In this document: one piece after another, positions 1-64,000 of the stretch | How the letters are laid out: each line of letters begins with the position of its first letter | Numbering within the stretch: position 1 is the stretch's first letter | From: a phage | Strand: one strand, 5' to 3' | Assembly (NCBI GenBank): GCA_012178725.1 | Contig: GCA_012178725.1_3030.1 | Length of the DNA: 64,000 nucleotides | Position numbers and translations under genes: made by a program | Notes under the pieces: model-generated | Told to the model about the DNA's origin: nothing | What the model saw: the letters and a program-made list of their open reading frames with translations, nothing else | The model's database searches: none

Positions 1-1821
1 ATGAACGTTAACGGTTCATTTGAATCATCCGGTGTTACTGCTGGAAATAGAGGAGTTCACACAACAGGCGAAATTTCATCTGGAGCAGTGAATGCTCTTC
101 GCATTTGGAATGCAGATTATGGAGCTATTTTTAGACGTTCAGAAGGTAGTCTTCATATTATTCCAACTGCTTATGGTGAAGGCAAAAATGGTGATATCGG
201 TCCACTTCGTCCATTTAGTATTGCTTTGGATACTGGTAAGGTTGTTATTCCAGATTTAGAATCAAGTTATAACACGTTTGCTGCAAATGGCTACATTAAA
301 TTTGCTGGTCATGGCGCTGGCGCTGGTGGTTATGATATTCAGTATTCACAAGCTGCTCCTATTTTCCAAGAAATTGATGACGACGCTGTAAGCAAATATT
401 ATCCTATTGTTAAACAGAAGTTTCTAAACGGTAAATCCGTTTGGTCTTTAGGTACTGAAATTAATTCGGGTACATTCGTTATTCATCATCTGAAAGAAGA
501 TGGATCGCAGGGCCATACATCTCGTTTTAATCAAGACGGTACTGTTAACTTCCCGGATAACGTTCAGGTCGGCGGCGGTGAAGCTACTATTGCTCGTAAT
601 GGTAACATCTGGTCTGATATCTGGAAAACGTTTACTTCAGCAGGCGACGTAACTAATATTCGCGATGCTATTGCTACTCGCGTTGCCAAAGAAGGCGACA
701 CGATGACCGGCACTCTTTGGATTAATAAAGATGCCGCTGGAATAGTTCTTAATCCTCCTTTGACCAGTGATTCATCATTTATTCGTTCTGATACGGCCGG
801 GGCCAATAATTGGTATATTGGTAAAGGCGGTGCCGACAATGGTCTAGGTTTTTACAGTTACATTACACAAGGCGGTGTATACATAACAAATACCGGTGAA
901 ATATCGCTTTCTCCTCAAGGACAAGGAACATTTAATTTTAATAGAGACCGCCTTTATATAAATGCTAGTCAATGGGTTGCACATAAATCTGGCGCTTGGG
1001 GCGACCAATGGGGCTTAGAAGCTCCTGTATTTGTGGATTTTGGTAGTGTCAGTAATGACTGCTATTATCCTATTATTAAAGGAAAATCTGGTATTACTAA
1101 CGAAGGATATTTTTCCGGCGTAGATTTTGGTATGCGACGCATTACTAATACATGGGCACAAGGTATTATTCGTGTAGGTAATCAGGAAAACGGTTCAGAC
1201 CCACAAGCCATCTATGAATTCCACAGTAACGGTACTTTTTATGCCCCTAGCCTACTTAAGAGCAACAGAGTATCAGCAGGTGGCGGTGACCCTGTATGGG
1301 CCGGGCCATGTATTGTTCTTGGCGATAATGACACAGGTCTAGTTTGGGAAGCAGATGGTATTTTCAACGCATATGCAAACGGCCAAGGTGTATTCAGTTT
1401 TAGAGCTGGTCTCGCACAAACATTCGGTAACGTAGCGTTAAACGTTAACGCAGGTATGTATGTTCGTGATAACATTGATGTTAACGACGTTTATATCCGT
1501 TCTGATATTCGTTGTAAGTCAGAAATTAAGCTTATTAAGAACGCTCAAGAGAAATCTAAACTCTTAGGCGGCTATACTTATCTGCTTAAAAACTCTGTTA
1601 CAGACGAAGTTAAACCATCTGCAGGTTTAATTGCTCAGGAAGTTCAAGAAGTATTGCCTGAACTTGTTTCTGAAGATAAAGAGACCGGACTGCTTCGTTT
1701 GAACTATAACGGTATTATCGGTTTAAATACTGCTACAATCAACGAGCATACAGATGAAATCAAGGAATTGAAATCTGAAATTGCCGAATTGAAAGCATTA
1801 ATTAAATCATTGATAAAATAA
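1..1821 (+). CDS. 37: Long tail fibre distal subunit gp37, C-terminal part (ORF runs off the 5' window edge), with a C-terminal intramolecular-chaperone-like module
   Basis: 606-aa frame open from base 1; C-terminal ...GGYTYLLKNS...GLIAQEVQEVLPELV... then a heptad-like tail; lies directly upstream of a gp38-type adhesin and holin t as in T-even phages. Confidence 0.75.
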   Translation: MNVNGSFESSGVTAGNRGVHTTGEISSGAVNALRIWNADYGAIFRRSEGSLHIIPTAYGEGKNGDIGPLRPFSIALDTGKVVIPDLESSYNTFAANGYIKFAGHGAGAGGYDIQYSQAAPIFQEIDDDAVSKYYPIVKQKFLNGKSVWSLGTEINSGTFVIHHLKEDGSQGHTSRFNQDGTVNFPDNVQVGGGEATIARNGNIWSDIWKTFTSAGDVTNIRDAIATRVAKEGDTMTGTLWINKDAAGIVLNPPLTSDSSFIRSDTAGANNWYIGKGGADNGLGFYSYITQGGVYITNTGEISLSPQGQGTFNFNRDRLYINASQWVAHKSGAWGDQWGLEAPVFVDFGSVSNDCYYPIIKGKSGITNEGYFSGVDFGMRRITNTWAQGIIRVGNQENGSDPQAIYEFHSNGTFYAPSLLKSNRVSAGGGDPVWAGPCIVLGDNDTGLVWEADGIFNAYANGQGVFSFRAGLAQTFGNVALNVNAGMYVRDNIDVNDVYIRSDIRCKSEIKLIKNAQEKSKLLGGYTYLLKNSVTDEVKPSAGLIAQEVQEVLPELVSEDKETGLLRLNYNGIIGLNTATINEHTDEIKELKSEIAELKALIKSLIK

Positions 1822-1851
1822 TAAAAGGGCCTTCGGGCCCTGGAGGTTTTT

Positions 1852-2631
1852 ATGGCAGTAGTAGGAATTCCTGGTTGGATTGGGACTTCAGCCGTCGCTG
1901 AAACAGGCCAGCGCTGGATGTCAGCGGCCTCTAGAGAATTGCGTCTAGGGAACCCATCTTGGATGTCACAATTCGCTGGACGCTCAAGAGAAATTATTCA
2001 CACGCTTGGAGCAGACCATAACTTCAATGGTCAATGGTTTCGTGACCGTTGTTTTGAAGCCGGCGGTGCTCCTATAGTGTTTAATATCACAGGCAACTTA
2101 GTATCATATTCTAAAGACGTTCCTTTATTCTTCATGTATGGTGATACTCCTAACGAATATGTTACTTTGAATATTCATGGTGGTGTTCATATGTGGGGCC
2201 GAGGTGGTAATGGTAGCGTAAATGGAAGCCCAGGCACTAATGGTGGCGACGTAATCCAAAATGATATTGGTGGACGACTTCGTATTTGGAACTATGGCGT
2301 TATTGCATCAGGCGGCGGCGGTGGTGGTGCAGTGTCATTACAGAATAGCTGGGCACCAAATGCTACAGCAGGTGGCGGTGGTGGTAGACCGTTTGGCATC
2401 GGCGGAGGCGGCGTTAATTGGCCGGGTGGTAATGCTAGTTATGACGCGCCTGGCGGTGCCGGTTACACTTCCCAATTCGGCGGAGGCAATGGCGGTGATG
2501 CTGGAGGTCGGGGTGGAGATGGATGGGGTAATCACTTATCTAGATCCGGCGGTGGTGCTCCAGGTAGAGCGGTATTCGGTTCTTCACCATCATGGGGTGC
2601 AACAGGCACGATCTACGGTTCCTGGATTTAA
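1852..2631 (+). CDS. 38: gp38 receptor-recognising adhesin (T2/T6 type) with glycine-rich motifs
   Basis: 259 aa; conserved N-terminus [11 protein letters not shown]...RWMS...[35 protein letters not shown] then poly-Gly blocks ([20 protein letters not shown]) separating short variable segments; 30 bp after gene 37 with GGAGG SD. Confidence 0.85.
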
Positions 2632-2650
2632 ATGGTAATACCTCTCAGCA

Positions 2651-2658
2651 TATAAATA
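2651..2658 (+). promoter_or_regulatory. Late promoter (TATAAATA) for holin t
   Basis: Exact TATAAATA 19 bp upstream of the t start, followed by AAGGAGG. Confidence 0.6.
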
Positions 2659-2676
2659 TCCTTAAAAGGAGGGTCT

Positions 2677-3333
2677 ATGGCAGCACCTAGAATATCATTT
2701 TCGCCCTCTGATATTCTATTTGGTGTTCTAGATCGCTTGTTCAAAGATAACGCTACCGGGAAAGTTCTTGCTTCCCGGGTAGCTGTCGTAATTCTTTTAT
2801 TTATGATGGCGATTGTTTGGTATAGGGGAGATAGTTTCTTTGAGTACTATAAGCAATCAAAGTATGAAACATACAGTGAAATTATTGAAAAGGAAAGAAA
2901 TGCACGCTTTGAATCTGTCGCCCTGGAACAACTCCAGATAGTTCACATATCATCTGAGGCAGACTTTAGTGCGGTGTATTCTTTCCGCCCTAAAAACTTA
3001 AACTATTTTGTTGATATTATAGCATACGAAGGAAGATTACCTTCAACAATAACTGAAAAATCACTTGGAGGATATCCTGTTGATAAAACTATGGATGAAT
3101 ATGCAGTTCATTTAAATGGACGTCATTATTATTCTGACTCAAAATTTGCTTTTTTACCAACTAAAAAGCCTACTCCCGAAATAAACTACATGTACAGTTG
3201 TCCATATTTTAATTTGGATAATATCTATGCTGGAACAATAACCATGTACTGGTATAGAAATGATCATATAAGTAATGACCGCCTTGAATCAATATGTGCT
3301 CAGGCGGCCAGAATATTAGGAAGGGCTAAATAA
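2677..3333 (+). CDS. t: Holin t
   Basis: 218 aa, near-identical to remembered T4 holin (MAAPRISFSPSDILFGVLDRLFKDNATGKVLASR...); one N-terminal TM segment; AAGGAGG SD and TATAAATA late promoter upstream. Confidence 0.95.
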   Translation: MAAPRISFSPSDILFGVLDRLFKDNATGKVLASRVAVVILLFMMAIVWYRGDSFFEYYKQSKYETYSEIIEKERNARFESVALEQLQIVHISSEADFSAVYSFRPKNLNYFVDIIAYEGRLPSTITEKSLGGYPVDKTMDEYAVHLNGRHYYSDSKFAFLPTKKPTPEINYMYSCPYFNLDNIYAGTITMYWYRNDHISNDRLESICAQAARILGRAK

Positions 3334-3606
3334 TTATTTGTTTGTATACATTTCTAAATATCTATATACACCCTCAAAACCCTCGTTGAATTCGTCGATG
3401 AGGGTTTTCTTATCTTCTTGAGTTAATTCAGAAACAATTTTACGGAATGAATTCTGATTTAATTTTCTACCTTCATGCGTTACTCCAATCTCATTCAGAA
3501 ATGCAATAAAATTAGCACGATTCTCAACAATATCTTCTCTGGAAAATTTAATCAAAATAGACGCAACAGTAATAATTTCACGAACTGTATCAATGTTTTT
3601 ATTCAT
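3334..3606 (-). CDS. asiA: Anti-sigma70 factor AsiA
   Basis: 90 aa, matches remembered T4 AsiA (MNKNIDTVREIITVASILIKFSREDIVENRANF...). Confidence 0.95.
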   Translation of the reverse strand: MNKNIDTVREIITVASILIKFSREDIVENRANFIAFLNEIGVTHEGRKLNQNSFRKIVSELTQEDKKTLIDEFNEGFEGVYRYLEMYTNK

Positions 3607-3618
3607 TAACTATACCAC

Positions 3619-3771
3619 TCAATTAGTTGACTTTGTTATAATATCATCAGACGCTTGATTTGTAAACTGGTCTGTGTTATTTTCTTCAAAAATTTTTTCT
3701 GCGAATTCCTTGAACGACTCACGTTCCTGAGCTACATTGTGCTCGATTACCTTTTCAAGATTATGACTCAT
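3619..3771 (-). CDS. Small acidic protein (asiA.1-like), 50 aa
   Basis: Hand-translated MSHNLEKVIEHNVAQERESFKEFAEKIFEENNTDQFTNQASDDIITKSTN*; its ATG overlaps the arn stop (ATGA). Confidence 0.4.
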   Translation of the reverse strand: MSHNLEKVIEHNVAQERESFKEFAEKIFEENNTDQFTNQASDDIITKSTN

Positions 3772-4046
3772 TCGAAATAATCTTCAATTTCGTAATCATG
3801 GACATAAATCATTATAGTTTTTAATACATCATCAATACTTTTTCCTGGAGCTGGAATTACGTAAAAATATCCTGCTTTTGAGAGGTCTTTATAAGTTCCA
3901 ACCAAGAAATCATTATTCTCGAGATGTAATTCTTCAACTAATTCATTAACAATTGAATGGTATAAATTTGGTAGAAACTTATATAGCTTTTCTAGAGTAT
4001 CAATTTTGATTGTGTATTGAACCACGGACTGAGAATCAATAATCAT
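3768..4046 (-). CDS. arn: Anti-restriction nuclease Arn (McrBC inhibitor)
   Basis: 92 aa, acidic; size and position between asiA and motA as in T4. Confidence 0.8.
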   Translation of the reverse strand: MIIDSQSVVQYTIKIDTLEKLYKFLPNLYHSIVNELVEELHLENNDFLVGTYKDLSKAGYFYVIPAPGKSIDDVLKTIMIYVHDYEIEDYFE

Positions 4047-4129
4047 AGACCTTCCCCTTATGTTTCTGTTTGCGATTAGATTCTTTAAACGCTTTCTTCT
4101 TATCCTTATGAACAGAAGCTTTATTAAAA

Positions 4130-4348
4130 TTATGTTTTGCGACTAAATTGTTCATAGTGCTGAATTACCTCTCTTAAGCATTTACATGTGAATGAAAACT
4201 TTTTAGCTACACCACATTCAAATATATGTTCTCTTAAATCACGTGTATCGGTATATCCCATCTCAACAATAAAATGCCGTATTAGATTTTTATCTTTATC
4301 ATTGAGAGAATTAAAATAATCAGATTTTGAATTAATTTCCCTGGCCAA
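4130..4348 (-). CDS. Hypothetical early protein (arn-motA interval)
   Basis: 72-aa ORF in minus-strand operon; overlaps next ORF start. Confidence 0.5.
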   Translation of the reverse strand: MAREINSKSDYFNSLNDKDKNLIRHFIVEMGYTDTRDLREHIFECGVAKKFSFTCKCLREVIQHYEQFSRKT

Positions 4349-4628
4349 ATTGAATCACCTTCAGTTGACGTTTTAGCTCTTTTATCATCTCTTCGTTCAT
4401 CGCAATATAAAGATCGCGTAAAGCAGGTTTTAGCATTCCATTTACTGGAGAACTAAATGGGCACACATAATCTTTTCCTACAAGCTTTTTAGTTAATTCC
4501 ATATCACAGAACTGAAATGCCGGTTCATTGGCATAAATTCCCCAATTAGTTGACATCATTTTATTGGCATATTCCAACGCCTGGATTTGATTCATAATTC
4601 CATCAATTTGAAACTTTTTAATATTCAT
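4332..4628 (-). CDS. Hypothetical early protein
   Basis: 98-aa ORF, tightly packed with neighbours. Confidence 0.5.
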   Translation of the reverse strand: MNIKKFQIDGIMNQIQALEYANKMMSTNWGIYANEPAFQFCDMELTKKLVGKDYVCPFSSPVNGMLKPALRDLYIAMNEEMIKELKRQLKVIQFGQGN

Positions 4629-5089
4629 TAGTAAAGGTCCTCAGAGTAAAGTTCTTTTTCACTACCACCACGTTCAATACGTACTTGTCCAGCGTAAGTT
4701 GCAATAATCATTGCTTCTTCACGTGTCCAATAATTACTATATTGGTCAATAAATCCTTGGTCATCATCGCAAACTTGCTGAGTAACTAATTGAGGTTTAA
4801 CTACATCTAAAACTTCTGCCATATCTTTAGAATAATGACGAGCACCTGGAATAATAAGAGTTCGTCCATCTTTTAATTTAAAACGATTGGCTGCGCAAAC
4901 AATCCGTCGTTGATACTTTTGGTTTTCATCCCAATATGCAGTCTGCCAACAGATTTCAGGAACTTCTTTCAGAATATCTTCTTCTGTGCATTTATAACCA
5001 TGCGCTTTAAATTTTTCAACAAGACTTTCTGGAGTCTCACGAGATAAAGGAACATTCAGCATTTTTAAACGATTAATAAATGGGTTCAT
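4628..5089 (-). CDS. Hypothetical early protein
   Basis: 153-aa ORF; stop/start overlap with neighbours. Confidence 0.5.
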
Positions 5090-5415
5090 TTAAACCATCC
5101 TTTAATACGCTGCCACAAAGTTTTCTGTTGAGCTTTGTTAACACCAATTGAACGAATAACTGGTTGAGATTCCTGGAATTCTTTATAATCAGCAAGGTAA
5201 ATTTCGTAAGCTGCATCCGTAAATGAACTTATCGCTGCCATAAAATTATTGCGAATACCTACTGGAGCATCTTTACTTTCACGAATAATCATGTATTTAC
5301 CAGTCTTAATCTTTACGATAGTTCCAAGATAAGCTCCATGGTACCAGATGTCCCATCCCTCTTGAGTGGGTTCTGCGCAACGACGAAGTTCATTGACAAT
5401 TTCTAACTTGTTCAT
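5086..5415 (-). CDS. Hypothetical early protein (motA.1-like position)
   Basis: 109-aa ORF immediately downstream of motA. Confidence 0.5.
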
Positions 5416-5425
5416 TATTTATTCC

Positions 5426-6061
5426 TCACAGTTCAGATGCTACAGTGATTACAGCTTCAATGTTTTCTGCCGAGCGTTTAATGTCAAGATACACATTACC
5501 GTTTTTAGCGATTTTACATGACATTCCGATGTCAGTAAATTTCTGAATATGATGTTCCATCATTTTGTATCCAAAAATTCGCATATTTCCATTATTGTTA
5601 ATTTCAAAATTACGAATTCCGTGAGTACGTTTTTCTAAAATAGCGAGATAGTTACTGCGATAAGTTTCAACCTTTTTAAGAACAAATCCATTTTCATCTA
5701 AAAGTTTTAACATGAGGTCTTTATCTTCTTCCATATCAGAAGTAATTTCACGAGCTTTACGAGTTGCTCGTTTTTTCAGTAGTTCCGGAGCATTTTCCTG
5801 TGCATATAAAGTTGCTGCGTTTGAAATAATATCCTGAGCTTCACCTGTAATGATTAATCCATCACCAGATTTCTCCACCAGGCCTTTTTTAATCAATACC
5901 CCAATATTACTATTAACTACTGCGTTACCTAAATCTGGATGTACCTCACGAACTTCTACAGCTGTAATGAAATCTTTCTTAGCAATGGTAATTAAAATCG
6001 CAGCAGTTTTTTCATTCAGAACATCGTTAGAAGCTTTGATGATATAAGTTACTTTAGACAT
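5426..6061 (-). CDS. motA: Middle-transcription activator MotA
   Basis: 211 aa, matches remembered T4 MotA (MSKVTYIIKASNDVLNEKTAAILITIAKKDF...); early promoter cassette upstream. Confidence 0.92.
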   Translation of the reverse strand: MSKVTYIIKASNDVLNEKTAAILITIAKKDFITAVEVREVHPDLGNAVVNSNIGVLIKKGLVEKSGDGLIITGEAQDIISNAATLYAQENAPELLKKRATRKAREITSDMEEDKDLMLKLLDENGFVLKKVETYRSNYLAILEKRTHGIRNFEINNNGNMRIFGYKMMEHHIQKFTDIGMSCKIAKNGNVYLDIKRSAENIEAVITVASEL

Positions 6062-6094
6062 TTTCTAATCTCCGTAATTCTGTATCAGTAGTTG

Positions 6095-6131
6095 ATAGTT
6101 GTATAGTACCACAGTATGCTTTGGTTGTAAA
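6095..6131 (-). promoter_or_regulatory. T4-type early promoter upstream of motA
   Basis: Minus strand GTTTAC-18-TGGTACTATACA, conserved leader ACAACTATCAACTAC..., SD GGAGATTAG. Confidence 0.6.
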
Positions 6132-6147
6132 CCGTTTTGTGAAAAAA

Positions 6148-6183
6148 TTTTTAAAATAAAAAAGGGAGAGCCTCGGCTCTCCC
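6148..6183 (-). terminator. Rho-independent terminator downstream of gene 52 / small membrane ORF
   Basis: GGGAGAGCC...GGCTCTCCC hairpin followed by TTTTTTATTTT on minus strand. Confidence 0.6.
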
Positions 6184-6188
6184 TAAAA

Positions 6189-6338
6189 TTACTGCATGAC
6201 TGTGATAACTGTCATGATAACACGTTGAATTCCGAACGCAAGAAGACCTCCTGCTATGGCTGGAACAACGCCTAAACCCGCCAGTAAAATGCTACCAGAT
6301 ACTAATGCAGCGCTTGTAATACCAATGAATGGACTCAT
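6189..6338 (-). CDS. Small glycine-rich membrane protein, 49 aa
   Basis: Hand-translated MSPFIGITSAALVSGSILLAGLGVVPAIAGGLLAFGIQRVIMTVITVMQ*; ATG overlaps gene 52 stop (ATGA); followed by a terminator. Confidence 0.4.
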   Translation of the reverse strand: MSPFIGITSAALVSGSILLAGLGVVPAIAGGLLAFGIQRVIMTVITVMQ

Positions 6339-7663
6339 TTGATTTCCTCTAAATCTTTGGTGTATTCGGTAACTACATCAGTAGTTTTCCAATATTCGTT
6401 TTCTTCTTTTTTAGCTTTAGCTTCTTCAGCAAGTTTCTTTGCTTCATCGGAAGTCATATGAAAAATATTCATTCCAACTAGTTTATCAACATAAGAAGAA
6501 TACATATCGATTTTCGAAAGTTCTTCGGTCAGTTCTTTACGAGTTTTACCCTGTACAACAATTTCACCTGAAATTACTTTCTTAATGAAATGTGCCTTGG
6601 CAAAGGCTAAACGAAAAGCTGACTCAGTTTCTTTGATTTTGTTATCAATTCGTTTTTGGACATAAGTTTTACGAACTTCAACAAAGTCTTTAATTAAATC
6701 AACTACGTTATCGTAAACTTGTAGTTTTCCTTTCTCATTAATAACCGTAATATTCTGAGAACGACGCTCAATCAACCCGAAGTCTTTCATAATTTTTGCG
6801 TGGCGTTCTTCTTCATTATCGCTCAAAGAATATTCTTTACGGAATTTAACTTTGAATCCAAAACCGTGCTCACCGCAAGCATCATCCCATGTAATGAAGC
6901 CTTTATCTTCAAGTGGGTCTAAAATTTTACTCACATAAGTTTCACGATCATACTTATACGGAATCTCAGTGATATGCATTTGAGTTCGTGAAGTAAACTT
7001 ATATGTTCCACGAATTTCATATTGCCCATCAATTTCAACGACTTCACCACGAAATTCTGGGAATTCTACCTTCGGTTTAGTTACTTTCTTTCCTTGAAGA
7101 GCTTGCAGTACAGCTTTCTTAACAGAAGAAACACTATGAGGAAGAATGTAAGTTGCATAACCAGTTGCAATACCGGAAACACCATTAAGAAGAACAGTAG
7201 GAATAATAGGCAAATAGAAAGCAGGCGGAATGTGTTCTTTATCTTGATGTACCGGAGCATATTCAGTATCTTTATATACGTTATAGAAATTTTTACTTAC
7301 ACGAGCAAAAATATAACGACTTGCTGCTGCTTTTTGGACGGTACGAGAACCAAAGTTTCCTTGACCATCTAACAGAGGAAAGTTATTATTCCAAGTGTTA
7401 GCCATCAAAGCACCTGCGTCTTGCGCAGAGTTTTCACCATGATGATATCCAAGGTCCGCTACACCGCCTGCGATAGAAGCGAGTTTGTGAAACTTATCTT
7501 TATTTCCTCGTGCCAAATCAAGAGCTCGAGCAATAACAAATCGTTGAACTGGCTTAAATCCATCAATCATATTTGGAATGGCACGATTTTCAACCGTGTA
7601 CATAGCATAAGCCAATGCTTCATTATCAATGATACTTTTTAAATCGCGATTATTCAGTTGCAT
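6335..7663 (-). CDS. 52: DNA topoisomerase II medium subunit gp52 (GyrA-like)
   Basis: 442 aa; GyrA-like breakage-reunion region; T4 gp52 size and position. Confidence 0.95.
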   Translation of the reverse strand: MQLNNRDLKSIIDNEALAYAMYTVENRAIPNMIDGFKPVQRFVIARALDLARGNKDKFHKLASIAGGVADLGYHHGENSAQDAGALMANTWNNNFPLLDGQGNFGSRTVQKAAASRYIFARVSKNFYNVYKDTEYAPVHQDKEHIPPAFYLPIIPTVLLNGVSGIATGYATYILPHSVSSVKKAVLQALQGKKVTKPKVEFPEFRGEVVEIDGQYEIRGTYKFTSRTQMHITEIPYKYDRETYVSKILDPLEDKGFITWDDACGEHGFGFKVKFRKEYSLSDNEEERHAKIMKDFGLIERRSQNITVINEKGKLQVYDNVVDLIKDFVEVRKTYVQKRIDNKIKETESAFRLAFAKAHFIKKVISGEIVVQGKTRKELTEELSKIDMYSSYVDKLVGMNIFHMTSDEAKKLAEEAKAKKEENEYWKTTDVVTEYTKDLEEIK

Positions 7664-7806
7664 AAATTTACCATACTAGTGAATGTAGTGCCATAATAAC
7701 ATCAGAAATGAAAAGCACGACTTGAATTAATCCGAACATTACTCCATAATATAGTGCTACTAATAAAGTAGCAAGGGCTAATGAATAGCCCAAGATTTTC
7801 TTAATC

Positions 7807-7959
7807 ATTAGTAGATAACAACACAAATGTTAAATATGCACACATACCCTGGGCTAAAGCTTGCGAAAACACGCTGCTGGCATCAATACAGATAGTTAAA
7901 ACACATGCTACTATCCAACAAATAAATGAAATAACTCCTAATAATTTTGCAATATTCAT
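7807..7959 (-). CDS. ac: Small membrane protein Ac (acridine sensitivity), 50 aa
   Basis: Hand-translated MNIAKLLGVISFICWIVACVLTICIDASSVFSQSFSPGYVCIFNICVVIY*; GAGGAAAAT SD overlaps stp stop; position between 52 and stp. Confidence 0.55.
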
Positions 7960-7966
7960 ATTTTCC

Positions 7967-8047
7967 TCACTGGCGTCCGAAGACGCCTTTAGTTTTAAGA
8001 TTATTACGATAGAACTGCATCACATGTTCGTTATGGAAATTACTCAT
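7967..8047 (-). CDS. stp: Stp peptide (26 aa; activator of the host PrrC anticodon nuclease)
   Basis: Hand-translated [26 protein letters not shown], matching remembered T4 Stp; ATG overlaps ndd stop (TAATG). Confidence 0.75.
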
Positions 8048-8505
8048 TAATATGCCTGCAAAACAAATTTAAAGTTATCAGCCAACATACGGTTCATTTC
8101 TTCAAGTGTTTGATACTCAGAATGATGATTACGAGTAAACGCCAAAGCTAACTGACCTTTACCAAATCCTGTCGTCAGAGGTTTCATCTTAGAAGCAGGC
8201 AGATAAAATACTGTGTATGGAACATTGTTATTTGCAATAGTACGTGCAAGCTGAGACCGACGTTGACGAATATGACTTAGAACTGCACTGAATCCTTGCT
8301 TAGAACGCTGATTACCTACATAAAATCGTGCAGACACACATGGATTACTAAATGGACGACCATCTAATTTACTTACTAAAAAGTAAAATCCAGGTTTAGA
8401 TAAAATGTCTTTATGCGGAGTTCCCAAAAACCATTCACCGCCCTTGATTGTGCCAATAACAGTTGCGCCTGCATTATTCAGATCAGTAACAGTCATGTAT
8501 TTCAT
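8047..8505 (-). CDS. ndd: Nucleoid disruption protein Ndd
   Basis: 152 aa from internal ATG ([13 protein letters not shown]...) with GAGGAAATTAAT SD; track ORF is N-terminally extended; T4 Ndd size and position. Confidence 0.8.
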
Positions 8506-8565
8506 ATTAATTTCCTCTAAATTATTTTCTACTCCAAGGCCGCATGAATACACGCGGCCATTAAA

Positions 8566-8781
8566 TTAATCGTCGCAGTCGACGCTCAATTCCCAAAACT
8601 CTTCTACGGTATAAGTTTCAATATCATTTTCAATACAGAAACGTTCATTACTATTGTTTGCTAAAGTAGCGTTAACTGTCATTTTCTCGCTGGTACTCTT
8701 AAGAGGTGAAATACGAATTAACTGATCACCGTTATCTAAACAAAAAATTTCACCAACTTTTACATCTTTAAAACTTTTCAT
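8566..8781 (-). CDS. Hypothetical early protein (ndd.1-like)
   Basis: 71-aa ORF with AGGTGAATT SD. Confidence 0.5.
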   Translation of the reverse strand: MKSFKDVKVGEIFCLDNGDQLIRISPLKSTSEKMTVNATLANNSNERFCIENDIETYTVEEFWELSVDCDD

Positions 8782-8789
8782 AATTCACC

Positions 8790-8897
8790 TCAAGGAGTAT
8801 AAAATCCGAATGCAGTTGTTGACCATCCCATCCAGTATGGGAAATTTGCACCAATGTAAAACATAAGAATATAAAACCAACCGCTCAGCAAATTCAT
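8790..8897 (-). CDS. Micro membrane protein, 35 aa
   Basis: Hand-translated MNLLSGWFYILMFYIGANFPYWMGWSTTAFGFYTP*; start overlaps upstream stop (TGATG). Confidence 0.3.
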   Translation of the reverse strand: MNLLSGWFYILMFYIGANFPYWMGWSTTAFGFYTP

Positions 8898-9094
8898 CAT
8901 TTTACACCGTTCCAAATTGTTTCAACCACGGATTTTAAGCCATTTTGATGAATGTCCATTCCAACTACCGCCATCAAATAGATTCCAACTACAACTGAAC
9001 CTAAGGCAAAAATCAGCATGAAAATGAATAAAGCCGGAAAAATATTATCGAAAAACCATTCAATAAATGTAAAAGCACTGCGTTTACGCTTCAT
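8897..9094 (-). CDS. Small membrane protein, 65 aa
   Basis: Internal ATG (MKRKRSAFTFIEWFFDNIFPALFIFMLIF...) with GAGGAAAAT SD; hydrophobic. Confidence 0.45.
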   Translation of the reverse strand: MKRKRSAFTFIEWFFDNIFPALFIFMLIFALGSVVVGIYLMAVVGMDIHQNGLKSVVETIWNGVK

Positions 9095-9101
9095 ATTTTC
9101 C

Positions 9102-9215
9102 TCACATAAATCCAAAGTAAACGTTTAATACATCAATCATTAAAACGATTGGGAATATACTCAAAACAACTAAAATTATAATTATATTCCATATAGCTTT
9201 AATAATCTTTTTCAT
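9102..9215 (-). CDS. Small membrane protein, 37 aa
   Basis: MKKIIKAIWNIIIILVVLSIFPIVLMIDVLNVYFGFM from internal ATG; GGAGGAAC SD; early-promoter cassette immediately upstream. Confidence 0.4.
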   Translation of the reverse strand: MKKIIKAIWNIIIILVVLSIFPIVLMIDVLNVYFGFM

Positions 9216-9220
9216 TTTGT

Positions 9221-9273
9221 GTTCCTCCGTGGTTGATAGGGTAATAATACCACAGAGGAACAGTCTTGTAAAC
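9221..9273 (-). promoter_or_regulatory. Early-promoter cassette with SD-complementary spacer
   Basis: GTTTAC AAGACT GTTCCTCTGTGG TATTATTACC...CCACGGAGGAAC ACAAA ATG. Confidence 0.55.
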
Positions 9274-9280
9274 AACTTTT

Positions 9281-9379
9281 TTAAAAATATTCGTAATAAA
9301 TGTGAATACCAATCACTACTGCCGAAACTTGCGCAACCCACCACGCACAAGCAATAAGTACAGAATTAAAAATTTTCAT
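9281..9379 (-). CDS. Micro membrane ORF, 32 aa
   Basis: Hand-translated MKIFNSVLIACAWWVAQVSAVVIGIHIYYEYF*; ATGA-coupled to upstream micro-ORF. Confidence 0.25.
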   Translation of the reverse strand: MKIFNSVLIACAWWVAQVSAVVIGIHIYYEYF

Positions 9380-9462
9380 AATAACCTCATCACAAAAGTA
9401 AATGTTAAACAAATTACTGGAATACTAATTAACCAAACAAAACACCACCACAATGAACTCAT
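9376..9462 (-). CDS. Micro membrane ORF, 27 aa
   Basis: Hand-translated MSSLWWCFVWLISIPVICLTFTFVMRLL*; preceded by 8-codon ORF MKIAEIEL* (9459..9485), ATGA-coupled. Confidence 0.25.
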   Translation of the reverse strand: MSSLWWCFVWLISIPVICLTFTFVMRLL

Positions 9463-9515
9463 AGTTCAATCTCAGCGATTTTCATTTTATTCTCCAAATC
9501 TGTATCAGTATTTGA

Positions 9516-9551
9516 TAGTTGTATAGTACCACGGTCCTTGTGGTATGTAAA
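9516..9551 (-). promoter_or_regulatory. T4-type early promoter
   Basis: GTTTAC ATACCACAAGGACCGTGG TACTATACAACTATCAA...GGAGAATAAA ATG. Confidence 0.55.
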
Positions 9552-9567
9552 CCATTTTGTGAAATTT

Positions 9568-10125
9568 TTAAATGGAAAGATACCATCCATTGTAGTTGCT
9601 TTTTCTTACAACCTTACGAAGGTCTTCTCTATCACCGATGAACTTCGGAGTGTACTGGATGACACCTGGATGAATTTCTTTAGTGTTGAATATAATTATA
9701 CAGTCCGCGACCTGGTGATTTAGAATGGGCCCTAGATTTATTCCAGAACCATATGGATACTCTCCGCTGCATCCTGTTGTTACAGAAATCCAACGTGAGT
9801 CAGTTTGATGTGTCTTAACTTCTACACGGAGCCCGCAATATTTTGGATGTGCTAAAACATCCCATGCATATGTGTACGGATCATTGACATCTTCTTGGCC
9901 TTTATTGACATATCCGCTTAGCCAATCTGCTACAAAAAACTCTGCGTACACAGCGATACGGCATCTTTCGATAACTTCTGTCTTATCCTGATTTGGGTTT
10001 TGTTTTAAAGAGTATCTTGCAGTATCAGCAATTTTGACCTTCATTTCACCAGTCAAGTCACTGTTCGATAGGGTAAATGTCGGAATCTGAAATAGTCTCT
10101 GTAGCCCCGGATTCGTTTTCTGCAT
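9568..10125 (-). CDS. denB: Endonuclease IV DenB
   Basis: 185 aa; T4 DenB size and position next to rIIB. Confidence 0.88.
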   Translation of the reverse strand: MQKTNPGLQRLFQIPTFTLSNSDLTGEMKVKIADTARYSLKQNPNQDKTEVIERCRIAVYAEFFVADWLSGYVNKGQEDVNDPYTYAWDVLAHPKYCGLRVEVKTHQTDSRWISVTTGCSGEYPYGSGINLGPILNHQVADCIIIFNTKEIHPGVIQYTPKFIGDREDLRKVVRKSNYNGWYLSI

Positions 10126-10170
10126 TTAAACTTTCCTTTATGTCGGAATCACTGATATTCATATAATAAA

Positions 10171-10197
10171 TCATAAAACAAAAGGGCCGAAGCCCTT
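10171..10197 (-). terminator. Rho-independent terminator upstream of denB
   Basis: GGGCTTCGGCCC (UUCG loop) followed by TTTTGTTTT. Confidence 0.55.
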
Positions 10198-10200
10198 ATT

Positions 10201-10395
10201 TTATTTGAATTGTGCAATTCTTTTCTCTAGACATTCAGCATAAGATTTCATTGAGATGAACTGTGAAAGCAGCAGTTCTTGCTCAACTGCACTAACCGTT
10301 AGAAACTTTGTGCTTTCTAAAAATTTGCTCAGTGCATTAATTTTGAGCATTAATTGATCGTATTCTTCTTTTACTCGTGCTTGATAACCTAACAT
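10201..10395 (-). CDS. Hypothetical protein (denB.1-like)
   Basis: 64-aa helical ORF between rIIB and denB, flanked by GGGCTTCGGCCC hairpins. Confidence 0.5.
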   Translation of the reverse strand: MLGYQARVKEEYDQLMLKINALSKFLESTKFLTVSAVEQELLLSQFISMKSYAECLEKRIAQFK

Positions 10396-10423
10396 AATTT
10401 TCCTTAGTTAAGGGCCGAAGCCC

Positions 10424-11362
10424 TTATTTAAATTGTTCAGTAACGTCTTCAACTACTTCATATTGGCAGGTACGCATTTTAGCATCATTGTAATCAATCG
10501 GAATTGATACTACATCACGTGGATGTACTTTAACTTTTACAACTCGGCTGGTTGAACTGCCAAAGTGACGAATATAAGATTTAGAACACACATGCAGACC
10601 ACGAGAACAAGTTTGTGTATCATCGTCATTCACACGAGTACGCGGCATTTTAACTACTTTACCAGGACTGTTATCAAAGGTATTTGAGTGACAGTCAAAG
10701 TAATTGCTGCGAACTACTTTCCAAGCATAGAAGTAACCATCTTCTGTAATTTCAATATCGTTTGCTACCAAGAAATCAAAAAGTCGAGATACCGCTTTCT
10801 GGCTTGGGTTTTCCAGCAGATTTTCCAAGAACGGAAAATAAAATTCAAAGTTTTCGCCTTTTTCCATCGAATCAAGAATACGATCAACCAAACCAGACCG
10901 CAATTCAATATTTTGATAGAATAAGCTTCCACCTTCAATTCGAACATCACCGGAAATATATTTTTCAACAGCGCGACGAACATTAATTTTTTGTGCCGCT
11001 TCTTCCAACTTATCCGCTACAAGCAGATTAAGAATTTCCTGGAAGTTTGAATGAGTATTAGGAGTTGCGTTATAAGTTACACCGTCAACAGTAATTGAAA
11101 TGAATTTTTTAGATGCATTCCAAATAATGTCAGATTTAGCAACTGGAGCAATAACTGCATCGCTATTAACTTTAACTGTAATATCACCACTAATAGTAAC
11201 TTTAGGGCGTTTAGCTTCTTCAGCATTTTTCAAAACACGACGGATTGTGTCAACCGATACACCTTGCCAATCAGCCAATTCCTGTTGAGTGTAATTACCA
11301 CTTGAATACAGTTTAACAATTTCAGCTTGTTCGTTTTTGGTCAGGCATTTAATATTGTACAT
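10424..11362 (-). CDS. rIIB: rIIB membrane-associated protein
   Basis: 312 aa (T4 rIIB size); N-terminal HTH-like region; immediately downstream of rIIA. Confidence 0.93.
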   Translation of the reverse strand: MYNIKCLTKNEQAEIVKLYSSGNYTQQELADWQGVSVDTIRRVLKNAEEAKRPKVTISGDITVKVNSDAVIAPVAKSDIIWNASKKFISITVDGVTYNATPNTHSNFQEILNLLVADKLEEAAQKINVRRAVEKYISGDVRIEGGSLFYQNIELRSGLVDRILDSMEKGENFEFYFPFLENLLENPSQKAVSRLFDFLVANDIEITEDGYFYAWKVVRSNYFDCHSNTFDNSPGKVVKMPRTRVNDDDTQTCSRGLHVCSKSYIRHFGSSTSRVVKVKVHPRDVVSIPIDYNDAKMRTCQYEVVEDVTEQFK

Positions 11363-11373
11363 AATTTTCCTTA

Positions 11374-13551
11374 TTAGGCCGCAAGGGCCTTCATAGTTTT
11401 AGCGATTTGGGAAACTTCATCATCACTTAAAGAGTTGCGATAACCGATGAAGTCGGAAACAATACGGAATTTCTTGGTAAACTCAGCAACCATTTTATCA
11501 CTGTTTTTTGAAGCATTATTTGATAATACATCAAAAAGATTAGTTACTGTCCAGATGTCATGACCGATGGTATCTTTTCCACCATTAAAATATACACCGC
11601 GCAATGAACTAACTATATTAGCGAGTCGTGTATATTCTTCAGAAACTTCATCTGTACTGAAGTACTTCATCATAAAATCTAGTTCAGGATACTTGATAAT
11701 TTTATCAATATATCGTTGAGCTGAACTTGAATAACCTACGTACTTATCATAATCTACATCATCAAAAGCATCTACATATAAATCACGCAAAGCTTCAAAA
11801 ATACATTGGCACTGACCGAGTTCTTTTACCTTTTTCTGTAAAAGCGGACGAATAACATAAAATTCATTAATGCCAATAAGATTAGCCATACGAATCAAAA
11901 TATTCATAGATGGATGACAAAGAGATGTAGTACCATCCATAGAGAAAATATCAGAACGATGCATATACGCTACATAACCAGTAATTTCATCTGCTTCTGA
12001 TGTGAGCGTAAATAGTTCCTCTTTTTCCCATCGCCCATCTTTAATTTCAAATTTAAATGCTGTAGCAGCTTTAGGACGAGGAGCTTTACTTTTAACTACC
12101 TTTGGAATATAGCTTTTAACTAAAGCTTCAATTTCTGACAAATAATGAATGTTAACTTCATCACTTTCAAACATCGCCATAATATCAGGAAGTAAATCAA
12201 TCTGCGATTCTACTTCCGGATTAATAAACAGAAGACGCTCATTGTGATGAATATTCAAAGTGTTATTAAATTCACTATCATCTAACGCGTGTGCTAATCC
12301 ACGGACAATATTAACACGATTTTTAATATTATCAATAACGATATTAATTTTTGTTGCATTAATACCAAACAGACGATAACTTGATGCAACGGCTGAAGTT
12401 TCATGACTTTGCTTAATGCGCTTCAGTCGAGGGTCAAGATTTACTTCATACACAACTCCTGCATTACATAACTTACTATCAGGTTCAAACATGCTTTGCA
12501 TCTTCTTATATGACAGATTTTTAGTCGTAAATTTGACTGAATTACTAATCATATAATCTCGAGCAGAATATCCCATCTTCATCAATTCACGATATGTGTG
12601 ACGAGGAGATGTAGATTCTTTAAATCGTTTTACATCTTCATTAAATGCTTTCTCACTGAGTTCTTTAACTCGTTCAATAATATTTTTACGAGTGCGATCA
12701 TCCAGTGAAAGAGCCTCGCGAGATGGAGCAATATCAAGTGAACCCATTGGAAACTTAATGTAATTCACTTCATTGCGAATGCTTAGCCAGTTACGGTCTC
12801 TAATAACACCATCGATAGGATAAACAATACCGCCATAGATAGCATACAATCCGCCGCGATCAGGCCAGTATCTTTCTGGATTTACACCGTAATAGTCATC
12901 AAAATCTGGAAAATAATCAATTTCGCGGTCAAGACCATTAATGATAGCCAAATCTTTGAATGGTCGCATGATATAAGAAACTTCATAAGCAAAGTTTCTA
13001 AAGTCTTTTTCTTCAACTGGAACTACAATTTCAATACCAGTTTTATCATCTGGACCCATTTCTTTTACGAATGTAGGTTTAATCTGTGGACCATCACCAT
13101 CCATATAAGCTACATAACCACGAATTTCACCTTTATGATACGAAGTAATACTAAATGTATCAGTATAACTAAACGGAGATTTAGAACCTAAACCAAATCC
13201 GCCAATGAAATCGTTAGATTCAGCCTTAGATGAACTGAAGTATGAATTATACAACCCAGGAGAATTATCATCACCTTGAATATCAAAATCACTCATACCC
13301 GGACCAAAATCTCGACAAACAAATCGTGGGTCTAAACGTCCAGGAATTTGTATGATAAATTTTTCAGGATTTCCATTAAGTGCATGAGCATCAATCATGT
13401 TAGTAATCAATTCACGGACTACTGCGCGAATCTTGTTTGTATACAAATCAGATGATAGAATTTTAAATACTTTAGGATTTGCTGCGATGCTAAATGCTTT
13501 TGATTTAGAACCATTACCAAGAATTGTTTCTTTTTCAGTGGTGATAATCAT
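11374..13551 (-). CDS. rIIA: rIIA protein
   Basis: 725 aa (T4 rIIA size); N-terminal GHKL-ATPase-like motifs ([17 protein letters not shown]). Confidence 0.95.
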
Positions 13552-13561
13552 AATTTCCTCA

Positions 13562-13765
13562 TTAATTCATATTACGTTTAATAACTTCGGCAACTTCTAG
13601 TAGTTCATCTTTAGTTGCAGTGTCGGATTGAATTTTATCTCTAATATCTTTAAAGCGGTTTTTAAATTCTTCGGCTTCTCCCATATCGAAAAAGCGTTGA
13701 ATGATTCTATATTCTCGATGAACTGCTTTATCAAAAAGTTCTAAATTTACTTTATATGATTTCAT
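13562..13765 (-). CDS. Hypothetical protein (rIIA.1-like)
   Basis: 67-aa ORF; early promoter GTTTAC-18-TATAAT upstream. Confidence 0.55.
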
Positions 13766-13790
13766 TTCAATATCCTCATTTGCCCAATTA

Positions 13791-13820
13791 ATTATACCAC
13801 ATCCTTGTGGTAAAGTAAAC
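13791..13820 (-). promoter_or_regulatory. Early promoter upstream of rIIA.1/rIIA
   Basis: GTTTAC-18 bp-TATAAT; -35 overlaps gene 39 stop. Confidence 0.6.
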
Positions 13821-15640
13821 TACTGGCTCATCCATTCTTTACGAAGGTCAGCATTATCTCCCATGAGCATTTCAAAAAGCTCTTTCCAGTTCTCAGGAAG
13901 TTTAACAACATCATATACTGGATTTTGAATCATCTCACGATATTCAGATTTTTCCAAAGAGCCAAGTCCTTTAATATAACGGATGCTATGTTTAGGTAGA
14001 GCATCTTTGGCACTCTCATATTCAGCGACTGTATAAAACCATTCTTGTTTTTTACCGACCTGAGCGATGATTACAGGAGTTTTGACAAAGCGAATTCGTC
14101 CTTGCTCAAACAGTTCTGGCCAATTACTAAAAAATCCAAGAAGAGAAGGATAAATGCTTCCTAGACCATCATGGTCAGCATCAGTCATAATAGCAATATT
14201 ATGATAATTCAAGTTTTCAGCTTTTTCACCAAGAACTAGACCAGTGATTGCGCAAATATCAAACAGTTCTTTGTTTTTAAGCATATCTGCATAAGACATA
14301 CCCCAGCTATTAAGAACTTTACCACGCAATGGATAACCACCGTGAAGTTCTTTATCACGAACATCAATAAGATATCCGATAGCAGAATCACCCTCAGTCA
14401 AGAAAAGAGTAGTGTCAGCATCTTTACCGCAAAGATTCGCTTTGATATGTTTATGAACCTTAGCTTTAGAAGCCTTTTTAGCTGCTTTAGTTTCTGCTGC
14501 TTTTTCTGCCGCCAATTTACGAGCCAAAGCAGCTTCAATAATCGGCATTAGAATTGCTTCATTATTTAGAATAGCACGTGAAATCTTTTTAGCATCAAGT
14601 TGAATATGACTACGGATTTCACCAAATGGAGAAGTCAAACGCTCTTTAGTTTGAGAATCAAATCGCATGTTTTTCATATCACGAACAAACATAACGATAG
14701 TCAAACATTCTTTGACACGCGCTTTGGTTACATCAATTTTGAACTTACGTTTGATTTGTGGAATAAGGTCTTCACAAATATCATCCATAACACAGTCAAT
14801 GTGATGGCCACCATTCTTAGTATGAATGTTATTCACATAAGTTAATTGACGAAAACCATCCGGTGAACGACCAACTGCAATAGAACAATTTTCTTGTTCT
14901 TGAACGATAGCATGCTCATCATATTGGCGTGCATATTTCTTAAAATTACCCTGAACCTTTTTACCATTAAAGGTAAATTGAATATCAGGATAAACAACAG
15001 CAAGTGTCTGGAGACGATCTAGTGTAATGTCAAGATAAACTTGGGACAGCTCATTAGTTTCAAATGACATAAAATCAGGAATGAAAGTAACACGAGTTCC
15101 TTTCCATTTTCCTGGAATAGTTTCCCATGATTTATTTTCCATGCCATTTGAACAACGAACTACAATATTATTTTGACCATCGCCAGTTTCACCAACAAAC
15201 ATCACAGAAAAAATGTTAGTTAAACTAGAACCAACACCGTTCATACCGCCGGTGACGCGTTCTTTATCATCACCGAAGTTACCACCTGCTTTTGGAATAG
15301 TCCATGCAGCAACAGGACCAGGAATTTCTTCACCGGTAGGTGTTTTAACCATCGCTTGTGGAATACCGCGACCGTTATCTTCAACTGTTACTTGATTGTT
15401 TTTAATAGTAACGTTAATTTTATTTGCGAATTTAAACTTAGTACGAATACCTTCATCTACTGAGTTATCGATAATTTCATCAATAAGCTTAACAAGACCA
15501 GGTACATACTGAACACTTTCCCATTTACCAAACAGAAAGCGCTCATGCATTTCATTAGCAGAAGAACCAATGTACATGCCGCTACGCTTTTTGATATGTT
15601 CAATATCGCTCAGAATTTTAATTTCATTCTTAATCATCAC
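13820..15640 (-). CDS. 39: DNA topoisomerase II large subunit (GyrB-like ATPase), uninterrupted gene 39 (T4 39+60 equivalent)
   Basis: 606 aa; GHKL ATPase and TOPRIM-like motifs; one continuous frame with no gene 60 split. Confidence 0.95.
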   Translation of the reverse strand: MMIKNEIKILSDIEHIKKRSGMYIGSSANEMHERFLFGKWESVQYVPGLVKLIDEIIDNSVDEGIRTKFKFANKINVTIKNNQVTVEDNGRGIPQAMVKTPTGEEIPGPVAAWTIPKAGGNFGDDKERVTGGMNGVGSSLTNIFSVMFVGETGDGQNNIVVRCSNGMENKSWETIPGKWKGTRVTFIPDFMSFETNELSQVYLDITLDRLQTLAVVYPDIQFTFNGKKVQGNFKKYARQYDEHAIVQEQENCSIAVGRSPDGFRQLTYVNNIHTKNGGHHIDCVMDDICEDLIPQIKRKFKIDVTKARVKECLTIVMFVRDMKNMRFDSQTKERLTSPFGEIRSHIQLDAKKISRAILNNEAILMPIIEAALARKLAAEKAAETKAAKKASKAKVHKHIKANLCGKDADTTLFLTEGDSAIGYLIDVRDKELHGGYPLRGKVLNSWGMSYADMLKNKELFDICAITGLVLGEKAENLNYHNIAIMTDADHDGLGSIYPSLLGFFSNWPELFEQGRIRFVKTPVIIAQVGKKQEWFYTVAEYESAKDALPKHSIRYIKGLGSLEKSEYREMIQNPVYDVVKLPENWKELFEMLMGDNADLRKEWMSQ

Positions 15641-15664
15641 TTATCCTCGTTTGGTTTCGGGAAT

Positions 15665-15689
15665 ATTATACTCCGGTAATCATAAAGCT
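15665..15689 (-). promoter_or_regulatory. Candidate MotA-dependent middle promoter upstream of gene 39
   Basis: Minus strand AGCTTTA (MotA-box-like) - 12 nt - TATAAT. Confidence 0.4.
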
Positions 15690-15706
15690 AAAGGCCCGAA
15701 GGCCTT

Positions 15707-15967
15707 TTATTTAAAACGGATAGTCGAATCCTTGAAGAATAGACCAGAACATACGGTTCCTTCTACTTTCTGCCCGGTAGGTCCAATAGCGCGAAATCCA
15801 GTATGTTGGAAATCATTTTCAGAGCAACCGAACCAATTGTATCCAGTGATTTCAATATTAGTAAAACCGCTTGATGACAAAATTTTGGTTGCATTATCAG
15901 CATCAGTACATCCTGCTAAAGACACTGCTAATACTAATGCTGCGATAGAACGATTAATATATTTCAT
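15707..15967 (-). CDS. Predicted lipoprotein
   Basis: MKYINRSIAALVLAVSLAGC...: signal peptide plus lipobox LAGC. Confidence 0.5.
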   Translation of the reverse strand: MKYINRSIAALVLAVSLAGCTDADNATKILSSSGFTNIEITGYNWFGCSENDFQHTGFRAIGPTGQKVEGTVCSGLFFKDSTIRFK

Positions 15968-15971
15968 AATT

Positions 15972-16343
15972 TCACTCAAATTTAATGGCTTGAAGAAGAC
16001 TAATAATTCTCAAGCGACTTCTTTCATCTTTAACTGTAAAAGAAAGAGGGTCACCAGATTTCATAGTGATGGTGCATCCAAAATCAAAATCTTCTGTAAC
16101 TTCTTCGAAGAAGTCAAATTCTTCATCATAAATTAGAACATTACTCTGAAAGCTGTGAAGAATTTTTCCATCATTTCCAGATGCTGTACTAATCATTGTA
16201 ACATTATGACCTTTCATATCTTCAACGATAAATTCGCTTGTAGATATTACTGCATTAATAGAACCGTTCCTATGAATAGCAGAAAATAGATATTTCTTTT
16301 CTTCACCTTCGCGAACACGATATTTCTTACCGATTTTAAACAT
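15972..16343 (-). CDS. Hypothetical protein
   Basis: 123-aa ORF; TAATTATG junction with upstream zinc-ribbon ORF. Confidence 0.5.
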   Translation of the reverse strand: MFKIGKKYRVREGEEKKYLFSAIHRNGSINAVISTSEFIVEDMKGHNVTMISTASGNDGKILHSFQSNVLIYDEEFDFFEEVTEDFDFGCTITMKSGDPLSFTVKDERSRLRIISLLQAIKFE

Positions 16344-16345
16344 AA

Positions 16346-16522
16346 TTACCCTTTAAGTAAGTCGTAAAATCCACCATTCACATGCTTAGGAGCAGAAGGC
16401 CGACGAGTAGACAAACGATGACATTTAGGGCAAACATCATTTTCTCGTTCAGAAATCTTTTTAATTTTTTCATATTCATGCCCGCAATCTTCGGATTGGC
16501 ATTTATAATCATACATTGGCAT
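16346..16522 (-). CDS. Zinc-ribbon micro-protein (FmdB-like), 58 aa
   Basis: Hand-translated MPMYDYKCQSEDCGHEYEKIKKISERENDVCPKCHRLSTRRPSAPKHVNGGFYDLLKG*; two CxxC pairs. Confidence 0.45.
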   Translation of the reverse strand: MPMYDYKCQSEDCGHEYEKIKKISERENDVCPKCHRLSTRRPSAPKHVNGGFYDLLKG

Positions 16523-16524
16523 AA

Positions 16525-16950
16525 TTATTCCTTAAAGTGTGCTTTCAACATCTGATACAAGGACCATGCCTGTTCATTATTTTCAATAGTAACTTTCATG
16601 ACCGGGAATTCTGTGAAATCTTCTATTTGTTCTTGCTCTTTCTCTTCCTGCTCTTGCTCTTCAGCTGCCTGGTATGGATTTTCAACTTCATCAAAGAACC
16701 CAGCTTCGCTAGTAGAAAGCCAGATAAAGTTTTCGTCAAGGATATCACCATGTGTTGCATATCCAACTGTGCCAGTAGATGTCACAATTTTAGTAGGACG
16801 ACCAAGATGGTCAACATCTAAAATTTTAAAAGGATGCATACCTAAACGGCGCGCATAGATTCCGTTATCAGTATGATCTTTAATAAAATTTTCTTGAGCT
16901 TGTTTATTTTTAAATTGATACCATTTATTAACTTCAAATTTAATAGCCAT
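16525..16950 (-). CDS. goF: Hypothetical protein with acidic tail (goF-like position and size)
   Basis: 141 aa; acidic run [18 protein letters not shown]; position between 39 and motB. Confidence 0.4.
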
Positions 16951-17165
16951 TAATAAGTTTCCTTCCAGTAAGTTGTGCCATCTTCAGTAATTTCACGAAA
17001 TACACCGTAAATTGGTTGTTTATCACCAACCTTTTCATACACATAAACCGAAGTCAAGTGAGTAAACTTAACGGTATGTTCTTTTTGAACTACTACCAAA
17101 TCTGGATCGAATAGTACATCTTCAAATTCGTCATTAGTGCAATTCTGAACAATTTTACGTTTCAT
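16950..17165 (-). CDS. Hypothetical protein (cef-like position and size)
   Basis: 71-aa ORF; ATGA overlap with neighbour. Confidence 0.4.
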
Positions 17166-17178
17166 TACAATTTCCTCA

Positions 17179-17448
17179 TTAATTGAACAGTGGAGCGATG
17201 CGTTTCAGAAGAGTAGCAGCACCTTTAGCGAATTTTACATCATGAAAAACAGTTTCTTCTTCCGTTACAACACGAGCTTTAATGTTTTCACAATCCCAAT
17301 TTTTGCGAACAATCTTCAAAAGCTGCAGTAAATCTTTACATTCAGCAATATCGATAACACATCCACGAGAATCTTCCATTATCGCACGATAACCGTAAGC
17401 CATACCATAATCATTGAAAGATTGCTCGATGATAATTAAATTTTCCAT
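17179..17448 (-). CDS. Hypothetical protein
   Basis: 89 aa from ATG (MENLIIIEQ...) with GGAGAATAAA SD; track ORF starts at an upstream TTG. Confidence 0.5.
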   Translation of the reverse strand: MENLIIIEQSFNDYGMAYGYRAIMEDSRGCVIDIAECKDLLQLLKIVRKNWDCENIKARVVTEEETVFHDVKFAKGAATLLKRIAPLFN

Positions 17449-17545
17449 TTTATTCTCCAAGTTGTTTTCTGTATCAGTAGTTGATATTGATATAGTACCA
17501 TAATCAACTACTGATGTATATAGTTTTATGAAAAAATTTTAAACT

Positions 17546-18037
17546 TTATGCATAGCGAGCTTTGCTATAGTGTTTAATCCAACTTTCAGGAATGACTTTG
17601 TATGTTCCTAAAAATACCGCGTTGTATAACTTAACGCCATCTTCTACCCATTGATCAGTAATGTATGCACACATAGCGCGAGTACGGTTAACAACACCTT
17701 CCTCACCTTCAGTAAATTCAAACTCATAAGGAGCAACGAACTTAATAGCCTGACCGAGTTTCCACTTAAAGTCTACACCTACATGCGAAGTATCAATCGT
17801 TTCAATTCCTTTAGCGGGAACAGCTTTCAAAAACGCAGGCTCAAGAAATTTCCATCGAACATAACCAAACTGAGGTTTAGACATTCCATCTTTAGGAATG
17901 ATACGCACTTTTACTTCAGAATCTTCATCTTTAACACCATGTTTAAGCTGAATGCTTACGACTTCAACCAATTTTCCTGCTGCTTTAGAACGGGATTTAT
18001 CAGATACACGAGCAATTTCACCGATATTAATATTCAT
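17546..18037 (-). CDS. motB: MotB-like DNA-binding protein
   Basis: 163 aa; T4 MotB size and position; shares C-terminal motif with adjacent paralog. Confidence 0.6.
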   Translation of the reverse strand: MNINIGEIARVSDKSRSKAAGKLVEVVSIQLKHGVKDEDSEVKVRIIPKDGMSKPQFGYVRWKFLEPAFLKAVPAKGIETIDTSHVGVDFKWKLGQAIKFVAPYEFEFTEGEEGVVNRTRAMCAYITDQWVEDGVKLYNAVFLGTYKVIPESWIKHYSKARYA

Positions 18038-18110
18038 AATTATCTCTCACTTGTTAAAAAGATTTTATACTCCGCAGGACCATTATACTCTGGTCCCAAG
18101 AGTTTGTAAA

Positions 18111-18611
18111 CTAGCTTACACGAACATTAATCACTGCGCTGCGAGGAACTACAGAGTACTCTCCAGCATGAACTACGTTCAGAAGTTCAACACCATCTTC
18201 AATCCACTGATCAGTTACCCAACCGCCAATCGGATTCGCGAATGGACGACGAATATAAACTGCCTTACACAACAAATCAGTCGGGTCTTCAATTTTTTCA
18301 ACTGGTGTTACATACATAGAAACTAAATCCATATCAATATGGGATTTTTCTTGTTCTTCTTTTTCAATTTCTGTCAATAAATTGAAATCTTCTTCATAGA
18401 TGATGAATGATGATACCCTTCCATAATAGTTTCTAATTTCCATGTACACTGTACCAATGAGAATTCCGCTATTAACACTAATAACAGTAAAAGGATATCC
18501 GCCAGTTGTACCAAGAAGTTCCCAAAACTTGCTATCAGTCGTATTCGACATTGTCTGGAAATCAATTTCAGATGGTTTTTTCATTTGATACGTAGTATTA
18601 ATTTTAATCAT
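18111..18611 (-). CDS. MotB paralog
   Basis: 166 aa; C-terminal ...GGWVTDQWIEDGVELLNVVHAGEYSVVPRS vs MotB ...AYITDQWVEDGVKLYNAVFLGTYKVIPES. Confidence 0.55.
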   Translation of the reverse strand: MIKINTTYQMKKPSEIDFQTMSNTTDSKFWELLGTTGGYPFTVISVNSGILIGTVYMEIRNYYGRVSSFIIYEEDFNLLTEIEKEEQEKSHIDMDLVSMYVTPVEKIEDPTDLLCKAVYIRRPFANPIGGWVTDQWIEDGVELLNVVHAGEYSVVPRSAVINVRVS

Positions 18612-18620
18612 AATTTTCCT

Positions 18621-19133
18621 TTAATCTAAGGTAATAAAGCCTTTTAATTCGGCATGCGATTTGCGAAACATTACTTGATGCCCACCAATGATAACTTGAT
18701 CATCTGGCACTTCATAAATCGCAATGTACATTCCACGATCTTTTAAGTCTTCACGCTCTTCTCGAGTAAACCATCTCATTATATCATATTCACTAGCGAA
18801 AGCAAAATGATATAATGCAATAAACCACAATGGAATATAATTTTCAATTCGTGAATAATCTTTATTCCATTTAGTTTTAATAGCATCATTAGCATTTTCA
18901 ACTAATAACTTATCATCGTGCGGAATAGGAATACTTTCATGACTTTCATAATTATCGCTATGATGATGAAATGACGATGAATTAATACCGCAAAATTTTA
19001 GCCAAGTTCGAGTTTTCATAGAATCAAATCCACGATAAGGAGTTGATTGAACACATAACTCTTGCCTAATTTTCATTATACCACTATCATCATTTAATGC
19101 GCTAAACGATGATTCAACACGATAAATTTTCAT
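18621..19133 (-). CDS. Hypothetical protein
   Basis: 170 aa from internal ATG (MKIYRVESS...) with GAGGATAATAAA SD. Confidence 0.5.
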   Translation of the reverse strand: MKIYRVESSFSALNDDSGIMKIRQELCVQSTPYRGFDSMKTRTWLKFCGINSSSFHHHSDNYESHESIPIPHDDKLLVENANDAIKTKWNKDYSRIENYIPLWFIALYHFAFASEYDIMRWFTREEREDLKDRGMYIAIYEVPDDQVIIGGHQVMFRKSHAELKGFITLD

Positions 19134-19196
19134 TTTATTATCCTCAGTAGCTATGGTGTTATAATACCACAACTGACCGAGGAAGTAAACAACTTT

Positions 19197-19880
19197 TTAT
19201 CGTTTAGTTGGAAGAGATAGAGGATCGCATTCTTCCTCTGATGGAGCGTCTTCTAGACCCATAGCGTATCGCAAAGCATACTTCATCATCAGGATGTCTT
19301 TCGCACAGTCATGAATAGAATCATGTGCAACGAATCCATCTAAAGTTCCCTTTGGAAGAGGACATGTGGTCATATCACGAACAAGCAGAAGTGCTTCAAT
19401 TCTGGTACGAATATCACGCTGATTCCAGAATTTACACGGTTCTAACTTAAATGTGTCAAGCTCATTCTCAGAAACACCATTAAGACGTTGAATATCACGA
19501 ATGAGATCGACTAAAATTGGAAAATCAAACGACATTCCACGGCACCAGCCTTGAGATTTCCAAGGATCGATATTATGCGCATTGATGTAATCATTAAATT
19601 TTGCAATACCATCGATAGTGCTTACATCTTCATCTGATGGTGCAATATTTTTTCTAGCTTCAGGTGATTGATTTTTCCACCATTCGATAGTGCTTTTAGT
19701 AAAAAGACGATGTCCTTTTTGGCTTTTTAAATCAAATTTGATTTTAATGCCGCGTGAAACTAATTCATCAAATGTTTCAACAACTTCCGGGTTAGGGTCA
19801 AAAGCAATTACAGCCAAATCAATAACAGCTGCTTTTTCACCACTTCCCATCGTTTCAAAATCTATAATAAAATCAAACAT
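19197..19880 (-). CDS. dexA: Exonuclease A DexA (DEDDh 3'-5' exonuclease)
   Basis: 227 aa; FDFETMG, ...HDSIHDCAKD... exonuclease motifs; T4 DexA size. Confidence 0.88.
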   Translation of the reverse strand: MFDFIIDFETMGSGEKAAVIDLAVIAFDPNPEVVETFDELVSRGIKIKFDLKSQKGHRLFTKSTIEWWKNQSPEARKNIAPSDEDVSTIDGIAKFNDYINAHNIDPWKSQGWCRGMSFDFPILVDLIRDIQRLNGVSENELDTFKLEPCKFWNQRDIRTRIEALLLVRDMTTCPLPKGTLDGFVAHDSIHDCAKDILMMKYALRYAMGLEDAPSEEECDPLSLPTKR

Positions 19881-20137
19881 TAAATTTTCCTTGCTAAATC
19901 GCGAATTTGACCTACAGTATAGTCTTGAATATAAACTTTATTGATAGGCTCATCAATAAATTTTGCCATAGATTCAATGTCTTTTTGTATTTCTTCAAGA
20001 CTGTATACTATCTTTAAAGCTTTTTCGCGAATAGTAATATTTTCAGGACCCTGATTTTCTTTAATGACAGCTTTAACATTTGCCATAAGAGATTTAAATT
20101 GGTACCAACTTAATTCAATCATTAATAATCGCCTCAT
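19880..20137 (-). CDS. Hypothetical protein (paralog pair member)
   Basis: 85 aa; similar to adjacent 86-aa ORF (LEEIQKDIESMAKF...YIQDYTVGQIRDL vs LEEIERDLIALEFF...TINDYVLGEISYL). Confidence 0.5.
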   Translation of the reverse strand: MRRLLMIELSWYQFKSLMANVKAVIKENQGPENITIREKALKIVYSLEEIQKDIESMAKFIDEPINKVYIQDYTVGQIRDLARKI

Positions 20138-20375
20138 AAAGATAGCTAATTTCGCCTAAAACATAATCATTAATTGTAACAGTTTTCACTTCACCGCAAA
20201 AGAATTCTAACGCAATTAAATCTCGTTCAATTTCTTCTAATTGAAGCATCAACTTATTAGATTCAATTTTTACAGTTTCACGATTTTTACCATGAGCAAT
20301 TTCATAAATTTCGCTAATTTTATCCTGAAGAAAATAAAACTGATCTTTAGTTATTTCCACGAATAGCTTCCTCAA
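20115..20375 (-). CDS. Hypothetical protein (paralog pair member)
   Basis: 86 aa; see adjacent paralog. Confidence 0.5.
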   Translation of the reverse strand: MRKLFVEITKDQFYFLQDKISEIYEIAHGKNRETVKIESNKLMLQLEEIERDLIALEFFCGEVKTVTINDYVLGEISYLYEAIIND

Positions 20376-20414
20376 ATTTAATCAATAATTTACAGACACT
20401 TTCATCTAGTGTAA

Positions 20415-20606
20415 TTACCGTATCTGTATTACTGTGATATGATTGTTTTCAATTCGTTTAATTGCTAATATAGTATCACTTATAAGATAAAGCTTATGAA
20501 GGAGCTCAGCTCCTGTTACCATAACATTAAGATTATCTTGCTTATTAGTATGCTTCCTTATACCATCTATTAGACGATTTAAATATTTTGAATTGATGTT
20601 AATCAT
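20415..20606 (-). CDS. Hypothetical protein
   Basis: 63-aa ORF upstream of dda. Confidence 0.4.
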   Translation of the reverse strand: MININSKYLNRLIDGIRKHTNKQDNLNVMVTGAELLHKLYLISDTILAIKRIENNHITVIQIR

Positions 20607-20612
20607 ATATCC

Positions 20613-21932
20613 TCACACATAAAACACATCATAACGACCACGAGTGACACCAACATAAAGAAGCTGCTGAGCTAATTCAGCATCTGCATAATGAATACAA
20701 GGCGTATAAATGAAAGCACGGTCTACAGACATACCCTGCGCTTTATGGAATGTTGATGCAGGAAGTGCTTTCACTTTACTAAACTGTGATTTAGCATCCC
20801 AAAAATCGCTCCACGGAGCTTTTCCGCCTTTGTTCCAATTTTTATAAGTTTCTGCTGTTTTACCTAAAAATAGGTTAAACTTATACAATTCTTCATCAGA
20901 TGAAATTATTTTAATCTTTTCACGATAATATTCATCATCGCCATAAGTTTCTACTGTTAAATCCCAATGACGAATTAAGTATTCCCCAGAAACACCACGA
21001 GCTTTAACAAACGTTGATGTATACTCTGCTTCTATAATACGAACTAATTGTCCGTTATTAAAAATAATTTCTGACACAGGCTTTCCATCAATTTTATATG
21101 TTTTAATTAATGGTTCCTGCATTACAATAATTTCACCGACAATAAAATCTTTATCAGTTTCAAAAATCTTTTTACGAATGATGTTATTTAACTTGTCAAC
21201 AGATTTATTCGTAAATGCCATTACGCGATTTTCAAACAAATCATCTAGTGATTTTACGATTGAAAAATAATTTACCATAAAATCGCGTAAAGCAGTATCA
21301 CCAGTAAATCCACGTACTCCATGCCCGTCAACAACTTTGTCATAAATCCACTTACCGTTGCGAACGTCAGTAGCTACATCAATAATAGGAGCATTACTGC
21401 GTTTAACTTCAGTGAGTTCACACTGATAAAAATCTTTATGTGTAAAGAATGGACTGATATAAGCAGTATTTTCTCCTGGGTCAACAGGTCTAATTTGCTT
21501 ATTATCACCTATTCCAATTATAGTACACCACGGCGGGATAGTTGAAAGCAGAATTTTAAATAGCTTTCTATCATACATTGACACTTCATCGCAGATTAAT
21601 ACCCTGCATTTAGCTAAATCTGGTACTTCCTTCTGCTCAAAAAGAACGTTTTCTTCATATGTTACTGGGTTAATTTTAAGAATACTATGAATAGTACTTG
21701 CTTCTTTCCCTGATAGTTTTGAAAGAATCTTTTTAGCTGCATGAGTAGGAGCTGCTAAAATAATACCAGTTTCACCCGTAGATATTAAAGCTTCAATGAT
21801 GAATTTGGTAAGAGTAGTCTTACCGGTGCCAGCAGGTCCATTAATAGTTACATGATGTTTCTTTTCTTTAATAGCCTTCATAACAATGTTAAAGGCATTT
21901 TTCTGGCCTTCGGTCAAATCATCAAATGTCAT
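20613..21932 (-). CDS. dda: Dda DNA helicase (SF1B)
   Basis: 439 aa; Walker A GPAGTGKT and SF1 motifs; matches remembered T4 Dda N-terminus (MTFDDLTEGQKNAFNIV...). Confidence 0.95.
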   Translation of the reverse strand: MTFDDLTEGQKNAFNIVMKAIKEKKHHVTINGPAGTGKTTLTKFIIEALISTGETGIILAAPTHAAKKILSKLSGKEASTIHSILKINPVTYEENVLFEQKEVPDLAKCRVLICDEVSMYDRKLFKILLSTIPPWCTIIGIGDNKQIRPVDPGENTAYISPFFTHKDFYQCELTEVKRSNAPIIDVATDVRNGKWIYDKVVDGHGVRGFTGDTALRDFMVNYFSIVKSLDDLFENRVMAFTNKSVDKLNNIIRKKIFETDKDFIVGEIIVMQEPLIKTYKIDGKPVSEIIFNNGQLVRIIEAEYTSTFVKARGVSGEYLIRHWDLTVETYGDDEYYREKIKIISSDEELYKFNLFLGKTAETYKNWNKGGKAPWSDFWDAKSQFSKVKALPASTFHKAQGMSVDRAFIYTPCIHYADAELAQQLLYVGVTRGRYDVFYV

Positions 21933-22240
21933 CGTAAATTCCCTGCAATTGGTATACTAACAATACGCCCAGTATCTAAAATTCGCTGATATAATCTTTG
22001 TGTGTCTACGTCAGGCTTAACATGTTTAACTTCTATTTTATTAAACCAAAACTTACGTGGAGTCTCAACTAATCTTGGAATTCCCTTACCTAAAGCTAGT
22101 CGATACTGTTCTTTAAGAGTAGTAAATACTTTATCAGCAATCTTCCATTCAAAAAATACAGCAGGACGATGTTCATCAAGCGGAACTGGCGCCGTAAATC
22201 CGTCTTTGTCTCGGTAAACTATCGCATATACATAAACCAT
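21929..22240 (-). CDS. Hypothetical protein (dda.1-like)
   Basis: 103-aa ORF; ATGA overlap with dda. Confidence 0.5.
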   Translation of the reverse strand: MVYVYAIVYRDKDGFTAPVPLDEHRPAVFFEWKIADKVFTTLKEQYRLALGKGIPRLVETPRKFWFNKIEVKHVKPDVDTQRLYQRILDTGRIVSIPIAGNLR

Positions 22241-22241
22241 A

Positions 22242-22988
22242 TTATCCTCGGATAAGTTTAAAAATTGAACAATTTAGCGGGTATCCTCTTTTCAGTTTAA
22301 GTTTATCAATAAAAGACAAGTTTTGATACCGCTCTACACCTTGAATAATTTTATCACACATATCATATTGCATTTCTGCTTCTGACAACTTTTTCACAAT
22401 TTTCCAATCCGAGCCTTTAAGAAGAACGTTCAGTTTAACAACTTCAGCGCCTTCTGCTATGCGAGAACCATCAATACGAGCTTTAAGTGCTATAATCCTT
22501 AGCTTAATGTCAGAGGTCTGTTTTGATTTAGAAAGCTGAGAAATGTGTTCAATTCGATTTTCACGTTTTTTCTGTATAGCTTTAATTTGATTATAAGTCT
22601 TTTTGATTTTAGCCCATTTCTTTTCATCTAAATTTAGTTTATGAACTTTTTTCGCAGATGAACGACCAATTCGCAAAGCAAATAAATCCCGTTTTTCAAT
22701 TAACTCCTCTAAAGTATAATCAGAACGAAATGTATTATACTTTTTCTTTACTGCAATAACATTCCCTTTAATGTATCCAACGTTATTATCAAAACGTTCT
22801 AATGATAATTTCTCTCCTTCAATACGATTATCAAAAGGTTCTCCCGAGTAAGCACAAACTTTTTGATCTAAAATGTTCTTAATGTAATTGAAGTCTAAGT
22901 TAAAATCTTTAGAACGTCTTTTTGCAGATGCCTGAGTATGCTCTAAACGACGTTTAATTTTACGAATTTGGTTATTAGACAGCTTCAT
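22242..22988 (-). CDS. srd: Basic protein at the srd position, with a degenerate HNH-like segment
   Basis: 248 aa, Lys/Arg-rich; CAYSGEPFD...LERFDNNVGYIKGNVIAVKKKYN resembles an HNH_3 core lacking the catalytic His/Cys; position between dda and modA. Confidence 0.4.
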   Translation of the reverse strand: MKLSNNQIRKIKRRLEHTQASAKRRSKDFNLDFNYIKNILDQKVCAYSGEPFDNRIEGEKLSLERFDNNVGYIKGNVIAVKKKYNTFRSDYTLEELIEKRDLFALRIGRSSAKKVHKLNLDEKKWAKIKKTYNQIKAIQKKRENRIEHISQLSKSKQTSDIKLRIIALKARIDGSRIAEGAEVVKLNVLLKGSDWKIVKKLSEAEMQYDMCDKIIQGVERYQNLSFIDKLKLKRGYPLNCSIFKLIRG

Positions 22989-23111
22989 ATTTTTCTCACA
23001 TCTTACGGACGGTTAACTACTTATACTATAACATTTTTACTTCAGCTTGTAAACAACTTTATGTAAAAATGCTTTAAAAATTTCATGGTATAATGAATCT
23101 AAGTCCTTCCA

Positions 23112-23714
23112 TTATAGATTAAATCCTTCAAAATCAAGAGTATAGATAGTGTATGTTGAATACTTTTTGTACTCATATCTATCTGCAATTCTAAATACAC
23201 TTCCAGCTGGTATCATTACTTCTTGTTCATCTGAAACTAATTCCATATTACGATAACGATGGCTATCCGGAAACTTAAAGTTTGGATTGTATTCTTTACA
23301 GCGCAGAGCTTTTATAGCATACTCCTGGAAATTGAATACCATAGGAGCTTTGAATTCAAAAATAACTTGTGTGTTATACTCTAAACCAGAAGCAAAATGT
23401 AGAGCTATATTTTTATCATATGAAGCTGATACGACTTTATCAAATGTAATAATATCAATTCCTTGATTTAACACCTGCTTAGTCTCAGCTGGAACACCTC
23501 TCCAAAGAGGTTTATCGTTTGGAACCAAACGAGATTTGATTATTTCATTTAACCAAGTATGGTCATCTGGCTTATTAGTAATACAATGAATTAAAAGTTC
23601 AATTTCAGATAAATTAAACCCTTCAGAAAGTAATTCTTCACGAATAGAAGCACGCACCGATGCATCCATTGATTTTATTTTAAAATCTTTTAGTTGCATT
23701 ACTGAGTATTTCAT
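23112..23714 (-). CDS. modA: ADP-ribosyltransferase ModA
   Basis: 200 aa; R-S-E-type motifs (LWRG, SAS, EQEVMIP); T4 ModA size and order. Confidence 0.85.
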   Translation of the reverse strand: MKYSVMQLKDFKIKSMDASVRASIREELLSEGFNLSEIELLIHCITNKPDDHTWLNEIIKSRLVPNDKPLWRGVPAETKQVLNQGIDIITFDKVVSASYDKNIALHFASGLEYNTQVIFEFKAPMVFNFQEYAIKALRCKEYNPNFKFPDSHRYRNMELVSDEQEVMIPAGSVFRIADRYEYKKYSTYTIYTLDFEGFNL

Positions 23715-24334
23715 TCAACTACCTCAATATCATAAACTTTAAATGTTCCAAATGAATCGTGTAATTTTTCTTTTGAAATAGAAGTTATTCTATACTTTCC
23801 AATTGGAATCATCCATTCTTGTTCACGCACAATCATCATTAAGTTATCAGTACGCTCTGAATCTAATCCATCAGTATCTTCATACGTGTACTTAAACTCA
23901 GTATTAGGAGAAGAAAGTATAATATCGCTGATATGGTCAGAATAATTAAAAGCTTTATTAGTTTTTAAGCGAAGTATTATTTTAGTAAAATATTCAGCAT
24001 AAGAAAAAGAACATGCTGTGAGCAAACTAGTAGTAAATGAATCTACTCTATTCGTTGAAAACACTTCTCCAACTTGTAAATCTTTAATAAGTTCTTCTGT
24101 TGATTTTGATATACCACGATATAGCTGATAAGGAGATTTAGTTAAATGCTTTTTAATGATTTTATTCAACTGCCTATGAAGAGCTTCATTCTTTTTGGCT
24201 TCCATACATTGCCAAAGAATTGACTGTTCAAAGTCAGTAAATTTTTCACAGACCTTTTTATACATATCATATTGAAAATCAACGCTTTCAGCTTTTATAG
24301 ATAACTGTTCAACATCTGCAAGATTAATAATCAT
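23711..24334 (-). CDS. modB: ADP-ribosyltransferase ModB
   Basis: 207 aa; LYRG ... FSTNRV ... EQEWMIP; overlaps modA by 4 nt. Confidence 0.85.
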   Translation of the reverse strand: MIINLADVEQLSIKAESVDFQYDMYKKVCEKFTDFEQSILWQCMEAKKNEALHRQLNKIIKKHLTKSPYQLYRGISKSTEELIKDLQVGEVFSTNRVDSFTTSLLTACSFSYAEYFTKIILRLKTNKAFNYSDHISDIILSSPNTEFKYTYEDTDGLDSERTDNLMMIVREQEWMIPIGKYRITSISKEKLHDSFGTFKVYDIEVVE

Positions 24335-24401
24335 GATAGCCTCCGTATACTTCAGAAGCTATCATATCATTGTTAGAAAGGAAAGTAAACAACTTTTTGA
24401 A

Positions 24402-24584
24402 TTATTTTGCCCAGGGAGCCCAAGGCGGAGGGTCAAGATGGTATGAAGCTAGTTCTTCTAGAAGAGCATCTGGGGCTTCAATTCCATAATTCTGTAATAC
24501 TATACGGTACTCTTTCTTATAATCACTAGAATCATTCTGGATATTCGTAGAATGATTATCTTCTAACATCTCAAATAAATCCAT
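24402..24584 (-). CDS. Hypothetical acidic protein
   Basis: 60-aa ORF. Confidence 0.4.
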   Translation of the reverse strand: MDLFEMLEDNHSTNIQNDSSDYKKEYRIVLQNYGIEAPDALLEELASYHLDPPPWAPWAK

Positions 24585-24592
24585 ATTAATTC

Positions 24593-25063
24593 CTAGCGAT
24601 AAAAACCAAAGTGACGATTAGCTTCAACAATCTTTCTTTCTTCTTCAGACATTCTCCAGCGTAGTCCAACATCAAAATGAGCCCAGACCATCCTAACAAA
24701 TGCATTTATATCTTTAATATCTTCAATAATGAATGTTTTACTTTTAAAAGGTTGACTCGCTAATTTAACTTTATCGTCTTCAAACATGTCAAAAAGACCA
24801 TATTCATGAGCTCTTTTATAGCCTTTAATAGTTAAAGCTTCAGAAGAAGAAAATGGTGAATCTGTATTCTGCAAAATATCTTCAGTATGCTTTATAATTA
24901 GAATAACATTTTCTGGATATTTTCTTTCTTTTATATCTTTAATTAAAATATCCGGATTTTCTGCTAAAGGAATAATTAACGAGCATTTTTTATCAAGTGT
25001 ATTTACTGATTTACCTTCTTTAGACATAAATTCTATTGAATAATGTTTTGCTACTTCAATCAT
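24593..25063 (-). CDS. Hypothetical protein
   Basis: 156-aa ORF. Confidence 0.5.
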
Positions 25064-25216
25064 GTGATTTCCTTTTGCCTACTAATGGACCATCAGGAAT
25101 TTTGTTTTCCTGGATATATTTCTCATTTTCTTCCATCATTTTACTGCCAATTTTAAGAAGCAAATCCAAGGCTTCATTTGCTTTAGCCTTTGCCTCTTCT
25201 AACGTCATATCTTTGG

Positions 25217-25420
25217 TCATGATTTATCACCATAGATGTCTCTCATCAATTTAAGCGCTGAGCGTTCTAATTTCTTTTCTTTCTCAGCACTAATCATTGA
25301 TTTCATCCATTCTTCTGACTCGTTCTGCATTTCTTTATTTGCCTGTTCAACCCAACCATCATCAATATACATTGAGTTTGGTCTATTGAACCATTCAAGA
25401 ATCTTCTTGAGAGCTTTCAT
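25217..25420 (-). CDS. Hypothetical protein
   Basis: 67-aa ORF. Confidence 0.4.
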
Positions 25421-25889
25421 TTATTTTACCTAAAACAATAGTAGGAGCATCGTCAAATTTATGAATTTTTAGCAAATTTGGATTTAACTTATTCCATAAA
25501 GAGGTAATAAAATATGATAGCGCACTTTCGTCCGTAATTATAAATTTATTTCCTTTATCTATTTTCCAATCATATATTGAATCATATGAATAGAAGGATA
25601 ACGGTTTATTATAATATGCTTCACTAACATCAATATAGTTAGATTTAGTAAATGCTTGAATTGCCATAAATGGAGAATTTTGTACAGTTTCAATAATTCC
25701 GATCTTTTTAAGTTTTATTTCAACATCTTCTGGAATTGGCATTGAAATAAAATCTTCTACTAGATACATATTATTGTCATATCTTTTATCAATCATTACT
25801 GCTACGGTAATTGGAACATCCTTAACAAACGCCATACTAATACTATTGATAGACATTTCAAACAAAATTGCTTCCATAATTTTCCTCAA
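25395..25889 (-). CDS. Hypothetical protein (mrh-like position)
   Basis: 164-aa ORF in modB-soc interval. Confidence 0.45.
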
Positions 25890-26227
25890 TCACAAGATGT
25901 AGATGAACAACTAGAATCACAAGAACTTCCACATGAATCGCCCGCCCATACATGAATAGGAACATTAGTATCATATGAATCAGAACTAGACTGTGTTTTC
26001 TGTGTGTTAGATGATGTAGTAGGTACTGACCAGCGCCAAGGATTTTTATAATATTCTTGGGCTTCTTCATAAGTCATAGTAACTGCTTCTACTGTTCCAT
26101 CTCCCATATAAACATACTCAACTACAGTTAAAGGAAGATAGTCATTTGAAATAGGAACTACACCTTCTCCCGGAGTTGTAGAGAAAAAATCTGTAAAGAA
26201 ATTTTTAAACCAATTAAAGATAAACAT
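25886..26227 (-). CDS. Hypothetical protein with C-terminal Ser/Cys-rich tail
   Basis: 113 aa ending ...[19 protein letters not shown]. Confidence 0.5.
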
Positions 26228-26433
26228 TACAAAAAGCCTCTTTTGAATTCGACTTGCTTCTTACCATAATCATACCGAATCTCTGCATTAAATTCGACAG
26301 AACCATCTGCGTACATCATAAATGAATGCACAACAACTTCTGTAGACCATGGCTGTAGTTCATATTTCTTCATTACATGCCGTGAAATGATAATATCTAA
26401 ATCTTCATTTGGTTTAATCCAACGATTTAACAT
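26227..26433 (-). CDS. Hypothetical protein
   Basis: 68-aa ORF, start overlaps upstream stop. Confidence 0.45.
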   Translation of the reverse strand: MLNRWIKPNEDLDIIISRHVMKKYELQPWSTEVVVHSFMMYADGSVEFNAEIRYDYGKKQVEFKRGFL

Positions 26434-26491
26434 AGCGCTCTCCTCTATAAGATAATTTTATTATACCATACTCATTTTGGAAAGTAAACCA

Positions 26492-26526
26492 TTTAAATGA
26501 AAAAAGGACTCCCGAAGGAGTCCTTA
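26492..26526 (-). terminator. Rho-independent terminator downstream of soc
   Basis: AAGGACTCC-TTCG-GGAGTCCTT followed by TTTTTTCATTT. Confidence 0.7.
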
Positions 26527-26529
26527 AAT

Positions 26530-26775
26530 TTATTCACCAGTTACTTTCCACAAATCTTCATTTGCAGCAATCCATTCAGTACGTTGATTTTCTTCATATA
26601 CTGTAGAATATGCTGCTTTTTCTGAAGGGAATGTCTGGTAATGTGCACCAGAAATTTTGTGAACGTCAGAATAAAGAGGGAAAGCTACAGAAATTTCCTT
26701 TCCTTCAATTTTCTTATTTCCATCTAATTTCTGCTCAAATGTTTTGATATTAACATAACCGCGAGTACTAGCCAT
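26530..26775 (-). CDS. soc: Small outer capsid protein Soc
   Basis: 81-aa ORF (T4 Soc ~80 aa); TATAAATA late promoter upstream and strong terminator downstream. Confidence 0.88.
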   Translation of the reverse strand: MASTRGYVNIKTFEQKLDGNKKIEGKEISVAFPLYSDVHKISGAHYQTFPSEKAAYSTVYEENQRTEWIAANEDLWKVTGE

Positions 26776-26805
26776 GTAATTCTCCTTTTATTTAAATTAC
26801 ATGAT

Positions 26806-26813
26806 TATTTATA
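26806..26813 (-). promoter_or_regulatory. Late promoter (TATAAATA on minus strand) for soc
   Basis: Reverse complement of tatttata about 30 bp upstream of the soc ATG. Confidence 0.55.
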
Positions 26814-26858
26814 ATAAATTCTCGCGGCTTTTAAGTCGTCGTTTATTTAAACGAGCTA

Positions 26859-27377
26859 TTAATAGCCTCGGTCTTGACGAGCGAAATTTTCAGCATTTTT
26901 CAGATAATAAAGTTTAAATATTTCTTCAGCTGACATTCCAAGAGCAATAAATTTATTCATGAAAAAGTGAAATTGGTCAATCAGTTCAAATTTAATTTCA
27001 AGCTGATCTTCAGGAGATAAGTCTTGAATTTTCTTGGATTGCATTTCAGAATAACGTTTCTTCCAAGGTTTCCATACGGCAGAAGCTTCTTTTTCACCAT
27101 TACTCATACCACCAAGAGAAGTATATAGCTCGCGAGTTTCATCTGCGATATAATCGTCTTGGTTTCGCAACCAAGCAAGAACTTCTCCTGCAGTTTCAAG
27201 TGAATCAGGATGACGATTTGTTTCTGGTTTATCATTAGCCAAACGAATCTGTAAATGCCGCTGCATATCAAGCATAACCTGCAGTGGGTCAATATTGTGC
27301 ATAATATTCTCAGCATATGCACGAGTTGCTTTATCAACACCTTCGATCAAATGAGCGCATTCATTAAAGTGAGCCAT
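26859..27377 (-). CDS. 56: dCTP pyrophosphatase gp56 (MazG-like)
   Basis: 172 aa from internal ATG (MAHFNECAHLIEGVDKA...); track ORF N-terminally extended; MotA-box middle promoter upstream. Confidence 0.88.
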   Translation of the reverse strand: MAHFNECAHLIEGVDKATRAYAENIMHNIDPLQVMLDMQRHLQIRLANDKPETNRHPDSLETAGEVLAWLRNQDDYIADETRELYTSLGGMSNGEKEASAVWKPWKKRYSEMQSKKIQDLSPEDQLEIKFELIDQFHFFMNKFIALGMSAEEIFKLYYLKNAENFARQDRGY

Positions 27378-27411
27378 TATTTTTCCTTTCAATTCATGGG
27401 TTAGTAGATTA

Positions 27412-27437
27412 ATTATACAATAAATATATAAAGCAAT
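27412..27437 (-). promoter_or_regulatory. Candidate middle promoter upstream of gene 56
   Basis: Minus strand TTGCTTTA - 11 nt - TATAAT. Confidence 0.45.
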
Positions 27438-27448
27438 AAGGAGGACAT

Positions 27449-27649
27449 ATGGTACAAAAATTAATGGCACTTGTTAATGCCATAAAAGGTAATAAAAAAC
27501 GTATAGCTTTTACTATTTCTGCTATGGTAGGAATTTTACTCTGGAACTTTATTCTATCACCTGTTGCAATTGCACATGGTATTAATATTCCAGTAGTTAC
27601 TCTTGATACATTTGTAGATTTAGCATTTGCTTTAGTTGGGTTGATTTAA
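27449..27649 (+). CDS. Small membrane protein (plus strand), 66 aa
   Basis: Strong SD AAGGAGGACAT-ATG; two hydrophobic segments; occupies the 56-61 interval. Confidence 0.45.
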   Translation: MVQKLMALVNAIKGNKKRIAFTISAMVGILLWNFILSPVAIAHGINIPVVTLDTFVDLAFALVGLI

Positions 27650-28674
27650 ATCTTAGCATATTTAGATAGCCGCATTTTAGCCATCAACCCCTGGGCAATA
27701 TTATTTTTCATATATTCCATAATTTGTTCAGGGGTTGCACCTTCCTTTCTAATCATATCATTAACATCTTTTGATTTCCAGGGAGATTTATCCCAAAACA
27801 TAACCCTTTCTCCTGCATCAACTAATTTAGTCATTCGCTTAATAGTGTCAGGATGACGAGGTTCATTATCTAAAACCCACACTCGTCTATCTTTAAATGG
27901 AACAACTTCTAGGTCTAATTGACCACCCGTAATAGCTATACCATTTTCAATAAAAAGTGAATCTATAGGTCCTTCTAGAACATATACATCACCATCTTTA
28001 ACTCGTTCGACTCCATAGATTTTTGTTGCTTCAGGATAAGCTTTGATGGTGATATATTTTTGGGGAGCATCTTTCTTTAATGCACGTCCTTGAAAAGACT
28101 CAGCTTTTCCATTAGCATTATAAATTGGAATAACAAGACGAGGCTCAGGTATTTCCTTTTTATATGTTCCCGGTGCTATACTATTAACTAATTTAGGCCA
28201 TTCGGTTGTAAACCAAAGATATTTCCATTTATCCTTTGGAATACAACGAGCTTTTACATATTTTATAATTGGATGGTCTTCCGCCAATTTATCTAATCTA
28301 ACACATGACAGAAGAGATTTAATTATTTTCTTCTCAGGTTGTTTAGGAAGTTCTTTAGGTTTTTCTACTGGACGACTTTTACCTTTTTCTTTTCTTATTT
28401 CAAAGATATACTCACGATATAAATCGGGTTCAAACTCCTTTAAATATATTCCGATTGGCGCATGATAGTTACAGTTATAACAATGAATATTTCCTTCATT
28501 ATTATCGCCATAATACCATCCACGAGCTTTATTCTGGTCGGTTTTTGAATCTCCACAAACAGGGCATCTAAACCGTAATTTAAAAGTTGAACTATTATTT
28601 ACTTGTGTGAATTTAGGTAAATGAGCTAATGCACGGTATGCAAACTCATTATCAATCCAAGGTATTGATGACAT
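27646..28674 (-). CDS. 61: DNA primase gp61
   Basis: 342 aa; zinc ribbon CPVC...CYNC plus TOPRIM-like region; T4 gp61 size. Confidence 0.95.
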   Translation of the reverse strand: MSSIPWIDNEFAYRALAHLPKFTQVNNSSTFKLRFRCPVCGDSKTDQNKARGWYYGDNNEGNIHCYNCNYHAPIGIYLKEFEPDLYREYIFEIRKEKGKSRPVEKPKELPKQPEKKIIKSLLSCVRLDKLAEDHPIIKYVKARCIPKDKWKYLWFTTEWPKLVNSIAPGTYKKEIPEPRLVIPIYNANGKAESFQGRALKKDAPQKYITIKAYPEATKIYGVERVKDGDVYVLEGPIDSLFIENGIAITGGQLDLEVVPFKDRRVWVLDNEPRHPDTIKRMTKLVDAGERVMFWDKSPWKSKDVNDMIRKEGATPEQIMEYMKNNIAQGLMAKMRLSKYAKI

Positions 28675-28676
28675 TT

Positions 28677-28841
28677 TTACTCTTCTTTTTCTTTAGATTC
28701 CTCTTTTTTCTTTTTAGGAATCTGTTCAGGACCTTTATTTACTACAGCGCCTGATGTTGTTCCAGTAGAGATATTTTCAGGATTACCACCTGAATCTCCA
28801 GCGACCATATCTTCTTTGATAAATTCTTTATATGTTTTCAT
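28677..28841 (-). CDS. Small Lys/Glu-rich protein (61.1-like), 54 aa
   Basis: Hand-translated MKTYKEFIKEDMVAGDSGGNPENISTGTTSGAVVNKGPEQIPKKKKEESKEKKR*; TAATATG junction. Confidence 0.4.
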   Translation of the reverse strand: MKTYKEFIKEDMVAGDSGGNPENISTGTTSGAVVNKGPEQIPKKKKEESKEKEE

Positions 28842-28842
28842 A

Positions 28843-28888
28843 TTAACCTCTATTCATAAAAGCATTAAAAATTTGGTCATCAATAGAT
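28843..28888. repeat. 46-bp direct repeat, copy 1 (3' end of the 118-aa ORF)
   Basis: ttaacctctattcataaaagcattaaaaatttggtcatcaataga; 45/46 identical to copy at 29201..29246. Confidence 0.8.
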
Positions 28889-29199
28889 GGTGCAGTAATA
28901 TTTTCTGCATCATTTAGCAAATCATTAATTTCATCAAATAGCATAACACATGTACCTTTATTTCCTGTAATTGTTACTGCGCAATTACGAACGTTTTCTT
29001 TATTAAATTTTAGGTTAATATTTTCGTAATGAAAATCCTTTAATGCTGAATATATTTTTAAAATAAAATTGTCTTTTACTACAATAAACCCAACCTCACT
29101 ATTAAAACGTGGTTCATGGAAACTGTAATAAACCTTTTCATCTATAAAATCGTATGAAATTTTTTCCATTTTTAAATATGAAAATTCAGAACTATACAT
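28843..29199 (-). CDS. Paralog of the C-terminal half of the adjacent 61.2-like protein
   Basis: 118 aa; shares F(I/V)VKDN motif and identical tail SIDDQIFNAFMNR with the 208-aa neighbour; 46-bp near-exact DNA repeat at the 3' end. Confidence 0.5.
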   Translation of the reverse strand: MYSSEFSYLKMEKISYDFIDEKVYYSFHEPRFNSEVGFIVVKDNFILKIYSALKDFHYENINLKFNKENVRNCAVTITGNKGTCVMLFDEINDLLNDAENITAPSIDDQIFNAFMNRG

Positions 29200-29200
29200 A

Positions 29201-29246
29201 TTAATCTCTATTCATAAAAGCATTAAAAATTTGGTCATCAATAGAA
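29201..29246. repeat. 46-bp direct repeat, copy 2 (3' end of the 61.2-like ORF)
   Basis: ttaatctctattcataaaagcattaaaaatttggtcatcaataga. Confidence 0.8.
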
Positions 29247-29827
29247 ACATTTACTTTAGACTGTTTTTCAGATGGCAATTCATATCCACATATTACAATT
29301 TTATGATCAATATCAAAATACACAGAAGCAATATGATTAATGATATTTTCAGTGAAGTCTAAATCGACATCAATATCTTTTTGACCAAAGCCCAAAGGAT
29401 AAATAATGCGAGTAATTCGATTATCTTTAACAAAGATTCCACCGACATACTCTGTACTGCGTTTAAAGTCTACACGCCGACGAAATGAAAAATATTCAGG
29501 CTCTTTATGAGCTCGGCTCATAGGACACAACGAATAACTAGAATAAGAGATGTCAAATCCTACGCCTTCGATATGAGCCAAAGTGTCATGATTAAACCAA
29601 TTATAATCGTACGCCAAATCCATTAGATTATAATATGTAAAAGGCACCGGATTAACATCATTAGTCACAAGCATGTAATTAGCAACTGCTATAATTTCAT
29701 TGTTTTTAACGAATACAAACCGTGATTGATGCGAATGACCTGGACCCGCGTTTTCACGATTAATGATATAACACTGGGCACCTTTATATTTGTATGTATC
29801 TTTGCACTTGTGCATTTGATAGAGCAT
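29201..29827 (-). CDS. Hypothetical protein (61.2-like)
   Basis: 208-aa ORF between sp and gene 61. Confidence 0.5.
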   Translation of the reverse strand: MLYQMHKCKDTYKYKGAQCYIINRENAGPGHSHQSRFVFVKNNEIIAVANYMLVTNDVNPVPFTYYNLMDLAYDYNWFNHDTLAHIEGVGFDISYSSYSLCPMSRAHKEPEYFSFRRRVDFKRSTEYVGGIFVKDNRITRIIYPLGFGQKDIDVDLDFTENIINHIASVYFDIDHKIVICGYELPSEKQSKVNVSIDDQIFNAFMNRD

Positions 29828-30120
29828 TATTCACCTACCACTTCAGCGATGATATTTTTGTTATTAAAGTTTTTATCGCAATACAGAACATAATTATACT
29901 GCATTACACCACCAGACTTAAGCTGTTTTTGCACTTCAGCTTTCATTTCAGGACGATCGCGCTTAACGATATTCATAATATCTGCTTCAATTTGAGTTTC
30001 AACCTCAGTCTGATCAGCAGTCATAGACCATTCGCACAAATCTTTATCATAACCTGCCATAGCAGGCTGAGCAGCACAAGAAGCTAAAGCAAAAATTGTA
30101 GCAAAAATAAATTTTTTCAT
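29827..30120 (-). CDS. sp: Spackle periplasmic protein Sp (61.3)
   Basis: 97 aa with signal peptide MKKFIFATIFALASCAAQPAMA; T4 Sp size and position. Confidence 0.85.
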   Translation of the reverse strand: MKKFIFATIFALASCAAQPAMAGYDKDLCEWSMTADQTEVETQIEADIMNIVKRDRPEMKAEVQKQLKSGGVMQYNYVLYCDKNFNNKNIIAEVVGE

Positions 30121-30180
30121 GATAATCTCCTCAGTAGTTTATGTTTATATAGTATCTCAATTTCCAACAAAAGTAAACAG

Positions 30181-30438
30181 CTATTTTAAAACTTCTGCGT
30201 AATCACATGTTACAAACTGTTTCTCTAGCTTAACGATCTTACGAAAGTATCTTTTACATTGACGAATCTGTCGCTTAGTAGGGCGCACAGCAAACTTAAT
30301 AAATTCCACTCGACCAAATGGAGGGCTTTCTTCTGATGGAATATCTAACACCAATTCCCACGTATCTGCAATAAGTGCTTTGAATTGCGTATTTTTCCTG
30401 ACGTTATACGGAGTAGGTTTAAATAAAACAATATGCAT
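30181..30438 (-). CDS. tifA: TifA-like protein (61.4; ToxIN inhibitor in T4)
   Basis: 85 aa from ATG one base after dmd stop (TAATATG, GAGGA SD); basic; position immediately downstream of dmd. Confidence 0.55.
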   Translation of the reverse strand: MHIVLFKPTPYNVRKNTQFKALIADTWELVLDIPSEESPPFGRVEFIKFAVRPTKRQIRQCKRYFRKIVKLEKQFVTCDYAEVLK

Positions 30439-30439
30439 A

Positions 30440-30622
30440 TTATCCTCGGCAATCCACTTCACATACTTTCTTGTCATCAATGAAAGCTTTAACTAATGCT
30501 TTATTAACTTCAGCATACTGAGTAGTAGCCCATTGAACGTCATCTTTCATCATTGTGATTTCTTTAGTAAACATGCTTTCATTCTTAAACCATCCCATAA
30601 AAACTACCTTTACCAATTCCAT
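30440..30622 (-). CDS. dmd: Dmd antitoxin (RnlA/LsoA inhibitor)
   Basis: 60 aa, matches remembered T4 Dmd (MELVKVVFMGWFKNESMFTKEITMMKDDVQWATTQY...). Confidence 0.85.
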   Translation of the reverse strand: MELVKVVFMGWFKNESMFTKEITMMKDDVQWATTQYAEVNKALVKAFIDDKKVCEVDCRG

Positions 30623-30680
30623 AACAATCTCCTCATTTAACCAACAAGACTACTATACCATAGTCTCGTCAGCTTGTAAA

Positions 30681-32108
30681 CTAAAATTTTAATTCATTCG
30701 CCAAAGCATCTAACTGAGCTCGAGTGGATTCATTTCTTTGATAGCGATTCTGCTCAGCCTGAATCTGTTGTGAACCTGCTACTTCGTTCACTTCAGTTGG
30801 AGTAGAATCTTGTTCAATTTCTACCCATTTCTGATTTCCCTTTTGAACACCCATCAAAAACTTATTCCACTTATTCTTATCGCCATATCGTGATTTGATT
30901 TGCTTAATGAGTTGTTGTTCAGCAGCTGCTAGCTCCTCGGTTTCAATGACCGCAAGCATAAAATCGGCTGTTGCTGGAAGACCGGCAGATTCTGCAATAT
31001 CGCTCATGTTAACATCAGAAGAGTCCCAAGCTTGTTTACCGACCTGTGCTGCAGTCCAAAGAACAGTTTCGGTTTCAACAGCCAGAGCACGCAATTCCTC
31101 TGCAATAGCTTTAACAGTTGTGTAACTATTTTCTGAATAAACTCGGATGCGACAAGATTTACAAATACCCAGATAATCTACAATAATGATTGTTGGAACA
31201 AAATTCTTCTTGAGCTTCAATTCATTCAAGAGAGACCTGAATGTATTAGCGTCTGCTCCACCAGTAGGATACTGTTTAACGATTAAACGACCAAGAGTAG
31301 ATTTCTCACGCCATTTTTCCATTTTTCCTTTATACTCAGCGTAAGAAATATGCCCATCATCAATGTCATCAAGAGAAACATCAAGCATATTAGCATCAAT
31401 ACGCTTAGCACAGACTTCTTCTGCCATTTCCATGGAAATGTAAAGAACATTATGTCCGAGCTGCAAATAATCTGCTGCCAATGAACACAGACCTAATGAC
31501 TTACCAACGTTAACGCCAGCCATTAAAACGTTCAGTGTTCCAGTCTCAGCTCCGCCTTTAGTAATTTTATTTAGAATTCTGAGTTTAAATGGAACTTTAC
31601 GAGCTTTATTCATATAAGATAGCCAGCGTGCTTCGTAGTCATCCATCCAATCATGACCAACGTAGCTATCAAATGAAATTGATAATGCTTGGCGCATGAT
31701 GTCAGGAATAGCACCAACATCCGGCATTTTCTTATTTCGTTTTTCCGGAGGAAGCTCAGCATTAGTTTGAATTTCGATTATTTTAGACGTAGCATTAAAC
31801 ATCGCCCTTTGCTGAACATATTTTTCTGTTTCTTTTACTAACCAGCTGTGGTCTTCTGGAGAATCAGCCAGTTTTGAAATAAGTGTTTTTACACCAGAAT
31901 ATTCTGTTTCAGTAAATGAACTATTTTCTAATGCAACATTTAACGCATTAATAGATGGAACGCTATGGTACTCATTAACATGAGATTTAATTAATTTGAA
32001 TGTATTTTTAGCTGGACCACTTTCAAAATATTCTGAATCCATATATGGCCAAACTTTTGAAAAATAAGCTTGATCAAATATAAGATGAGAAAGAATAATT
32101 TCTACCAC
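30681..32108 (-). CDS. 41: Replicative DNA helicase gp41 (DnaB family)
   Basis: 475 aa; Walker A GVNVGKS; T4 gp41 size. Confidence 0.95.
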   Translation of the reverse strand: MVEIILSHLIFDQAYFSKVWPYMDSEYFESGPAKNTFKLIKSHVNEYHSVPSINALNVALENSSFTETEYSGVKTLISKLADSPEDHSWLVKETEKYVQQRAMFNATSKIIEIQTNAELPPEKRNKKMPDVGAIPDIMRQALSISFDSYVGHDWMDDYEARWLSYMNKARKVPFKLRILNKITKGGAETGTLNVLMAGVNVGKSLGLCSLAADYLQLGHNVLYISMEMAEEVCAKRIDANMLDVSLDDIDDGHISYAEYKGKMEKWREKSTLGRLIVKQYPTGGADANTFRSLLNELKLKKNFVPTIIIVDYLGICKSCRIRVYSENSYTTVKAIAEELRALAVETETVLWTAAQVGKQAWDSSDVNMSDIAESAGLPATADFMLAVIETEELAAAEQQLIKQIKSRYGDKNKWNKFLMGVQKGNQKWVEIEQDSTPTEVNEVAGSQQIQAEQNRYQRNESTRAQLDALANELKF

Positions 32109-32117
32109 ACTTACTCC

Positions 32118-32480
32118 TTAAAAGAATTTAAATTTTTTCTTTGACCTTTTATTAAATGCATCTTGCAGTTGCATTGTAATACATTTTTCTACATGAGGAG
32201 CTAACTCAGCTTTTCTTTCTTGGTCAAGAACAGCAAAGTCCATTACGACTTTTCCATCAACCCAATCTAATTTTGTCACATACACAATGTGTGTAGAACC
32301 ATCTTCTAGTTTAATGACAATCTCCTGGATAACATTTTCCATGGCAGATTTAATTATCTTAAGAGATTCATTAAAAAGACGTTCTTTTCTTTCTTCTTCC
32401 CCCTCCGAAGAGGGGGATTCATCGATAATTTCTAGATCTAAATCTAAATCATCTTTATTCATTAAATTCTTCCATATCAC
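32118..32480 (-). CDS. 40: gp40 head vertex assembly chaperone (positional)
   Basis: 120-aa ORF between uvsX and 41; overlaps uvsX 3' end. Confidence 0.6.
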   Translation of the reverse strand: MIWKNLMNKDDLDLDLEIIDESPSSEGEEERKERLFNESLKIIKSAMENVIQEIVIKLEDGSTHIVYVTKLDWVDGKVVMDFAVLDQERKAELAPHVEKCITMQLQDAFNKRSKKKFKFF

Positions 32481-33636
32481 TTAACTGTTCGAGGTCAGTT
32501 TCTAAATCAGCAGCTGATTTACTTTTACTTTCTGGAGATTTAAATTTTTCAACCTTTGAGTTAATCAATTCATCAACTTCAGCTTCAACAATTTCATTAC
32601 TATCAATAGCACCTAACTGATAAGCACGTTTAATAGCATCTCGGAATGGTTGATGCTTAAATAAAGGACCCCAGAATGTAGTGCAGTTGGTATCTTTTGC
32701 ACGCCAAGATTTTTCTTCGCGAATCATCTCGCCGGTTTCTTCGTCAAGAAATTCACGAGCATACCAACCATTCTTAGGTTTTACTACAAATCCTAATTCT
32801 AGAGCCATATCTAACAATCCAGAATAAGGATCGATACCACCGTCAAATTTAACATCAATAAAGAATTTACTTTTTTCTTTAACGGTACGAGATTTTTCTA
32901 CATTTAGAACAAATTGATACCCTTGAAGATCAGAACCATCTTTAATCTGACGCTTACCGATAATGAATACGGTATCAGCCGAATACATTACGCCTGTACC
33001 ACCTGTCATCACGGTTTTACTAAACATTTCAATTGTTTCAATTGTATGGTTAACCGCAACACATGGAATATTTTTAATGCTAAAGTAAGGAGTAACAATA
33101 CGGAATAATGACTTCAGTGATTTAGCACGAGTCATATCTGCCACAGATTTTTCATTCAAGGCATCTTCCGTTTCTTTCTTAGAAGCCATATTACCAATTG
33201 AGTCGATGAATACTATAACCTTTTCACCACGCTCAATAGCTTCAAGCTGATTCACCATATCAATTTTCAGCTGTTCAACTGATTGAATTGGCGTATGAAT
33301 TACACGTTCCGGGTCAACTCCCATGGATCGCAAATAAGCTGGAGTAATACCAAATTCGCTATCATAGAATAGACAAACTGCGTCAGGATATTTGTTCAAA
33401 TATGCCGCAACCATAGTCAAAGACATATTTGATTTAAAGTGTTTAGAAGGCCCTGCGAAAATAGTTAAACCAGACTGCATACCGCCATCAATCGCACCAG
33501 AAATAGCAATATTAAGCATTGGGATTTTTGTACGGATTACATCCTTTTCATTAAAGAATTTAGATGTAGTCAGTTCAGCAGTCATTTTAGAAGTGGAAGC
33601 TTTAATCAAACGGGATTTTAAATCTGCAATAGACAT
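32455..33636 (-). CDS. uvsX: UvsX recombinase (RecA-like)
   Basis: 393 aa; RecA fold motifs (GPSKHFKS Walker A); N-terminus resembles T4 UvsX. Confidence 0.95.
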   Translation of the reverse strand: MSIADLKSRLIKASTSKMTAELTTSKFFNEKDVIRTKIPMLNIAISGAIDGGMQSGLTIFAGPSKHFKSNMSLTMVAAYLNKYPDAVCLFYDSEFGITPAYLRSMGVDPERVIHTPIQSVEQLKIDMVNQLEAIERGEKVIVFIDSIGNMASKKETEDALNEKSVADMTRAKSLKSLFRIVTPYFSIKNIPCVAVNHTIETIEMFSKTVMTGGTGVMYSADTVFIIGKRQIKDGSDLQGYQFVLNVEKSRTVKEKSKFFIDVKFDGGIDPYSGLLDMALELGFVVKPKNGWYAREFLDEETGEMIREEKSWRAKDTNCTTFWGPLFKHQPFRDAIKRAYQLGAIDSNEIVEAEVDELINSKVEKFKSPESKSKSAADLETDLEQLSDMEEFNE

Positions 33637-33713
33637 TCATTTTTTCCATAGGCATCATTATATTTTCCTCACTGGTTAAAGATAGAGTAATTATAACACA
33701 ATAAATTTAGGCA

Positions 33714-34562
33714 TTAATCAACTGCTATTGGATGAATAGCATTAAACTTATGAAATGCTTCTGATTTTTCTTTACGAGAAACACACATGCGAAGAACCTT
33801 TAATGGCTCGTCTTCTTCACCCAACGATTTTCGTTTTTCAATATTAGAAGTTTTCCAACGAGCTTGCTCTGGAAACTCTCTATTGATTTGCTCAAGCGCT
33901 CTATTATGTTTAGAATTACTACGAATTGAACTGCACCCGCCAGGAGCTTGTGCTTTTCCAGATACAACCAGATATTTGAACAAGGCCAAATGCGGATAAC
34001 CTTGATTAATTAAATTGAGAAATGCATACATATCTTCGCATAAATCAATTTTTCCATACCCAATTTGTTCTGTCGTAAGTTTTCCGAGATCATACCATGT
34101 ATTCGTGAATCCATATGAATTTTCACGATAATTACCCCAAGATGAAGTAATTTTAAAAATAGGTAGACGAGCATGGCCATGATAATACCCACAATCCATG
34201 GCATCCTCAACATATTGAATCAATTCATAGAACTGTTCACGAGTCAATTGATTGACTTTATCCACACAACGACGATCATCTCTTTTTCGCATTGAACTCA
34301 TACGAATAGTAGTATCATCGTCAATCATCCAGATTCGTTGACCTGCATACATATCAGTAATTGCTTTACGAGTACCAGCAATTCCATTTACATCATCAGG
34401 AATAGTTATAATTTTAGCTCTAGACCCATAGGCATCATAATAAGCTTTTTCTTCGTGTTCACGCACTACAATATGGGGTTCATAATCAGTCGGAAACATA
34501 TCAAGGGCAGAAACTGCCCCAACACGCTGATAACTTGGAATTACGAATTGAATCATTTCCAC
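33714..34562 (-). CDS. Putative hydroxymethylcytosine-DNA glycosyltransferase (DxD-containing, GT-A-like) at the beta-gt position
   Basis: 282 aa; ...RIWMIDDDTTIRM... DxD motif; sits between uvsX and 42 where T4 has the 351-aa beta-gt. Confidence 0.5.
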   Translation of the reverse strand: MEMIQFVIPSYQRVGAVSALDMFPTDYEPHIVVREHEEKAYYDAYGSRAKIITIPDDVNGIAGTRKAITDMYAGQRIWMIDDDTTIRMSSMRKRDDRRCVDKVNQLTREQFYELIQYVEDAMDCGYYHGHARLPIFKITSSWGNYRENSYGFTNTWYDLGKLTTEQIGYGKIDLCEDMYAFLNLINQGYPHLALFKYLVVSGKAQAPGGCSSIRSNSKHNRALEQINREFPEQARWKTSNIEKRKSLGEEDEPLKVLRMCVSRKEKSEAFHKFNAIHPIAVD

Positions 34563-35293
34563 TCACCGTTATAATCTTTTTTCACAATATGAGTTTCGCC
34601 AGTATTCCACCAATGATCAACCAAGTAAAAATGACGAGAATATACATGAAGACTTCCAACATTCCATATAATAGAACCTGCTTTATACTGACGAGTTGAA
34701 TCGCCTGCATTCAAATCAGATACTAATTTATCTAATACGTATTTTTGCCATGCATAATCATTACGGAATCCGAAGACCACGTCATTTGAGCGCATGTTAA
34801 CAACCGCATTGATTTTCTTGTCACGAATCAGATACTGTACGGTATTCGTACACATGAAATCTGACATGCCATCTTTATTGTAGTCAAATTGCATGGATGG
34901 ACGAGTATAAATCATGATACCACGTCGAGAATCAGGATTTTGACCAAGTTCAGCTAAACACATATCATATTGAGCATAGTTATCTTCTGACCAGATAGCC
35001 CAACCATAATTCGAGTTAATTTCACCTTTAGAAGATGCTACTTGTTGCCAAATCTTCGGTGTTTCACCCGGAATATCTTTAACGAACAAGCTCTTAGATT
35101 TATACCATTCAAGTTCACGCTGAATGTATTCATCATTAAGAGCGCCAAAAATAAACGGTTCATCTGCTATAAATGATGCGCCAATAATTTCAATAGTTTT
35201 AACGCCAGTTTTATCAACTACGAAATCTTTTTCTTTTAATGCAAGCCCCAAATGAAGACGGATTTCTTCAACTGTCATAGAGTCACTAATCAT
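34553..35293 (-). CDS. 42: dCMP hydroxymethylase gp42
   Basis: 246 aa; thymidylate-synthase-like fold; T4 gp42 size. Confidence 0.95.
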   Translation of the reverse strand: MISDSMTVEEIRLHLGLALKEKDFVVDKTGVKTIEIIGASFIADEPFIFGALNDEYIQRELEWYKSKSLFVKDIPGETPKIWQQVASSKGEINSNYGWAIWSEDNYAQYDMCLAELGQNPDSRRGIMIYTRPSMQFDYNKDGMSDFMCTNTVQYLIRDKKINAVVNMRSNDVVFGFRNDYAWQKYVLDKLVSDLNAGDSTRQYKAGSIIWNVGSLHVYSRHFYLVDHWWNTGETHIVKKDYNGEWK

Positions 35294-35446
35294 TTAAACC
35301 TCAATTGATACATTCATATTTAACTTGTAACAGTAATAAACCCCAACCTAAAATAATAGTTGGAATCATAAGAGGAACCGTTACACTATAGTATATACTT
35401 ATTATAACCATCAAGATTAAAAGCAACACTGCTATAATTTTGCTTT

Positions 35447-35698
35447 TCATTCTTTCTCTCTGATGATAATTACCTGATTTGGATGTGCAGACTTTTTGGT
35501 TTCACCCGCAATTGACCAAATGAATGTAATAAACCAACCAATAATTGACCAATTAAACAGTAAAGATGTGAAAAAGATTCCTACTGTCGATTTTGACCCA
35601 CGCATCAAGGCGATAAACCATGGAAGCATGTATATAATAATAGCCAACACACCTGAAACTAAAACCATAAAAATTGAACCTGCTACTAAAGTTTCCAT
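35447..35698 (-). CDS. imm: Superinfection immunity protein Imm
   Basis: 83 aa, two TM helices; T4 Imm size and position. Confidence 0.88.
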   Translation of the reverse strand: METLVAGSIFMVLVSGVLAIIIYMLPWFIALMRGSKSTVGIFFTSLLFNWSIIGWFITFIWSIAGETKKSAHPNQVIIIREKE

Positions 35699-35705
35699 GT
35701 TTTCC

Positions 35706-36086
35706 TCACTTAGTCAAATTTTTTACACATGAATTATAAGAATTCACTACATACTCCATCGGAGCATTTTTACCAGTACGCCATTGGTAATTATTAGCCC
35801 AATTAGCCCAAAGCTCGGCGCAGTAGTTTTCAATTTTTTCTTCGCGTGTAATTACATCCGAATTACGATATGCTTGAGCAGATTCATCTGGACGAATAGC
35901 TTCGTCAAAATTCGCCTGCATTTGTTCGACTGTTTGCTTTGGAGCTTCTTTATAACACTTGACATTAGGATTATAAAACTTGCTTGAACAGTTTACAATT
36001 TTTCCTGCATCAGACTGATTTACTACCGGTCCTTGATCTACACAACCAGTAAGACCTAATGCAATAACCAAAATAGTGATTTTCAT
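35706..36086 (-). CDS. Predicted lipoprotein (imm.1-like)
   Basis: MKITILVIALGLTGC: signal peptide plus lipobox. Confidence 0.5.
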   Translation of the reverse strand: MKITILVIALGLTGCVDQGPVVNQSDAGKIVNCSSKFYNPNVKCYKEAPKQTVEQMQANFDEAIRPDESAQAYRNSDVITREEKIENYCAELWANWANNYQWRTGKNAPMEYVVNSYNSCVKNLTK

Positions 36087-36098
36087 AATAATTTCCTC

Positions 36099-36350
36099 TT
36101 AAAACTTAACAAATAACTTTAAAGCATCTTCAGTTTTAATTCCTTTTCTTACACCCATAACAGAAATTGGCTGTGACTGAAATTTTCCTTTACCATTATA
36201 AATTTCTAATCCAGTCACCATTCCATTTTGTTCTATAATACCGTAAGTGTTACCTTCATTTTCAAATTCTTTAACTTTAAAAAGTTTATTCGCTTTTTCT
36301 GCGTTAACAACTTTTAAATTTTGAATAAAATTAGTTTGAATATTTTTCAT
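36099..36350 (-). CDS. Hypothetical protein
   Basis: 83-aa ORF with GGAGGAAC SD and early-promoter cassette upstream. Confidence 0.45.
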   Translation of the reverse strand: MKNIQTNFIQNLKVVNAEKANKLFKVKEFENEGNTYGIIEQNGMVTGLEIYNGKGKFQSQPISVMGVRKGIKTEDALKLFVKF

Positions 36351-36355
36351 TTTGT

Positions 36356-36408
36356 GTTCCTCCGTAGTTGATAGTTGTATAGTACCACAGAGGAACGGTC
36401 TTGTAAAC
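36356..36408 (-). promoter_or_regulatory. Early-promoter cassette with SD-complementary spacer
   Basis: GTTTAC AAGACC GTTCCTCTGTGG TACTATACAACTATCAA CTACGGAGGAAC ACAAA ATG. Confidence 0.55.
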
Positions 36409-36483
36409 AGTTTTGTGAAAAAATTTTTAATGAATCCAAAAGGTCCAGAATCATCTGTTTTTCATAAGTATAGATTTATATTA

Positions 36484-36513
36484 CTTGTATGAAAAAGGGA
36501 CCCGGAGGTCCCC
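36484..36513 (-). terminator. Rho-independent terminator downstream of gene 43
   Basis: GGGACC-TCCG-GGTCCC followed by TTTTTCAT. Confidence 0.6.
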
Positions 36514-36525
36514 AGATTTATTCTA

Positions 36526-39222
36526 TCAGCCAAACAGGAAGTCTAACGAAGCTTTTTCTTCATAGTCCATACCAGCCGATTCACACATACCCGCAAGCGG
36601 TTTAACAAACGATTTTTGGAACAAAGTTGAGTAGTCAATCCAAGACAGTACGTCAGAACGAATTTCTTTTGGAAGTTCTGTGCCCGACGGCCAAGCAATA
36701 CACTTGTCACCAAATGGATTTCCTTCACGTAATGGAAGAACCATTACCTTATTTCCATCCAAAATTGGAGCTACACCTAAACCGCTAACAGCTCGACGAT
36801 AAGTTAGCACACCACGAATATGGAACGGGCATTTAAATCCTGGCCAACCTTTATCATCATATTTCGCTATATCGTTCGCAGTTTTTACTTCAGCAATAAC
36901 TTTATAGTCAAGTTGACGATATTCTTTCTCGAAGTTCTTGTAATATTCTTGGACAGACTCTTCACCTTCCTGAAGAATACGACGAATACTTTCTTCAAGA
37001 GCTTCTTGGACCGCTTTAGGCGTTGAACTTTGCTGAGTTTCCATACCCATGATTTTTAGATGCGGTTCAGCAAATCGCTTATCTTCCATATCATAAACAT
37101 TCAGAGCATAACGCTTTTTCGCTTTCCAAAATCCACCAACGCCCTTTGAACCAAGCGGAGGGCAAGAAATAGCTTCACGGTCCATATGCATCAGATGCTC
37201 GCGGTTATTCATATAATCACATAACTCACGATATGCAACATCAATCATAGGTTCCATCTTTTTCTTACCGAACTGATTCATAAATTCAACTAAATCGTTC
37301 TGCTCTTTGAATCGGTCAAGACCAACTTTTTCAATAACTTTATCTACACAAACATATACCGAATCAGTATCACCTGCTGCAATGAAATCTTCACCATTAG
37401 TTCCGCATACTTTATTCAGATATTCATTAATTTTACGAGCAATCCACTGAATACCGACTTGGCCAAAAATTGTGATAGCAGTAGCATTTCGCAAATCATA
37501 GTAACGGAAATGAATATTACCAAGAGCACCATAAAGACTGTTAATGAGAATTTTACGGTTCAGCTGATTTGTGTTAGCAAGTGTAGCAGCTTTTTCACAT
37601 TCCTCAATCAGACTATTGAGAACAGATTCAGTATAATTCGATAGCTCATTTAAGAAATCATCACTGAACTTAACATATCGTTCAACTTCTGGTTTAGTTG
37701 AACAGGACCCTGCGCCTTTCATAATAATCTTTTTAATAGCTTCGGCATTCATTTCTTCAGCGAACATTTTCTTTTTCCAATCTTTACGCTGGAAAAATAC
37801 TTTAGCGATTTCCTTTGGAATGATACCTTCTTGATGCTTATCATACATCCATCCATTCGGAGAACAAGAATATTCATCACTTGGTTTAGGAGCTGTTCCT
37901 GCGATATATTCATGAATTGGATGAACTTTAAACTGTCCACGAATAGTCTCAGGACTAATGTTAACCTGACGAATAATGCTCGGATACAGAGACGTCAAGT
38001 CAAAACTCATAATATATCGACGAGCAATTGGTTTAGGTTCAAACACAAATGCACCCGGAAAACTCTGTTTAACGTGCGAACCTTGTTGAGGAATAACCTT
38101 ATGTTCACCTTTCAATGAGTTAAAAATAATAGCATCCCAAGTTTTAATAGGACTCATTACACCAGAAAAAGGCATTTTAGCGTAATAAGACATACTTAAA
38201 ACTAGATCGATAAACCCGCGAATTTTATCAATTGCTTGAACTGATTCTACGTCAATGATGTTATAACTAATGTATCGTTGATGATTAGTCTCACGAAGTT
38301 TATTAATAGGACCGTCGTATGGTAATTTACCTTTTTTGGTTTCATGTTGAGCAACTGATTCCAAAGAGAATGACGGCAAATTAGTAAAAGCGAATTTCTT
38401 GTACAAATCTAAATAATCAAGAATAGATACGCCATCAATAGAATAAATTTCTTTGCTACCGTACATATTTTGAATTAGTTTAGATTTTACTCGACCGATT
38501 GGAGAGAAACGTTTCATACTGCGTTCGCCCAGAATCATTTTAACACGATTCATGATATACGGAACGTCAAATCCCTCAATATTCCAACCAGTAAAAATAG
38601 CAGGTCGTTTCTGTTCCCAGAGATTGATATATTCCATGAGCATATCACGCTCATTATCGAATGGCATATAAATTACTCGGTCAAGAATTTCTTGAGGAAC
38701 TTCATCACCACCTTCACAGTCAAGCTTAGCAGCTAACTTTGCATCCCATTTTGATACTGAACCGTACATTGAATTCAAAAGGTCGAAAACATAAAAACGA
38801 TCGTCAATTGAATCGTAATGAGTGATAGCATCAATTTCATATTCAGCTTTCATTGGGTCAGGAAATTTATCACCAGTAACCTCAATGTCACAGTTAGCTA
38901 CACGAACAAATTTTCGGTCATAAACAATTTCTGAACCATATGTATCACTGATATAAGCGAGTTTAAAATCGTTCATACCGAGAGCTTCAAGACCGATGTC
39001 TTCCATTCGCTTCATCCAATCTCGAGCATCTTTCATTGATGGAAATTTTTGAGGAGCACAGTTTTTACCATAGATGTCTTTGTATTTTGACTCTTCCTTA
39101 CAATGCCTAAACATAGTCGGAAGATATTCTACTTCACGGGTACGTTCCTTTCCATTTTCATCAATATAACGTTCAACAATGTTATTTCCGACTGTTTCAA
39201 TAGAGATATAAAATTCTTTCAT
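36526..39222 (-). CDS. 43: DNA polymerase gp43 (family B)
   Basis: 898 aa; exonuclease and polymerase motifs (YGDTDS); T4 gp43 size. Confidence 0.97.
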   Translation of the reverse strand: MKEFYISIETVGNNIVERYIDENGKERTREVEYLPTMFRHCKEESKYKDIYGKNCAPQKFPSMKDARDWMKRMEDIGLEALGMNDFKLAYISDTYGSEIVYDRKFVRVANCDIEVTGDKFPDPMKAEYEIDAITHYDSIDDRFYVFDLLNSMYGSVSKWDAKLAAKLDCEGGDEVPQEILDRVIYMPFDNERDMLMEYINLWEQKRPAIFTGWNIEGFDVPYIMNRVKMILGERSMKRFSPIGRVKSKLIQNMYGSKEIYSIDGVSILDYLDLYKKFAFTNLPSFSLESVAQHETKKGKLPYDGPINKLRETNHQRYISYNIIDVESVQAIDKIRGFIDLVLSMSYYAKMPFSGVMSPIKTWDAIIFNSLKGEHKVIPQQGSHVKQSFPGAFVFEPKPIARRYIMSFDLTSLYPSIIRQVNISPETIRGQFKVHPIHEYIAGTAPKPSDEYSCSPNGWMYDKHQEGIIPKEIAKVFFQRKDWKKKMFAEEMNAEAIKKIIMKGAGSCSTKPEVERYVKFSDDFLNELSNYTESVLNSLIEECEKAATLANTNQLNRKILINSLYGALGNIHFRYYDLRNATAITIFGQVGIQWIARKINEYLNKVCGTNGEDFIAAGDTDSVYVCVDKVIEKVGLDRFKEQNDLVEFMNQFGKKKMEPMIDVAYRELCDYMNNREHLMHMDREAISCPPLGSKGVGGFWKAKKRYALNVYDMEDKRFAEPHLKIMGMETQQSSTPKAVQEALEESIRRILQEGEESVQEYYKNFEKEYRQLDYKVIAEVKTANDIAKYDDKGWPGFKCPFHIRGVLTYRRAVSGLGVAPILDGNKVMVLPLREGNPFGDKCIAWPSGTELPKEIRSDVLSWIDYSTLFQKSFVKPLAGMCESAGMDYEEKASLDFLFG

Positions 39223-39224
39223 AG

Positions 39225-39262
39225 ATATTCCTTAGTTTATAGCCCGAGTTATTAGGCTCTTG
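39225..39262 (-). promoter_or_regulatory. gp43 translational operator (autoregulatory RNA site at the gene 43 start)
   Basis: Minus strand ...AAGAGCCTAATAACTCGGGCTATAAACTAAGGAATATCTATG matches the remembered T4 gene 43 operator. Confidence 0.5.
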
Positions 39263-39271
39263 ATATATTAT

Positions 39272-39297
39272 ACTCCAAATAAGGGGCCGAAGCCCCT
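39272..39297 (-). terminator. Hairpin/terminator downstream of regA, abutting a TATAAT -10 element
   Basis: GGGGCTTCGGCCCC followed by TTATTTGGAG TATAAT. Confidence 0.45.
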
Positions 39298-39300
39298 TGC

Positions 39301-39669
39301 TTAATTACCAATCGTATATTTAGGAACGAGTTTCCATTCATGTTTTTGTTTAAAAGAAATAACTCGGAAGTTATTAGTTAAATCTTTCATAAAAGTTCTT
39401 TGACCAGGAACGATTTCAATCAGTCCCCAATCTTCTAACAACCATGCAATCGAATCACGACGAACTTCATCTTCTTCTGTCATTTCAACTTGGCGACCAT
39501 CCATACGAAGCATTTCTTTAAAATGAACGATATAGTATAGTCCTTTTTTCTGAAGAATATGACAGGACTGATACAGAACTTTATCTTTATTATTAGCAAT
39601 TCCCATACGAGTCAAAGTTTCTTTTACTTTCAGAAAATCTTCAGGTTTTTTAAGAGTAATTTCAATCAT
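39301..39669 (-). CDS. regA: Translational repressor RegA
   Basis: 122 aa; T4 RegA size and position. Confidence 0.9.
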   Translation of the reverse strand: MIEITLKKPEDFLKVKETLTRMGIANNKDKVLYQSCHILQKKGLYYIVHFKEMLRMDGRQVEMTEEDEVRRDSIAWLLEDWGLIEIVPGQRTFMKDLTNNFRVISFKQKHEWKLVPKYTIGN

Positions 39670-39670
39670 T

Positions 39671-40234
39671 TTACCATTCCAATGCTAGTTTTTTGAGTTG
39701 TTTCTGTTCTTTTACGTTCTTAGTCACTTCTTTCAAAAAATCATCCGTGACTAAACCTTTTAGTTCTTTTAATACTAAAGGAAGTTTTCCATTTTTAGTA
39801 AGAATTGATTTATAGTTAATTGCATCATTTGTATTAACTTGATACCGTTTAGCAAGTAACTTAATAATCAATACTTCGGTGGAATCTTCAACCAGTTTTG
39901 CCCATTTACCATATCTTTTACCACGAGGAACTGCAGCCATTAGATAATTAAAATGAGCTTCATCACTTAAGCCTGATCCAATTAAATTCATAGCATATAC
40001 AGCTGGCATGCACTCTGGAAATTGTGATAATGCATTTTCGACCATGAATTTTGAATAATCTTTTTGAGCAATAGAGCATTTAGTTTTATTATTGATAGCT
40101 CCAATTATTTCAAAAAATTCATTTTCAGCTTTTTCTTTAAAAGAATCAGCAGCGGATTGGACAGCTGTCCAATCTTTTGAATACCAAGCAACTTGATGCT
40201 CGTTTAATTGAATATCATCTTCAAATAAGCTCAT
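39671..40234 (-). CDS. 62: Clamp loader subunit gp62
   Basis: 187 aa from [12 protein letters not shown]...; start follows gene 44 stop (TGATATG). Confidence 0.9.
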
Positions 40235-40235
40235 A

Positions 40236-41195
40236 TCACTTCCACTGCATTTCACATGCTAATTGAATGAAAAGATAAGCTAAATGTAATTCAGTGTTAG
40301 CTGCAATACCATGATACTGATTATTTTCGCCGACAATTTCGTACATACGAATAATACTCTGTGGAGTTACACGTGAATAGATTTCTTCGGCAAGTTTACC
40401 CACGAACCACGAATAATCGGCTGCATATTTTGGTGCTAAAGCTCTGAGTTGTTTAACATCTTTATTTTTGAGAGACTCAAGAACATCATCAATAGCACCA
40501 CGATCGTTAGTAACCAGTGATAAAATACCAGCATCCAAAACACCTTTAGATGAATAACTATCGAGCTCGCCAATAGTTTTACGAAAATCAGGAAAATTCT
40601 TTTTAACCAAAGCTGCTACAACTTTCATATCAGCTATAGCAATTCCTTCATGCTTACAGATTTCAGTCAATCGACGAATCATCTGCTTCATCATTTCAAT
40701 TTTATCTTCATCGGTCGGTTGACCGAATGTAATAACTCGGCAGCGTGACTGGAGAGGTTTAATAATACCATCAATATTGTTAGCAGTAATAATAATACTA
40801 CAGTTTGAACTATAAGCTTCCATAAAGGAACGAAGATGTCGCTGAGACTCTGCTAACCCTGAGCGGTCAAATTCATCAATAACGATTACTTTTTGACGAC
40901 CATCAAATGAAGCTGCGCTGGCAAAATTAGTCAAAGGACCACGAACGAAATCAATTTTACAATCTGATCCATTCACAAACATCATATCAGCATTTACATC
41001 ATGACACAATGCTTTTGCTACAGTTGTTTTACCTGTTCCTGGAGAAGGAGAATGAAGAATAATATGTGGAATCTTACCTTTACTTGTAATAGATTTAAAG
41101 GTTTCTTTATCAAAGGCGGGAAGAATACATTCATCGATAGTAGATGGACGATATTTCTGTTCAAGAATGTGTTCTTTTTCATTTACGGTAATCAT
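40236..41195 (-). CDS. 44: Clamp loader ATPase gp44 (AAA+)
   Basis: 319 aa from [20 protein letters not shown]...; Walker A GTGKTT; GAGGAAATT SD. Confidence 0.95.
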
Positions 41196-41246
41196 AATTT
41201 CCTCATTCAAGTTTTAGTGTAAATTATAAAGGGCCGAAGCCCTTTA

Positions 41247-41933
41247 TTAAAAATCGTGGGTAGAATCAGCTTCAAGAGCTACTACATAATTCGCGTGTTC
41301 ACCTTCAAATTTAGCAGCACCTTGTTTACCTTTTGCCCAGAGCAGAAGTTTATAATTTCCTGGTTGCATTTTCATATTTGCCATATTGATAATGAAATTA
41401 AATGTATTTTCACCATCATAATCACCAAGAGTCAAAGAATATTTAACACGGGTCAAAGCAGAATCTTCTACTTTATTAAAACCGTTAATTACGATTTTAC
41501 CTTCTTTTACTGTGATAGCAATTGTATCAATCTGCAGACCACGAGATACACGCAACAGTTGTTGAAGGTCTTCAGCTTTAATTTCAGTAACAACAGATGC
41601 TACCGGGAATGGAATCGGTTTATTAGGAGCAACTACTGTACTCGGATCGGCTGCTGGCCAAAAAATTGTTGAGCGGGCATCAGCAATTTTAATATTTCCA
41701 TCTTCTGACTGGGAAATTTCTGCATCATCATTAACTAGAGACAGAATACCGAGAAAACCGTTCAAATCGTAAATCGCTACATCAAAATCAATAACGTCAG
41801 AAATATTTGCTTCCGCATAAGTTGTACCATTAACTGCACGAGTCATAATAAATTGACCTGATTTAAGCATAATACCGGAGTTAATAGTAGCGAAATTTTT
41901 AAGCAGAGCAGTAGTATCTTTAGACAGTTTCAT
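41247..41933 (-). CDS. 45: Sliding clamp gp45
   Basis: 228 aa; T4 gp45 size and position. Confidence 0.95.
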   Translation of the reverse strand: MKLSKDTTALLKNFATINSGIMLKSGQFIMTRAVNGTTYAEANISDVIDFDVAIYDLNGFLGILSLVNDDAEISQSEDGNIKIADARSTIFWPAADPSTVVAPNKPIPFPVASVVTEIKAEDLQQLLRVSRGLQIDTIAITVKEGKIVINGFNKVEDSALTRVKYSLTLGDYDGENTFNFIINMANMKMQPGNYKLLLWAKGKQGAAKFEGEHANYVVALEADSTHDF

Positions 41934-41988
41934 GTAATTTCCTTCAATTCAAATGAGATTTAATTTTATAACTAATTTAATAAAGCAA

Positions 41989-42378
41989 TTAACGATTAAA
42001 ATCAGCCGCAATTGTTTCAGCGACAATTTGAGCAGCAACAATTAGACGTTCATCTGCATTACCGCAATAATCATCTTCAAGGCGTTCACCACATGAAGTC
42101 ATAATAAATTTAGCACCGGCGTTTAGGGATTCTGTAGTATGTTTGCGCATTAGTTCAATCCATTTATTACTTACTTCACGATCGATAGCTTCATAATACG
42201 CATGACGAGCAGGTGCAGATTTAATTTTGTTCTGAATAACTTCCATTGCGTTATCAGAAAGAGACAAAACCCATGCTCGACGAATTTTATTTTGATTTTG
42301 TGGATTTGATTCAGAACGCACGTGTTTTGGCTGAATATCTTTTACATCAACAGTATAATTCACAGTAATTTTAGTCAT
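41989..42378 (-). CDS. rpbA: RNA polymerase-binding protein RpbA
   Basis: 129 aa; T4 RpbA size and position. Confidence 0.8.
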
Positions 42379-42387
42379 AATACACCT

Positions 42388-42576
42388 TTAATCATAATAA
42401 TCAGTAACAGTCCAAGCTTCATTTCTATTGGACATTATTTTTGTATATTCTGCTTTAAATGCATTCTTAAGCATAGATTCAGTAACTATATGCTCTTCAT
42501 TAGAAAAATTATTTCTCAGAATATATCGTTTTATTTCAGGAATAGTTAATAGATGCTGTCCAGTTGAATATTCCAT
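42388..42576 (-). CDS. Hypothetical protein (45.2-like)
   Basis: 62-aa ORF between 46 and rpbA. Confidence 0.5.
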   Translation of the reverse strand: MEYSTGQHLLTIPEIKRYILRNNFSNEEHIVTESMLKNAFKAEYTKIMSNRNEAWTVTDYYD

Positions 42577-42631
42577 GTTTTTCCTCCATAGAGATTATAC
42601 TCTAATAAATTAAAGCATAATCTCTTATAAA

Positions 42632-44314
42632 TTAAACCATTACAGTAAATCGACCAACTTTCTTCATTTGAAGATGCTGACCATATTCTTGCGGGTCATG
42701 GTCTTTATGTGAAATTATAAAAACATTAGTGTTTTTCATTGAATTTATAATATTAGCTACACCTTTAATACCTTCGGCATCAAATGACCCATCAAACACT
42801 TCATCGAGTATTAATGTACTAATACTAACACCAGATACAATAGAAGCAATATCACGCCAAGTAAATAAAAGAGCAATATCAATTCGTGCTTTTTCACCTT
42901 CACTAAATGAAGCATAACTAAAATCTTCACGACCACGGGATTTAATTGTCTCATTAAATTCTTCATCTAATGTAAACACATAATCCGCTTCCATTATTTT
43001 AAGATAATGGTTAATCTGCTTATTAAATAATGGAATGTACTTTTTAATAATAGCACCTTTAATACCAGAATCTTTGAGCATATCAGTCAAAATTCCTCTG
43101 TGGTATTTTTCCATTACTAAATTAGTTTTTGTCTTAACAATTTTATCAAGTTCTTCTTGAAGCAGTGCTATTTCATCAGCATGGTCAATAAACTCAGAAG
43201 ATGCTTTTTCTATAGCCGCTTTAACCTTTTTAGCTTTATCTACCGTCGTGATTAGAGATTGCTTTTTATTGCGAATATCATTTGCCAACGACTGTTGGGT
43301 TTTAATATTATCTCGGTATTCATCAACAAGAACTTTTAAATTATCACGGTGTGTTGAAAGCTGTTCAAACGAATGCGTACATTCAGAAACTTTATCTTTA
43401 ATTTTAGAAACAACTTTATCACCGGAACTTAATTGTGACAAGCAGGTTGGACATAATCCACCTTCGTGATACATATTAATGACTTTATTATACGAGTCAA
43501 TTTTTGATTTAATTAAAACTGCTTCTTGACCGATTTTATTAAATGCATCAGTCGGGTCTTCATCTAAAACAATATTAACTAATCTTTCATTAGCTTCTTC
43601 TATTTCCGATTTTAGCGTTCTAGCTTCTTTTGCCAAATCATCATACATATTTTGAAGACGAGTAAGGTTGTCACCCGTTAATTTTTTCTGGCGTTCAACG
43701 TTATCATTATATATTTTAATTTGTTGGATAATACTATCTTTTTTAACATCAAGCACTTGGTTTTGTGAATTTAATTCACGTATTAGTGCTTTATTAAGCT
43801 TATCCATTTCAGCTAATGTTCCTACCTCAAGCAGGTCTTCCACAAGCTTTCTTCGCGCAGGGGTCGACAAACCCATGAAAGGGGTATACCCTGCTGTACC
43901 AAGGACAACAATCTGCTTGAAACTGGCATATGACATTCCGATAAGCTGTTCAAATTCTGCTTGGAAATCTTTACTGCTGGCAGATTCATTAAGACGTGTA
44001 CCGTTAACGGTGATTTCGAAAACGTTCGGTTTTTGTCCTCTTTTGATATAGTACTTTTTCTCATCATATTCCATCCACAGTTCAACTAAAAGTTCTTTCT
44101 TATTTGTGCTGTTTATTAATTGACCTTTCTTTACATCACGAAATGGCTTACCAAAAAGCCCAAATGTGATGGCTTCTAACATAGTAGACTTACCACCGCC
44201 ATTTCGGCCAGTAATAAGAGTTTTTTGAACCTTATCTAATTGAATGTCAACTCCATTTTGACCAACTGACATTATATTTTTATATTTTACTCTATTAAGT
44301 TTAAATGATTTCAT
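42632..44314 (-). CDS. 46: Recombination nuclease subunit gp46 (SbcC/Rad50-like ATPase)
   Basis: 560 aa; Walker A GRNGGGKST, coiled-coil middle with CPTC zinc hook, C-terminal signature/Walker B. Confidence 0.95.
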   Translation of the reverse strand: MKSFKLNRVKYKNIMSVGQNGVDIQLDKVQKTLITGRNGGGKSTMLEAITFGLFGKPFRDVKKGQLINSTNKKELLVELWMEYDEKKYYIKRGQKPNVFEITVNGTRLNESASSKDFQAEFEQLIGMSYASFKQIVVLGTAGYTPFMGLSTPARRKLVEDLLEVGTLAEMDKLNKALIRELNSQNQVLDVKKDSIIQQIKIYNDNVERQKKLTGDNLTRLQNMYDDLAKEARTLKSEIEEANERLVNIVLDEDPTDAFNKIGQEAVLIKSKIDSYNKVINMYHEGGLCPTCLSQLSSGDKVVSKIKDKVSECTHSFEQLSTHRDNLKVLVDEYRDNIKTQQSLANDIRNKKQSLITTVDKAKKVKAAIEKASSEFIDHADEIALLQEELDKIVKTKTNLVMEKYHRGILTDMLKDSGIKGAIIKKYIPLFNKQINHYLKIMEADYVFTLDEEFNETIKSRGREDFSYASFSEGEKARIDIALLFTWRDIASIVSGVSISTLILDEVFDGSFDAEGIKGVANIINSMKNTNVFIISHKDHDPQEYGQHLQMKKVGRFTVMV

Positions 44315-44329
44315 TTTGTATCCAATTGT

Positions 44330-45184
44330 TCACAATGAAGAAAATTCTTTAACTAAAGCCTGTAATGAAGCCTCTATTGGATATCCATTCTTAACTAACA
44401 TTTTCCTAAACATTACATGTTTAGGACGATTATATGATATCCACAATTCATACAATTTATCTTTATTATCCCAATGATAGCCTTTTCGTCGAGATGCTAT
44501 ATGAGCTTTTCTAATCTCCGGATTTTTCCAACTAGCAGCTACTGAATTTGATATAGCTATTTTATATTCAGGTTTTGATAAAGCAGCACGAACAGCCTTT
44601 TGGTGTTTAATTTTATTTTCTTCGTTATTAAACCATTCCCTTGAAGCCATTGAAATTTTTTGTTTTGTTTTAAAATTATTTAATCTTTCTTTATTATCTT
44701 TCCTATTTTTTGCTACTGAAAAATATTTTAATGCCCTTTCTCTAGCAGCATTTCTATTTTGCGGATTTGAATAATACTGTTGAAGCCTTTTTGATATTGT
44801 GTCACTTACATCTTGTTTTATAAAACTATATTCAGCAGCTATTAAATCAACTTCGGCTAAAGATAAATTTTTATATGTTTTTCCTGACATCATTCTATTT
44901 AAAGCATTTAGCATTTTTCCATTTTTACCTTTTGCTAATAAGAAGTGTGCTTTAAAATGATTAAAATGACTTAAATTAACTAAATTCCATGTAGATTTTA
45001 AATATTCAGGAAATATTGATTTAGGAAGCACGTGGTGTGCTTCCGTTTTACCTGGAGTTTTAACAGTTGAATTCACAGAAATAAAATTAATGTAAGACTT
45101 GGCGTCTTCTTCACTCAACGCTAATTTTTCAACTAATTCCTTTATTAAAAATTCATCATTAATGTCAAGTTTAAAATTCTTCAC
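44330..45184 (-). CDS. Free-standing HNH homing endonuclease (mob-like) with C-terminal basic repeat motifs
   Basis: 284 aa, GTG start with AAGGAA SD; EAHHVLPKSIF...NLVNLSHFNHFKAH HNH core; repeated ...KPEYKIAISNS / ...WKNPEIRKAHIAS... DNA-binding-like motifs. Confidence 0.7.
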   Translation of the reverse strand: MKNFKLDINDEFLIKELVEKLALSEEDAKSYINFISVNSTVKTPGKTEAHHVLPKSIFPEYLKSTWNLVNLSHFNHFKAHFLLAKGKNGKMLNALNRMMSGKTYKNLSLAEVDLIAAEYSFIKQDVSDTISKRLQQYYSNPQNRNAARERALKYFSVAKNRKDNKERLNNFKTKQKISMASREWFNNEENKIKHQKAVRAALSKPEYKIAISNSVAASWKNPEIRKAHIASRRKGYHWDNKDKLYELWISYNRPKHVMFRKMLVKNGYPIEASLQALVKEFSSL

Positions 45185-45387
45185 AAAAGATTCCTTTTAA
45201 TGTATCTTTTAGACCATTCTATCATATCATCATAATCTAAAAAGTATTCATCAAATTCAGCCATGCAAACAACACCTTGTGCTGCTTTTGATGTGATATA
45301 AATTATTCCAACATATCTAGAATCTTCTTCGGTGTAATCAATATTTGCTATGAATTCATCGTTAATGTCAAATGTCGAAAACTTCAC
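45181..45387 (-). CDS. Hypothetical protein (46.1-like); N-terminus duplicated in the adjacent endonuclease
   Basis: About 68 aa from GTG (VKFSTFDINDEF...); start uncertain; overlaps upstream ORF. Confidence 0.35.
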   Translation of the reverse strand: MKFSTFDINDEFIANIDYTEEDSRYVGIIYITSKAAQGVVCMAEFDEYFLDYDDMIEWSKRYIKRNLL

Positions 45388-45631
45388 AGTATGCATCCTT
45401 AATACAAGATACAGCCATATCTCGCAATGATTTAGGTGTGTCATTATCTAAAATGTTGAAGTTAAAGGATACAGCCCAGTCAGTGCAGACCGTAACCTTT
45501 TTAATACAATTATCTTCAACCTCTAGCGGTTCAAACCAATATTCAATAATTTCTTTATGACCAATATCATCTTTTACTTCGCATTCAAAATGCTGACTCA
45601 TCATAACATTTTTAAATTCATCAAAAGTCAT
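45368..45631 (-). CDS. Hypothetical protein (46.2-like)
   Basis: 87-aa ORF; ATGA overlap with gene 47. Confidence 0.45.
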   Translation of the reverse strand: MTFDEFKNVMMSQHFECEVKDDIGHKEIIEYWFEPLEVEDNCIKKVTVCTDWAVSFNFNILDNDTPKSLRDMAVSCIKDAYCEVFDI

Positions 45632-46647
45632 TGTGTTGCCTCTACATATAGCTGATTTGCATATTGAATAAGTGCTTCACGATCAGAATCAGTGATGTCT
45701 GGAATTGCATTAATATACTCTTCCATTAATGTCTGAAGCGATTGAACTTCAACTTCTTCACTGTCATCTGACTCGACAGAGTTATCAATCTTTGACACAA
45801 CTCGTAATGAATGCACAACTTTTTCTAGTTCAGATTCGAACTTCGTTAGATTTTTGTCTACTTCAGTTACTATAACACGTACTGATAGATTTGTAAAATC
45901 TTTATAGTCAATTTTTCCCTTAAATGGATATTGAATTCGACGATGCCAGGTAGTGTTGTTTGGAATAAATTCCATTCGTTCTGTTTCTGTATCAAACATC
46001 CAGAACCCGCGAGGGTCATTCTCGTCACCTGCAGTTAGTGTCCATGGTGTCCCAATATATCTGACGTTAGCAGCCTCAGAGATAGTATGGAAGTGACCAG
46101 ACCACACCTCTTTATAAGTCTTAAGGAAATCAGGTTCAAGACCGTGAGATTTCATTCCTTTATAAAAATAAAATCCATTCAGTTCCCAGTGACCAACGCA
46201 AAAAGAAGCAGATGAAGTTTTGATGTGTTCAAGAATTTCACCAGTATTTTCTTCACACATCCAAGGAATTAAATCAATCAAACATCCGTCAAAATCTACT
46301 GTAGTAGGCTTATCATATACTTTAACATTAGGATATTTAGCCAAAAGCTCAGTAGAAGCATTTGGAGTTAAAGTATTTTTAAAGTGCATATCATGGTTTC
46401 CTACAACAGTATGCAGGGTAATACCAGCATCATCAAGCATTTGAACTATTTCACGGGCGAATTCCATAGTTTTATGTGTGATTGCTTTTCGCACATCAAA
46501 AATATCGCCGTATTGAATCCATGTAGTAATTCCATTTTTCTTAGAATATTCTATTGCCTGTTTAATTCCATCCAACTGAATGGATTGAACCCACTCATCA
46601 TCGGCTTTAACACCTAAATGCCAATCACCTAAATTTAAAATTTTCAT
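45628..46647 (-). CDS. 47: Recombination nuclease subunit gp47 (SbcD/Mre11-like phosphoesterase)
   Basis: 339 aa; calcineurin-like motifs (GDWHLG, GNHD); T4 gp47 size. Confidence 0.95.
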   Translation of the reverse strand: MKILNLGDWHLGVKADDEWVQSIQLDGIKQAIEYSKKNGITTWIQYGDIFDVRKAITHKTMEFAREIVQMLDDAGITLHTVVGNHDMHFKNTLTPNASTELLAKYPNVKVYDKPTTVDFDGCLIDLIPWMCEENTGEILEHIKTSSASFCVGHWELNGFYFYKGMKSHGLEPDFLKTYKEVWSGHFHTISEAANVRYIGTPWTLTAGDENDPRGFWMFDTETERMEFIPNNTTWHRRIQYPFKGKIDYKDFTNLSVRVIVTEVDKNLTKFESELEKVVHSLRVVSKIDNSVESDDSEEVEVQSLQTLMEEYINAIPDITDSDREALIQYANQLYVEATQ

Positions 46648-46780
46648 ATATCAAGAACCGTCATTGAAATGCAAAATAAAATTATTGAAATAAATCCATC
46701 TGGAGTGCTAAAGAACCCAATCCAACATGCTCTAGTGAATAGATAAAATGCGAGAAAAAGTATCACATATCCAAGAAATA

Positions 46781-46805
46781 TCATTATATCAAACTCCGTA
46801 TAAAG
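46781..46805 (-). promoter_or_regulatory. Candidate middle promoter upstream of gene 47
   Basis: Minus strand AGCTTTA - 12 nt - TATAAT, right after the agt terminator hairpin. Confidence 0.4.
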
Positions 46806-46823
46806 CTAAAGGGCCGAAGCCCT
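46803..46823 (-). terminator. Hairpin/terminator downstream of agt
   Basis: AAAGGGCTTCGGCCCTTTAG directly after the agt stop. Confidence 0.45.
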
Positions 46824-48026
46824 TTATTTTGTAATAATGTCAAACTGTTCTTTAAAGCAGAAGCTTGAATCTTGATGCTGATACAAAAATTCATAAGCTT
46901 TTTCGCGTTCGCGGTCATAAAGAGTTCGATCAGATGACAGTTCTTTAATACGTTCAAATGTTGATTCCATGTCATTTTCATCAAACCAAATGATACCGCT
47001 ATCATGCGAGGTCAAAGGAGTATTATCAACACGGAATTTTAAATTTTCGCCAGTAGATTTCCAAAATACCGGAATTGTTCCACATGCACCAAGCTCGAGA
47101 TGAGTATATTCTAAAGAACGTTGTAGATATTTTTTATCCAACTTACTCAACTGATAACCAAAACCGGATTTACTCATACGTTCAAGCATTTCGCTATTTA
47201 CATAACGGTCAAGAATTTGCGTTGGCAAATTAGGAGCAATTTTAATTTGGTCTACTTGATGAAGACGATAATACTCGTATGGAATTCCTTTTTCTTTAAT
47301 AGGAATGAACGCTGGAGAACGTTCCAGACCTTCCATAATAGTACTTAGTCCTGCAGGTTTAAGATGTTTTTCATGAAAATCAAACATCTGATAAAAACCT
47401 TTCCATGTAGTCGTACGACCAATCCAACGGTTGATATTCATGTTAATTTCAGAAACATCTTTCCAGTAGGTTGATCGAACCTTCGCAATATCCATCGGAG
47501 GTTGAAAGTTATATACTGTCGGTGCTTCTTCAATATCATCAAACAGAGAAACTGTTTCAGGATACCATTCTTTCATCAGAACTTTATTAAAATCACCATT
47601 ATCAGAATGGCTAAAAATAACATCAGCTCGACGAACAGTTTCTTCTAATCCCAAATTTCGGCGCAAAGAAAGAGAAGAATGGTCATGTTGATAAACTACA
47701 ACACGAACAGAAGGTTTAATGTTATCAATAATTTTTTTATAGTTATTAATAGTGTCTTCTTCAACCGAAGTAGCAGGAACTGAATTGATAATTAGAATAT
47801 CACAATCATTTACCAGCTTAAGTGTTTTATCATATTCTTTTGCCAATAAAACCGGAATTGAAAATGATTTATAATCATGCGCGCAATTACGAGTAAATGA
47901 TTTATCTTTAGCATAAACCAAAGTTACTTCATGACCATTCTTAATAAACCAATCACGTTGCTCAAGAGAAAATTTAGTTACACCACAACCTTCAAGACCT
48001 CGAGCCATAAAAATACATACTTTCAT
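46824..48026 (-). CDS. agt: DNA alpha-glucosyltransferase
   Basis: 400 aa; N-terminus M.ICIFMARGLEGCGVTKFSLEQRDWFIKNGHEV matches remembered T4 alpha-gt. Confidence 0.88.
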   Translation of the reverse strand: MKVCIFMARGLEGCGVTKFSLEQRDWFIKNGHEVTLVYAKDKSFTRNCAHDYKSFSIPVLLAKEYDKTLKLVNDCDILIINSVPATSVEEDTINNYKKIIDNIKPSVRVVVYQHDHSSLSLRRNLGLEETVRRADVIFSHSDNGDFNKVLMKEWYPETVSLFDDIEEAPTVYNFQPPMDIAKVRSTYWKDVSEINMNINRWIGRTTTWKGFYQMFDFHEKHLKPAGLSTIMEGLERSPAFIPIKEKGIPYEYYRLHQVDQIKIAPNLPTQILDRYVNSEMLERMSKSGFGYQLSKLDKKYLQRSLEYTHLELGACGTIPVFWKSTGENLKFRVDNTPLTSHDSGIIWFDENDMESTFERIKELSSDRTLYDREREKAYEFLYQHQDSSFCFKEQFDIITK

Positions 48027-48050
48027 TTAATATCCTCTTTGTTTTGGTTT

Positions 48051-48075
48051 ATTTTACCAAAAATTTATAAAGCAA
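48051..48075 (-). promoter_or_regulatory. Candidate middle promoter upstream of agt
   Basis: Minus strand TTGCTTTA - 11/12 nt - TAAAAT, after hairpin ATAGGAGCTTCGGCTCCTAT. Confidence 0.4.
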
Positions 48076-48269
48076 TATAGGAGCCGAAGCTCCTATCCAC
48101 ATAATACGCCATACAGAGGCTCGTTAGAACTTTTAAATTTTATGCGCTTATATTTTATAGTTCCTTCTGCTTTAGCTTTATCATGAGACTCTTTAAAGCG
48201 TCTCATCATTTCCTCTTTAGAGGAACGAATTTTATTATAATCTATTTCAGAAGTCTGGGTGTTCATCTT

Positions 48270-48476
48270 TCATAACTGCCACCATTTTTTGACTTGATAA
48301 GAATCAACCCACACTTTCATATTAGGGTCTGCTCTTACAATAGGAGGATTAACTTCTTTAATTGAACTATCATGGTATTCTTTTTCAGAAATTTTCACAC
48401 AAAGATGACCATTCAAAGATTCAGTAAATCCTGCATTAATTTTAAGACGCTTGAATTTTACGTGTGTAAGCATCAA
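48270..48476 (-). CDS. Hypothetical protein
   Basis: 68-aa ORF in agt-55 interval. Confidence 0.4.
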   Translation of the reverse strand: MMLTHVKFKRLKINAGFTESLNGHLCVKISEKEYHDSSIKEVNPPIVRADPNMKVWVDSYQVKKWWQL

Positions 48477-48759
48477 TCATATCCTCAATTTGCGATCTAG
48501 TAGTCTTCCAAAGAATACTGATGAGTTCATCGTTATATGGCTGTTTTAGAATATCCCGACTTTTCTTGATAGCATATTCGTATTGAGCAAAATTATTATT
48601 TTCAGCTGCAATCTGAGCGTGCTTATAAAGACGATTCAGTTCGCGTTTGTTTTTAGACAATAACTTATTTGCTTTTCTTTCTGCTTCAAGACGGTTCTTT
48701 TCTTCAATAGAAGAAATAAGCTTTTCCACTTCATCATTAATTTCGGGTTTATCAGTCAT
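48442..48759 (-). CDS. Hypothetical protein
   Basis: 105-aa helical, charged ORF. Confidence 0.5.
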   Translation of the reverse strand: MTDKPEINDEVEKLISSIEEKNRLEAERKANKLLSKNKRELNRLYKHAQIAAENNNFAQYEYAIKKSRDILKQPYNDELISILWKTTRSQIEDMIDAYTRKIQAS

Positions 48760-48760
48760 A

Positions 48761-48979
48761 TTATTTCTCTAATATAAAATAAAAATCATCATCTGTTAAA
48801 TGATACCGATAGTTTAATTCTACACCATTAGATTTAAAAGCGGTATCATACGGATTTTCTGGATCAATATCAATGTCAAGAGCTAAAACTTCCCTGAGAT
48901 ACATTTTAAGTAAATAGGGAATAGCTTCAACTTCAGGTATTTCTTCCAAGAATCCGGAGAGGTTAATCGTTAGCCTCAT
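48761..48979 (-). CDS. Hypothetical protein
   Basis: 72-aa ORF directly downstream of gene 55. Confidence 0.45.
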
Positions 48980-49520
48980 ATAAAAAATCCAAACTAGGAG
49001 AATCGTCTACAACACTTTTCTTTTCAGCCCCCGGTGTTCTATAGGTTGATTCTTCGTAATGCGTCATTTTATCGTAGATGTCTTGAATAAAAGTTTCATC
49101 TACTAACGCAACCATATCGTCGTCACGACTGTCATAGACATTGTGAACGAAGTAACTATATTTCTTTGCAACTTCCTTACGTTCTTTTTTAATACGCTGG
49201 ACGAATGCATTAAAACAAGCTTGAGTTATATATGCATGTGGGTTTTTATATTTCGTTTCATCAAAATTATGAAGCCCCTTAATAGAAGCTTCTATACCAT
49301 CTGCAATCATTTCTTGTTTCCAAGACTGGGTGTATCCTGAAAAGTTGAAACGTTTAGATAAGCCTTCTGCAATAAGCATAATGGCTAATCCGATAGTATC
49401 ATTTTGACGAACTACTTTATTTGGGTCTTTATTATTTGCTAATTCTGTTTTCCAATCAATAATAGCTTGTAAAAGCTCTTTATTGTTTACGTAATTATAT
49501 TTAGGCTTAGTTTCTGACAT
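48963..49520 (-). CDS. 55: Late-transcription sigma factor gp55
   Basis: 185 aa from [27 protein letters not shown]..., matching remembered T4 gp55. Confidence 0.9.
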
Positions 49521-49598
49521 TTTCACCTCTTAGCTCAATTCATAGATCTATTATATCATAATATTTGAAGATCTATCTTAAAGCATAGAGGATATCAG

Positions 49599-49868
49599 TT
49601 ATCTAAGTAAACAGTATGCTTGGAATACTTTCTCCATCATCTTTTTAAATTCATGAATATCTATATAATGACTAGTTAGATCAGCATGATATAAAAAGTC
49701 TAAAAACTTTTCATGTGTACTAACATATTCACTTTCATTTAATTCAGAAACATGGCTTTCCCAATATCCAACACCAGTCTTATTTGGGAAAAATGAAATT
49801 TTCATGTATTGGTCAACATAGAAAATGCCATAATTTTCAATAGTAATAGAAATATTAATAAATTTCAT
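49599..49868 (-). CDS. Hypothetical protein
   Basis: 89-aa ORF. Confidence 0.45.
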   Translation of the reverse strand: MKFINISITIENYGIFYVDQYMKISFFPNKTGVGYWESHVSELNESEYVSTHEKFLDFLYHADLTSHYIDIHEFKKMMEKVFQAYCLLR

Positions 49869-50086
49869 ACATTCATCAACTTAGCCGCTTCAAGAGCTGC
49901 ATCTAGTGAATCAAATTGGTCAACGTATTCAATCAATTCACCATAATTGGCATATAACCACCATTGGCTAAATTCATACTCAAGGATGAATCCGTTTCCT
50001 TCAATTTGAGTTAAACCAATGCCATTTGTATTTACTTCATATCCAGCAAGACGCAAATCGTTAATAAGAGCTTCGTTCATATTCAT
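49865..50086 (-). CDS. Hypothetical protein
   Basis: 73-aa ORF; ATGA overlaps on both sides. Confidence 0.45.
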   Translation of the reverse strand: MNMNEALINDLRLAGYEVNTNGIGLTQIEGNGFILEYEFSQWWLYANYGELIEYVDQFDSLDAALEAAKLMNV

Positions 50087-50409
50087 ACCTTAGCAATTTT
50101 CAGGTCAGCAAATTTTTTCTTGCGTTGATTTTTCATACGACGAATAGTTTTATCGGAAATTTCATGCTTTTGATAAGCTTTAGATTCTACGCCAAAAGCT
50201 TTAACATCAAATTCCGACAAGATATATTGAACCAGCAATTCACGGACAGTATTACGTCCAATTTTCTGATCATTCTGTTTCATCGTCTGATGAAGCTCTT
50301 TTTCCCATTTATCCAAAATTTGAGGAGTTACAATATCGCCTTTTTCTAGCAAAGAAACTACTTTATCATATGCGTAAGAATTGATGGCGTTTTTAATTTG
50401 AATAGTCAT
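50083..50409 (-). CDS. Hypothetical protein
   Basis: 108-aa ORF with GAGGATAATG start context after a terminator hairpin. Confidence 0.5.
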   Translation of the reverse strand: MTIQIKNAINSYAYDKVVSLLEKGDIVTPQILDKWEKELHQTMKQNDQKIGRNTVRELLVQYILSEFDVKAFGVESKAYQKHEISDKTIRRMKNQRKKKFADLKIAKV

Positions 50410-50437
50410 ACATTATCCTCAATTGCGTTAAAATTTT

Positions 50438-50463
50438 ATTATCCAAAAAGGGCCGAAGCCCTT
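50438..50463 (-). terminator. Rho-independent terminator
   Basis: GGGCTTCGGCCC followed by TTTTTGG. Confidence 0.55.
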
Positions 50464-50662
50464 AGCTAAACTTTTTGGCACCCTTCCAGCCTTCATACAT
50501 CATTGCGGCTGATATTAATATTGCTCCTGAGCAACTTGAATATTTGTGATTCCAAAACCAGTTTAGAAAAACTTCGTCATCAATACCTTGTGCTATCATA
50601 TTTTCAAAGAACTGACGACGAGCTTCGGCAATTCGCTGCGATAATTTAGATTCAGGATTCAT
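50462..50662 (-). CDS. Hypothetical protein
   Basis: 66-aa ORF followed by terminator hairpin. Confidence 0.45.
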   Translation of the reverse strand: MNPESKLSQRIAEARRQFFENMIAQGIDDEVFLNWFWNHKYSSCSGAILISAAMMYEGWKGAKKFS

Positions 50663-50794
50663 TTAAATTTTCCAATTACCATTTTCATCAATAAATTTAA
50701 TCCAGTCATTTACTGACCACTTAGTTGTATCGCCTTTTGGAGTAACATTTAAAGTGTATAACCCCTGCTTAAAAAGCATTCGTTTAATATTCAT
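50663..50794 (-). CDS. Hypothetical small protein
   Basis: 43 aa from internal ATG (MNIKRMLFKQ...) with GAGGAAAAT SD; track ORF longer. Confidence 0.3.
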   Translation of the reverse strand: MNIKRMLFKQGLYTLNVTPKGDTTKWSVNDWIKFIDENGNWKI

Positions 50795-50801
50795 ATTTTC
50801 C

Positions 50802-51095
50802 TCAGCTGTAACGATAACATTCGTTTGATTTGCGCTTAGCAACTCGTTGAGATGTATTATAATCAAAATCATCGTCAATGTAAACTGATTTTTTCAACTT
50901 TCTTACTTCACCACGCAGTTGACGATTCAATTCATTCTTAACCTCTGAATCAACACCTCGCATACGTCGCCATTTATCTGAACGAAAAATGTTTTCAACC
51001 ATATCTTTATGACTTACCCCATCAGGAGCTTTACGCTTTCCGAAATAGTCATAATCACGAACTTTCAAGTCTTTACGACGATACGTTTTACCCAT
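50802..51095 (-). CDS. Hypothetical basic protein
   Basis: 97 aa from ATG MGKTYRRKDLK...; start overlaps upstream stop. Confidence 0.45.
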   Translation of the reverse strand: MGKTYRRKDLKVRDYDYFGKRKAPDGVSHKDMVENIFRSDKWRRMRGVDSEVKNELNRQLRGEVRKLKKSVYIDDDFDYNTSQRVAKRKSNECYRYS

Positions 51096-51270
51096 GGAGT
51101 TTAATTTCCTTAGCAACTGAACTAAATACAGCACGATCACAAATCATGTGTTTATGTAACTTAAGTATAAGATAATAAACATCATAACCATTTACGTAAG
51201 TAACACGAACAACATTACCATTAATAAAATAATATTGTCCCTTTTTAATTTCTTTATCAACCACAACCAT
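51088..51270 (-). CDS. Hypothetical protein
   Basis: 60-aa ORF; TGAGGATTTGAT SD; early promoter GTTTAC-18-TATTAT upstream. Confidence 0.45.
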   Translation of the reverse strand: MVVVDKEIKKGQYYFINGNVVRVTYVNGYDVYYLILKLHKHMICDRAVFSSVAKEIKLHG

Positions 51271-51300
51271 ATCAAATCCTCAAAGGCAATTCATATGTTA

Positions 51301-51330
51301 ATAATACCACGGTTTGAACTTGTTGTAAAC
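51301..51330 (-). promoter_or_regulatory. Early promoter
   Basis: GTTTAC-18 bp-TATTAT upstream of ORF 51088..51270. Confidence 0.5.
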
Positions 51331-51428
51331 AACTTTGTGAAAAATATTTTAGGGAATGATAAGAAGGGAACGATAGCTTAGAATGGTAATATACAGAATG
51401 TAAGAAAGAAAGGCCCAGAGGGCCCATC

Positions 51429-51752
51429 TTAGTCTTCTATGATATCTCTATCATATCCAAGTGAAATGAGAGTTTCTTTGAAGTGTTTAATGTTCTTTTG
51501 TCTGGAATCATTAATGAAAATGACTGGATAACGAATGTTAAGAGATGTGAATCCAGCGCGTTTAGCAAGAGATACAATCAGTTGACGATCATACTCAATC
51601 TTACCATTATTAGTAAGAACTTTATAAAAAGTAAAAGGAACATTGAGCTCCTTTAGAAGTTTTGTAACTGATTGACATCCAGGACAACGACCTACTTCAT
51701 CTGGAATTCCATAGACTTCAATCTTATTCTTTAAGTTCGAGTTTTGTTCCAC
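51429..51752 (-). CDS. nrdH: Glutaredoxin-like protein (NrdH-like, CPGC active site)
   Basis: ...IEVYGIPDEVGRCPGCQSVTKLL... redox motif; start uncertain (GTG chosen; track ORF extends to 51881); next to nrdG. Confidence 0.5.
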   Translation of the reverse strand: MEQNSNLKNKIEVYGIPDEVGRCPGCQSVTKLLKELNVPFTFYKVLTNNGKIEYDRQLIVSLAKRAGFTSLNIRYPVIFINDSRQKNIKHFKETLISLGYDRDIIED

Positions 51753-52035
51753 GAGAAATAATTCCTTGGTAAGCCCAATAAGGAGGATTAACAGAATCCT
51801 CACCAGAGTTTTCTTCAGGAAAATAAACCTGGATAACGAAGCCGGATTCATCAAAGGTAAAATAAACCGTAGGCAGTTCACCTAACAAATCGGCACGAGC
51901 GTTGATTTCTTCGAGGTCTTGTTCACGTCCAGCCCAGAAGCTTGGGTTCAGACTACATTCATAGAAATAATAGTCATTACCGAACATATCAAAACCATTC
52001 CAACTCTCTACTACATACCGCTCAAAACTAATCAT
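51724..52035 (-). CDS. Hypothetical acidic protein
   Basis: 103-aa ORF. Confidence 0.5.
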   Translation of the reverse strand: MISFERYVVESWNGFDMFGNDYYFYECSLNPSFWAGREQDLEEINARADLLGELPTVYFTFDESGFVIQVYFPEENSGEDSVNPPYWAYQGIISRGTKLELKE

Positions 52036-52037
52036 AA

Positions 52038-52253
52038 TTAATCCTTTTTATCAAGAACCGCATTCAGCTTGTTAGTAATTTTATCCAGACGCTCATTGAA
52101 CTCACTAGAAGATAAGCCCTTTTCTGGAGAAATTAAACTAATCACGAAAAATATAGCAATAAAAGGAATAAGGAAAATAGCTCCAACTGCCATAAACAGA
52201 AAGAATGTTACAGTTGTAAGAAAATCAGCTAAACCTTTACGAAATTTATACAT
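52038..52253 (-). CDS. Small membrane protein
   Basis: 71 aa; hydrophobic TTVTFFLFMAVGAIFLIPFIAIFFVISL. Confidence 0.45.
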   Translation of the reverse strand: MYKFRKGLADFLTTVTFFLFMAVGAIFLIPFIAIFFVISLISPEKGLSSSEFNERLDKITNKLNAVLDKKD

Positions 52254-52368
52254 ATTTTACCCTTAATTGATTAACCAAGCATTGATAAGCACTAAACTAT
52301 ATTGCGAATAAAATTCTGGACCAAAATGAAAAATCATATCATTTATAGTGTCCATAATATAATTCAAT

Positions 52369-52839
52369 TTAATCATGTTTCCACACCCCATCGGTATTTG
52401 ACCAAAGTCGCTGATTATCTGATCCTCGCCACAGCTTTTTAGTCGGAAGATTTTTCTCATACTTCCCATCAATAATAACATCAACATATTTAAGCATTTC
52501 TAGTTGTTTAATATCTTCAAACTTATATCCTGTCCACAACCAAATGCTTTTATTGGGATAAAGATTTTTTACTGTTTGAACCACAGAGTGAATCACGTCT
52601 CTGTTATCAGGATAAAGAGGGTCACCTCCGGTTATAGTTAATCCTTCTATATAATCATTATTCAAACATTCAATCAATTGTTCTAGTGTTTCACCAGTAA
52701 ATGGAATACCATTTCTAGCATTCCATGTTGATTTATTATAACACCCTTCGCATTTATGCAAACAACCTGTAACGAAAAGAACGACCCTGCATCCAGGGCC
52801 ATTCACAAAATCACAGGGATAAAATCTATCGTAATTCAT
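52369..52839 (-). CDS. nrdG: Anaerobic ribonucleotide reductase activase NrdG (radical SAM)
   Basis: 156 aa; cysteine cluster CDFVNGPGCR...GCLHKCEGCYN. Confidence 0.9.
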   Translation of the reverse strand: MNYDRFYPCDFVNGPGCRVVLFVTGCLHKCEGCYNKSTWNARNGIPFTGETLEQLIECLNNDYIEGLTITGGDPLYPDNRDVIHSVVQTVKNLYPNKSIWLWTGYKFEDIKQLEMLKYVDVIIDGKYEKNLPTKKLWRGSDNQRLWSNTDGVWKHD

Positions 52840-54653
52840 TGGTGTTTAACCCTATGCATGATTTCTTTATTTTTACCGAGATTAAATCCGCGTTCGTTCG
52901 GATTTCCCAAATAACCACATGTTCTTCTTATTGTGTTCATCTTTTTAGGATCAGTTTCTCCACAAATAGAACAAACAAATCCGTTTTCAGTAGGAGTCAT
53001 TTCATGGGTACTTCCACATGTAAAACATTTATCTACTGGCATATTAACACCAAAATAATCTAAATGTTGTGCAGCATAATCCCATACGGCCTCAAGACCC
53101 TTTAAGTTATTTTTCATATCAGGAAGTTCAACATAAGAAATGTGACCACCTGTCGCAATGAAATGATATGGCGCTTCACGAGAAATCTTTTCAAACGGAG
53201 TAATATTTTCTTCTACTGAAACGTGGAAACTGTTAGTGTACCAGCCTTTATCGGTAACATCTTTTACACTTCCATATTTTTCTGTATCAAGTTTACAGAA
53301 GCGATAACAAAGGTTTTCAGCAGGAGTAGAATACAAACTAAAAGCAAACCCAGTTCTTTCAGTCCACTGTTTAAGACGAGCATTCATTTTAGTTAAAATT
53401 TCTCGTCCAATATCACGACCTACAAGAATATTCAATTCGTGAATACCAATGTATCCTAGAGACACTGAACTTCTGCCATTTTTAAATAACTCAATTATAT
53501 CGTCATCAGGTTTAAGACGAACCCCGAATGCACCTTCTTGGTAAAGAATAGGAGCAACAGTTGCTTTAACTCCTTTTAAGGAACTAATTCTACACATCAA
53601 AGCTTCAAAACACAAATCCATTCGCTCATTGAACAATTCGATAAATTTCTGTTCATTGAACTGTGTTCCAATATAAGAATCTAATGCGATACGAGGAAGA
53701 TTCAGTGTTACAACACCAAGATTATTACGTCCATCAAGAATTTCATTACCAGTCGAATCTTTCCATACGCTCAAGAAACTACGGCAACCCATCGGAGAAA
53801 CAGGAACAGATGAACCAGTGATAGCTTTATTGTTCTTAGCTGAAATAATATCAGGATACATCCTTTTGCTTGCGCACTCTAGAGCAAGCTGTTTAATATC
53901 ATAGTTTGGATCGTCTTTATAAAGATTAACACCTTCTTCAACAAACATAACAAGCTTAGGGAAAATAGGAGTTATCCCATCACGACCAAGACCTTTAATA
54001 CGATTTTTCAGAATTGCTTTCTGAATCATTCGTTCAGTCCAGTCAGTTCCCGTACCAAATGTAATTGTTACAAAAGGTGTTTGCCCGTTTGAACTAAAGA
54101 GAGTATTTACTTCATATTCATAAGCTTGGAATGCATCGTATACGTCTTTTTCTGTTTTAGATTGAGCATAATTCAGTGCATCGGCGATTTGCCATTTTTC
54201 TGCATCCTCAATATGTTTTGCATAGGTGCGTTTAACATAAGGAGAAAGTACTTTATCTACATTAGCAAAAGTCGTTCCGCCATATTGATGGGAAGCAACC
54301 TGTGCAGTAATTTGTGCCATAATTGCAGTAGCAACGCCAATTGATTTAGGAGTTTCAATCTGTGCATTACCAAGCTTAAATCCGTTCTCAAGCATTCCTT
54401 TTAAATCTACTAAACAGCAATTAGTAAATGGAAGAGCAGGGGAATAATCAATATCATGGAAATGAATAATTCCGCTTTCATGCGCTTTCATAATAAAAGA
54501 CGGGACCATATTTTTGGCAATGTGTTTAGACACAATACCAGCCATAAGGTCCCGTTGAGTTGGAAAAACACGAGAATCTTTATTAGCATTCTCGTTTAAA
54601 AGGTCTTTATTAGTTTTATGAATCAATCCTTCAATTTCTTTTTCAATTGTCAT
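52836..54653 (-). CDS. nrdD: Anaerobic ribonucleotide reductase NrdD, uninterrupted
   Basis: 605 aa; C-terminal zinc ribbon CFTCGS...CSICG and glycyl-radical region RRTCGYLG; single continuous ORF. Confidence 0.95.
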   Translation of the reverse strand: MTIEKEIEGLIHKTNKDLLNENANKDSRVFPTQRDLMAGIVSKHIAKNMVPSFIMKAHESGIIHFHDIDYSPALPFTNCCLVDLKGMLENGFKLGNAQIETPKSIGVATAIMAQITAQVASHQYGGTTFANVDKVLSPYVKRTYAKHIEDAEKWQIADALNYAQSKTEKDVYDAFQAYEYEVNTLFSSNGQTPFVTITFGTGTDWTERMIQKAILKNRIKGLGRDGITPIFPKLVMFVEEGVNLYKDDPNYDIKQLALECASKRMYPDIISAKNNKAITGSSVPVSPMGCRSFLSVWKDSTGNEILDGRNNLGVVTLNLPRIALDSYIGTQFNEQKFIELFNERMDLCFEALMCRISSLKGVKATVAPILYQEGAFGVRLKPDDDIIELFKNGRSSVSLGYIGIHELNILVGRDIGREILTKMNARLKQWTERTGFAFSLYSTPAENLCYRFCKLDTEKYGSVKDVTDKGWYTNSFHVSVEENITPFEKISREAPYHFIATGGHISYVELPDMKNNLKGLEAVWDYAAQHLDYFGVNMPVDKCFTCGSTHEMTPTENGFVCSICGETDPKKMNTIRRTCGYLGNPNERGFNLGKNKEIMHRVKHQ

Positions 54654-55123
54654 TTTAAACTCTTTCTAAGCTGCTTCTTAAATGAAGCTATTAACTGTGT
54701 TTTGGTGTCAGATTCATTATATTCAAATCCTCTTTGAAGCATCTCGGCCATCATTTCCTCTTTTCCTAAACGAGAAAATTCCTTTGATTTATCTCCAACA
54801 AAGTTAGGGTGAATATTATTTTGGGTGTAATCGGATTTTAAATAAGTAAGTAAATTTTCTAACCATTCAAGATAATCAACACCTTGTCCCTTTAAGCCAG
54901 AACGATTAAATTTGTGCTTCATTTGACCTTCTGCGGCATTGCAGAGATTACAAAGCAATCCACGTACCTTTCCTGCTTTTGGTCCATTTAATTCATGGTC
55001 ATGATCGAGGTGATTAGCTTGAACATCAGGATTTAGTTCTCGTTGGCAAATTAAGCATTTACCGTTTTGTGCATCATAAAATTTCTGTTTTTCTTCTTTA
55101 TATAATTTGCCAGTCAATAACAT
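54650..55123 (-). CDS. 49: Endonuclease VII gp49 (Holliday junction resolvase)
   Basis: 157 aa; zinc-binding CLIC...CNLC and HLDHDHE; T4 gp49 size. Confidence 0.9.
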   Translation of the reverse strand: MLLTGKLYKEEKQKFYDAQNGKCLICQRELNPDVQANHLDHDHELNGPKAGKVRGLLCNLCNAAEGQMKHKFNRSGLKGQGVDYLEWLENLLTYLKSDYTQNNIHPNFVGDKSKEFSRLGKEEMMAEMLQRGFEYNESDTKTQLIASFKKQLRKSLK

Positions 55124-55339
55124 AATAAACCCTTACCTTAAATAGATAAGGGTATTTATTATTTCAAGTATTGTAAAACATTCGATGCAATCGCTTATAT
55201 TGTCGAATCATCTTTTTAGTAGGACGAGAATAAGTTCCTATACAAGTGGTCATATTAGGGTCAGTAGGACTTCCTTTAATAAAAAGTTTCCAAACCTTAC
55301 CACCATTTAACTTTTCAGTATAAATTAATTCGGTTTTCA

Positions 55340-55804
55340 TTAAAATGCTCGGTCAGAAAAAGAAATTTGAGTTTCAAGCCATTCAATATATTCTGCCGCG
55401 GCTTGCATTAAATTTCCTTCATAATCATCAATATCTTTTTTCAACGCCGATTTAGATAATGCGTATGAAATGCGTTCACCCTGAAATCCAGCTTTAGGTT
55501 TATGAAGAACTTGATCAATTCGTTCTACAACTTCTTCAATTTCGCCATTTTCTGCGGATTCAGTATTCCACAAGCACCAATACGTAATTGGCTTATCATA
55601 GATGTTAATAATCTTTCCATCAGAAAGTTCAATTTCAATAATTCCAGTATCAGGTTCTATGTCATCTTCACATTCTTTTGCAAGTTCACGAACTTTAAAG
55701 ACAGTACCTGCACTAAGTTCCGGCCAGTAATTACACAACCCTTTATCAACACGATTAATTCTAAACCACTTATCTACTGCAATCATGTCCCATCTCCATA
55801 TCAA
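55340..55804 (-). CDS. Hypothetical protein (49-nrdC interval)
   Basis: 154-aa ORF. Confidence 0.5.
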   Translation of the reverse strand: MIWRWDMIAVDKWFRINRVDKGLCNYWPELSAGTVFKVRELAKECEDDIEPDTGIIEIELSDGKIINIYDKPITYWCLWNTESAENGEIEEVVERIDQVLHKPKAGFQGERISYALSKSALKKDIDDYEGNLMQAAAEYIEWLETQISFSDRAF

Positions 55805-55909
55805 TTAAGTCATTTATTGTTGGTTCATTATATACTGTTTCTTCATCAGTGTAAACCGGTTCTTCCGGCTCTGGCTCTACAGTTTCCCATCTAGCCGCCC
55901 ACCAAGGTT

Positions 55910-56230
55910 TTATAGCGTAATCCATTCTCGTACTATCTGAGTTACTACACGTTCACGGGGCTCGACTAGTTCAACAGTCGGAACTGCATAATACCAGTCA
56001 GAATGATAAGAACCTGACCGAGATTCATTTACCGCTACATGTACATTATGTTTTGGACTAAAGTAAACACACTGACGATATTGGCATTTACCATCTTGCA
56101 CCCAGTCTTCTATTTCGATAGGTTTAAGATAGTCGGAAAAATCGAAATCATAGTTTTCCGAAAATGCATCATGGTCTTCGATGATTTCGCTCAGAACTGC
56201 ATCAACATCTAATTTATTTTCAATAGTCAT
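55910..56230 (-). CDS. Hypothetical acidic protein
   Basis: 106-aa ORF. Confidence 0.5.
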   Translation of the reverse strand: MTIENKLDVDAVLSEIIEDHDAFSENYDFDFSDYLKPIEIEDWVQDGKCQYRQCVYFSPKHNVHVAVNESRSGSYHSDWYYAVPTVELVEPRERVVTQIVREWITL

Positions 56231-56240
56231 TTTTCACCAA

Positions 56241-56450
56241 TTAATTTCGCAATTTATTAAGTTCTTCATAATCAATCCAGGATTCTAATCCTGATGGCAA
56301 ATCAGATTCAATTTCCCAAAGAAGTTCTTCAATTTTATGAAGACGATCTAGTTCTTCAGCAGGAATAGTAACCATTGACGGAGCTCTTGCTACATTAATA
56401 TCGTAAATCATATTTACCCCAGTTTGACCATACAATCGCCGTATTTCCAC
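56241..56450 (-). CDS. Hypothetical protein
   Basis: 69-aa ORF. Confidence 0.4.
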   Translation of the reverse strand: MEIRRLYGQTGVNMIYDINVARAPSMVTIPAEELDRLHKIEELLWEIESDLPSGLESWIDYEELNKLRN

Positions 56451-56629
56451 TTAGAAATAGACTTTTCACCGTTAGAATAATAAACTTCGAGTTTAGCACG
56501 ATTATTTTTAATTTGAATAACCTTGGCTGTCATCAAAGTTCCATACCCATAATAAACTGCAACTTCATCACCTACATATACAGCGCTTCCGCGGTAATCG
56601 TGAATATAGTCAGTTCCTTCGAGCATCAT
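56414..56629 (-). CDS. Hypothetical protein
   Basis: 71-aa ORF; ATGA overlap with nrdC. Confidence 0.4.
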   Translation of the reverse strand: MMLEGTDYIHDYRGSAVYVGDEVAVYYGYGTLMTAKVIQIKNNRAKLEVYYSNGEKSISKWKYGDCMVKLG

Positions 56630-56889
56630 TTAAAATATTCTCGCAGTTGGTCAAATCCACCAATATGACTTCCATCAGGAGCAAATACCTGAGGCATTGT
56701 CAAGCCGATTTGAGTATCACGACCTAGTTTAGTCAGAAGCTCAGCGATTTTCTCATCATCAAAAACACCTTTTTCCGGCATAATGTTGATAAATTCAAAC
56801 GGCTGTTTCTTCACGGTCAAAAGACGTTTTGCATTATCGCAATACACACATTTATGAATGTTGCTATCATAACCATATACTTTAAACAT
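56626..56889 (-). CDS. nrdC: Glutaredoxin/thioredoxin NrdC
   Basis: 87 aa; CVYC active site; matches remembered T4 NrdC start MFKVYGYDSNIHKCVYCDNAKRLL. Confidence 0.9.
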   Translation of the reverse strand: MFKVYGYDSNIHKCVYCDNAKRLLTVKKQPFEFINIMPEKGVFDDEKIAELLTKLGRDTQIGLTMPQVFAPDGSHIGGFDQLREYFK

Positions 56890-56890
56890 A

Positions 56891-57133
56891 TTATTCCTTA
56901 ATTCCTAGTACTTGTTTAAAAGTCTCGTCGTAATCAAGACTTTGGCCCGTTTGTTCTTTATGTTTGTATATAATATCACTTACTTCTGATAGCATATTTT
57001 TATATGAACGAGTTAAAGCAGATTTAAGCACGCTGTATCTATCAGGAAATTTACCATGTTCATTATAATAAGCTATTGCTAATTCACGGACTGCCTTTTC
57101 AGCAGCTTCCATATATTCTTTACGCTTGGTCAT
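56891..57133 (-). CDS. Hypothetical protein (nrdC.1-like)
   Basis: 80-aa ORF. Confidence 0.5.
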
Positions 57134-57135
57134 TT

Positions 57136-57525
57136 TTAATCCAAAATATTATTAGGCATTGGTTGAACACTCACAAGTTCTTTAAAGAACTCAGTAGAGT
57201 CAGGCAATTTAACCATTTCCGGAGCATGCTTACTGAATTTATGTTTACATTGACGGCATTTATATTCAAGCTCTGGTTTACGCCAGTTAATCAATTGAAC
57301 TTGTTCAGTACCGCATTCAGGGCAATTAGGAACGTTTTTAGAAGCTCTTTCACGTCGTTCAACCATAGCCATAATAGCATCCCATGCTGGAGGTTTAAAA
57401 TCTAAATCGTCGCAGCCGTGAATCTTTCCACGCATTTCCATATCATCTTCCTCACCAGCCATAATAATTTTAATTAAACTGGAATTACTTGAAGCTGCAA
57501 TGTCTTCTAATAAACGCTTTTTCAT
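57136..57525 (-). CDS. Zinc-ribbon protein
   Basis: 129 aa; CPECGTEQ...CRQCKH four-cysteine ribbon. Confidence 0.5.
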
Positions 57526-58451
57526 TTCAATACCTCAATAGCATTACGTAAACCATTTGCTTTTGCATTAAGAGCTTTTAACAATTTGGTGTGTTCTGCA
57601 ATTTGGGCTTCAACTTCAATCAAACGGGCATTGAGATATTCGCGTTCTTCACTCAGATTATCAACCTTTTCTACTTTAGGCTCTTTTACAACTGTCTTAT
57701 ATGTATTAGGGTTCTTCAGTTTAATTAGAATGCGTGAACTGTATAACATTGAACCATTATCTTCGGTTTCGTCATACATTTCCACTACGTCCATAATTTT
57801 TAACATCATGCGGAGTTTATAAGACAACGAACAAATAGTTTTGTTGTGCTTATTAATTTCTTTAGCTGTCATGGTGCCAAGATTACGTGAGTAATAATAA
57901 GGAACCTGGATATTAATTAATACTGATGAACCACCTGGCTTGTGTGTTACTTCATCAGCAATAACCCAGTCCTTAACATGAACTGTATTTGTACGGTCAT
58001 CGCCCGCGGTAAATAGTTTGCGAGCATGCTTAAAAAGCATATTCACTTGGTCATTGAATTGACAAGCAAATTTATCAGCAAATTTAGTTTCAGGAATGGT
58101 AGATAACCAATCAGCCAAATGAGTCTTTTTAACATCGTTAACAATAGTAAATTCAACCAAATCGGTTATAGATGTCTCAGATTTAATAAAGCTCGGCTTC
58201 ATAAAGTTTTTAATGTTATCGTGAGCTACAGTAGAAGATAACATACGAGAACGTTTAAACCATTCAAGCAAATTACCTAACGAATGAGAATAAGCGTTTT
58301 GAGTATCTTTACAGATATGATTTTCCTGGCCAACATATTGAAGGAAATCACGAAGAATATTATTGATTACTGCTCTGTGTCCGATCTGATAATTACGATG
58401 TTTAGTAATAAGACTGTCAAAATAATCAATATAATGTTTACGAGTTTTCAT
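57522..58451 (-). CDS. Member A of tandem paralog family with C-terminal coiled coil
   Basis: 309 aa; shared motifs with next three ORFs (see findings). Confidence 0.55.
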   Translation of the reverse strand: MKTRKHYIDYFDSLITKHRNYQIGHRAVINNILRDFLQYVGQENHICKDTQNAYSHSLGNLLEWFKRSRMLSSTVAHDNIKNFMKPSFIKSETSITDLVEFTIVNDVKKTHLADWLSTIPETKFADKFACQFNDQVNMLFKHARKLFTAGDDRTNTVHVKDWVIADEVTHKPGGSSVLINIQVPYYYSRNLGTMTAKEINKHNKTICSLSYKLRMMLKIMDVVEMYDETEDNGSMLYSSRILIKLKNPNTYKTVVKEPKVEKVDNLSEEREYLNARLIEVEAQIAEHTKLLKALNAKANGLRNAIEVLK

Positions 58452-58505
58452 GTTCTTCTCACTTGGTTAATGATTTATACTCCGAGCCATCCTTGGCTTT
58501 AAATT

Positions 58506-59537
58506 TTACTTAATTAACTGTAAAGCCTGTTCTAAACGATCAAGACGATTAACAGATTCTTCCCAAATCCTTTTAGCCTGCTCATATTCTTTCTGCGCTT
58601 TATTAGAAATTTCTAGAACTTCTTTATAAGCTTTTTCTAATGCAATAACTTCTGGACGAATTTCTATCGGTTCAGGCGAATCGTCAAGATTATCCATTAG
58701 TTCCTCAAGGGTAGTTTCTTCTTTAGGAGTATTCACAATTTCATCACATTTTTGTTGGTAAATTTCTTTATCAGTAGGTGAATAAGCACATTTCACTTCA
58801 CGAAGACTAATTACAATTTTATATCCTTCCCAGCCGCATATATTCTTAAAAGGATATGTATGAATATTTTCTACTGTTTCCATACAAAGTAATGCGGTCT
58901 CTAATTGACGAGTTATAGTGCTAGCAATTGAGAAAAATTTATTAATATTCTTTTGGTTAGTTTCTGGTGTAAAAAATCCATAATTCACAAAAATAGATAC
59001 TTTATTTTTATCAAGTTCATATTCTTTTATGATAATCATGTCAGAAGCCAAAGGATGAATTTGACGATAATCGCCATAACATAATTTAGAAGCTGATTTT
59101 AGAATTTGCTTCTTAAAAAGTCTGAAATTACTAATCCAACGACGAGTAAAAATATTCTCAGGGTCTTCTTTGACATTAAGATGATAAGAATTAACATCAC
59201 CGAACCAATTATATCCTACTACATCTTTGGTTCGTTTAATTTCTTTCCCAAAATTACCAAGAATATCCCGATTAACCAAATATGAAAGAAGACGAGACTC
59301 TTTAAAAGTTTTTTTGATAACATCTTTATCTACACGGCTAGAAATTTTACGAATTTCATGAATAAATTTAGTAGAAGAAACAATACTTGCATCAACACTA
59401 TTGAGCCATTGATTGATAATAGAAAGAACGATATTTTGACCAAACATCGGTATAGCTTTATCATCAATAACGCTGTTGAACGATTTAATATATTCGTTGC
59501 GAGTCATATTAATTTCCTCAGTAGAAAGTAAGAACAT
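58506..59537 (-). CDS. Member B of tandem paralog family with C-terminal coiled coil
   Basis: 343 aa; shared motifs. Confidence 0.55.
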   Translation of the reverse strand: MFLLSTEEINMTRNEYIKSFNSVIDDKAIPMFGQNIVLSIINQWLNSVDASIVSSTKFIHEIRKISSRVDKDVIKKTFKESRLLSYLVNRDILGNFGKEIKRTKDVVGYNWFGDVNSYHLNVKEDPENIFTRRWISNFRLFKKQILKSASKLCYGDYRQIHPLASDMIIIKEYELDKNKVSIFVNYGFFTPETNQKNINKFFSIASTITRQLETALLCMETVENIHTYPFKNICGWEGYKIVISLREVKCAYSPTDKEIYQQKCDEIVNTPKEETTLEELMDNLDDSPEPIEIRPEVIALEKAYKEVLEISNKAQKEYEQAKRIWEESVNRLDRLEQALQLIK

Positions 59538-59564
59538 TATACCACATCCTTGTGGCGAAGTAAA

Positions 59565-60584
59565 CTAGTTTAGTGCATTTAGTGCGTTGTTCAGTTTAGA
59601 ACGTTGCTTCGTGAGATTTTTGACTTTTTCTTGTGCTTTTTCTAGCATCTTTTCAGCTTCTAACACTTCATTGGTCGCTTTAACGAGTTCATCATCTACT
59701 GCCTTAAGAGACTTCTCAATCGCATCCGCGTGCCATTTTTCAACAGGTTTAAGACTCGGATTTTCAATAGGAAGAAAATTCACTTTATTGAATTTCCATG
59801 CATCTTTATTGCCTGAACTATACATCCAAAATTTAGAATCGTTTGATGAGTAATTAGATAAATTTAAGTTATCTTGCACTTCTTGCTTTTTCTCTTGCGG
59901 GACTTCGTCCTTTCTCAAAAAATCGTATTTAAATGAAACGACCATATCAAGTTCATATGTTGTTGTATGTTCCCAATTTCGCTCAAAACGAGGTAAAATC
60001 TTAGAATGAACAGCGGCAACAACATCCATATACTTAAATGCTTCTGTCAACTGCGATTTAAGGCATTCGCAAATTGAAAGAGAATTTTTTGTATTAGGTT
60101 TAAAGCTAATTCGTGCAGTTCTATTATTTTCTTTTAATGGTCTTACTTCCATCTGAAGAGTATAACCATCAAATTTCAAATTCTTTAAGTTAATATCAGA
60201 GCCTTTTAATCGACTAGCAGTAGACAAAATTTGCTTTAATTGTTTACGGAATAGAGCAATAAATCTCCATTCAAGACGATAATGATTTGGATTGAAAAAT
60301 CCAGATGATAAATCGACCTTACTTTGACCAACGCCTTGAACAAATAGAGGATTTTTATAATCAATAGTTTTACAGAAATCGGTGAGCTGCTCACGAGCAG
60401 TCATTTGTGTAATATACCCCGCTTTACTAAAATGACGTAACCATTCACTGCTATTCATATATTTAAAGTGAATATCACGATTAACTTTATCAGGGTCTAA
60501 ATTATTTTGGCACAAAAATGTCATAACATCACGAGTATAGCTGGCATTACGAATCATATCTTCAATTTGAGAACGAGTTTTCAT
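59565..60584 (-). CDS. Member C of tandem paralog family with C-terminal coiled coil
   Basis: 339 aa; shared motifs. Confidence 0.55.
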   Translation of the reverse strand: MKTRSQIEDMIRNASYTRDVMTFLCQNNLDPDKVNRDIHFKYMNSSEWLRHFSKAGYITQMTAREQLTDFCKTIDYKNPLFVQGVGQSKVDLSSGFFNPNHYRLEWRFIALFRKQLKQILSTASRLKGSDINLKNLKFDGYTLQMEVRPLKENNRTARISFKPNTKNSLSICECLKSQLTEAFKYMDVVAAVHSKILPRFERNWEHTTTYELDMVVSFKYDFLRKDEVPQEKKQEVQDNLNLSNYSSNDSKFWMYSSGNKDAWKFNKVNFLPIENPSLKPVEKWHADAIEKSLKAVDDELVKATNEVLEAEKMLEKAQEKVKNLTKQRSKLNNALNALN

Positions 60585-60592
60585 GGTGTTCC

Positions 60593-61495
60593 TTAAGATT
60601 TAAGTAAATCAACAATTTTAATTAACTTTTCACGCTCAGATTTAGCTTTACTACTCAATCCAGATAGTCTAAAAATTTCATCATCATATTGTTGAATAGA
60701 AATATTCAGCTCTTCAATCTGTTTATTAAAATAATCAATTTGTTCAGAATGTTTTTCGTTACTACGAACTGGTACAGGTTTTGTAGGCAATTTAGTTGAA
60801 CTGGATTCATCCGGGCGATAAATTAAAATACAACTTGAACCAATAGGGCATTTTGCACCAGATGAATATTCTAATGTTCCAGCTTCTTTTAAAACTTCAA
60901 AAGCTAAACAGAGATGATGCCCCATATTAACATAATCTGTAGAGTGAGCTCTGATGTAATAATCATCGCCGCGAATACTAAATTTAAAGCATTTAAGGTC
61001 TTCTGTATTATTGGTCTTAAAAATCATTTGTTTATCTAGACCTTTAGCTAATCGAGCGCCTAATGCTAATAATCGTCGTTGATTTTCCCACAAATCTGCG
61101 ATCATTTGGTCAAATGATAATTTCGGCATTAGTCGACCATAAAGGTCATATCCTTTATTATAATTGCGAAGGATTTCACTCGCGTTAATACGAGACAATG
61201 CTCCAATTTTATTAAGGGCTTTCATAATGCGATTAGATAAACCCATTCCAGACCCATTTGTTCGTTGTAAATGTTTTTCTAATCCAAATCCAATATCAAC
61301 TTTAAATTTATCTAAAATTTCAGCATGAACATCTCTGTCAATAACATTCAAATCCAAAGTTGGGTTAAATCTATGAAAAAATTTATCTGGCTCTCCACGA
61401 CGAAGTACAGTCCATTCATTTAATTTTTTATTAACTAAAGATTTAATTACTGCATTGACATTATTAATTACTACTGACATATTTTTCTCACTCAA
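60593..61495 (-). CDS. Member D of tandem paralog family with C-terminal coiled coil
   Basis: 300 aa; shared motifs. Confidence 0.5.
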   Translation of the reverse strand: MSEKNMSVVINNVNAVIKSLVNKKLNEWTVLRRGEPDKFFHRFNPTLDLNVIDRDVHAEILDKFKVDIGFGLEKHLQRTNGSGMGLSNRIMKALNKIGALSRINASEILRNYNKGYDLYGRLMPKLSFDQMIADLWENQRRLLALGARLAKGLDKQMIFKTNNTEDLKCFKFSIRGDDYYIRAHSTDYVNMGHHLCLAFEVLKEAGTLEYSSGAKCPIGSSCILIYRPDESSSTKLPTKPVPVRSNEKHSEQIDYFNKQIEELNISIQQYDDEIFRLSGLSSKAKSEREKLIKIVDLLKS

Positions 61496-61896
61496 TTTTC
61501 AATTTTACTAAATACACAGAATATGATGGAAAAGACTATATAAGCACCGCATACAGATTGAACTAATACCATTCCAAAGAACCAAACAATATTATCAAAC
61601 AATGTCTGTTTTACGTCGAAAGGACGTAAACTTACAGTAATATTATCGCCTTTTTCTATTGATGAATACATCTCTGGTGAAATATATTCGCTAAATCTAT
61701 AACCATCATTCAGCTCATATACAGCAATAAACGATAAACTAGACCCCTTTCCTTGTGTTCCTGTAAAGGTATTAACCACAGTAACATCATAATCTTTATA
61801 ATGCATATAATCATTAATTGCGTAATAACCATATGCAATTACTATACATAAACAACATATCAATAAATTCAATCTTTTAATTATCAACTGTTTCAT
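61492..61896 (-). CDS. Membrane protein with two TM segments
   Basis: 134 aa; hydrophobic N- and C-terminal segments. Confidence 0.5.
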   Translation of the reverse strand: MKQLIIKRLNLLICCLCIVIAYGYYAINDYMHYKDYDVTVVNTFTGTQGKGSSLSFIAVYELNDGYRFSEYISPEMYSSIEKGDNITVSLRPFDVKQTLFDNIVWFFGMVLVQSVCGAYIVFSIIFCVFSKIEN

Positions 61897-61951
61897 AATA
61901 ATCTCAATTAAAAGGGCTTAGAACCATTATACCATCCTTGGTATAAAGCGG

Positions 61952-62479
61952 TTATGCGAGTACCGTCTTTAACCGTTCTTCAAACTTCCGAAGAGTATTC
62001 TGGCGTTCAGCTCTTTGCTTTTTGTAAGTTTCAATACGCTCTGAAATGAGAGTGTATCGTTCATTTACTGATTCTTTCATAAAATCAGGAATTTCACGAG
62101 AAGCTTTAATCTCATCAAATTTATCAATAACAGCTTGCTCTTCAGCAATTAAGTTATCATACATCAAAATATCTTTCTTGATGAACTCAATATCTTCTTG
62201 AGTTACACGAGATAACTTAGATGCTTTATCCTTTTTGTACTGTTCGTTAGTATCACGAGACCAGTGTAATGTACGATTTTTATTCGTATTTTTGTAAATT
62301 TCTACAATACCAATCTCATCGATGATAACAATCCAATTCCAACGAGATTTATAAATTTGTCCTCCATCAACCGTGATTTCATCTCCAATTGAGATGTCAT
62401 TAAAGAACTTGCTTTGTGCTTCAGATTTAAATTTACCATCGTTGTAATTTACCAAGTTGAAAATATCTTTAGCATTCAT
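61952..62479 (-). CDS. Hypothetical protein
   Basis: 175-aa ORF; GGAGGAAC SD and early-promoter cassette upstream. Confidence 0.5.
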   Translation of the reverse strand: MNAKDIFNLVNYNDGKFKSEAQSKFFNDISIGDEITVDGGQIYKSRWNWIVIIDEIGIVEIYKNTNKNRTLHWSRDTNEQYKKDKASKLSRVTQEDIEFIKKDILMYDNLIAEEQAVIDKFDEIKASREIPDFMKESVNERYTLISERIETYKKQRAERQNTLRKFEERLKTVLA

Positions 62480-62484
62480 TTTCT

Positions 62485-62537
62485 GTTCCTCCGTAGTTGA
62501 TAGTTGTATAGTACCACAGAGGAACAGTCTTGTAAAC
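62485..62537 (-). promoter_or_regulatory. Early-promoter cassette with SD-complementary spacer
   Basis: Near-identical to the 36356..36408 cassette. Confidence 0.55.
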
Positions 62538-62539
62538 CG

Positions 62540-62854
62540 CTAAAAGAAACTTCTTTCACAATTTTTTCCACTGAACCACGCGCTCACTGCTTTCTTAGTC
62601 TCAGGAGCAGTGTTATCCATAAACCATTCAAAGGCAGCCTTTTTATGATTCTGGAGGGCTTCTCGGGCTTTAATCTGCTCACGGTCTATTAACACTAACA
62701 TATGAGCCTTTCTTGTCACCAAGGGCTTCTTATGATTTTTTGAATACTCCCAGTCATTTGTCCATCGCATTGTCGTTGCAAATTGAAATACAGCTTCTTT
62801 AATTTTAGTTTCGTAAATTTCACGAGCCTTTGAGTATAACATCATTACCTCCAT
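62540..62854 (-). CDS. Hypothetical protein
   Basis: 104-aa ORF. Confidence 0.5.
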   Translation of the reverse strand: MEVMMLYSKAREIYETKIKEAVFQFATTMRWTNDWEYSKNHKKPLVTRKAHMLVLIDREQIKAREALQNHKKAAFEWFMDNTAPETKKAVSAWFSGKNCERSFF

Positions 62855-62943
62855 TTACCAGTTTAATTCTAGTCATCTTTTTGATGGCAGTCCATATAAT
62901 CTATTTCTGAACTGCCTTTTTGTCATAGAAGGCCTCTTATGAA

Positions 62944-63924
62944 TTATTTCAGAAGAGTAACCTCAGCAATTTCTTCCCAACCATTTTTGTCGGTCATAAT
63001 AAAGTCAGCAAGATAAAGAGCAGTACGCAGTGAAACATTGCGTAAACGATTAACATTGACTTTCATCCATGATAATGCTTTATAAGTTTCTTCATCAGAA
63101 AGACCGCGCTTTTGCATCATGTCAGTTGAAAGAATAACATCTTCAACCCTGACCATAATTTCTTCATTAGTGTGAACACCCAAATCCAAATAAACTGAGC
63201 GGGACACTAATGCTTGTAAATGTGGAGCAAGTTTAGTACCACGGTCTAATTCGCGGTCAATGTCAACGTTTGTGATAAAAACAATCGTTCCTTTAAATTC
63301 AAACTCACGCTCAATGCCTTTTTCTTCTAAGTAAGAAGATGCGGTGCTCCAGCAGACTTTACGGGTCTCTCCAGTGTCCAGAGCAGCTTTCAGAAGATTA
63401 AGAATGTCCATATCAGAGAAAACATCCACATCATCAATCAAAAGGACAGAATTCTCTTCACGATTATTCCAAAGCTGCTCATAAAGACCAATACCAGAGA
63501 TTTTACCATTAATGCTTTTATATTCAATGTATCCAATATCATTTGCTTTATTTAAAGCTTTATCTAAAGAATACGTTTTACCAATACCTGCTGCACCAGA
63601 GATAATTAATGAACGAATGTTTCCGTTAATAATACCATTCGTCATCATTCCCATAACATTAAATCTTTTATTAATGCGGGTTTTCATATCTTCATACGAT
63701 TCTTTAACTTCTTCAACTTTTACACCATCATATGAAATGTCTGATTTGTAAACCCAAACACCGCGACGTTTACCGTCAATTTCAACAAAAACTTTACCAT
63801 CTCCTTGTGCATCTACCGGAGCATTATCTGGGAACCATTCGCCTAAGAGCTCAAAAGTTCCAGAGATTTCTTTACCGAAGTAGATACCCTTATTGATAGT
63901 TACAGTTTTCATTTTATTCTCCAA
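62944..63924 (-). CDS. AAA-type ATPase (nrdC.10-like)
   Basis: 326 aa; Walker A GAAGIGKT, Walker B LLIDDVD; early promoter upstream. Confidence 0.6.
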   Translation of the reverse strand: MENKMKTVTINKGIYFGKEISGTFELLGEWFPDNAPVDAQGDGKVFVEIDGKRRGVWVYKSDISYDGVKVEEVKESYEDMKTRINKRFNVMGMMTNGIINGNIRSLIISGAAGIGKTYSLDKALNKANDIGYIEYKSINGKISGIGLYEQLWNNREENSVLLIDDVDVFSDMDILNLLKAALDTGETRKVCWSTASSYLEEKGIEREFEFKGTIVFITNVDIDRELDRGTKLAPHLQALVSRSVYLDLGVHTNEEIMVRVEDVILSTDMMQKRGLSDEETYKALSWMKVNVNRLRNVSLRTALYLADFIMTDKNGWEEIAEVTLLK

Positions 63925-63939
63925 ATCCGTATCAGTTGA

Positions 63940-63976
63940 TAGTTGTATAGTACCATAAAGCTTTATGCTTGTAAAC
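63940..63976 (-). promoter_or_regulatory. Early promoter with palindromic spacer
   Basis: GTTTAC AAGCATAAAGCTTTATGG TACTATACAACTATCAACTGATACGGATTTGGAGAATAAA ATG; spacer holds 14-bp palindrome CATAAAGCTTTATG. Confidence 0.5.
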
Positions 63977-64000
63977 AGTTTTGTGAAAAATTTTTGAAAT

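Follow-up and report, generated by a model that had tools for sequence, protein, structure and literature searches.

A probable T2/T6-type beta-glucosyl-HMC-alpha-glucosyltransferase gene in the T4 beta-gt slot of a phage with the T-even gene order

Introduction

Which enzyme is encoded where phage T4 carries its beta-glucosyltransferase gene, in a phage that also has an alpha-glucosyltransferase, and what would it do to the phage's DNA? The sugar pattern on 5-hydroxymethylcytosine (hmC) decides which host defences see phage DNA; such defences include McrBC, GmrSD/BrxU-type enzymes, the Brig1/Brig3 glycosylases and the BapA deglucosylase (doi 10.1093/nar/gkag531; 10.64898/2026.02.25.707755; PMC13390438). 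The DNA of T2 and T6 contains beta-1,6-glucosyl-alpha-glucosyl (gentiobiosyl) hmC, at levels of 5% and 72%, made by homologous ba-gt enzymes (PMC6024577). Deletion of the T6 gene (g-gt) gives DNA with about 75% alpha-glucosyl-5hmC (bioRxiv 10.64898/2026.02.25.707755). Natural Tequatrovirus phages that combine an alpha-GT with a TET-associated glycosyltransferase (TAGT) at the position syntenic to T4 beta-GT have alpha-gentiobiosyl-hmC and no beta-glucosyl-hmC, as determined by HPLC/MS (PMC13390438). Here we describe the corresponding gene in a 64,000-nucleotide stretch of phage DNA, which we refer to throughout as the window.

Results

The order of genes in this part of the window is 41, 40, uvsX, ba-gt, 42, imm, imm.1, 43 ... 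47, alpha-gt, which is that of the T-even map. The ba-gt coding sequence (also g-gt or TAGT; 33714..34556, minus strand) is flanked downstream by uvsX (32455..33636, minus strand), which defines the locus on that side, and upstream by gene 42 (34553..35293, minus strand), which it overlaps. The same interval of T4 (NC_000866) reads uvsX, segA, b-gt (351 aa), 42. In the window no segA separates uvsX from ba-gt, and a tblastn search with T4 SegA gave no match within the 64 kb.

A preliminary description of this DNA placed a non-T4 ORF of 282 aa with a DxD signature at the beta-gt locus; its location and motif hold, and its length probably does not. The sequence RIWMIDDDTTIRM is indeed found within a 282-aa minus-strand ORF that opens with a GTG at 34562 (33714..34562). 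The start is nevertheless probably the ATG at 34556, which would yield 280 aa. This ATG is the third codon of the longer frame (34556..34554) and forms an ATGA overlap with the TGA of gene 42 (34555..34553). Within the junction of the two genes (34553..34567, minus strand), it is preceded by a GGTGA Shine-Dalgarno match (34567..34563) and a 6-nt spacer, and the same junction sequence is found in T2 and T6. We rejected the GTG start: the GGTGA match would abut it, and the 280-aa form, starting at the ATG, is the one given in the curated annotations of T2 and QOTSP. Translation of ba-gt is most likely coupled to that of gene 42 through the ATGA overlap, and it is from this overlap only that we infer co-expression of the two genes. 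A promoter scan of 33500..35500 returned 12 sites against 9.8 expected from shuffled sequence, which is no excess.

Two small features of this interval deserve mention in their own right. Some 36 nt past its start codon, the ba-gt coding sequence contains a GC-rich hairpin of 7 bp (GGGGCAG-TTT-CTGCCCT; 34504..34520, minus strand) with a T-rich tract behind it; T2 and T6 have an identical hairpin, which may be due to chance. In the gap between imm and gene 42 there is a hydrophobic ORF of 49 aa (MKSKIIAVLLLILMVIISIYY..., 35301..35450, minus strand), the ATG of which overlaps the TGA of imm in an ATGA. The frame is also open in T2, T4 and T6, where it is conserved, the substitutions being conservative, and none of these records annotates it.

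The partner genes were described beforehand as intact and T4-like. The alpha-gt gene, for a DNA alpha-glucosyltransferase (46824..48026, minus strand), matches Pfam AGT (PF11440) with 786 bits; its product differs from that of T2 at 1 residue, from that of T6 at 34 and from that of T4 at 35. The product of gene 42, the dCMP hydroxymethylase that supplies the hmC precursor, matches Pfam Thymidylat_synt (59 bits) and is 97.2% identical to T4 gp42. The hmC pathway is further represented by gene 56, for a dCTPase/dUTPase (26859..27470, minus strand; its start is approximate, the T2 CDS being 519 bp): blastn aligns window positions 26826..27437 with T2 positions 14599..15213, annotated there as gene 56, at 95.3% identity. 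T4 b-gt, used as a tblastn query, has no match anywhere in the 64-kb window, which hence combines alpha-gt and gene 42 with the absence of a T4-type beta-gt.

We also note a homing-endonuclease-like ORF between genes 46 and 47 (44700..45100, minus strand; phrog_655, E=6e-30) that is 32% identical to T4 MobB over 98 aa; the slot beside alpha-gt that mobB occupies in T4 is empty here, with no T4 MobB match.

The ba-gt protein itself belongs to a recognizable family. It matches Pfam PF20691 (TAGT) with 38.9 bits, against a gathering threshold of 27.5 bits, over profile positions 2-205 of 205, and PF20691 is also found on its homologs. It matches phrog_842, ‘beta-glucosyl-HMC-alpha-glucosyltransferase’, with 299 bits across residues 1-275. 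[quoted passage not shown] The protein of phage vB_Eco_QOTSP (OY720014) differs at a single residue (D24N). In nucleotide sequence, the gene matches its counterpart in phage Ptacy1496 (PQ863253) at 100% identity, and 475 records match it at 90% or more. When the protein was used as a tblastn query against deposited phages, 689 records matched, 472 of them at 95% identity or more; these last are mostly Tequatrovirus phages of Escherichia, Shigella and Yersinia, annotated as carrying beta-glucosyl-HMC-alpha-glucosyltransferase. A diverged T4 beta-gt was considered and rejected: the best BLASTP E value was 2.2, and no PF09198 match was obtained at E<=1. NCBIfam has no model for the protein, and a sequence search of the PDB found no relative (best E=1.6, to an irrelevant PNPOx domain).

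Over the 10 kb around ba-gt, identity is 99.1% with Ptacy1496 and 97.7% with T2. Farther away the window departs from T2 in several places. By blastn, nothing in T2 matches positions 1..2276, where the C-terminal part of gp37 and the beginning of gp38 are encoded; therefore the receptor-binding tip differs from that of T2. The gp38 ORF (1852..2631) encodes a glycine-rich adhesin of the T2/T6 style, 259 aa long. Also absent from T2 by blastn are 18113..19091, 20385..20612, 29211..29825, 49594..49853 and 51729..52052. These stretches hold small ORFs, of 166 and 183 aa near motB/dexA and of 63, 208, 89 and 103 aa; the 208-aa ORF has a C-terminal DDQIFNAFMNR motif in common with a 118-aa neighbour.

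The DxD signature had suggested a GT-A-like enzyme, a view that the predicted structure upholds. The motif, a putative metal/UDP-sugar-binding site, corresponds to D79-D80-D81 (34314..34322, minus strand; codons GAC GAT GAT). It is invariant in a 10-sequence alignment that extends down to roughly 30% identity, and it directly follows a predicted beta strand at residues 74-77 (pLDDT about 88). The conserved DxD thus comes after the fourth beta strand, as in GT2-like GT-A enzymes, and the model consists of what appears to be a single Rossmann-like nucleotide-binding domain resembling solved enzymes of that fold. GT-A/GT2 enzymes are matched by the predicted structure as a whole, its neighbours being GT2 glycosyltransferases of polysaccharide and teichoic-acid synthesis. 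Confidence in this AlphaFold model is moderate (mean pLDDT 69.7), with residues 126-151 unmodelled. That segment, HGHARLPIFKITSSWGNYRENSYGFT (34104..34181, minus strand), has a pLDDT of about 30, although few parts of the protein are better conserved across the family; it could be a loop that binds DNA or the acceptor and becomes ordered only on the substrate. GT2 enzymes are inverting, and their catalysis depends on a divalent metal. An inverting GT2-like mechanism would fit this protein, because a beta linkage would be formed from UDP-alpha-glucose. An independent AF3 analysis of the T6 TAGT agrees with the GT-A/GT2 fold (NAR 2026, doi 10.1093/nar/gkag531).

Discussion

We conclude that the gene very probably encodes a T2/T6-type beta-glucosyl-HMC-alpha-glucosyltransferase (ba-gt, g-gt, TAGT), which adds a second glucose to glucosylated phage DNA. 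This reading joins what we observe in the gene itself, namely its identity, synteny, family membership, motif conservation and predicted fold, with a chemistry that we infer from the near-identical enzymes that have been studied. We envisage a short pathway: gp42 and gp56 would ensure that DNA is synthesized with 5-hydroxymethylcytosine; alpha-gt would then put alpha-glucose onto most of the hmC residues, creating the acceptor for the second glucose; and the DxD enzyme of predicted GT-A fold would use UDP-glucose to add that second glucose, beta-1,6 on the first, yielding alpha-gentiobiosyl-hmC.

It is extremely improbable that the target of this glycosyltransferase is not DNA but, for instance, a polysaccharide of the host envelope. 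The idea draws on the polysaccharide and teichoic-acid enzymes among its structural neighbours, but the gene is probably coupled in translation to its neighbour, gene 42, inside a cluster for DNA modification and replication, and deletion of the T6 ortholog alters DNA modification. Somewhat less remote, and still very unlikely, is a TAGT-family enzyme of another specificity, one that would take a different sugar donor or act directly on bare hmC. The family is certainly diverse, since some homologs accompany a beta-GT and others occur alone, in phages that have neither alpha- nor beta-GT, so that specificities must differ (NAR 2026, doi 10.1093/nar/gkag531). Those homologs are distant ones, however, whereas the protein described here shares about 99% of its residues with the enzymes of T2 and T6 and is a single residue away from that of QOTSP, a phage whose DNA has been measured to contain gentiobiosyl-hmC.

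A third alternative concerns how far the T2/T6-type reaction would proceed. The enzyme could be the same and yet weakly effective, as in T2, so that the DNA would carry mostly mono-alpha-glucosyl-hmC and a few percent of gentiobiosyl-hmC. The kinship with T2 speaks for such an outcome: the 10-kb region has 97.7% of its positions in common with that phage, the alpha-gt is much closer to that of T2 (1 difference) than to that of T6 (34), and T2 itself reaches only about 5%. We nonetheless judge it improbable. Neither of the T2-specific substitutions occurs here; R11 is invariant in the family, and P251 is conserved in at least 90%. The N-terminal 40 residues of T2 ba-gt, H11 included, are found exactly in only 8 of 682 records, all from T2/SV76. 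The QOTSP enzyme, the nearest of the three to ours, works in a phage whose DNA is about one-third hmC and two-thirds gentiobiosyl-hmC (PMC13390438). Finally, the window is without dam, like T6 and the high-gentiobiosyl Durham group (PMC13390438), although this is a correlation only. Searches by tblastn with T2 dam and the adjacent T2_032 ORF gave no match in the 64 kb. The site of their absence is the junction 27437/27438, between gene 56 and gene 61.

We accordingly return to effective gentiobiosylation, and expect, with modest confidence, that gentiobiosyl-hmC would be a major species in this phage, at a level nearer that of T6 than that of T2, and that between about a quarter and a third of hmC would be left bare. 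A high level is anticipated because the protein has the family-consensus residue wherever T2 or T6 deviates, and because it is one residue from the QOTSP allele.

The laboratory alleles call for comment. In T2, R11H replaces the family-invariant arginine, which adjoins an IPSY motif (codon 11 is at 34524..34526 in the window), and P251S falls at the second of the conserved positions mentioned above; it is possible, judging from the sequences, that one or other lies behind the low gentiobiosylation of T2 (about 5%). As to T6, record MH550421 has TAG for CAG at ba-gt codon 10 (about 7951..7953) and is annotated with a 261-aa remnant, while in record AP018814 (CDS 2135..2974) an in-frame deletion of 3 bp shortens the invariant DDD to DD and leaves 279 aa. 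Both T6 lesions may have arisen in the stocks or may be errors of sequencing. Laboratory stocks of T2 and T6 may thus carry impaired ba-gt alleles. We offer only tentatively, and with more doubt than belief, the broader proposal that the window has the intact consensus (‘wild-type’) allele and that the alleles of the classical laboratory phages are damaged or hypomorphic. If R11H does explain the value of about 5%, then the decades-old difference between T2 and T6 would come down to a single substitution in a laboratory lineage, and full gentiobiosylation would be the default in phages of this kind.

The combination of alpha-gt with an intact ba-gt predicts T6-like DNA, that is, with gentiobiosyl-hmC, some bare hmC and no beta-glucosyl-hmC. 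Such a prediction would be useful for estimating host range and for choosing restriction enzymes.

Comparison with known systems

The pairing of an alpha-GT with this second transferase is ordinary in Tequatrovirus. Most glucosylating phages combine an alpha-GT or a beta-GT with a TAGT, and the alpha plus beta pair of T4 is rare (NAR 2026, doi 10.1093/nar/gkag531). Alpha-GT with TAGT is the common, majority state in Tequatrovirus and T4-like coliphages, and it is the T4 arrangement that is the exception. Both the enzyme and its genomic setting are already known, and we claim no new biology for them.

The T2 and T6 ba-gt genes, reportedly cloned by Winkler and Rueger in 1993, encode an enzyme (also ggt or g-gt) that we take to be EC 2.4.1.28. 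They resemble the gene in the window in length (280 aa), in position between uvsX and 42, in the ATGA junction and in their partners alpha-gt and 42. They differ in that T2 (H11, S251) and T6 (N40, G55, H106) depart from the family consensus at residues where the gene in the window follows it, and in that the reading frame in the window is intact whereas the two public T6 records carry either the amber codon or the DDD-to-DD deletion. From the TAGT genes of the natural Tequatrovirus phages QOTSP and Ptacy1496 there is essentially no difference at this locus. Within PF20691 at large, the DDD motif and the GT-A-like predicted fold are held in common, in a GT-A superfamily that stands next to GT2; the protein is, however, a divergent member (38.9 bits), and it is accompanied by gene 42 and alpha-gt, not by a TET/JBP-type oxygenase. 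T4 beta-glucosyltransferase (PF09198) occupies the same genomic slot and likewise makes a beta-glucoside on phage DNA from UDP-glucose, but there is no sequence similarity, its fold is GT-B where that predicted here is GT-A, and it uses bare hmC as acceptor where ba-gt would use alpha-glucosyl-hmC. The ba-gt of this phage and the b-gt of T4 are analogous occupants of one locus, not homologs.

Follow-up and report, generated by a model that had tools for sequence, protein, structure and literature searches.

A repeated early-promoter cassette of T-even phages whose promoter spacer is predicted to sequester the ribosome-binding site of read-through RNA

Promoter-early stem-loops (PeSLs) are repeated motifs of about 50-80 bp that combine an AT-rich upstream region, a sigma-70-type promoter and a stem-loop, with a Shine-Dalgarno sequence (SD) and a start codon at the 3' side (PMC2839356, PMC4122927). 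They were first described in RB49 and phi1 (Arbiol 2010, PMC2839356) and then in the T4/PST pair, for which the promoter consensus TTTACW-N17-TAYWAT was given (Comeau 2014, PMC4122927). PeSLs precede small ORFs of unknown function and adjoin indels and ORF replacements (PMC2839356, PMC4122927); the exchange of ndd.4 and ndd.5 is the worked example of the T4/PST paper (PMC4122927), and in RB49 the mini-circle crossovers have been mapped experimentally between the -10 box and the SD/ATG (PMC2839356). A precedent of a different kind comes from the T4 genes e, soc, 49 and I-TevI. Here the long transcripts that arrive from upstream hide the SD/AUG in a helix and are left untranslated, and an internal promoter gives rise to a shorter RNA that lacks the 5' strand of the helix and is translated (PMC3014915, Uzan and Miller 2010). 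Two further systems share elements with the locus described below: the 'uber' early promoters of T4 (UP/-35/TGn/-10; Hinton 2010, PMC2988021) and the strong target sites of RegB, for which the consensus is GGAGRAYARAA (Durand et al. 2006, as summarised in PMC3014915).

We have analysed positions 36356-36408 (minus strand, GTTTACAAGACCGTTCCTCTGTGGTACTATACAACTATCAACTACGGAGGAACA) of a 64,000-nucleotide stretch of phage DNA (contig GCA_012178725.1_3030.1 of GenBank assembly GCA_012178725.1), which we call the window. The window comes from a Tequatrovirus that resembles T2 and T4 and whose genes lie on the minus strand, and the surroundings of the element are 97-99.8% identical to T2-like and T4-like Tequatrovirus genomes. 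Repeated early-promoter cassettes, and the part they play in the gene shuffling of T4-type phages, were described between 1994 and 2014, and the feature is otherwise an expected one; the idea of a portable cassette that serves recombination, raised in the first-pass annotation, is correct and has already been published under the name of PeSL (PMC2839356, PMC4122927). The best explanation of the element, and on balance a probable one, is in our judgement that it is a PeSL-type cassette in which the promoter spacer acts as an anti-SD arm on read-through RNA.

One promoter and leader at three loci

The cassette is a T2/T4-type early promoter with its leader, about 60 bases in length, and it occurs three times in the window, each time on the minus strand (copies A, B and C, Table 1). 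Read from 36408 to 36348, copy B is GTTTACA-AGACCGTTCCTCTGTGG-TACTAT-ACAACTATCAACTACGGAGGAACACAAA-ATG. It had been annotated as the second copy of a cassette near-identical to 9221-9273. The repeat is real, but the copies number three rather than two, and the wording is slightly generous for that particular pair, which in a gapless alignment shares 46 of 53 positions; the seven differences comprise one base of the spacer, one of the -10 box, four bases following the -10 box (ACAA/TACC) and one base of the 3' arm. Copy C (62485-62537) is closer, with one difference from copy B in 53 positions, or two in 62 when the leader extension is included. The three copies are direct repeats spaced about 26-27 kb apart.

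Over 62 nt from the -35 box, the three cassette pairs are 96.8, 88.7 and 88.7% identical, against a mean of 44.5% (sd 8.7, maximum 77.4) for the 187 other pairs among the 20 GTTTAC early promoters of the window. The copies are thus not merely as alike as a common early-promoter consensus would make them. Their similarity goes far beyond it, and the excess sits in two parts on which the consensus places no constraint, the spacer and the leader. A gapped pattern built solely from the parts of the cassette outside the arms (GTTTACAAGAC-N13-TAYTAT-N4-CTATCAAC) has three matches in the window and none in 100 shuffles, and an independent repeat finder returned the identical three-copy family (9204-9287, 36339-36422 and 62468-62551), nested within a looser seven-copy promoter family. 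A chance origin of the repeat is excluded. One partial match, at 43092-43105 on the plus strand, lies inside a coding region without promoter context and was set aside as chance; an Rfam search with the cassette found no family, its sole match being a chance one to a lncRNA (E = 0.37).

Each copy has the form of a sigma-70 early promoter, TTTACA-17-TGgTAYTAT. Copies A (9272) and C (62536) match TTTACW-N17-TAYWAT as copy B does, and the site homologous to copy B in the fPS-90 record is annotated as a 'predicted early promoter'. An AT-rich region precedes copy B (TTAAAAATTTTTTCACAAAACT) and copy A (ATATTTTTAAAAAAGTT); at copy C this region is AT-rich in part only, since the ORF upstream reaches to within 2 nt of GTTTAC. 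In all three copies GGAGG stands 8 nt ahead of the ATG, and the late-promoter motif TATAAATA is not found inside the cassette. Promoter consensus, stem-loop, and SD with start codon at the 3' side are all shared with the PeSLs. With the 'uber' promoters the cassette has in common an AT-rich UP region, the GTTTAC of the -35 region, a TG-extended -10 box and further conserved positions outside the hexamers; however, the 'uber' consensus leaves the conserved spacer and leader of the cassette unexplained. Seven promoters of the window share the core GGTACTATACAACTATCAAC.

The ORFs behind copies B, A and C (83, 37 and 175 aa, respectively) belong to the unrelated families phrog_18567, phrog_3098 and phrog_2274, all three of unknown function, which bears out the earlier statement that the module is reused in front of unrelated genes. 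The context described for copy B is likewise as claimed: the 83-aa ORF lies just past the terminator of gene 43, which is about 90 nt upstream of the -35 box and is annotated as a terminator in T4 M37159 and in fPS-90. Phage T2 has here, in this order, gene 43 (DNA polymerase), the 83-aa hypothetical ORF, imm.1, imm and gene 42. The locus of copy A is collinear with T4 ndd.4, and T4 nrdC.8 carries the same cassette as copy C. The ORF upstream of copy A stops at 9281, 8 nt before GTTTAC, and that upstream of copy C, the nrdC.9 homolog, stops at 62540, 2 nt before GTTTAC; there is no terminator between ORF and cassette in either case.

Table 1. Positions of the cassette elements and of neighbouring features in the window
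Feature	Position	Strand	Basis or remark
Copy B, from G of GTTTAC to ATG of the 83-aa ORF	36348..36408	-	sequence, promoter scan
Copy B -35 box, TTTACA	36407-36402	-	promoter scan; 17-nt spacer
Copy B TG-extended -10 box, TACTAT	36384-36379	-	promoter scan
Copy B predicted transcription start	near A36372	-	from spacing (~7 nt past -10)
Copy B SD, GGAGG (ATG at 36350-36348)	36363-36359	-	
Hairpin 5' arm, GUUCCUCUGUGGU	36384..36396	-	promoter spacer and first base of -10 box
Hairpin 3' arm, ACUACGGAGGAAC, holds SD GGAGG	36356..36368	-	RNA fold
83-aa ORF, phrog_18567, T2_046 hypothetical protein	36099..36350	-	ORF calling, annotation
Gene 43	36526-39222	-	ORF calling
Gene 43 intrinsic terminator, GGGGACCTCCGGGTCCC then T run	36496..36513	-	terminator scan
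imm.1, own ribosome site GAGGAAATTATT-ATG	35706..36086	-	ORF calling
imm	35447-35698	-	ORF calling
Copy A	9213..9273	-	before 37-aa ndd.4 homolog (9102-9215)
Copy A elements	-35 9272-9267; -10 TATTAT 9249-9244; SD 9228-9224	-	
Copy A stem	9262-9249 with 9233-9220	-	RNA fold
Copy C	62477..62537	-	before 175-aa nrdC.8 homolog (61952-62479)
Copy C elements	-35 62536-62531; -10 62513-62508; SD 62492-62488	-	
Copy C stem	62527-62513 with 62497-62483	-	RNA fold

The predicted hairpin and its conservation

The promoter spacer GTTCCTCTGTGG(T) is complementary to the leader (A)CTACGGAGGAAC, which contains the SD GGAGG; the leader arm that pairs with the spacer is CYACGGAGGAAC, SD included. The sense RNA of copies B, A and C is predicted to fold into stems of 13, 14 and 15 bp, respectively, each closing a loop of 15 nt in which the -10 box and the first transcribed bases lie. 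The corresponding fold energies are -19.4, -22.5 and -23.6 kcal/mol (z -4.33, -4.48 and -5.39), and for copy B none of 200 shuffles was as stable. All bases of the SD are paired in the predicted fold of the read-through RNA. The promoter's own transcript would be unable to form the hairpin because the 5' arm lies upstream of the predicted start site, and what remains is predicted to be unstructured (0 kcal/mol). We expressed this difference as the ensemble energy needed to open the 17 nt that span SD and AUG, the read-through RNA being taken from 120 nt upstream. Exposure would cost 16.4-16.6 kcal/mol in the read-through RNA of the three copies against 1.6-4.2 kcal/mol in their own transcripts (16.4 and 2.1 for copy B); the values for seven control early promoters of the window are 3.0-8.1 and 1.6-6.5 kcal/mol. 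The term 'SD-sequestering', which had been applied to the cassette as a whole, therefore suits the predicted read-through RNA, with some 16.5 kcal/mol needed to open it, but not the transcript that the promoter itself is predicted to make.

The same signature is found at two further promoters of the window that are unrelated to the cassette in sequence. The promoter at 19190 precedes a 170-aa ORF just downstream of dexA, the start of which resembles T4 motB.2; its fold (-23.7 kcal/mol, z -5.6) is conserved in T4, and the opening cost falls from 13.6 kcal/mol in read-through RNA to 4.7 in the own transcript. For the promoter at 24390 the two values are 16.3 and 2.7 kcal/mol. With the three copies this makes 5 of the 12 early promoters tested (13.6-16.6 against 1.6-4.7 kcal/mol), which argues that the pairing has been selected and is not an accident of one duplicated sequence.

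The fold is specific to one strand. Antisense RNA of copy B reaches -12.4 kcal/mol (z -0.9), the T4 ndd.4 cassette has z -3.7 in sense and -0.2 in antisense orientation, and both DNA strands of the cassette fold weakly. The asymmetry arises because the stem contains G-U pairs, and in these fold models it points to a function in mRNA-sense RNA rather than to a cruciform or a protein-binding palindrome. That the inverted repeat acts as DNA, either by providing a dimeric regulator with a site that overlaps the promoter or by forming a cruciform or hairpin signal for recombination, would agree with the position of the arms on either side of the -10 box, where an operator would act, and the PeSL authors left the choice between homologous and site-specific recombination open (PMC4122927). 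However, several G-U pairs of the stem turn into A-C mismatches on the other strand, and the z values of antisense RNA and of both DNA strands lie between -0.2 and -2.4. We rejected the palindrome or cruciform on this asymmetry and regard any role of the repeat at the DNA level as highly improbable. To our knowledge, arms of 11-13 bp that stand 15-17 bp apart, one of them being the ribosome site, are also unlike known operators.

Homologous cassettes were gathered from T4, T2 and GenBank records, IMG/VR and metagenome contigs by a pattern that left both arms free. All 13 core pairs are paired in 16 of 16 distinct hairpin cassettes, slid controls pairing at 37-56%, and the five variable positions of the stem are all one-sided changes from G-C to G-U. 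A covariation search in these 16 closely related cassettes found no two-sided compensatory changes, and its shuffle controls were uninformative. At the level of sequence, the pattern of the stem is one of conservative substitution and not proof by covariation, and recent shared origin or gene conversion could account for part of the conservation. Where another leader replaces the 3' arm, the spacer carries a pair-breaking G-to-A change and is more variable. An A-C mismatch weakens the stem to -12.4 kcal/mol (z -1.6) in RB51, RB68 and Ac3, all of which carry the 83-aa ORF, and the hairpin is therefore dispensable at the locus of copy B.

These observations bear on a simpler account, in which the copies are recent duplicates, or paralogs homogenised by gene conversion, of one strong promoter, and the inverted repeat has no function. 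The copies are indeed 89-97% identical with a clear patchwork between loci (see below), compensatory substitutions are absent, and phages of the RB51 type tolerate a mismatch in the stem. On the other hand, inheritance of a functionless repeat does not lead one to expect folds at z -4.3 to -5.4 that are specific to the sense strand, nor that five of five stem polymorphisms keep the pairing, that the unrelated promoters at 19190 and 24390 should independently reach the same arrangement, or that the spacer should degenerate where its partner arm has been lost. We consider this account improbable and retain the spacer as a probable anti-SD arm.

ORF replacement at copy B and exchange between copies

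The junction of gene 43 and imm.1 exists in three allelic states, all bounded by this promoter at their left end and by the ribosome site of imm.1 at their right. In state 0 (T4 and two contigs), the same core is followed by another leader, ACTGATACGGATTTGGAGAATGAA, that is fused directly to imm.1, and there is no ORF between. State 1, that of the window and of T2, has the hairpin leader, the 83-aa ORF and imm.1 with its own ribosome site GAGGAAATTATT. State 2 has a non-hairpin leader and an unrelated, lipoprotein-like ORF of 78 aa, followed by the same imm.1 ribosome site. State 0 would be the exact product expected from deletion of the state-2 ORF between two ATGAAAAT repeats. By tblastn, the 83-aa ORF is found in 31 GenBank records and the 78-aa ORF in 326; the former is an accessory gene of 31 Tequatrovirus records, which include T2, RB27, RB51 and RB68. 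As far as these alleles can tell, the imm.1 ribosome site is the conserved right-hand boundary of a slot in which ORFs are swapped.

Chimeras occur at the same junction. The spacer of the non-hairpin allele, GTTCTTCCATGG, is an arm of the ndd.4 type with the single pair-breaking G-to-A change. One contig (L032) joins an intact 5' arm to the non-hairpin leader. In the reciprocal chimera, represented by RB51, RB68 and Ac3, it is the broken arm that precedes the hairpin leader, with the 83-aa ORF behind it. This places the crossovers between the -10 box and the SD, inside the shared GGTACTATACAACTATCAAC core, which is the interval in which the RB49 crossovers lie. The comparison of alleles demonstrates the cassette to be a boundary at which ORFs are replaced among T-even phages. 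The chimeras at this locus could nevertheless stem from ordinary homologous recombination in the flanks between co-infecting phages, with no special property of the cassette, and the PeSL mini-circle model does not apply directly here as no second cassette follows the 83-aa ORF. Dhakavirus IME08 has a homolog of the 83-aa ORF (54% identity) elsewhere in its genome, in the mobD region, preceded by a terminator and by a similar promoter and leader. The IME08 leader has no significant hairpin (z -0.22 against shuffles), so that between genera the hairpin does not accompany the ORF.

Copies at distant loci appear to have exchanged sequence as well. The alternatives ACAA/TACC behind the -10 box, TACTAT/TATTAT of the -10 box itself, AGACC/AGACT and AACAC/AACAG are each seen, in different phages, at two or more of the ndd.4, nrdC.8 and gene-43 loci. 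These alternatives combine in all ways, the hybrid TACTAT-TACC included. The T4 nrdC.8 cassette is identical to copy B of the window and not to the nrdC.8 copy of the window. Such a patchwork would be the expected outcome of gene conversion between paralogous cassettes, the comparison being one of BLAST summaries and about 30 loci. Gross rearrangement between distant copies was not seen in the related phages examined; a crossover between copies would be expected to delete replication genes (gene 43 lies between copies B and C) and to be lethal. The hairpin copies at ndd.4 and nrdC.8 keep their position in about 20 related contigs, and no rearrangement bounded by copies A and C was seen at the cassettes themselves in these contigs; the ORF indels in these two regions lie directly downstream of sibling promoters that carry the other leader (~9480-9505 and 63906-63922). 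Thus ORF replacement between relatives, as described for the PeSLs, is seen at copy B but not at copies A and C. The first-pass annotation had proposed a portable cassette and a substrate for recombination, to be recognised by cassette-bounded rearrangements in related phages. The three junction alleles, the L032 and RB51 chimeras and the polymorphisms shared between loci uphold the proposal; the rearrangements themselves are found as ORF replacement at copy B and are absent at copies A and C, and between distant copies there is only patchwork.

Read-through RNA and the translational reading of the stem-loop

We suggest that the cassette is a T-even early-promoter and leader unit of the PeSL type, in which a strong sigma-70 promoter precedes a 22-nt leader that carries GGAGG, and the ATG, and in which the promoter spacer would double as the anti-SD arm. 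RNA polymerase would start within the loop of the inverted repeat and so give an mRNA that has no 5' arm, is unstructured and is translated. Transcripts that enter from upstream would contain both arms, and the resulting hairpin of 13-15 bp would bury the ribosome-binding site and block translation in vivo. Candidate sources of such transcripts are read-through of the gene 43 terminator at copy B, nrdC.10-nrdC.9 at copy C and ndd.6-ndd.5 at copy A. Read-through is expected at copies A and C, since 2-8 nt and no terminator separate the stop of the upstream ORF from GTTTAC and the -35 box. At copy B insulation may matter little, as read-through must first pass a good intrinsic terminator. The downstream ORF would be expressed only from its own immediate-early promoter and would be insulated, at the level of translation, from its genomic context and from the later, extended 'delayed-early' transcripts. 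Insulation would in turn make promoter and ORF a self-contained unit that can be transplanted. The 20-25 bp core GGTACTATACAACTATCAAC and the full 60-nt repeats would provide the homology by which recombination exchanges the leader and ORF downstream of the promoter, and the same recombination would homogenise the copies.

The published function of the PeSL stem-loop is a different one, that of a terminator or attenuator of transcription from upstream; were this to hold for the cassette, the pairing of the SD would be incidental. It is the function which the PeSL authors assign, a stem-loop of the RB49/phi1 PeSLs cut lacZ read-through as strongly as rrnB T1 (PMC2839356), and stem-loops 'overlapping the -10 box' are a described subclass (PMC2839356) which the cassette stem, running from spacer to leader with the -10 box in its loop, fits. 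The PST stem-loops lie just upstream of the promoter (PMC4122927), whereas the cassette stem spans the region from the spacer to the ribosome site. An ORF left untranslated might in addition attenuate read-through indirectly, by eliciting Rho-dependent polarity of the kind described in PMC2988021. However, the stem is followed by ACACAAAAUG without a U run, a scan of 36000-36700 finds the gene 43 terminator only, a 15-nt loop is atypical of intrinsic terminators, and the 3' arm falls exactly on the ribosome site in every copy and at the unrelated motB.2 promoter. The lack of a T run argues against an intrinsic terminator, a reading that we set aside, and we think it unlikely that the stem-loop serves mainly as a terminator or attenuator. 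The stem, which has no U tract and whose 3' arm is the ribosome site, reads rather as a translational block of read-through RNA; the word 'translation' does not occur in the 2010 PeSL paper (PMC2839356).

A translational block would place the cassette beside e, soc, 49 and I-TevI, with which it would share its logic: the SD/AUG lies in a helix in upstream transcripts (for the cassette by prediction), and the promoter lies inside the structure, with a predicted start near 36372 that is past the 5' arm. The differences are also clear. Those genes use late (TATAAATA) promoters, by which their late-acting proteins are made with a delay, whereas the cassette promoter is an immediate-early sigma-70 promoter, and expression would be limited to the earliest period or to the gene's own promoter. 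In the cassette, moreover, the anti-SD arm is the promoter spacer itself, and the element is repeated at three loci. We conclude that the cassette would work like this family but is not a member of it in the temporal sense.

The hairpin might instead mainly control the access of RNases. In long transcripts it would keep RegB, or another nuclease, away from the leader's GGAG, while RNA made from the promoter itself would be cut and thereby silenced. RegB cleaves early ribosome sites at GGAG, and secondary structure is protective (PMC3014915); the cassette shares with RegB-sensitive leaders a GGAG SD in an early intergenic leader. A sibling leader on the same core, GGAGAAUAAAA, which is found before imm.1 in T4 and at 63976, 9552 and 17543 in the window, matches the consensus GGAGRAYARAA at 11 of 11 positions. 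The hairpin leader itself (GGAGGAACACA), however, is a partial match, at only 8 of 11 positions, and by the predicted fold it would be paired and thus protected in long transcripts. We doubt that RNase access is the main role of the hairpin, for which we see rather little probability, although it is compatible with a translational block and does not exclude it.

That one core alternates between a hairpin leader and a leader with the perfect RegB consensus suggests two interchangeable post-transcriptional shut-off modules. We therefore put forward, tentatively and with slightly less than even confidence, a wider proposal: an anti-SD arm in the spacer of immediate-early promoters may be a general and so far unremarked T-even design by which small early genes are translatable solely from their own promoter, the insulator may also render promoter and ORF plug-and-play, and the hairpin and the RegB leader may be alternative shut-off modules under one promoter. 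Our search of the literature on early-promoter SD sequestration and on T4 start-site mapping found nothing specific. The translational insulator and its recurrence at unrelated promoters are the sole part of this analysis that goes modestly beyond the literature searched, and both are predictions of the fold models. If they are correct, they would explain how dozens of small, often toxic host-takeover genes are expressed in an immediate-early and promoter-autonomous manner despite long read-through transcription units, and how genes can be swapped between phages without regulatory rewiring. They would also give a subset of the published PeSL stem-loops a translational meaning rather than that of a terminator, and a promoter with an insulating leader would be a simple natural part for synthetic phage design.

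A third cassette copy and a possible compensated variant

The repeated early promoter and leader, in which a spacer arm is complementary to the leader carrying the Shine-Dalgarno sequence (SD) and the -10 box lies in the loop, occurs in a third full copy before the nrdC.8 homolog. This copy matches the one preceding the 83-aa ORF at 52 of 53 positions, and is nearer to it than is the ndd.4 copy (9213-9273); its GTTTAC begins 2 nt past the stop of the upstream ORF. A variant in a metagenome contig (L035) combines the spacer TACCGCAAGGACCGTGG with the leader CTACGGAGGAGCGG. The spacer carries an A-to-G change (CCAC to CCGC), to which the GCGG of the leader corresponds, and we suggest that this may be a compensated, two-helix form of the hairpin.

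Promoters, ORF homolog and indel sites located in the analysis
Feature	Location	Strand	Context
Third full cassette copy	62477-62537	-	before nrdC.8 homolog
Early promoter after dexA	19133-19190	-	before 170-aa ORF starting like T4 motB.2
Early promoter GTTTACTTTCCTTTC...TATGAT	about 24330-24390	-	predicted fold hides SD and start codon
Early promoters with inverted repeats around the -10 box only	30620-30681, 18050-18111	-	SD uninvolved
Sibling promoters	6078-6154, 9498-9574, 17467-17543, 63922-63998	-	upstream element and GGTACTATACAACTATCAAC in common
Indel sites by sibling promoters (comparison with related contigs)	about 9480-9505		after denB
	about 63906-63922		before nrdC.10
Promoter variant	L035, near 2716	+	metagenome contig
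83-aa ORF homolog	L015 (Dhakavirus IME08), 2390-2500		mobD region, not beside gene 43

Similar architecture in unrelated promoters

The promoter after dexA is unrelated to the cassette in sequence but equal to it in architecture: the predicted fold (-23.7 kcal/mol, z -5.6) pairs an arm of the spacer with the leader, including the SD, and leaves the -10 box in the loop. T4 keeps this arrangement, the sole spacer difference lying at the bulged base. In the TATGAT promoter, the -10 region is predicted to pair with ACGGAGGCTATCAT, which spans both SD and start codon; the computed opening cost is 16.3 kcal/mol in RNA reading through from upstream compared to 2.7 in the promoter's own transcript. 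The two promoters with repeats around the -10 box only (for example, GACGAGACTATGG TATAGT AGTCTTGT, z -3.8) resemble the classic 'stem-loop overlapping -10' subclass of the published promoter-early stem-loop (PeSL) cassettes.

We note two other repeats in the window. One (a direct repeat of 49 nt, 98% identical, 28839-28887 and 29197-29245, spaced 358 nt) reads as the start regions of two neighbouring minus-strand genes. The other (46 nt, 83% identical, 13518-13563 and 41162-41207) has the minus-strand sequence AATGAGGAAATTATGATTATCACC..., and two distant genes therefore have their ribosome site and first codons in common.

Sibling promoters, indels and relocation of the 83-aa ORF

The sibling promoters have a leader that differs from that of the cassette (...GATTTGGAGAATAAAATG), and its GGAGAAUAAAA agrees at 11 of 11 positions with the published strong-site consensus for the RegB nuclease, GGAGRAYARAA. 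In T4, this leader precedes imm.1. Directly 3' of the sibling promoters after denB and before nrdC.10, related contigs (L009, L011, L055, L007, L027, and L048) carry extra ORFs of roughly 230-720 nt, which are further promoter-bounded indels.

The slot between gene 43 and imm.1 is most commonly occupied by a 78-aa ORF (326 GenBank records; also metagenome contigs L032 and L051), whose N-terminus, MKIV[YM]GCLAVCLVAL..., is signal-peptide or lipobox-like; the 83-aa ORF of the window is a rare allele (31 records). Its IME08 homolog (54% identical) lies behind a terminator followed by GTTTACA-N17-TACTAT-AGACCTATCAAC-TAATGAGGAGAACAAAATG. From this arrangement and the location in the mobD region, we infer that the 83-aa ORF has changed locus between genera, retaining a similar promoter and leader.

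Follow-up and report, generated by a model that had tools for sequence, protein, structure and literature searches.

A promoterless Mob-type HNH homing endonuclease gene that probably uses the gene 46 initiation region in a T6/RB51-like Tequatrovirus

In the 64-kb stretch of phage DNA analysed here (the window), an intact 284-aa ORF on the minus strand (44330..45184) is, as judged from its sequence, a free-standing HNH homing endonuclease gene of Mob type and of the ordinary selfish kind. With a probability of about 0.75, we regard it as a promoterless cassette that uses the initiation region of gene 46, with the origin, the mode of spread and the consequence for T4 that are proposed below. 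The endonuclease would be translated from gene 46's own AAGGA and GTG, coupled to the stop of gene 46.1, and the 3' end of the cassette would give gene 46 a fresh Shine-Dalgarno sequence, an ATG and its first codons. This type of element is already known, and no new kind of element is revealed.

The ORF had been predicted as a 284-aa HNH endonuclease between genes 46 and 47, and was confirmed to run from GTG 45184 to a stop at 44330 and to contain the HNH motif (EAHHVLPKSIFPEY...WNLVNLSHFNHFKAH). PHROG profiles matched it as "homing endonuclease" (PHROG 655, E=8e-45) and as "HNH endonuclease" (PHROG 12434, E=4e-15), and its copy in T6 is annotated in RefSeq as a homing endonuclease. In tblastn searches with the 284-aa sequence, MobC-annotated genes matched at 36% identity over 73-80% of the query (E ~1e-21 to 1e-22), MobD-annotated genes at 30% identity over 83% of the query (E ~2e-11), and MobE-like N-domains at ~36% identity over residues 31-120 (E=2e-7). 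The catalytic core (residues 48-80; 44945..45043, minus strand) was identified from alignments and AlphaFold2 and reads E48-A-H50-H51-VLPKSIFPE...W66-N67-LVNLSH-F-N75-H76-FKA-H80. H50, H51, N67, H76 and H80 showed no variation in alignments with homologues of 24-44% identity, and AlphaFold2 modelled strands at 48-51 and 68-71 and a helix at 73-83 in this core with a pLDDT of ~85-90. An HNH-family match was absent in Pfam, even at E<=1, and also in NCBIfam; weak Pfam/NCBIfam domain-model matches to putAbiC and MUG113 were judged spurious. Fold searches with the model of the ORF gave zero significant nuclease matches, and sequence and profile searches of the PDB returned nothing relevant. Repeated basic motifs in the C-terminal part, also predicted at the outset, were borne out as DNA repeats D3-D5 (44480..44770, minus strand). 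These helical motifs (NPxxR/K...), presumed to form a DNA-binding region, are kept in the F2 and SEA1 homologues; the structure model is of low confidence there. Residues 1-10 are unstructured in both structure models, with the first predicted helix starting at residue 11. In the literature, we found neither a description of an endonuclease at 46.1/46 nor a paper on this protein.

The ORF sits between 46.1 and gene 46, within the 47-46.2-46.1-46 operon of a T6/RB51-like Tequatrovirus. Its upstream neighbour, gene 46.1 (45181..45387, minus strand; 68 aa, DUF5487, Pfam PF17589 at E=2e-49), is intact, and its start codon is the GTG at 45387, not 45389. Gene 46 (42632..44314, minus strand; ATG at 44314), which encodes a Rad50/SbcC-like recombination nuclease subunit, is the host gene and the probable target. 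The HNH GTG (45184-45182) overlaps the 46.1 stop TGA (45183-45181) as GTGA, and the ORF has no alternative start 5' of its catalytic motif. Scans of the coding strand in and around the ORF for promoters, late promoters and terminators gave nothing exceeding chance, and the cassette offers no more than an 8-bp hairpin that has no U tract. The gene is a free-standing, promoterless cassette in a polycistronic unit with a start overlapping the upstream ORF, as is characteristic of Mob genes; the same arrangement has been described for free-standing endonucleases (PMC2988022).

Alignment with T4, suggested in the original prediction as a means of defining the empty site, fixed the insertion point to the nucleotide, within the ambiguity of a 9-nt exact direct repeat (TTTAAACTT) at the insert boundaries. 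Compared with the T4 empty site, the window carries an 870-nt insert (44297..45166, minus strand) after gene 46 codon 6 (codon 6/7) and in frame with gene 46; the insert is also 870 nt long in T6, and 869 nt in RB51 and 868 nt in T2. The T4 gene 46 start, located at the 46.1 stop, reads GTGAAGAATTTTAAACTT followed by AATAGAG, and the window has the identical 18 nt in the same place (45184-45167) and then the insert. The captured native initiation region (45167..45196, minus strand) comprises the Shine-Dalgarno sequence AAGGA (45196-45192), the GTG and codons 2-6 (MKNFKL), and is the same in T4 and HNH-less Tequatrovirus, with AAGGAATCTTTTGTGAAGAATTTTAAACTT as the gene 46 start in T4 and in every HNH-less Tequatrovirus locus examined. 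HNH-carrying genomes aligned to an HNH-less query exactly as far as the end of this captured start. At the other end of the insert, comparison of HNH-carrying loci revealed a cassette-borne gene 46 start, ATGAAATCATTTAAACTT (44297..44314, minus strand), which contains the right-hand repeat copy and occurs in every HNH-carrying Tequatrovirus locus examined, whereas HNH-less loci have GTGAAGAAT. This new start is preceded by a weak GGA Shine-Dalgarno sequence 7 nt upstream, and the RNA fold around it is not unusual (z = -0.87). On these alignments, what the insertion duplicated is the start of gene 46, GTGAAGAATTTTAAACTT on the left and ATGAAATCATTTAAACTT on the right, 9 nt being exact.

The same comparisons indicate that the HNH N-terminus is a patchwork in which codons 1-6 come from gene 46 and codons 7-12 from 46.1, ahead of the endonuclease proper. 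The 46.1-derived block, HNH codons 7-12 (DINDEF), lies at the left end of the insert (45150..45168, minus strand), and its source copy, 46.1 codons 6-12, was located by repeat search at 45353..45371 (minus strand). The 19-nt core common to both, TTGACATTAAYGATGAATT, is found nowhere else in the window than at 45150-45168 and 45353-45371, with a chance expectation of 0.01 and two matches in 0/100 shuffles. Within it, GACATTAATGATGAATT (45166-45150) is the sole 46.1-derived stretch, and T4 is without it at this position. The block is exact over 19 nt against T4 46.1 and over 20 nt against RB51-type 46.1 (L017/L016). In alignments, conserved 46.1 residues of RB69 and Karamvirus correspond to the FDINDEF region, so the block is native to 46.1.

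Among Tequatrovirus genomes, we found the HNH gene to be sporadically distributed: ~72/518 Tequatrovirus records that are otherwise ~98-99% identical carry it, and ~446 are HNH-less. Such presence and absence among near-identical genomes, together with decayed copies, is another property of Mob genes. T2 (-2 nt) and RB51 (-1 nt) have independent A-run frameshifts in the gene, sequences among carriers differ at 1-14 positions in 888 nt, and roughly the top 56-60 of 72 tblastn matches are single-piece, most copies being intact. Homologues of ~44% identity are found at this locus in Mosigvirus F2 and phiEC1 (gene order 47-46.2-HNH-46) and in Gelderlandvirus SEA1 (47-HNH-46). In F2, the HNH ORF begins as a fusion with 46.1 codons 1-7, ATGACGAAGACTGATTATGAAA (MTKTDYE), which it shares with RB69 46.1 before diverging; the flanks around the locus are 96-98% identical between F2 and RB69. 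Every listed member of the 90% protein cluster (85 members) begins MKNFKLDINDEF. HNH-carrying loci of this kind were absent from IMG/VR, and the only matches in the metagenome scan were distant HNH domains from unrelated contexts. Ac3, whose record is recoded, was left out of the comparisons. The original prediction of a mobile endonuclease that marks a recent insertion point is supported in its first part by the sporadic presence in 72 of ~518 records; the insertion is doubtful as a recent one because two other genera have ~44%-identical homologues at this locus and because the T2 and RB51 copies are decayed.

As to how the patchwork arose, the original prediction held that the gene was inserted between 46.1 and 46 and acquired its translation start by copying ~37 bp from the start of 46.1. 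The imperfect direct repeat on which it was based is real: the top direct repeat of the region pairs 45141-45185 with 45344-45388 (45 nt, 76% identity, spacing 203 nt), the 35-nt segments originally named match at 28/35 positions, and the 19-nt core is far beyond chance. However, in HNH-less phages gene 46 has exactly this Shine-Dalgarno sequence, GTG and codons 1-6 as its in-situ start, unmoved in T4, so that nothing was duplicated from 46.1 to provide a translation start. The likeness of AAGGA and TGTGAAG to 46.1 pre-exists in T4; because GTGAAG and the AAGGA Shine-Dalgarno sequence are already common to the 46.1 and gene 46 starts of this HNH-less phage, the repeat is a composite. The 46.1-derived part amounts to no more than 17-20 nt (codons 7-12). 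The remaining half is native to gene 46 and is present in HNH-less T4; for this half, the repeated segment thus occurs in a relative lacking the endonuclease, which the original prediction itself had named as evidence against it. We therefore consider a copied 46.1 start very improbable. Alternatively, the DINDEF block may be filler for which break repair took a template 203 nt upstream, or may have come from later short-patch ectopic conversion between the two similar start regions. This accords with a source a mere 203 nt away, and with the identity of the block to resident 46.1 at 19-20 of 20 positions, which fits ongoing or recent copying. Moreover, a 46.1(1-12)::HNH arrangement was not found in Tequatrovirus: exact pattern scans of IMG/VR and GTDB genome contigs detected no such junction, and megablast of a synthetic junction against phage records gave only two-piece matches, which correspond to the present arrangement. 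Against filler or conversion, the block keeps the reading frame and stops at the point where endonuclease-specific sequence starts in the homologue alignment, and F2 and phiEC1 contain an independent 46.1(1-7)::HNH fusion of natural origin; we think this origin unlikely, though it deserves more weight than a copied 46.1 start. In the reading that we prefer, the 46.1 piece would be a relic: an earlier endonuclease may have replaced the 46.1 body and become fused to its first codons, giving an ancestral 46.1::HNH fusion that would have resembled present F2 and phiEC1, and an unequal, microhomology-mediated join of the 46.1/46 start regions may later have put the endonuclease downstream of an intact 46.1.

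A further trait of Mob genes, a linked substitution tract in the neighbouring target gene, was found at the 5' end of gene 46. Comparison across three genera (in Mosigvirus, 2 HNH-carrying and 3 HNH-less genomes; in Gelderlandvirus, 1 and 2 in detail) delimited an HNH-linked variant tract at gene 46 nt 19-66 (44249..44296, minus strand), with a minimal shared part at nt 34-66 (44281-44249) that encodes ...YKNIMSVGQNGV. The tract is common to HNH-carrying genomes of the three genera and differs in HNH-less congeners with 96-99.5% identical flanks. SEA1 matches the window at 24/24 positions of gene 46 nt 10-33 and congener S16 at 14/24; F2 matches the window at 22/24 positions of nt 34-57 and RB69 at 15/24. 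From nt 67 on, each genome is back to its genus type (51-54 of 54). Among HNH-less records, the exact empty site with the HNH-linked GGAGTT was found in four, T4-type sequence in ~71 and G-type sequence in ~355-371. GGAGTT versus GGGATT (gene 46 nt 63-64) was rejected as an HNH-specific marker because of these four records. Taken from sequence comparison, gene 46 nt ~34-66 is probably a cleavage-resistant, co-converted target.

On this basis, spread of the cassette can be proposed by analogy with MobE. In a mixed infection, the enzyme would nick or cut the 5' end of an HNH-less gene 46 at nt ~34-66 (codons 12-22, ...YQNIMSVGGNPID...), and repair would copy the cassette and the resistant version of the tract into the cut genome. 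T4-type phages, which have the resistant tract without the gene, may have lost the cassette across the 9-nt repeat, or else may have arisen by a conversion that left out the endonuclease gene. The association between tract and HNH gene could also be plain physical linkage. Gene 46 nt 1-66 would then be hitch-hiking donor sequence, with the recognition site elsewhere, at the insertion point or further in 46/47. Free-standing phage endonucleases may cut hundreds of bp from their own gene (PMC2988022), Q-type (K..GQ) tracts without the HNH gene occur in other genera (Dhakavirus QL01, locus L014), and tight linkage alone predicts the association within Tequatrovirus. Nevertheless, hitch-hiking seems unlikely, given that the right boundary (~nt 66-67) and codons K/S12 and Q19 recur in three genera despite only ~44% endonuclease identity, and that in Tequatrovirus there are no HNH-specific differences over 1300 nt on the left or past nt 67 on the right. 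Less likely still is a gene that is no longer mobile here, a decaying passenger or one co-opted, for example, for competitor exclusion, and kept for translational coupling of gene 46. The frameshifted T2 and RB51 copies agree with this, and the few differences among carriers are compatible with clonal inheritance. Most copies are intact, however, and the flanks are freely recombined mosaics, the gene remaining linked to nothing but the short tract, which is the pattern expected of an element moving between backgrounds.

Among known systems, T4 MobE, located between nrdA and nrdB, is one of the closest parallels. The mobE gene has no promoter and overlaps the nrdA stop, and its product nicks adjacent nrdB in the 5' region (PMC2790892); for free-standing endonucleases, overlap with the ORF upstream and co-inheritance with flanking co-conversion tracts are common (PMC2988022). 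The ORF shares with MobE an HNH N-domain with a distinct C-terminal region, a promoterless in-operon cassette that starts on the upstream stop, a (putative) target at the 5' end of the downstream gene, and co-inherited flanking polymorphisms (PMC2790892, PMC2988022). It differs in that the locus and putative target are gene 46 rather than nrdB, that the cassette interrupts the putative target gene in its first codons and draws on the initiation region of that gene, and that, unlike mobE, it is without an internal intrinsic terminator. MobC and MobD, the closest annotated relatives outside the locus, belong to the same PHROG as the ORF but reside at nrdG/nrdD and nrdC.11/mobD.1 (PMC2988022), and a patchwork N-terminus has not been reported for them. 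Aeh1 mobE in nrdA and T4 mobA in gene 60/39 are likewise endonucleases inside host coding sequence, with the host gene still functional via new start/stop signals (PMC2988022, PMC3045599). Here, in contrast, the insertion separates just six codons from the gene and the cassette carries a duplicate of them, so that gp46 would remain one intact polypeptide and the orphaned codons would serve as the endonuclease leader. SegG/gene 32 and SegF/gene 56 also couple an endonuclease to a short donor-type tract in a neighbouring essential gene (PMC2988022); unlike the ORF, SegG and SegF are GIY-YIG enzymes with experimentally mapped cleavage sites, the tract described here being drawn from comparative genomics.

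A broader reading, which we offer tentatively and at a little under even odds as a whole, is that an old Mob lineage has tracked 47/46 in at least three Tevenvirinae genera, with gene 46 nt ~34-66 as its conserved homing site. Tequatrovirus would then hold three alleles, susceptible G-type (~70%), endonuclease with resistant Q-type (~14%) and Q-type alone (~14%), and the start of gene 46 in T4 would be a scar left by an endonuclease since lost. Cistrons newly arrived at this locus (46.1 in S16, HNH in F2 and HNH in T6) would repeatedly have seized the stop/start-coupled initiation site, so that the succession of events could be read from their chimeric N-termini, and the element would target a subunit of the very gp46/47 nuclease on which homing repair depends.

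The locus provides a nucleotide-precise case of a selfish endonuclease settling in a tightly coupled operon without harm to an important host gene: the cassette appears to take the host ribosome-binding site and first codons and to supply a replacement start. Sequence comparison also singles out ~30 nt of gene 46 as a candidate target. For this target, T6 with its intact HNH gene is predicted to be a donor, the HNH-less RB3 and RB6 with their G-type tract susceptible recipients, and T4, HNH-less with a Q-type tract, resistant. If true, this would be the sixth characterised Mob-type system, and the mosaic hotspot at the gene 46 start, T4 included, would be explained.

The window belongs to a Tequatrovirus, and KIT03, PhiZZ23, T6 and RB51 are 99% identical to it across the interval. 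On the minus strand, the operon runs in the order a-gt, 47.1, 47 (45628-46647), 46.2 (45368-45631), 46.1 (DUF5487; GTG 45387 to 45181), a 284-aa HNH ORF (GTG 45184 to 44330) and gene 46 (ATG 44314 to 42632). The T4 operon is the same without the 284-aa ORF, and its gene 46 directly follows 46.1, with its GTG overlapping the 46.1 stop. A scan at the ORF revealed no promoter, late promoter or sense-strand terminator signals above chance; in being promoterless, the HNH cassette resembles endonuclease cassettes of T4, seven of which have been described as promoterless (PMC2988022). The TGA ending the HNH ORF is in frame with the ATG of gene 46 and 15 nt away from it (44312-44332), so that stop-codon readthrough would fuse both proteins. 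In a natural 290-aa variant (P0021), a frameshift near the 3' end relocates the stop codon of the HNH ORF to the start of gene 46, coupled as ATGA, and in phages F2 and SEA1 the homologues run past the start of gene 46 by 14 nt, in a different frame. Upstream of gene 47, vB_EcoM-G28 (L018, 437-1060) has a 207-aa ORF replacing the 46-aa gene 47.1, a further variable cassette of the same operon.

Both the ORF and the HNH-like motif claimed in the original prediction are present. The protein matched PHROG 655 (homing endonuclease, E=8e-45) and PHROG 12434 (HNH endonuclease, E=4e-15), and its tblastn relatives include annotated mobC (36% identity), mobD (30%) and MobE-like proteins. Residues H50, H51, N67, H76 and H80 are invariant among homologues and were placed by the structure model on a strand-strand-helix unit (pLDDT about 85-90). 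Pfam and NCBIfam models did not recognise an HNH domain, and PDB searches by sequence and by fold gave no significant match, so that the case for probable membership of the HNH superfamily is made by the motif and by homology to the Mob proteins. Repeated basic helical motifs, seen also as DNA repeats, are present in the C-terminal half, which was poorly modelled. Exactly over the EAHHVLP codons lies a perfect 8-bp hairpin, GGAAGCAC-ACCAC-GUGCUUCC (45024-45044, minus-strand RNA; z = -4.5 against shuffles), which has no U tract on the sense strand, has a terminator-like complement on the plus strand, and does not occur in the homologues of F2 and SEA1. The mobE gene contains a functional internal terminator hairpin, and by analogy the hairpin seen here might be regulatory. 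RefSeq already labels the T6, PP01, RB68 and other copies "homing endonuclease"; our literature search found no paper describing or testing an endonuclease at 46.1/46, and the T4 mobile-element review lists mobA-E only. The endonuclease is an uncharacterised Mob-type member, already annotated in RefSeq.

The direct repeat that had been predicted at the ORF start is real and is the strongest of the region (45141-45185 versus 45344-45388; 45 nt, 76% identity, 203 nt apart), and its core TTGACATTAAYGATGAATT occurs at these two sites only in 64 kb, against a chance expectation of 0.01. As an observation it stands, except that the predicted 46.1 start was off by 2 nt. Its meaning, however, differs from that proposed, namely that the 46.1 start had been copied: 17 nt after MKNFKL do come from 46.1, but the start itself is that of gene 46 and is also found in HNH-less T4. 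The T4 46.1/46 boundary reads ...AAAAGGAATCTTTTGTGAAGAATTTTAAACTT|AATAGAGTAAAATAT..., and the window has this sequence as far as AAACTT, and then GACATTAATGATGAATTT... through the remainder of the ORF. Because T4 and the window are identical up to AAACTT, the Shine-Dalgarno AAGGA, the GTG and the first six codons (MKNFKL) of the ORF are gene 46's own initiation region, still at its original position. The AAGGA/GTG/MKNFKL sequence forms the gene 46 start in every HNH-less Tequatrovirus locus that was read, and HNH-carrying genomes are 100% identical to an HNH-less query exactly as far as the codon-6 point. AAGGA and TGTGAAG are already common to the 46.1 and 46 starts of T4, and the ORF GTG is coupled to the 46.1 stop as GTGA.

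The displaced 46.1 sequence is only 17 nt long (19-20 nt if the ambiguous TT and the TTT codon are counted), with an exact match over 19 nt to T4 46.1 and over 20 nt to RB51-type 46.1. The block is native to 46.1 and not to the endonuclease: FDINDEF falls on conserved positions in the alignment with the 46.1 homologues of RB69 and Karamvirus, and endonuclease homologues elsewhere have unrelated N-termini until LIKELVEKL aligns. At the far end of the insert, TGGATACAAAATGAAATCATTTAAACTT|AATAGAG provides a new Shine-Dalgarno, ATG and first six codons for gene 46. Comparison with T4, which the original prediction had proposed for defining the empty site, delimited an insert of 870 nt (45166-44297), which keeps the gene 46 frame and has the imperfect repeat GTGAAGAATTTTAAACTT / ATGAAATCATTTAAACTT at its borders (9 nt exact). 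From GTG 45184 to the catalytic motif there is no second start codon, which makes the enzyme dependent on the hijacked start. Both structure models leave residues 1-10 unstructured and have the first helix from residue 11 onward, which fits a grafted leader. The endonuclease has thus taken over the start of gene 46 where it stood, contains six codons of 46.1, and gave gene 46 a replacement start.

Homologues with 43-44% identity occur between 47 and 46 in two further genera, namely in Mosigvirus-like F2 and phiEC1 (47-46.2-HNH-46, with 46.1 absent) and in Gelderlandvirus SEA1, Melville and others (47-HNH-46); the order in HNH-less RB69 is 47-46.2-46.1-46. F2 and RB69 show 96% identity over 300 nt upstream and are identical through ATGACGAAGACTGATTATGAAA, which encodes MTKTDYE, the first seven codons of both RB69 46.1 and the F2 HNH ORF; they then diverge, and similarity resumes inside gene 46 at 98%. 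This pattern indicates that the 46.1 body in F2 was replaced by the endonuclease, fused to the 46.1 start. The F2 fusion supports the reading of the DINDEF block (codons 7-12 of the window ORF) as a relic: a Tequatrovirus ancestor would have carried a 46.1(1-12)::HNH fusion, and a later join between the similar 46.1 and gene 46 start regions would have left the endonuclease downstream of a complete 46.1. A search for this postulated ancestor did not find it, and a live alternative is that the block arose as templated filler or by ectopic conversion from 203 nt upstream.

Start takeover has a parallel in Gelderlandvirus STML-198 (L020, 680-720), where the start codon of gene 46 is a GTG that couples with the stop of 47 (CTCGTGAAAACATTT), and S16 (L019, 690-900), where a 46.1-like cistron uses that 47-stop-coupled CTCGTGAAA start (GTGAAA) and gene 46 has a fresh ATG. 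Takeover of a resident coupled start by an incoming cistron thus recurs at the 47/46 locus. For the S16 46.1-like ORF, RefSeq has a truncated 40-aa version only; the full ORF begins VKLHEFNLGNGW.... The divergent Tequatrovirus-like IMGVR_UViG_2706795408_000001 (L014, 2500-2760), in which 46.1 (MMKTFEFNLDDEF) and gene 46 (VKTFKLKK) both open ATG/GTG-AAG-ACT-TTT, is another instance of similar starts on neighbouring cistrons at this locus.

Among about 518 Tequatrovirus records, the gene is present in 72 and absent in about 446, and no other occupants of the insertion site were seen. Relative to the window, one A is deleted from an A6 run in RB51 (position ~44661), and two A's are missing from an A4 run in T2 (44576-44575); these frameshifts are independent, and most of the other copies are intact. 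Enterobacteria phage Ac3 (L017, OK040907.1) shows 100% identity with RB51 as far as the HNH ORF's first base, and from there on (positions 2501 to at least 5851) identity is ~74% and GC rises from 29% to 45%. The HNH gene, gene 46 and the sequence beyond seem to have been recoded synonymously, in the manner of E. coli-style codon optimisation, and the Ac3 sequence looks engineered or chimeric rather than a natural variant.

Two alleles of gene 46 nt ~17-66 exist among HNH-less Tequatroviruses, the T4-type, or Q-type (...CTTAATAGAGTAAAATATAAAAATATAATGTCAGTTGGTCAAAATGG...; YKNIMSVGQNG), and the majority G-type (...CTAAACCGAGTTAGGTATCAAAATATAATGTCAGTAGGTGGAAATCCT...; YQNIMSVGGNP). Counts derived from identity bands were about 355-371 G-type, about 71-75 Q-type and 72 HNH-carrying records, and all HNH-carrying records have the Q-type tract. 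HNH-carrying F2, phiEC1 and SEA1 are likewise Q-type (KNIMSVGQNF, SNIMSVGQVP), and HNH-less RB69, KMB38, mobillu, S16, STML-198 and Karamvirus RZH are G-type. SEA1 matches the window at 24/24 positions of gene 46 nt 10-33 and its own congener S16 at 14/24, and F2 matches the window at 22/24 positions of nt 34-57 and its own congener RB69 at 15/24; over nt 67-120, the HNH carriers (window, F2, SEA1) match their HNH-less congeners at 51-54 of 54. The flanks around the tract are 96-99.5% identical within each genus, and in Tequatrovirus no HNH-specific substitutions were found in 1300 nt leftward or past nt ~66 rightward. When F2 and RB69 are compared, the linked differences common to the genera shrink to nt 1-9 and nt 34-66.

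Such a pattern, judged from sequence comparison, agrees with a model in which the enzyme cuts gene 46 of the G-type within the tract and the Q-type is a resistant version travelling with the gene. MobE acts likewise on the nrdB 5' end (PMC2790892), the putative target here being the 5' tract of gene 46. The association may instead reflect plain linkage, and Q-like tracts lacking the HNH gene, in Dhakavirus QL01 and locus L014, favour this rival. If the enzyme does cut G-type gene 46, T4-type phages would be resistant empties, arising where a deletion ran across the TTTAAACTT repeat or where conversion ended before reaching the endonuclease gene; the HNH-linked GGAGTT is kept in four HNH-less records.

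A second endonuclease gene, mobB-like, lies on the opposite strand between 46 and 45.2 in RB51, G28 and F2 (L016, L018 and L005), and is missing from the window as well as from T4 and T6. The 3'-terminal ~250 nt of gene 46 (42632-42880) occur in at least three mosaic variants tracking this gene (RB51/G28; T2/iv9/iv12; T4/T6/window), which points to the 3' end of gene 46 as a possible further co-conversion hotspot.

The locus is of value as a clear case of start-site takeover, and for a sharply defined target prediction that is easy to test. The proposed cutting of G-type gene 46, if true, would also account for classical T2 x T4 crosses being unable to reveal the element, since the T2 copy is dead and both phages are Q-type.

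Follow-up and report, generated by a model that had tools for sequence, protein, structure and literature searches.

T4 is the reference lytic phage, and about half of its genes are without known function. One T4 gene, nrdC.5, neutralises Dsr1, an NADase sirtuin with which E. coli ECOR17 defends itself: on cells that carry Dsr1 it complements a deletion clone of T4 and restores infection (Srikant et al. 2022, PMC9391042). The trigger of EcDsr1 is the phage major capsid protein (PMC13581612). Other T4 genes (tifA, dmd, adfA, ipI and ipIII) are non-essential and extend the host range by countering specific defence systems, with a tendency to lie in clusters (PMC9391042). A defence-associated sirtuin is likewise countered by DSAD1 of an SPbeta-group phage, which inhibits DSR2. 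DSAD1 is reported to bind the sensor region of its target and to compete with the structural-protein trigger.

The locus described here contains an orthologue of nrdC.5 together with three adjacent genes that are its diverged relatives. It lies in a window (the whole stretch of DNA analysed, 64,000 nucleotides, contig GCA_012178725.1_3030.1) that was identified as a Tequatrovirus (T4-like) genome.

The nrdC.3–nrdC.6 array

An earlier note on this DNA had described four adjacent minus-strand ORFs of 309, 343, 339 and 300 aa, and all of them were confirmed at those positions. They correspond to nrdC.3, nrdC.4, nrdC.5 and nrdC.6, names given by the T4 annotation of the same region, and are lettered A to D in this order. 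Matches to the region came from 742 phage records, nearly all of coliphages and their relatives; in 464 of these the match covered at least 80% of the query.

57522..58451, minus strand: nrdC.3 (A), 309 aa, promoter-distal array member
58506..59537, minus strand: nrdC.4 (B), 343 aa as listed, 333 aa from the probable start at 59507
59536..59564, minus strand: sigma-70-like promoter match between nrdC.5 and nrdC.4, TTTACT-17-TATAAT with an upstream TG (consensus scan, 10/12)
59565..60584, minus strand: nrdC.5 (C), 339 aa, orthologue of the T4 anti-Dsr1 gene
60593..61495, minus strand: nrdC.6 (D), 300 aa as listed, 295 aa from the probable start at 61480, most diverged member

The first ORF is syntenic with T4 NrdC.3 and 60% identical to it (phrog_1435, E 1.6e-116), and the second shares 98% identity with T4 NrdC.4 (phrog_1435, E 4.5e-168). 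The third is 92% identical to T4 NrdC.5, sits between nrdC.4 and nrdC.6 as in T4, and matches Pfam DUF7235 (PF23882) over its full length (residues 1–339; 418.6 bits against a cut-off of 30); in the Pfam search this family was matched by none of the other three. The fourth matches phrog_2257 (E 1.9e-153), and all of its homologues (105/105) carry PF26899.

The start of nrdC.4 is probably at 59507, since most of its close homologues, which are annotated PF26897, have 333 aa and the PHROG 1435 alignment begins at residue 11. Similarly, most nrdC.6 orthologues have 295–296 aa, and its start is therefore probably at 61480. The true lengths are thus likely to be 309, 333, 339 and 295 aa, as judged from these comparisons. 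The transcript start predicted from the promoter match (read 59564 to 59536) falls downstream of the longer nrdC.4 start. Taken alone, this match is weak evidence, because the total of promoter-like sites across the region was not above that of shuffles.

Many GenBank records label these genes as thioredoxin, owing to the 'nrdC.x' gene names. The label was rejected, as no match to thioredoxin was obtained in Pfam or NCBIfam for any of the four ORFs. The flanking genes agree with their earlier description as a zinc-ribbon protein, a membrane protein and an ATPase: nrdC.2 contains CxxC pairs and matches zinc ribbons below threshold, the T4 annotation lists nrdC.7 as a predicted membrane protein, and nrdC.10 has sub-threshold AAA matches.

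Homology and shared architecture

The homology of nrdC.3 and nrdC.4 is direct, both by blastp (E 5e-7) and by hhalign of their families (98%, E 1.7e-13). The other two genes are connected through two sets of relatives: group J, the single-copy Jiaodavirus relatives from Klebsiella phages, and group K, the Karamvirus relatives from Enterobacter phages. nrdC.5 is linked via group J (C–J about 95%, E 2e-8; A–J 95%; B–J 88%) and nrdC.6 via group K (D–K 91%; J–K 84%). Furthermore, a merged profile of D and K aligned with one of A, B, C, J and bridging sequences at 97.3% (E 1.6e-11); the 251 colinear columns of this alignment take in the core motifs, and the reversed-profile null scored 19. The bridging representatives P0232 and P0239 each match several of the family HMMs, and the D-family HMM matches PG7_082, which is located in the nrdC.3/4 slot (E 1e-9).

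Across these comparisons, reversed-profile nulls, which preserve composition, scored at most 22.6 and the real profile links 40–97, so the similarity goes beyond chance. After removal of the C-terminal tails, the A/B/C/J links persist at 90–98%, and the core-only D–K link is moderate (E 4e-4, 33% probability). Compared directly, the profile of D had no significant similarity to that of A, B, C or J (probability 0.6–13%, E 0.002–0.1), and among 1.84 billion representatives searched with the A/B/C profile there was no hit to a D-family protein. The 'L..A.(K/R)L..GD' motif and the downstream hydrophobic helix, both quoted in the earlier note, do occupy the same columns in MAFFT and hhalign, and the B–C, C–D and B–D alignments hold the same motifs in register.

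The profile–profile comparison that had been proposed for the four proteins was positive for A and B directly and for C and D by intermediates or merged profiles, and negative for D against A, B and C pairwise. Paralogy is supported for all four genes, with D joined through intermediates, merged profiles and models, the last by way of fold-search matches. nrdC.3–nrdC.6 can be regarded as diverged tandem paralogs of one ancestral gene.

The proteins share a predicted layout in which a helical N-terminal region is followed by a β-β-α-β-β unit, a disordered linker and, at the C-terminus, a heptad helix. The features located are as follows.

57525..57665, minus strand: heptad tail of nrdC.3, residues 263–309, periodicity p=0.006, a/d positions VLRLLVIHLLALIL
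58509..58685, minus strand: heptad tail of nrdC.4, residues 285–343 of the 343-aa form, periodicity p=0.001
59568..59738, minus strand: heptad tail of nrdC.5, residues 283–339, periodicity p<0.0005
59931..60158, minus strand: β-β-α-β-β unit of nrdC.5 with the 'hydrophobic helix' motif, residues 143–218, AlphaFold model
60596..60754, minus strand: heptad tail of nrdC.6, residues 248–300 of the 300-aa form, periodicity p=0.009
60818..60988, minus strand: β-β-α-β-β unit of nrdC.6, residues 165–221 of the 295-aa form, AlphaFold model

In the nrdC.5 model (pLDDT 71) the unit consists of strands 143–149 and 155–161, helix 168–184, and strands 189–199 and 209–218; its helix is aligned with the corresponding one in A, B and D. 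The nrdC.6 model (pLDDT 79) has strands 165–170 and 173–178, helix 186–199, and strands 204–209 and 217–221. The order of secondary structure is thus identical in the two, with the qualification that the nrdC.5 model was built on an alignment mixing the A, B and C families, which could bias it toward a common fold. The top viral structure matches common to both models are three BFVD proteins, from Mineola (A0A2Z4QAR2), Cronus (A0A2S1GM98) and fHe-Yen9-01 (A0A1V0DXL6), matched full-length with probability 1.00 and with TM-scores of only 0.3–0.5. As to a shared fold, another check suggested for the array, the models of C and D have element order and BFVD matches in common, at those low TM-scores, and may point to one. 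No solved structure with the same fold and no enzyme-like fold was found in the PDB.

The low-complexity linkers reported previously are predicted to be disordered in both models (pLDDT <50 at residues 224–280 of nrdC.5 and 227–241 of nrdC.6). The heptad-like tails were likewise recovered in all four proteins. Their hydrophobic periodicity is above that of shuffles (p<=0.009), with a best period of 3.4–3.5 residues, although a cruder window-based heptad score is significant for the tails of C and D only. The nrdC.5 tail is modelled as a single continuous helix (283–338; pLDDT 81–92 at 291–339, mean 66 for block 281–290) and that of nrdC.6 as a helical hairpin (245–271 and 276–294). The nrdC.4 tail aligns with the nrdC.5 tail with a gap of exactly 7 residues.

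Buried hydrophobic residues make up almost all of the columns that are conserved in the superfamily, and the remaining positions vary. The non-hydrophobic exceptions are one S/T, three K/R (one of them the C-terminal residue), one N/Q, one Ala and one Pro; no conserved constellation of acidic, His or Cys residues was found across the superfamily. A polar G-x-D-(K/R) motif follows the conserved helix in most members.

With regard to charge, the pI values are 9.1 for nrdC.3, 6.9 for nrdC.4, 9.3 for nrdC.5 and 9.2 for nrdC.6, and A, C and D carry a net charge of +8 to +11. The acidic DNA-mimic anti-restriction proteins (Ocr, ArdA, Arn) were rejected as counterparts on these values. The basic pI of three of the four proteins is also compatible with nucleic-acid binding.

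Distribution and evolution

The superfamily was found in T4-like phages only. In more distant T4-like phages one copy occupies this genomic slot, and in closer genera there are three or four copies; at least four phage lineages have nrdC.6 adjacent in a conserved array. The proposal of a gene family amplified and diversified in place holds as far as tandem paralogy is concerned, but not as a recent amplification, the duplication being ancient and spread over several Tevenvirinae genera.

All four genes have a gene-wide dN/dS below 1. That of nrdC.6 is 0.02–0.14, and within Tequatrovirus this gene evolves no faster than its neighbours. The T4 reference copy of nrdC.6 is frameshifted, with no known consequence. 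For nrdC.3, nrdC.4 and nrdC.5, dN is 0.02–0.045 in most comparisons and 0.007–0.013 in the closest pairs, with the divergent T4-type nrdC.3 allele set aside; neighbouring genes have mostly dN <=0.01, with exceptions of up to 0.04 in nrdD and nrdC.7. Moreover, nucleotide identity to T4 is 54–69% in nrdC.3, against 93–99% in the sequence around it, and the Jiaodavirus alleles share a mutual identity of only 38–46%. This pattern, read from sequence divergence, would fit faster protein evolution of nrdC.3, nrdC.4 and nrdC.5 together with cassette exchange, and was counted in favour of the explanation preferred below.

Function and comparison with known systems

A host-interaction or counter-defence role had been suggested for the array as a whole. 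T4 genetics (PMC9391042) bears this out for nrdC.5, and the allele in the window presumably has the same anti-Dsr1 activity. Since a relative disarms Dsr1, nrdC.3, nrdC.4 and nrdC.6 become candidate immune-evasion genes. Searches of Pfam, NCBIfam and PADLOC gave no enzyme match for the four proteins, and no DNA- or RNA-binding domain was matched above threshold. In the searchable literature, no binding, oligomerisation or inhibition is reported for the NrdC.3–NrdC.6 proteins.

The explanation that accounts best for these data, and which we consider probable by a modest measure, is that the tandem paralogs are non-enzymatic inhibitors of immune proteins with oligomerising tails, and that nrdC.5 blocks the Dsr1 sensor. 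Each paralog would be expressed early and use its variable head to bind an immune protein of the host. The coiled-coil tail would produce a dimer or higher oligomer, conferring more avidity for oligomeric defence proteins. By analogy with DSAD1 on DSR2, nrdC.5 may occupy or lock the sensor of Dsr1 ahead of late capsid-protein synthesis. The targets of nrdC.3, nrdC.4 and nrdC.6 could be other defence proteins, or other variants of Dsr1 or its sensor.

The alternative that survives best, although we rate it as rather improbable, limits the counter-defence role to nrdC.5 and assigns its three homologues another early-infection role, such as basic nucleic-acid binding or host takeover. The basic charge of A, C and D, the ordinary purifying selection on nrdC.6, the frameshift in the T4 reference and the lack of any phenotype for nrdC.3, nrdC.4 or nrdC.6 in the searchable literature all speak for it. 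Nevertheless, nrdC.5 is itself basic and anti-defence, and therefore charge does not discriminate. The absence of nucleic-acid-binding matches above threshold, the exchangeable allelic cassette at nrdC.3 and the hypervariable single-copy Jiaodavirus gene also tell against it, the latter two being typical of host-interaction genes.

It is less probable still that the action of NrdC.5 and its relatives is indirect or enzymatic and not a stoichiometric sensor block, whether by modification of Dsr1, through NAD+ metabolism or by masking the capsid-protein trigger. How nrdC.5 evades Dsr1 is not reported in the literature, other phage counters to NAD+ depletion are enzymatic (for example the NARP pathways), and the small G-x-D-(K/R) motif lies behind the conserved helix; against this stand the nearly uniform hydrophobicity of the conserved columns, the absence of a conserved acidic/His/Cys constellation, of enzyme-family matches and of enzyme-like PDB folds, and a flexible linker with a coiled-coil tail that is typical of scaffolding or binding proteins. 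Finally, it is very improbable that nrdC.6 is no true paralog and that its layout of globular head, linker and coiled coil is convergent: its separate family in Pfam and PHROGs, the non-significant direct profiles, the weakened tail-less D–K link and the empty A/B/C search would agree with this, but the merged profile, the PG7_082 match, the common BFVD matches and element order of the C and D models, the motifs in register and the conserved adjacency contradict it.

Building on the preferred reading of tandem, non-enzymatic inhibitors, a bolder version can be put forward tentatively. The array may be a diversifying battery of sensor blockers, with a common scaffold and coiled-coil tail and exchangeable, fast-evolving heads, each paralog or allele being tuned to another receptor of host immunity. 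The receptors targeted could be various proteins of the large defence family that has the Avs7/Dsr1-type capsid-sensing domain in common, and nrdC.3, nrdC.4 and nrdC.6 would then be undiscovered anti-defence proteins with a fold lacking a solved relative.

If nrdC.3, nrdC.4 and nrdC.6 are related to anti-Dsr1 nrdC.5, they provide three specific and cheaply testable anti-defence candidates. The finding predicts a modular inhibitor, a variable head with an oligomerising tail, and such a construction could account for the way in which T4-like phages keep up with varying immune sensors of their hosts. The allelic cassettes, along with natural fusions and deletions, suggest that part of the difference in host range between therapeutic T4-like phages arises at this locus.

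Compared with described systems, tifA, dmd, adfA, ipI and ipIII are unrelated in sequence to the array, and none is described as four tandem paralogs with a common coiled-coil tail. DSAD1 serves as the mechanistic model proposed for NrdC.5 and Dsr1, binding by NrdC.5 being suggested by analogy. No sequence or fold relationship was detected between DSAD1 and NrdC.3–NrdC.6; its target is a different sirtuin, and the trigger there is the tail tube, whereas for Dsr1 it is the capsid protein. T4 NrdC.5 (DUF7235) is one of the closest described systems, and the third ORF does not differ from it at the level tested. The remaining three ORFs (A, B and D) clearly belong to the families PF26897 (NrdC.3/NrdC.4), PF26899 (NrdC.6) and PHROGs 1435, 2351 and 2257, as judged from the accessions of their close homologues. 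PF26897, PF26899 and DUF7235 stand in the databases as unrelated families of unknown function, with a division into three in Pfam and PHROGs alike, but form one superfamily on the evidence given here, which offers a reason for merging them into one clan. With no new kind of system involved, this unification of three database families is an incremental but useful step.

Gene identity in the nrdC region

The genome in the window is that of a T4-like phage (Tequatrovirus). A search with the 5-kb region gave matches in 742 phage records, nearly all from coliphages and their relatives; in 464 records the match covers at least 80% of the query. Gene order and strand are equal to those of the T4 reference (nrdD, 49, ..., nrdC, nrdC.1-nrdC.6, nrdC.7 to nrdC.11), and the comparison with T4 suggested in the earlier note identifies the four neighbouring ORFs as nrdC.3-nrdC.6:

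57522-58451, minus strand, nrdC.3, 309 aa
58506-59537, minus strand, nrdC.4, probable start at 59507 (11th codon), 333 aa
59565-60584, minus strand, nrdC.5, 339 aa
60593-61495, minus strand, nrdC.6, probable start at 61480 (6th codon), 295 aa

The shorter forms of nrdC.4 and nrdC.6 are preferred because orthologue lengths and PHROG alignments indicate those starts, and a sigma-70-like promoter match (59564-59536) agrees with the shorter nrdC.4.

All four genes are annotated as 'hypothetical' in T4. Many GenBank records label them 'thioredoxin', an artefact that derives from their gene names; a Pfam search detected no thioredoxin domain in any of the four ORFs. The same name-propagation error has labelled every gene from nrdC.1 to nrdC.11 in many phage records; nrdC alone (56626-56889) is thioredoxin-like. 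Elsewhere in the region, nrdD (52836-54653, 605 aa) is uninterrupted and lacks the I-TevII-containing group I intron of T4 (NC_000866 4816-5850). Between nrdC and the homologue of gene 49.2 (56237-56625), blastn detects nothing similar to the T4 49.3 region; a pair of small ORFs of 69 and 71 aa lies there instead. Next to nrdC.7-nrdC.9, nrdC.10 (62944-63924) contains Walker A and Walker B motifs, with AAA and STAND-NTPase matches below threshold; it is strongly conserved (dN/dS 0.13 or less) and also occurs in Jiaodavirus, Karamvirus and Acinetobacter phages.

Probable homology of nrdC.3-nrdC.6

Curated libraries split the array in three: nrdC.3 and nrdC.4 (phrog_1435/PF26897), nrdC.5 (phrog_2351/DUF7235, PF23882) and nrdC.6 (phrog_2257/PF26899). 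The earlier note had proposed four diverged tandem paralogs. By pairwise blastp, nrdC.3-nrdC.4 is the sole pair joined (E 4.7e-7). The first family profiles, which were too shallow (Neff about 2), gave E 1e-3 for nrdC.4-nrdC.5 and left nrdC.6 unlinked to the other three. The profiles were deepened with divergent arrays of other phage genera. Those of Gaprivervirus VR20, Dhakavirus IME281, phage 212 and phage fDHCT2 have nrdC.6, nrdC.5-like and nrdC.4 genes and lack nrdC.3, while an RB69/JK45-type contig carries nrdC.6-like, nrdC.5-like and nrdC.3-like genes without nrdC.4. The deepened profiles joined nrdC.3 to nrdC.4 (98%, E 1.7e-13) and the nrdC.3+nrdC.4 family to nrdC.5 (81%, E 1.3e-5, 254 colinear columns). 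Direct comparison of nrdC.6 with the other three was non-significant even with these profiles. Interpretation of the ~280-aa tblastn matches of nrdC.5 in VR20-type phages as NrdC.6, that is, as a direct nrdC.5-nrdC.6 link, was rejected, as these are separate genes.

The connection to nrdC.6 is provided by single-copy relatives. The AlphaFold model of nrdC.6 (pLDDT 79, pTM 0.65) gave full-length matches in BFVD (probability 1.00, E 3e-7 to 3e-4, identity 12-18%) to uncharacterised proteins of 300-375 aa from distant T4-like phages that infect Enterobacter, Pectobacterium, Acinetobacter, Klebsiella, Erwinia and Yersinia. In all three lineages examined (Klebsiella, Enterobacter and Acinetobacter) the gene is single-copy and occupies the nrdC.3/nrdC.4 slot, adjoining nrdC.2 or nrdC. 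A related-locus search in viral contigs gave few or no useful relatives for nrdC.3 or for the Jiaodavirus, Karamvirus and Acinetobacter proteins. The profile of the Jiaodavirus (Klebsiella phage) relatives is linked to nrdC.3 (95%, 2e-8), nrdC.4 (88%, 3e-6) and nrdC.5 (95%, 2.5e-8), and onward to that of the Karamvirus (Enterobacter phage) relatives (84%, 8e-6), which is in turn linked to nrdC.6 (91%, 1.3e-6). Reversed-profile nulls, used as a control, score at most 22.6 versus 40-97 for the real links. With the coiled-coil tails removed, the links among nrdC.3, nrdC.4, nrdC.5 and Jiaodavirus stand at 90-98% and Jiaodavirus-Karamvirus at 75%, and the nrdC.6-Karamvirus link weakens to E 4e-4.

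When a combined nrdC.3/nrdC.4/nrdC.5 profile was searched against 1.84 billion cluster representatives, only 18 matches were obtained, none of them an nrdC.6-family protein. Two of the 18 act as bridges: P0232, matched by the nrdC.3, nrdC.4, nrdC.5 and Jiaodavirus models, and P0239, matched by the nrdC.4, nrdC.5, Jiaodavirus and Karamvirus models. A merged profile of nrdC.6 and Karamvirus aligned with one of nrdC.3, nrdC.4, nrdC.5, Jiaodavirus and the bridges at 97.3% (E 1.6e-11 over 251 colinear columns; score of 19 for the reversed null). The Acinetobacter group was kept out of the merged profiles because it is linked by structure but weakly by sequence (nrdC.5-Acinetobacter E 0.002). The four genes are thus very probably all homologous, as the earlier note had supposed, with nrdC.6 the most diverged and its link to the other three indirect.

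Common architecture and predicted fold

The shared architecture described for the four ORFs is confirmed, with the motifs quoted in the earlier note falling in register in the nrdC.4-nrdC.5, nrdC.5-nrdC.6 and nrdC.4-nrdC.6 alignments. The predicted common layout comprises a helical N-terminal region with an 'LS..A...L..F' helix and a helix ending in 'A.(K/R)L..GD'; a β-β-α-β-β unit, whose helix is the hydrophobic helix already noticed; a disordered linker, acidic or Pro-rich as described; and a C-terminal helix, modelled as one 56-residue helix in nrdC.5 and as a hairpin in nrdC.6. The order of elements in the nrdC.5 model (pLDDT 71) is equal to that in the nrdC.6 model, and its best BFVD matches include three of those of nrdC.6 (Mineola A0A2Z4QAR2, Cronus A0A2S1GM98 and fHe-Yen9-01 A0A1V0DXL6). 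The heptad-like character of the tails was also borne out: a family-averaged test, which supersedes a cruder heptad score that had flagged only the tails of nrdC.5 and nrdC.6, found significant 3.5-residue hydrophobic periodicity in all four, and the tails of nrdC.4 and nrdC.5 align with an exact 7-residue gap.

Nearly all columns with at least 75% conservation among 36 diverse members are hydrophobic; the others are one S/T, one N/Q, one Ala, one Pro and three K/R, of which one is the C-terminal residue. Acidic, His and Cys residues form no conserved constellation. Searches of Pfam, NCBIfam and PADLOC gave the four ORFs no match to an enzyme or defence family. Candidates that fell below threshold were a tyrosine-recombinase N-terminal region (nrdC.3) and a BrxC coiled-coil segment (nrdC.4) in NCBIfam/PADLOC, and Pfam PHL (nrdC.3), scoring under its cut-off. 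A phmmer search of nrdC.5 against the PDB gave no match, and sequence and fold searches of the PDB found no solved structure sharing the fold. The conservation pattern and the absent enzyme and fold matches fit a scaffold presenting variable surfaces rather than an enzyme.

The β-β-α-β-β unit of the nrdC.5 model (59931-60158) gave weak Foldseek matches to tail-completion, tail-terminator and head-tail connector proteins of ~130 aa (E 0.01-0.05, probability up to 0.98). These could reflect chance or distant structural resemblance. Given that defence sirtuins respond to virion proteins, the matches are intriguing; they were left unused, as a lead only.

Turnover of the array and its proposed counter-defence role

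Three or four copies are present in Tequatrovirus, Gaprivervirus, Dhakavirus and RB69/JK45-type phages, and one copy in Jiaodavirus, Karamvirus and Acinetobacter phages; the one RB16 region examined has no copy. The array predates the split of the multi-copy groups and other genera have a single copy; therefore, the amplification is old. Within Tequatrovirus, most nrdC.3, nrdC.4 and nrdC.5 comparisons show amino-acid change several-fold above that of most neighbours, with dN/dS of 0.1-0.37 versus mostly 0.1 or less in neighbours and never >1, and the rate of nrdC.6 is unremarkable.

Together with the adjoining part of nrdC.2, nrdC.3 is an allelic cassette: this segment (57100-58300) has 54-72% nucleotide identity to T4 (54-69% for nrdC.3 itself) against a background of 93-99%, with sharp boundaries. 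By tblastn, three nrdC.3 allele classes occur in the phage collection (at least 90%, 74-78% and about 60%). The Jiaodavirus single-copy homologue (Mineola gp080, L012:13967-14947) is hypervariable, with 38-46% identity to the alleles of sister Klebsiella phages (L022-L025), whose NrdC.11 proteins each have about 70% identity to one VR20 query. In the metagenomic protein P0056, encoded on a 167-kb T4-like contig, NrdC.5 residues 145-271 are naturally fused in frame to NrdC.3 residues ~136-309 at a 'KVN(F/M)L' microhomology, with nrdC.4 deleted (equivalent to 57522-60152); loss and recombination of array members can therefore occur. In the T4 reference, nrdC.6 (NC_000866 about 12008-12909; 60593-61495 here) is frameshifted near codon 263: residues 1-263 of our nrdC.6 fit one T4 frame and residues 264-300 another (97%), so that the annotated T4 protein (275 aa) lacks the last tail helix.

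The earlier note read the array as a counter-defence module, which is supported for nrdC.5 and is carried to nrdC.3, nrdC.4 and nrdC.6 by extension. Srikant et al. (PMC9391042) reported that a T4 deletion clone is blocked on E. coli ECOR17 by the defence sirtuin Dsr1, and that Dsr1-carrying cells can again be infected when nrdC.5, an early gene, is expressed; their nrdC.5 section mentions neither a mechanism nor tests of paralogs. According to a 2026 study (PMC13581612), EcDsr1 has an Avs7-type sensor triggered by a phage major capsid protein. The literature search found no further work on these genes, no follow-up on nrdC.5 and no other family names. Our nrdC.5 is likely to share the anti-Dsr1 activity because it is 92% identical to T4 NrdC.5.

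A basic character, seen in three of the four proteins, is compatible with nucleic-acid binding as a rival explanation and excludes an Ocr/Arn-type DNA mimic. The most likely mechanism, judging from the architecture, the missing catalytic signatures and the precedent of DSAD1, the SPbeta-group phage inhibitor of DSR2, is that NrdC.5 would be made early in infection, oligomerise via its tail and bind Dsr1, which would keep the later-made capsid protein from triggering the NADase. The same reasoning predicts other defence proteins or variants as targets of nrdC.3, nrdC.4 and nrdC.6.

The interpretation of the earlier note is supported overall, with an indirect link for nrdC.6 and a known function for a single member. 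Neither the genes nor the phenotype of nrdC.5 are new; the novelty lies in joining three database families into a single superfamily of paralogs centred on a known anti-defence gene, in the fold predicted for this superfamily, and in the predictions that follow for three genes of T4. This unification is useful and testable, and does not describe a new kind of system.
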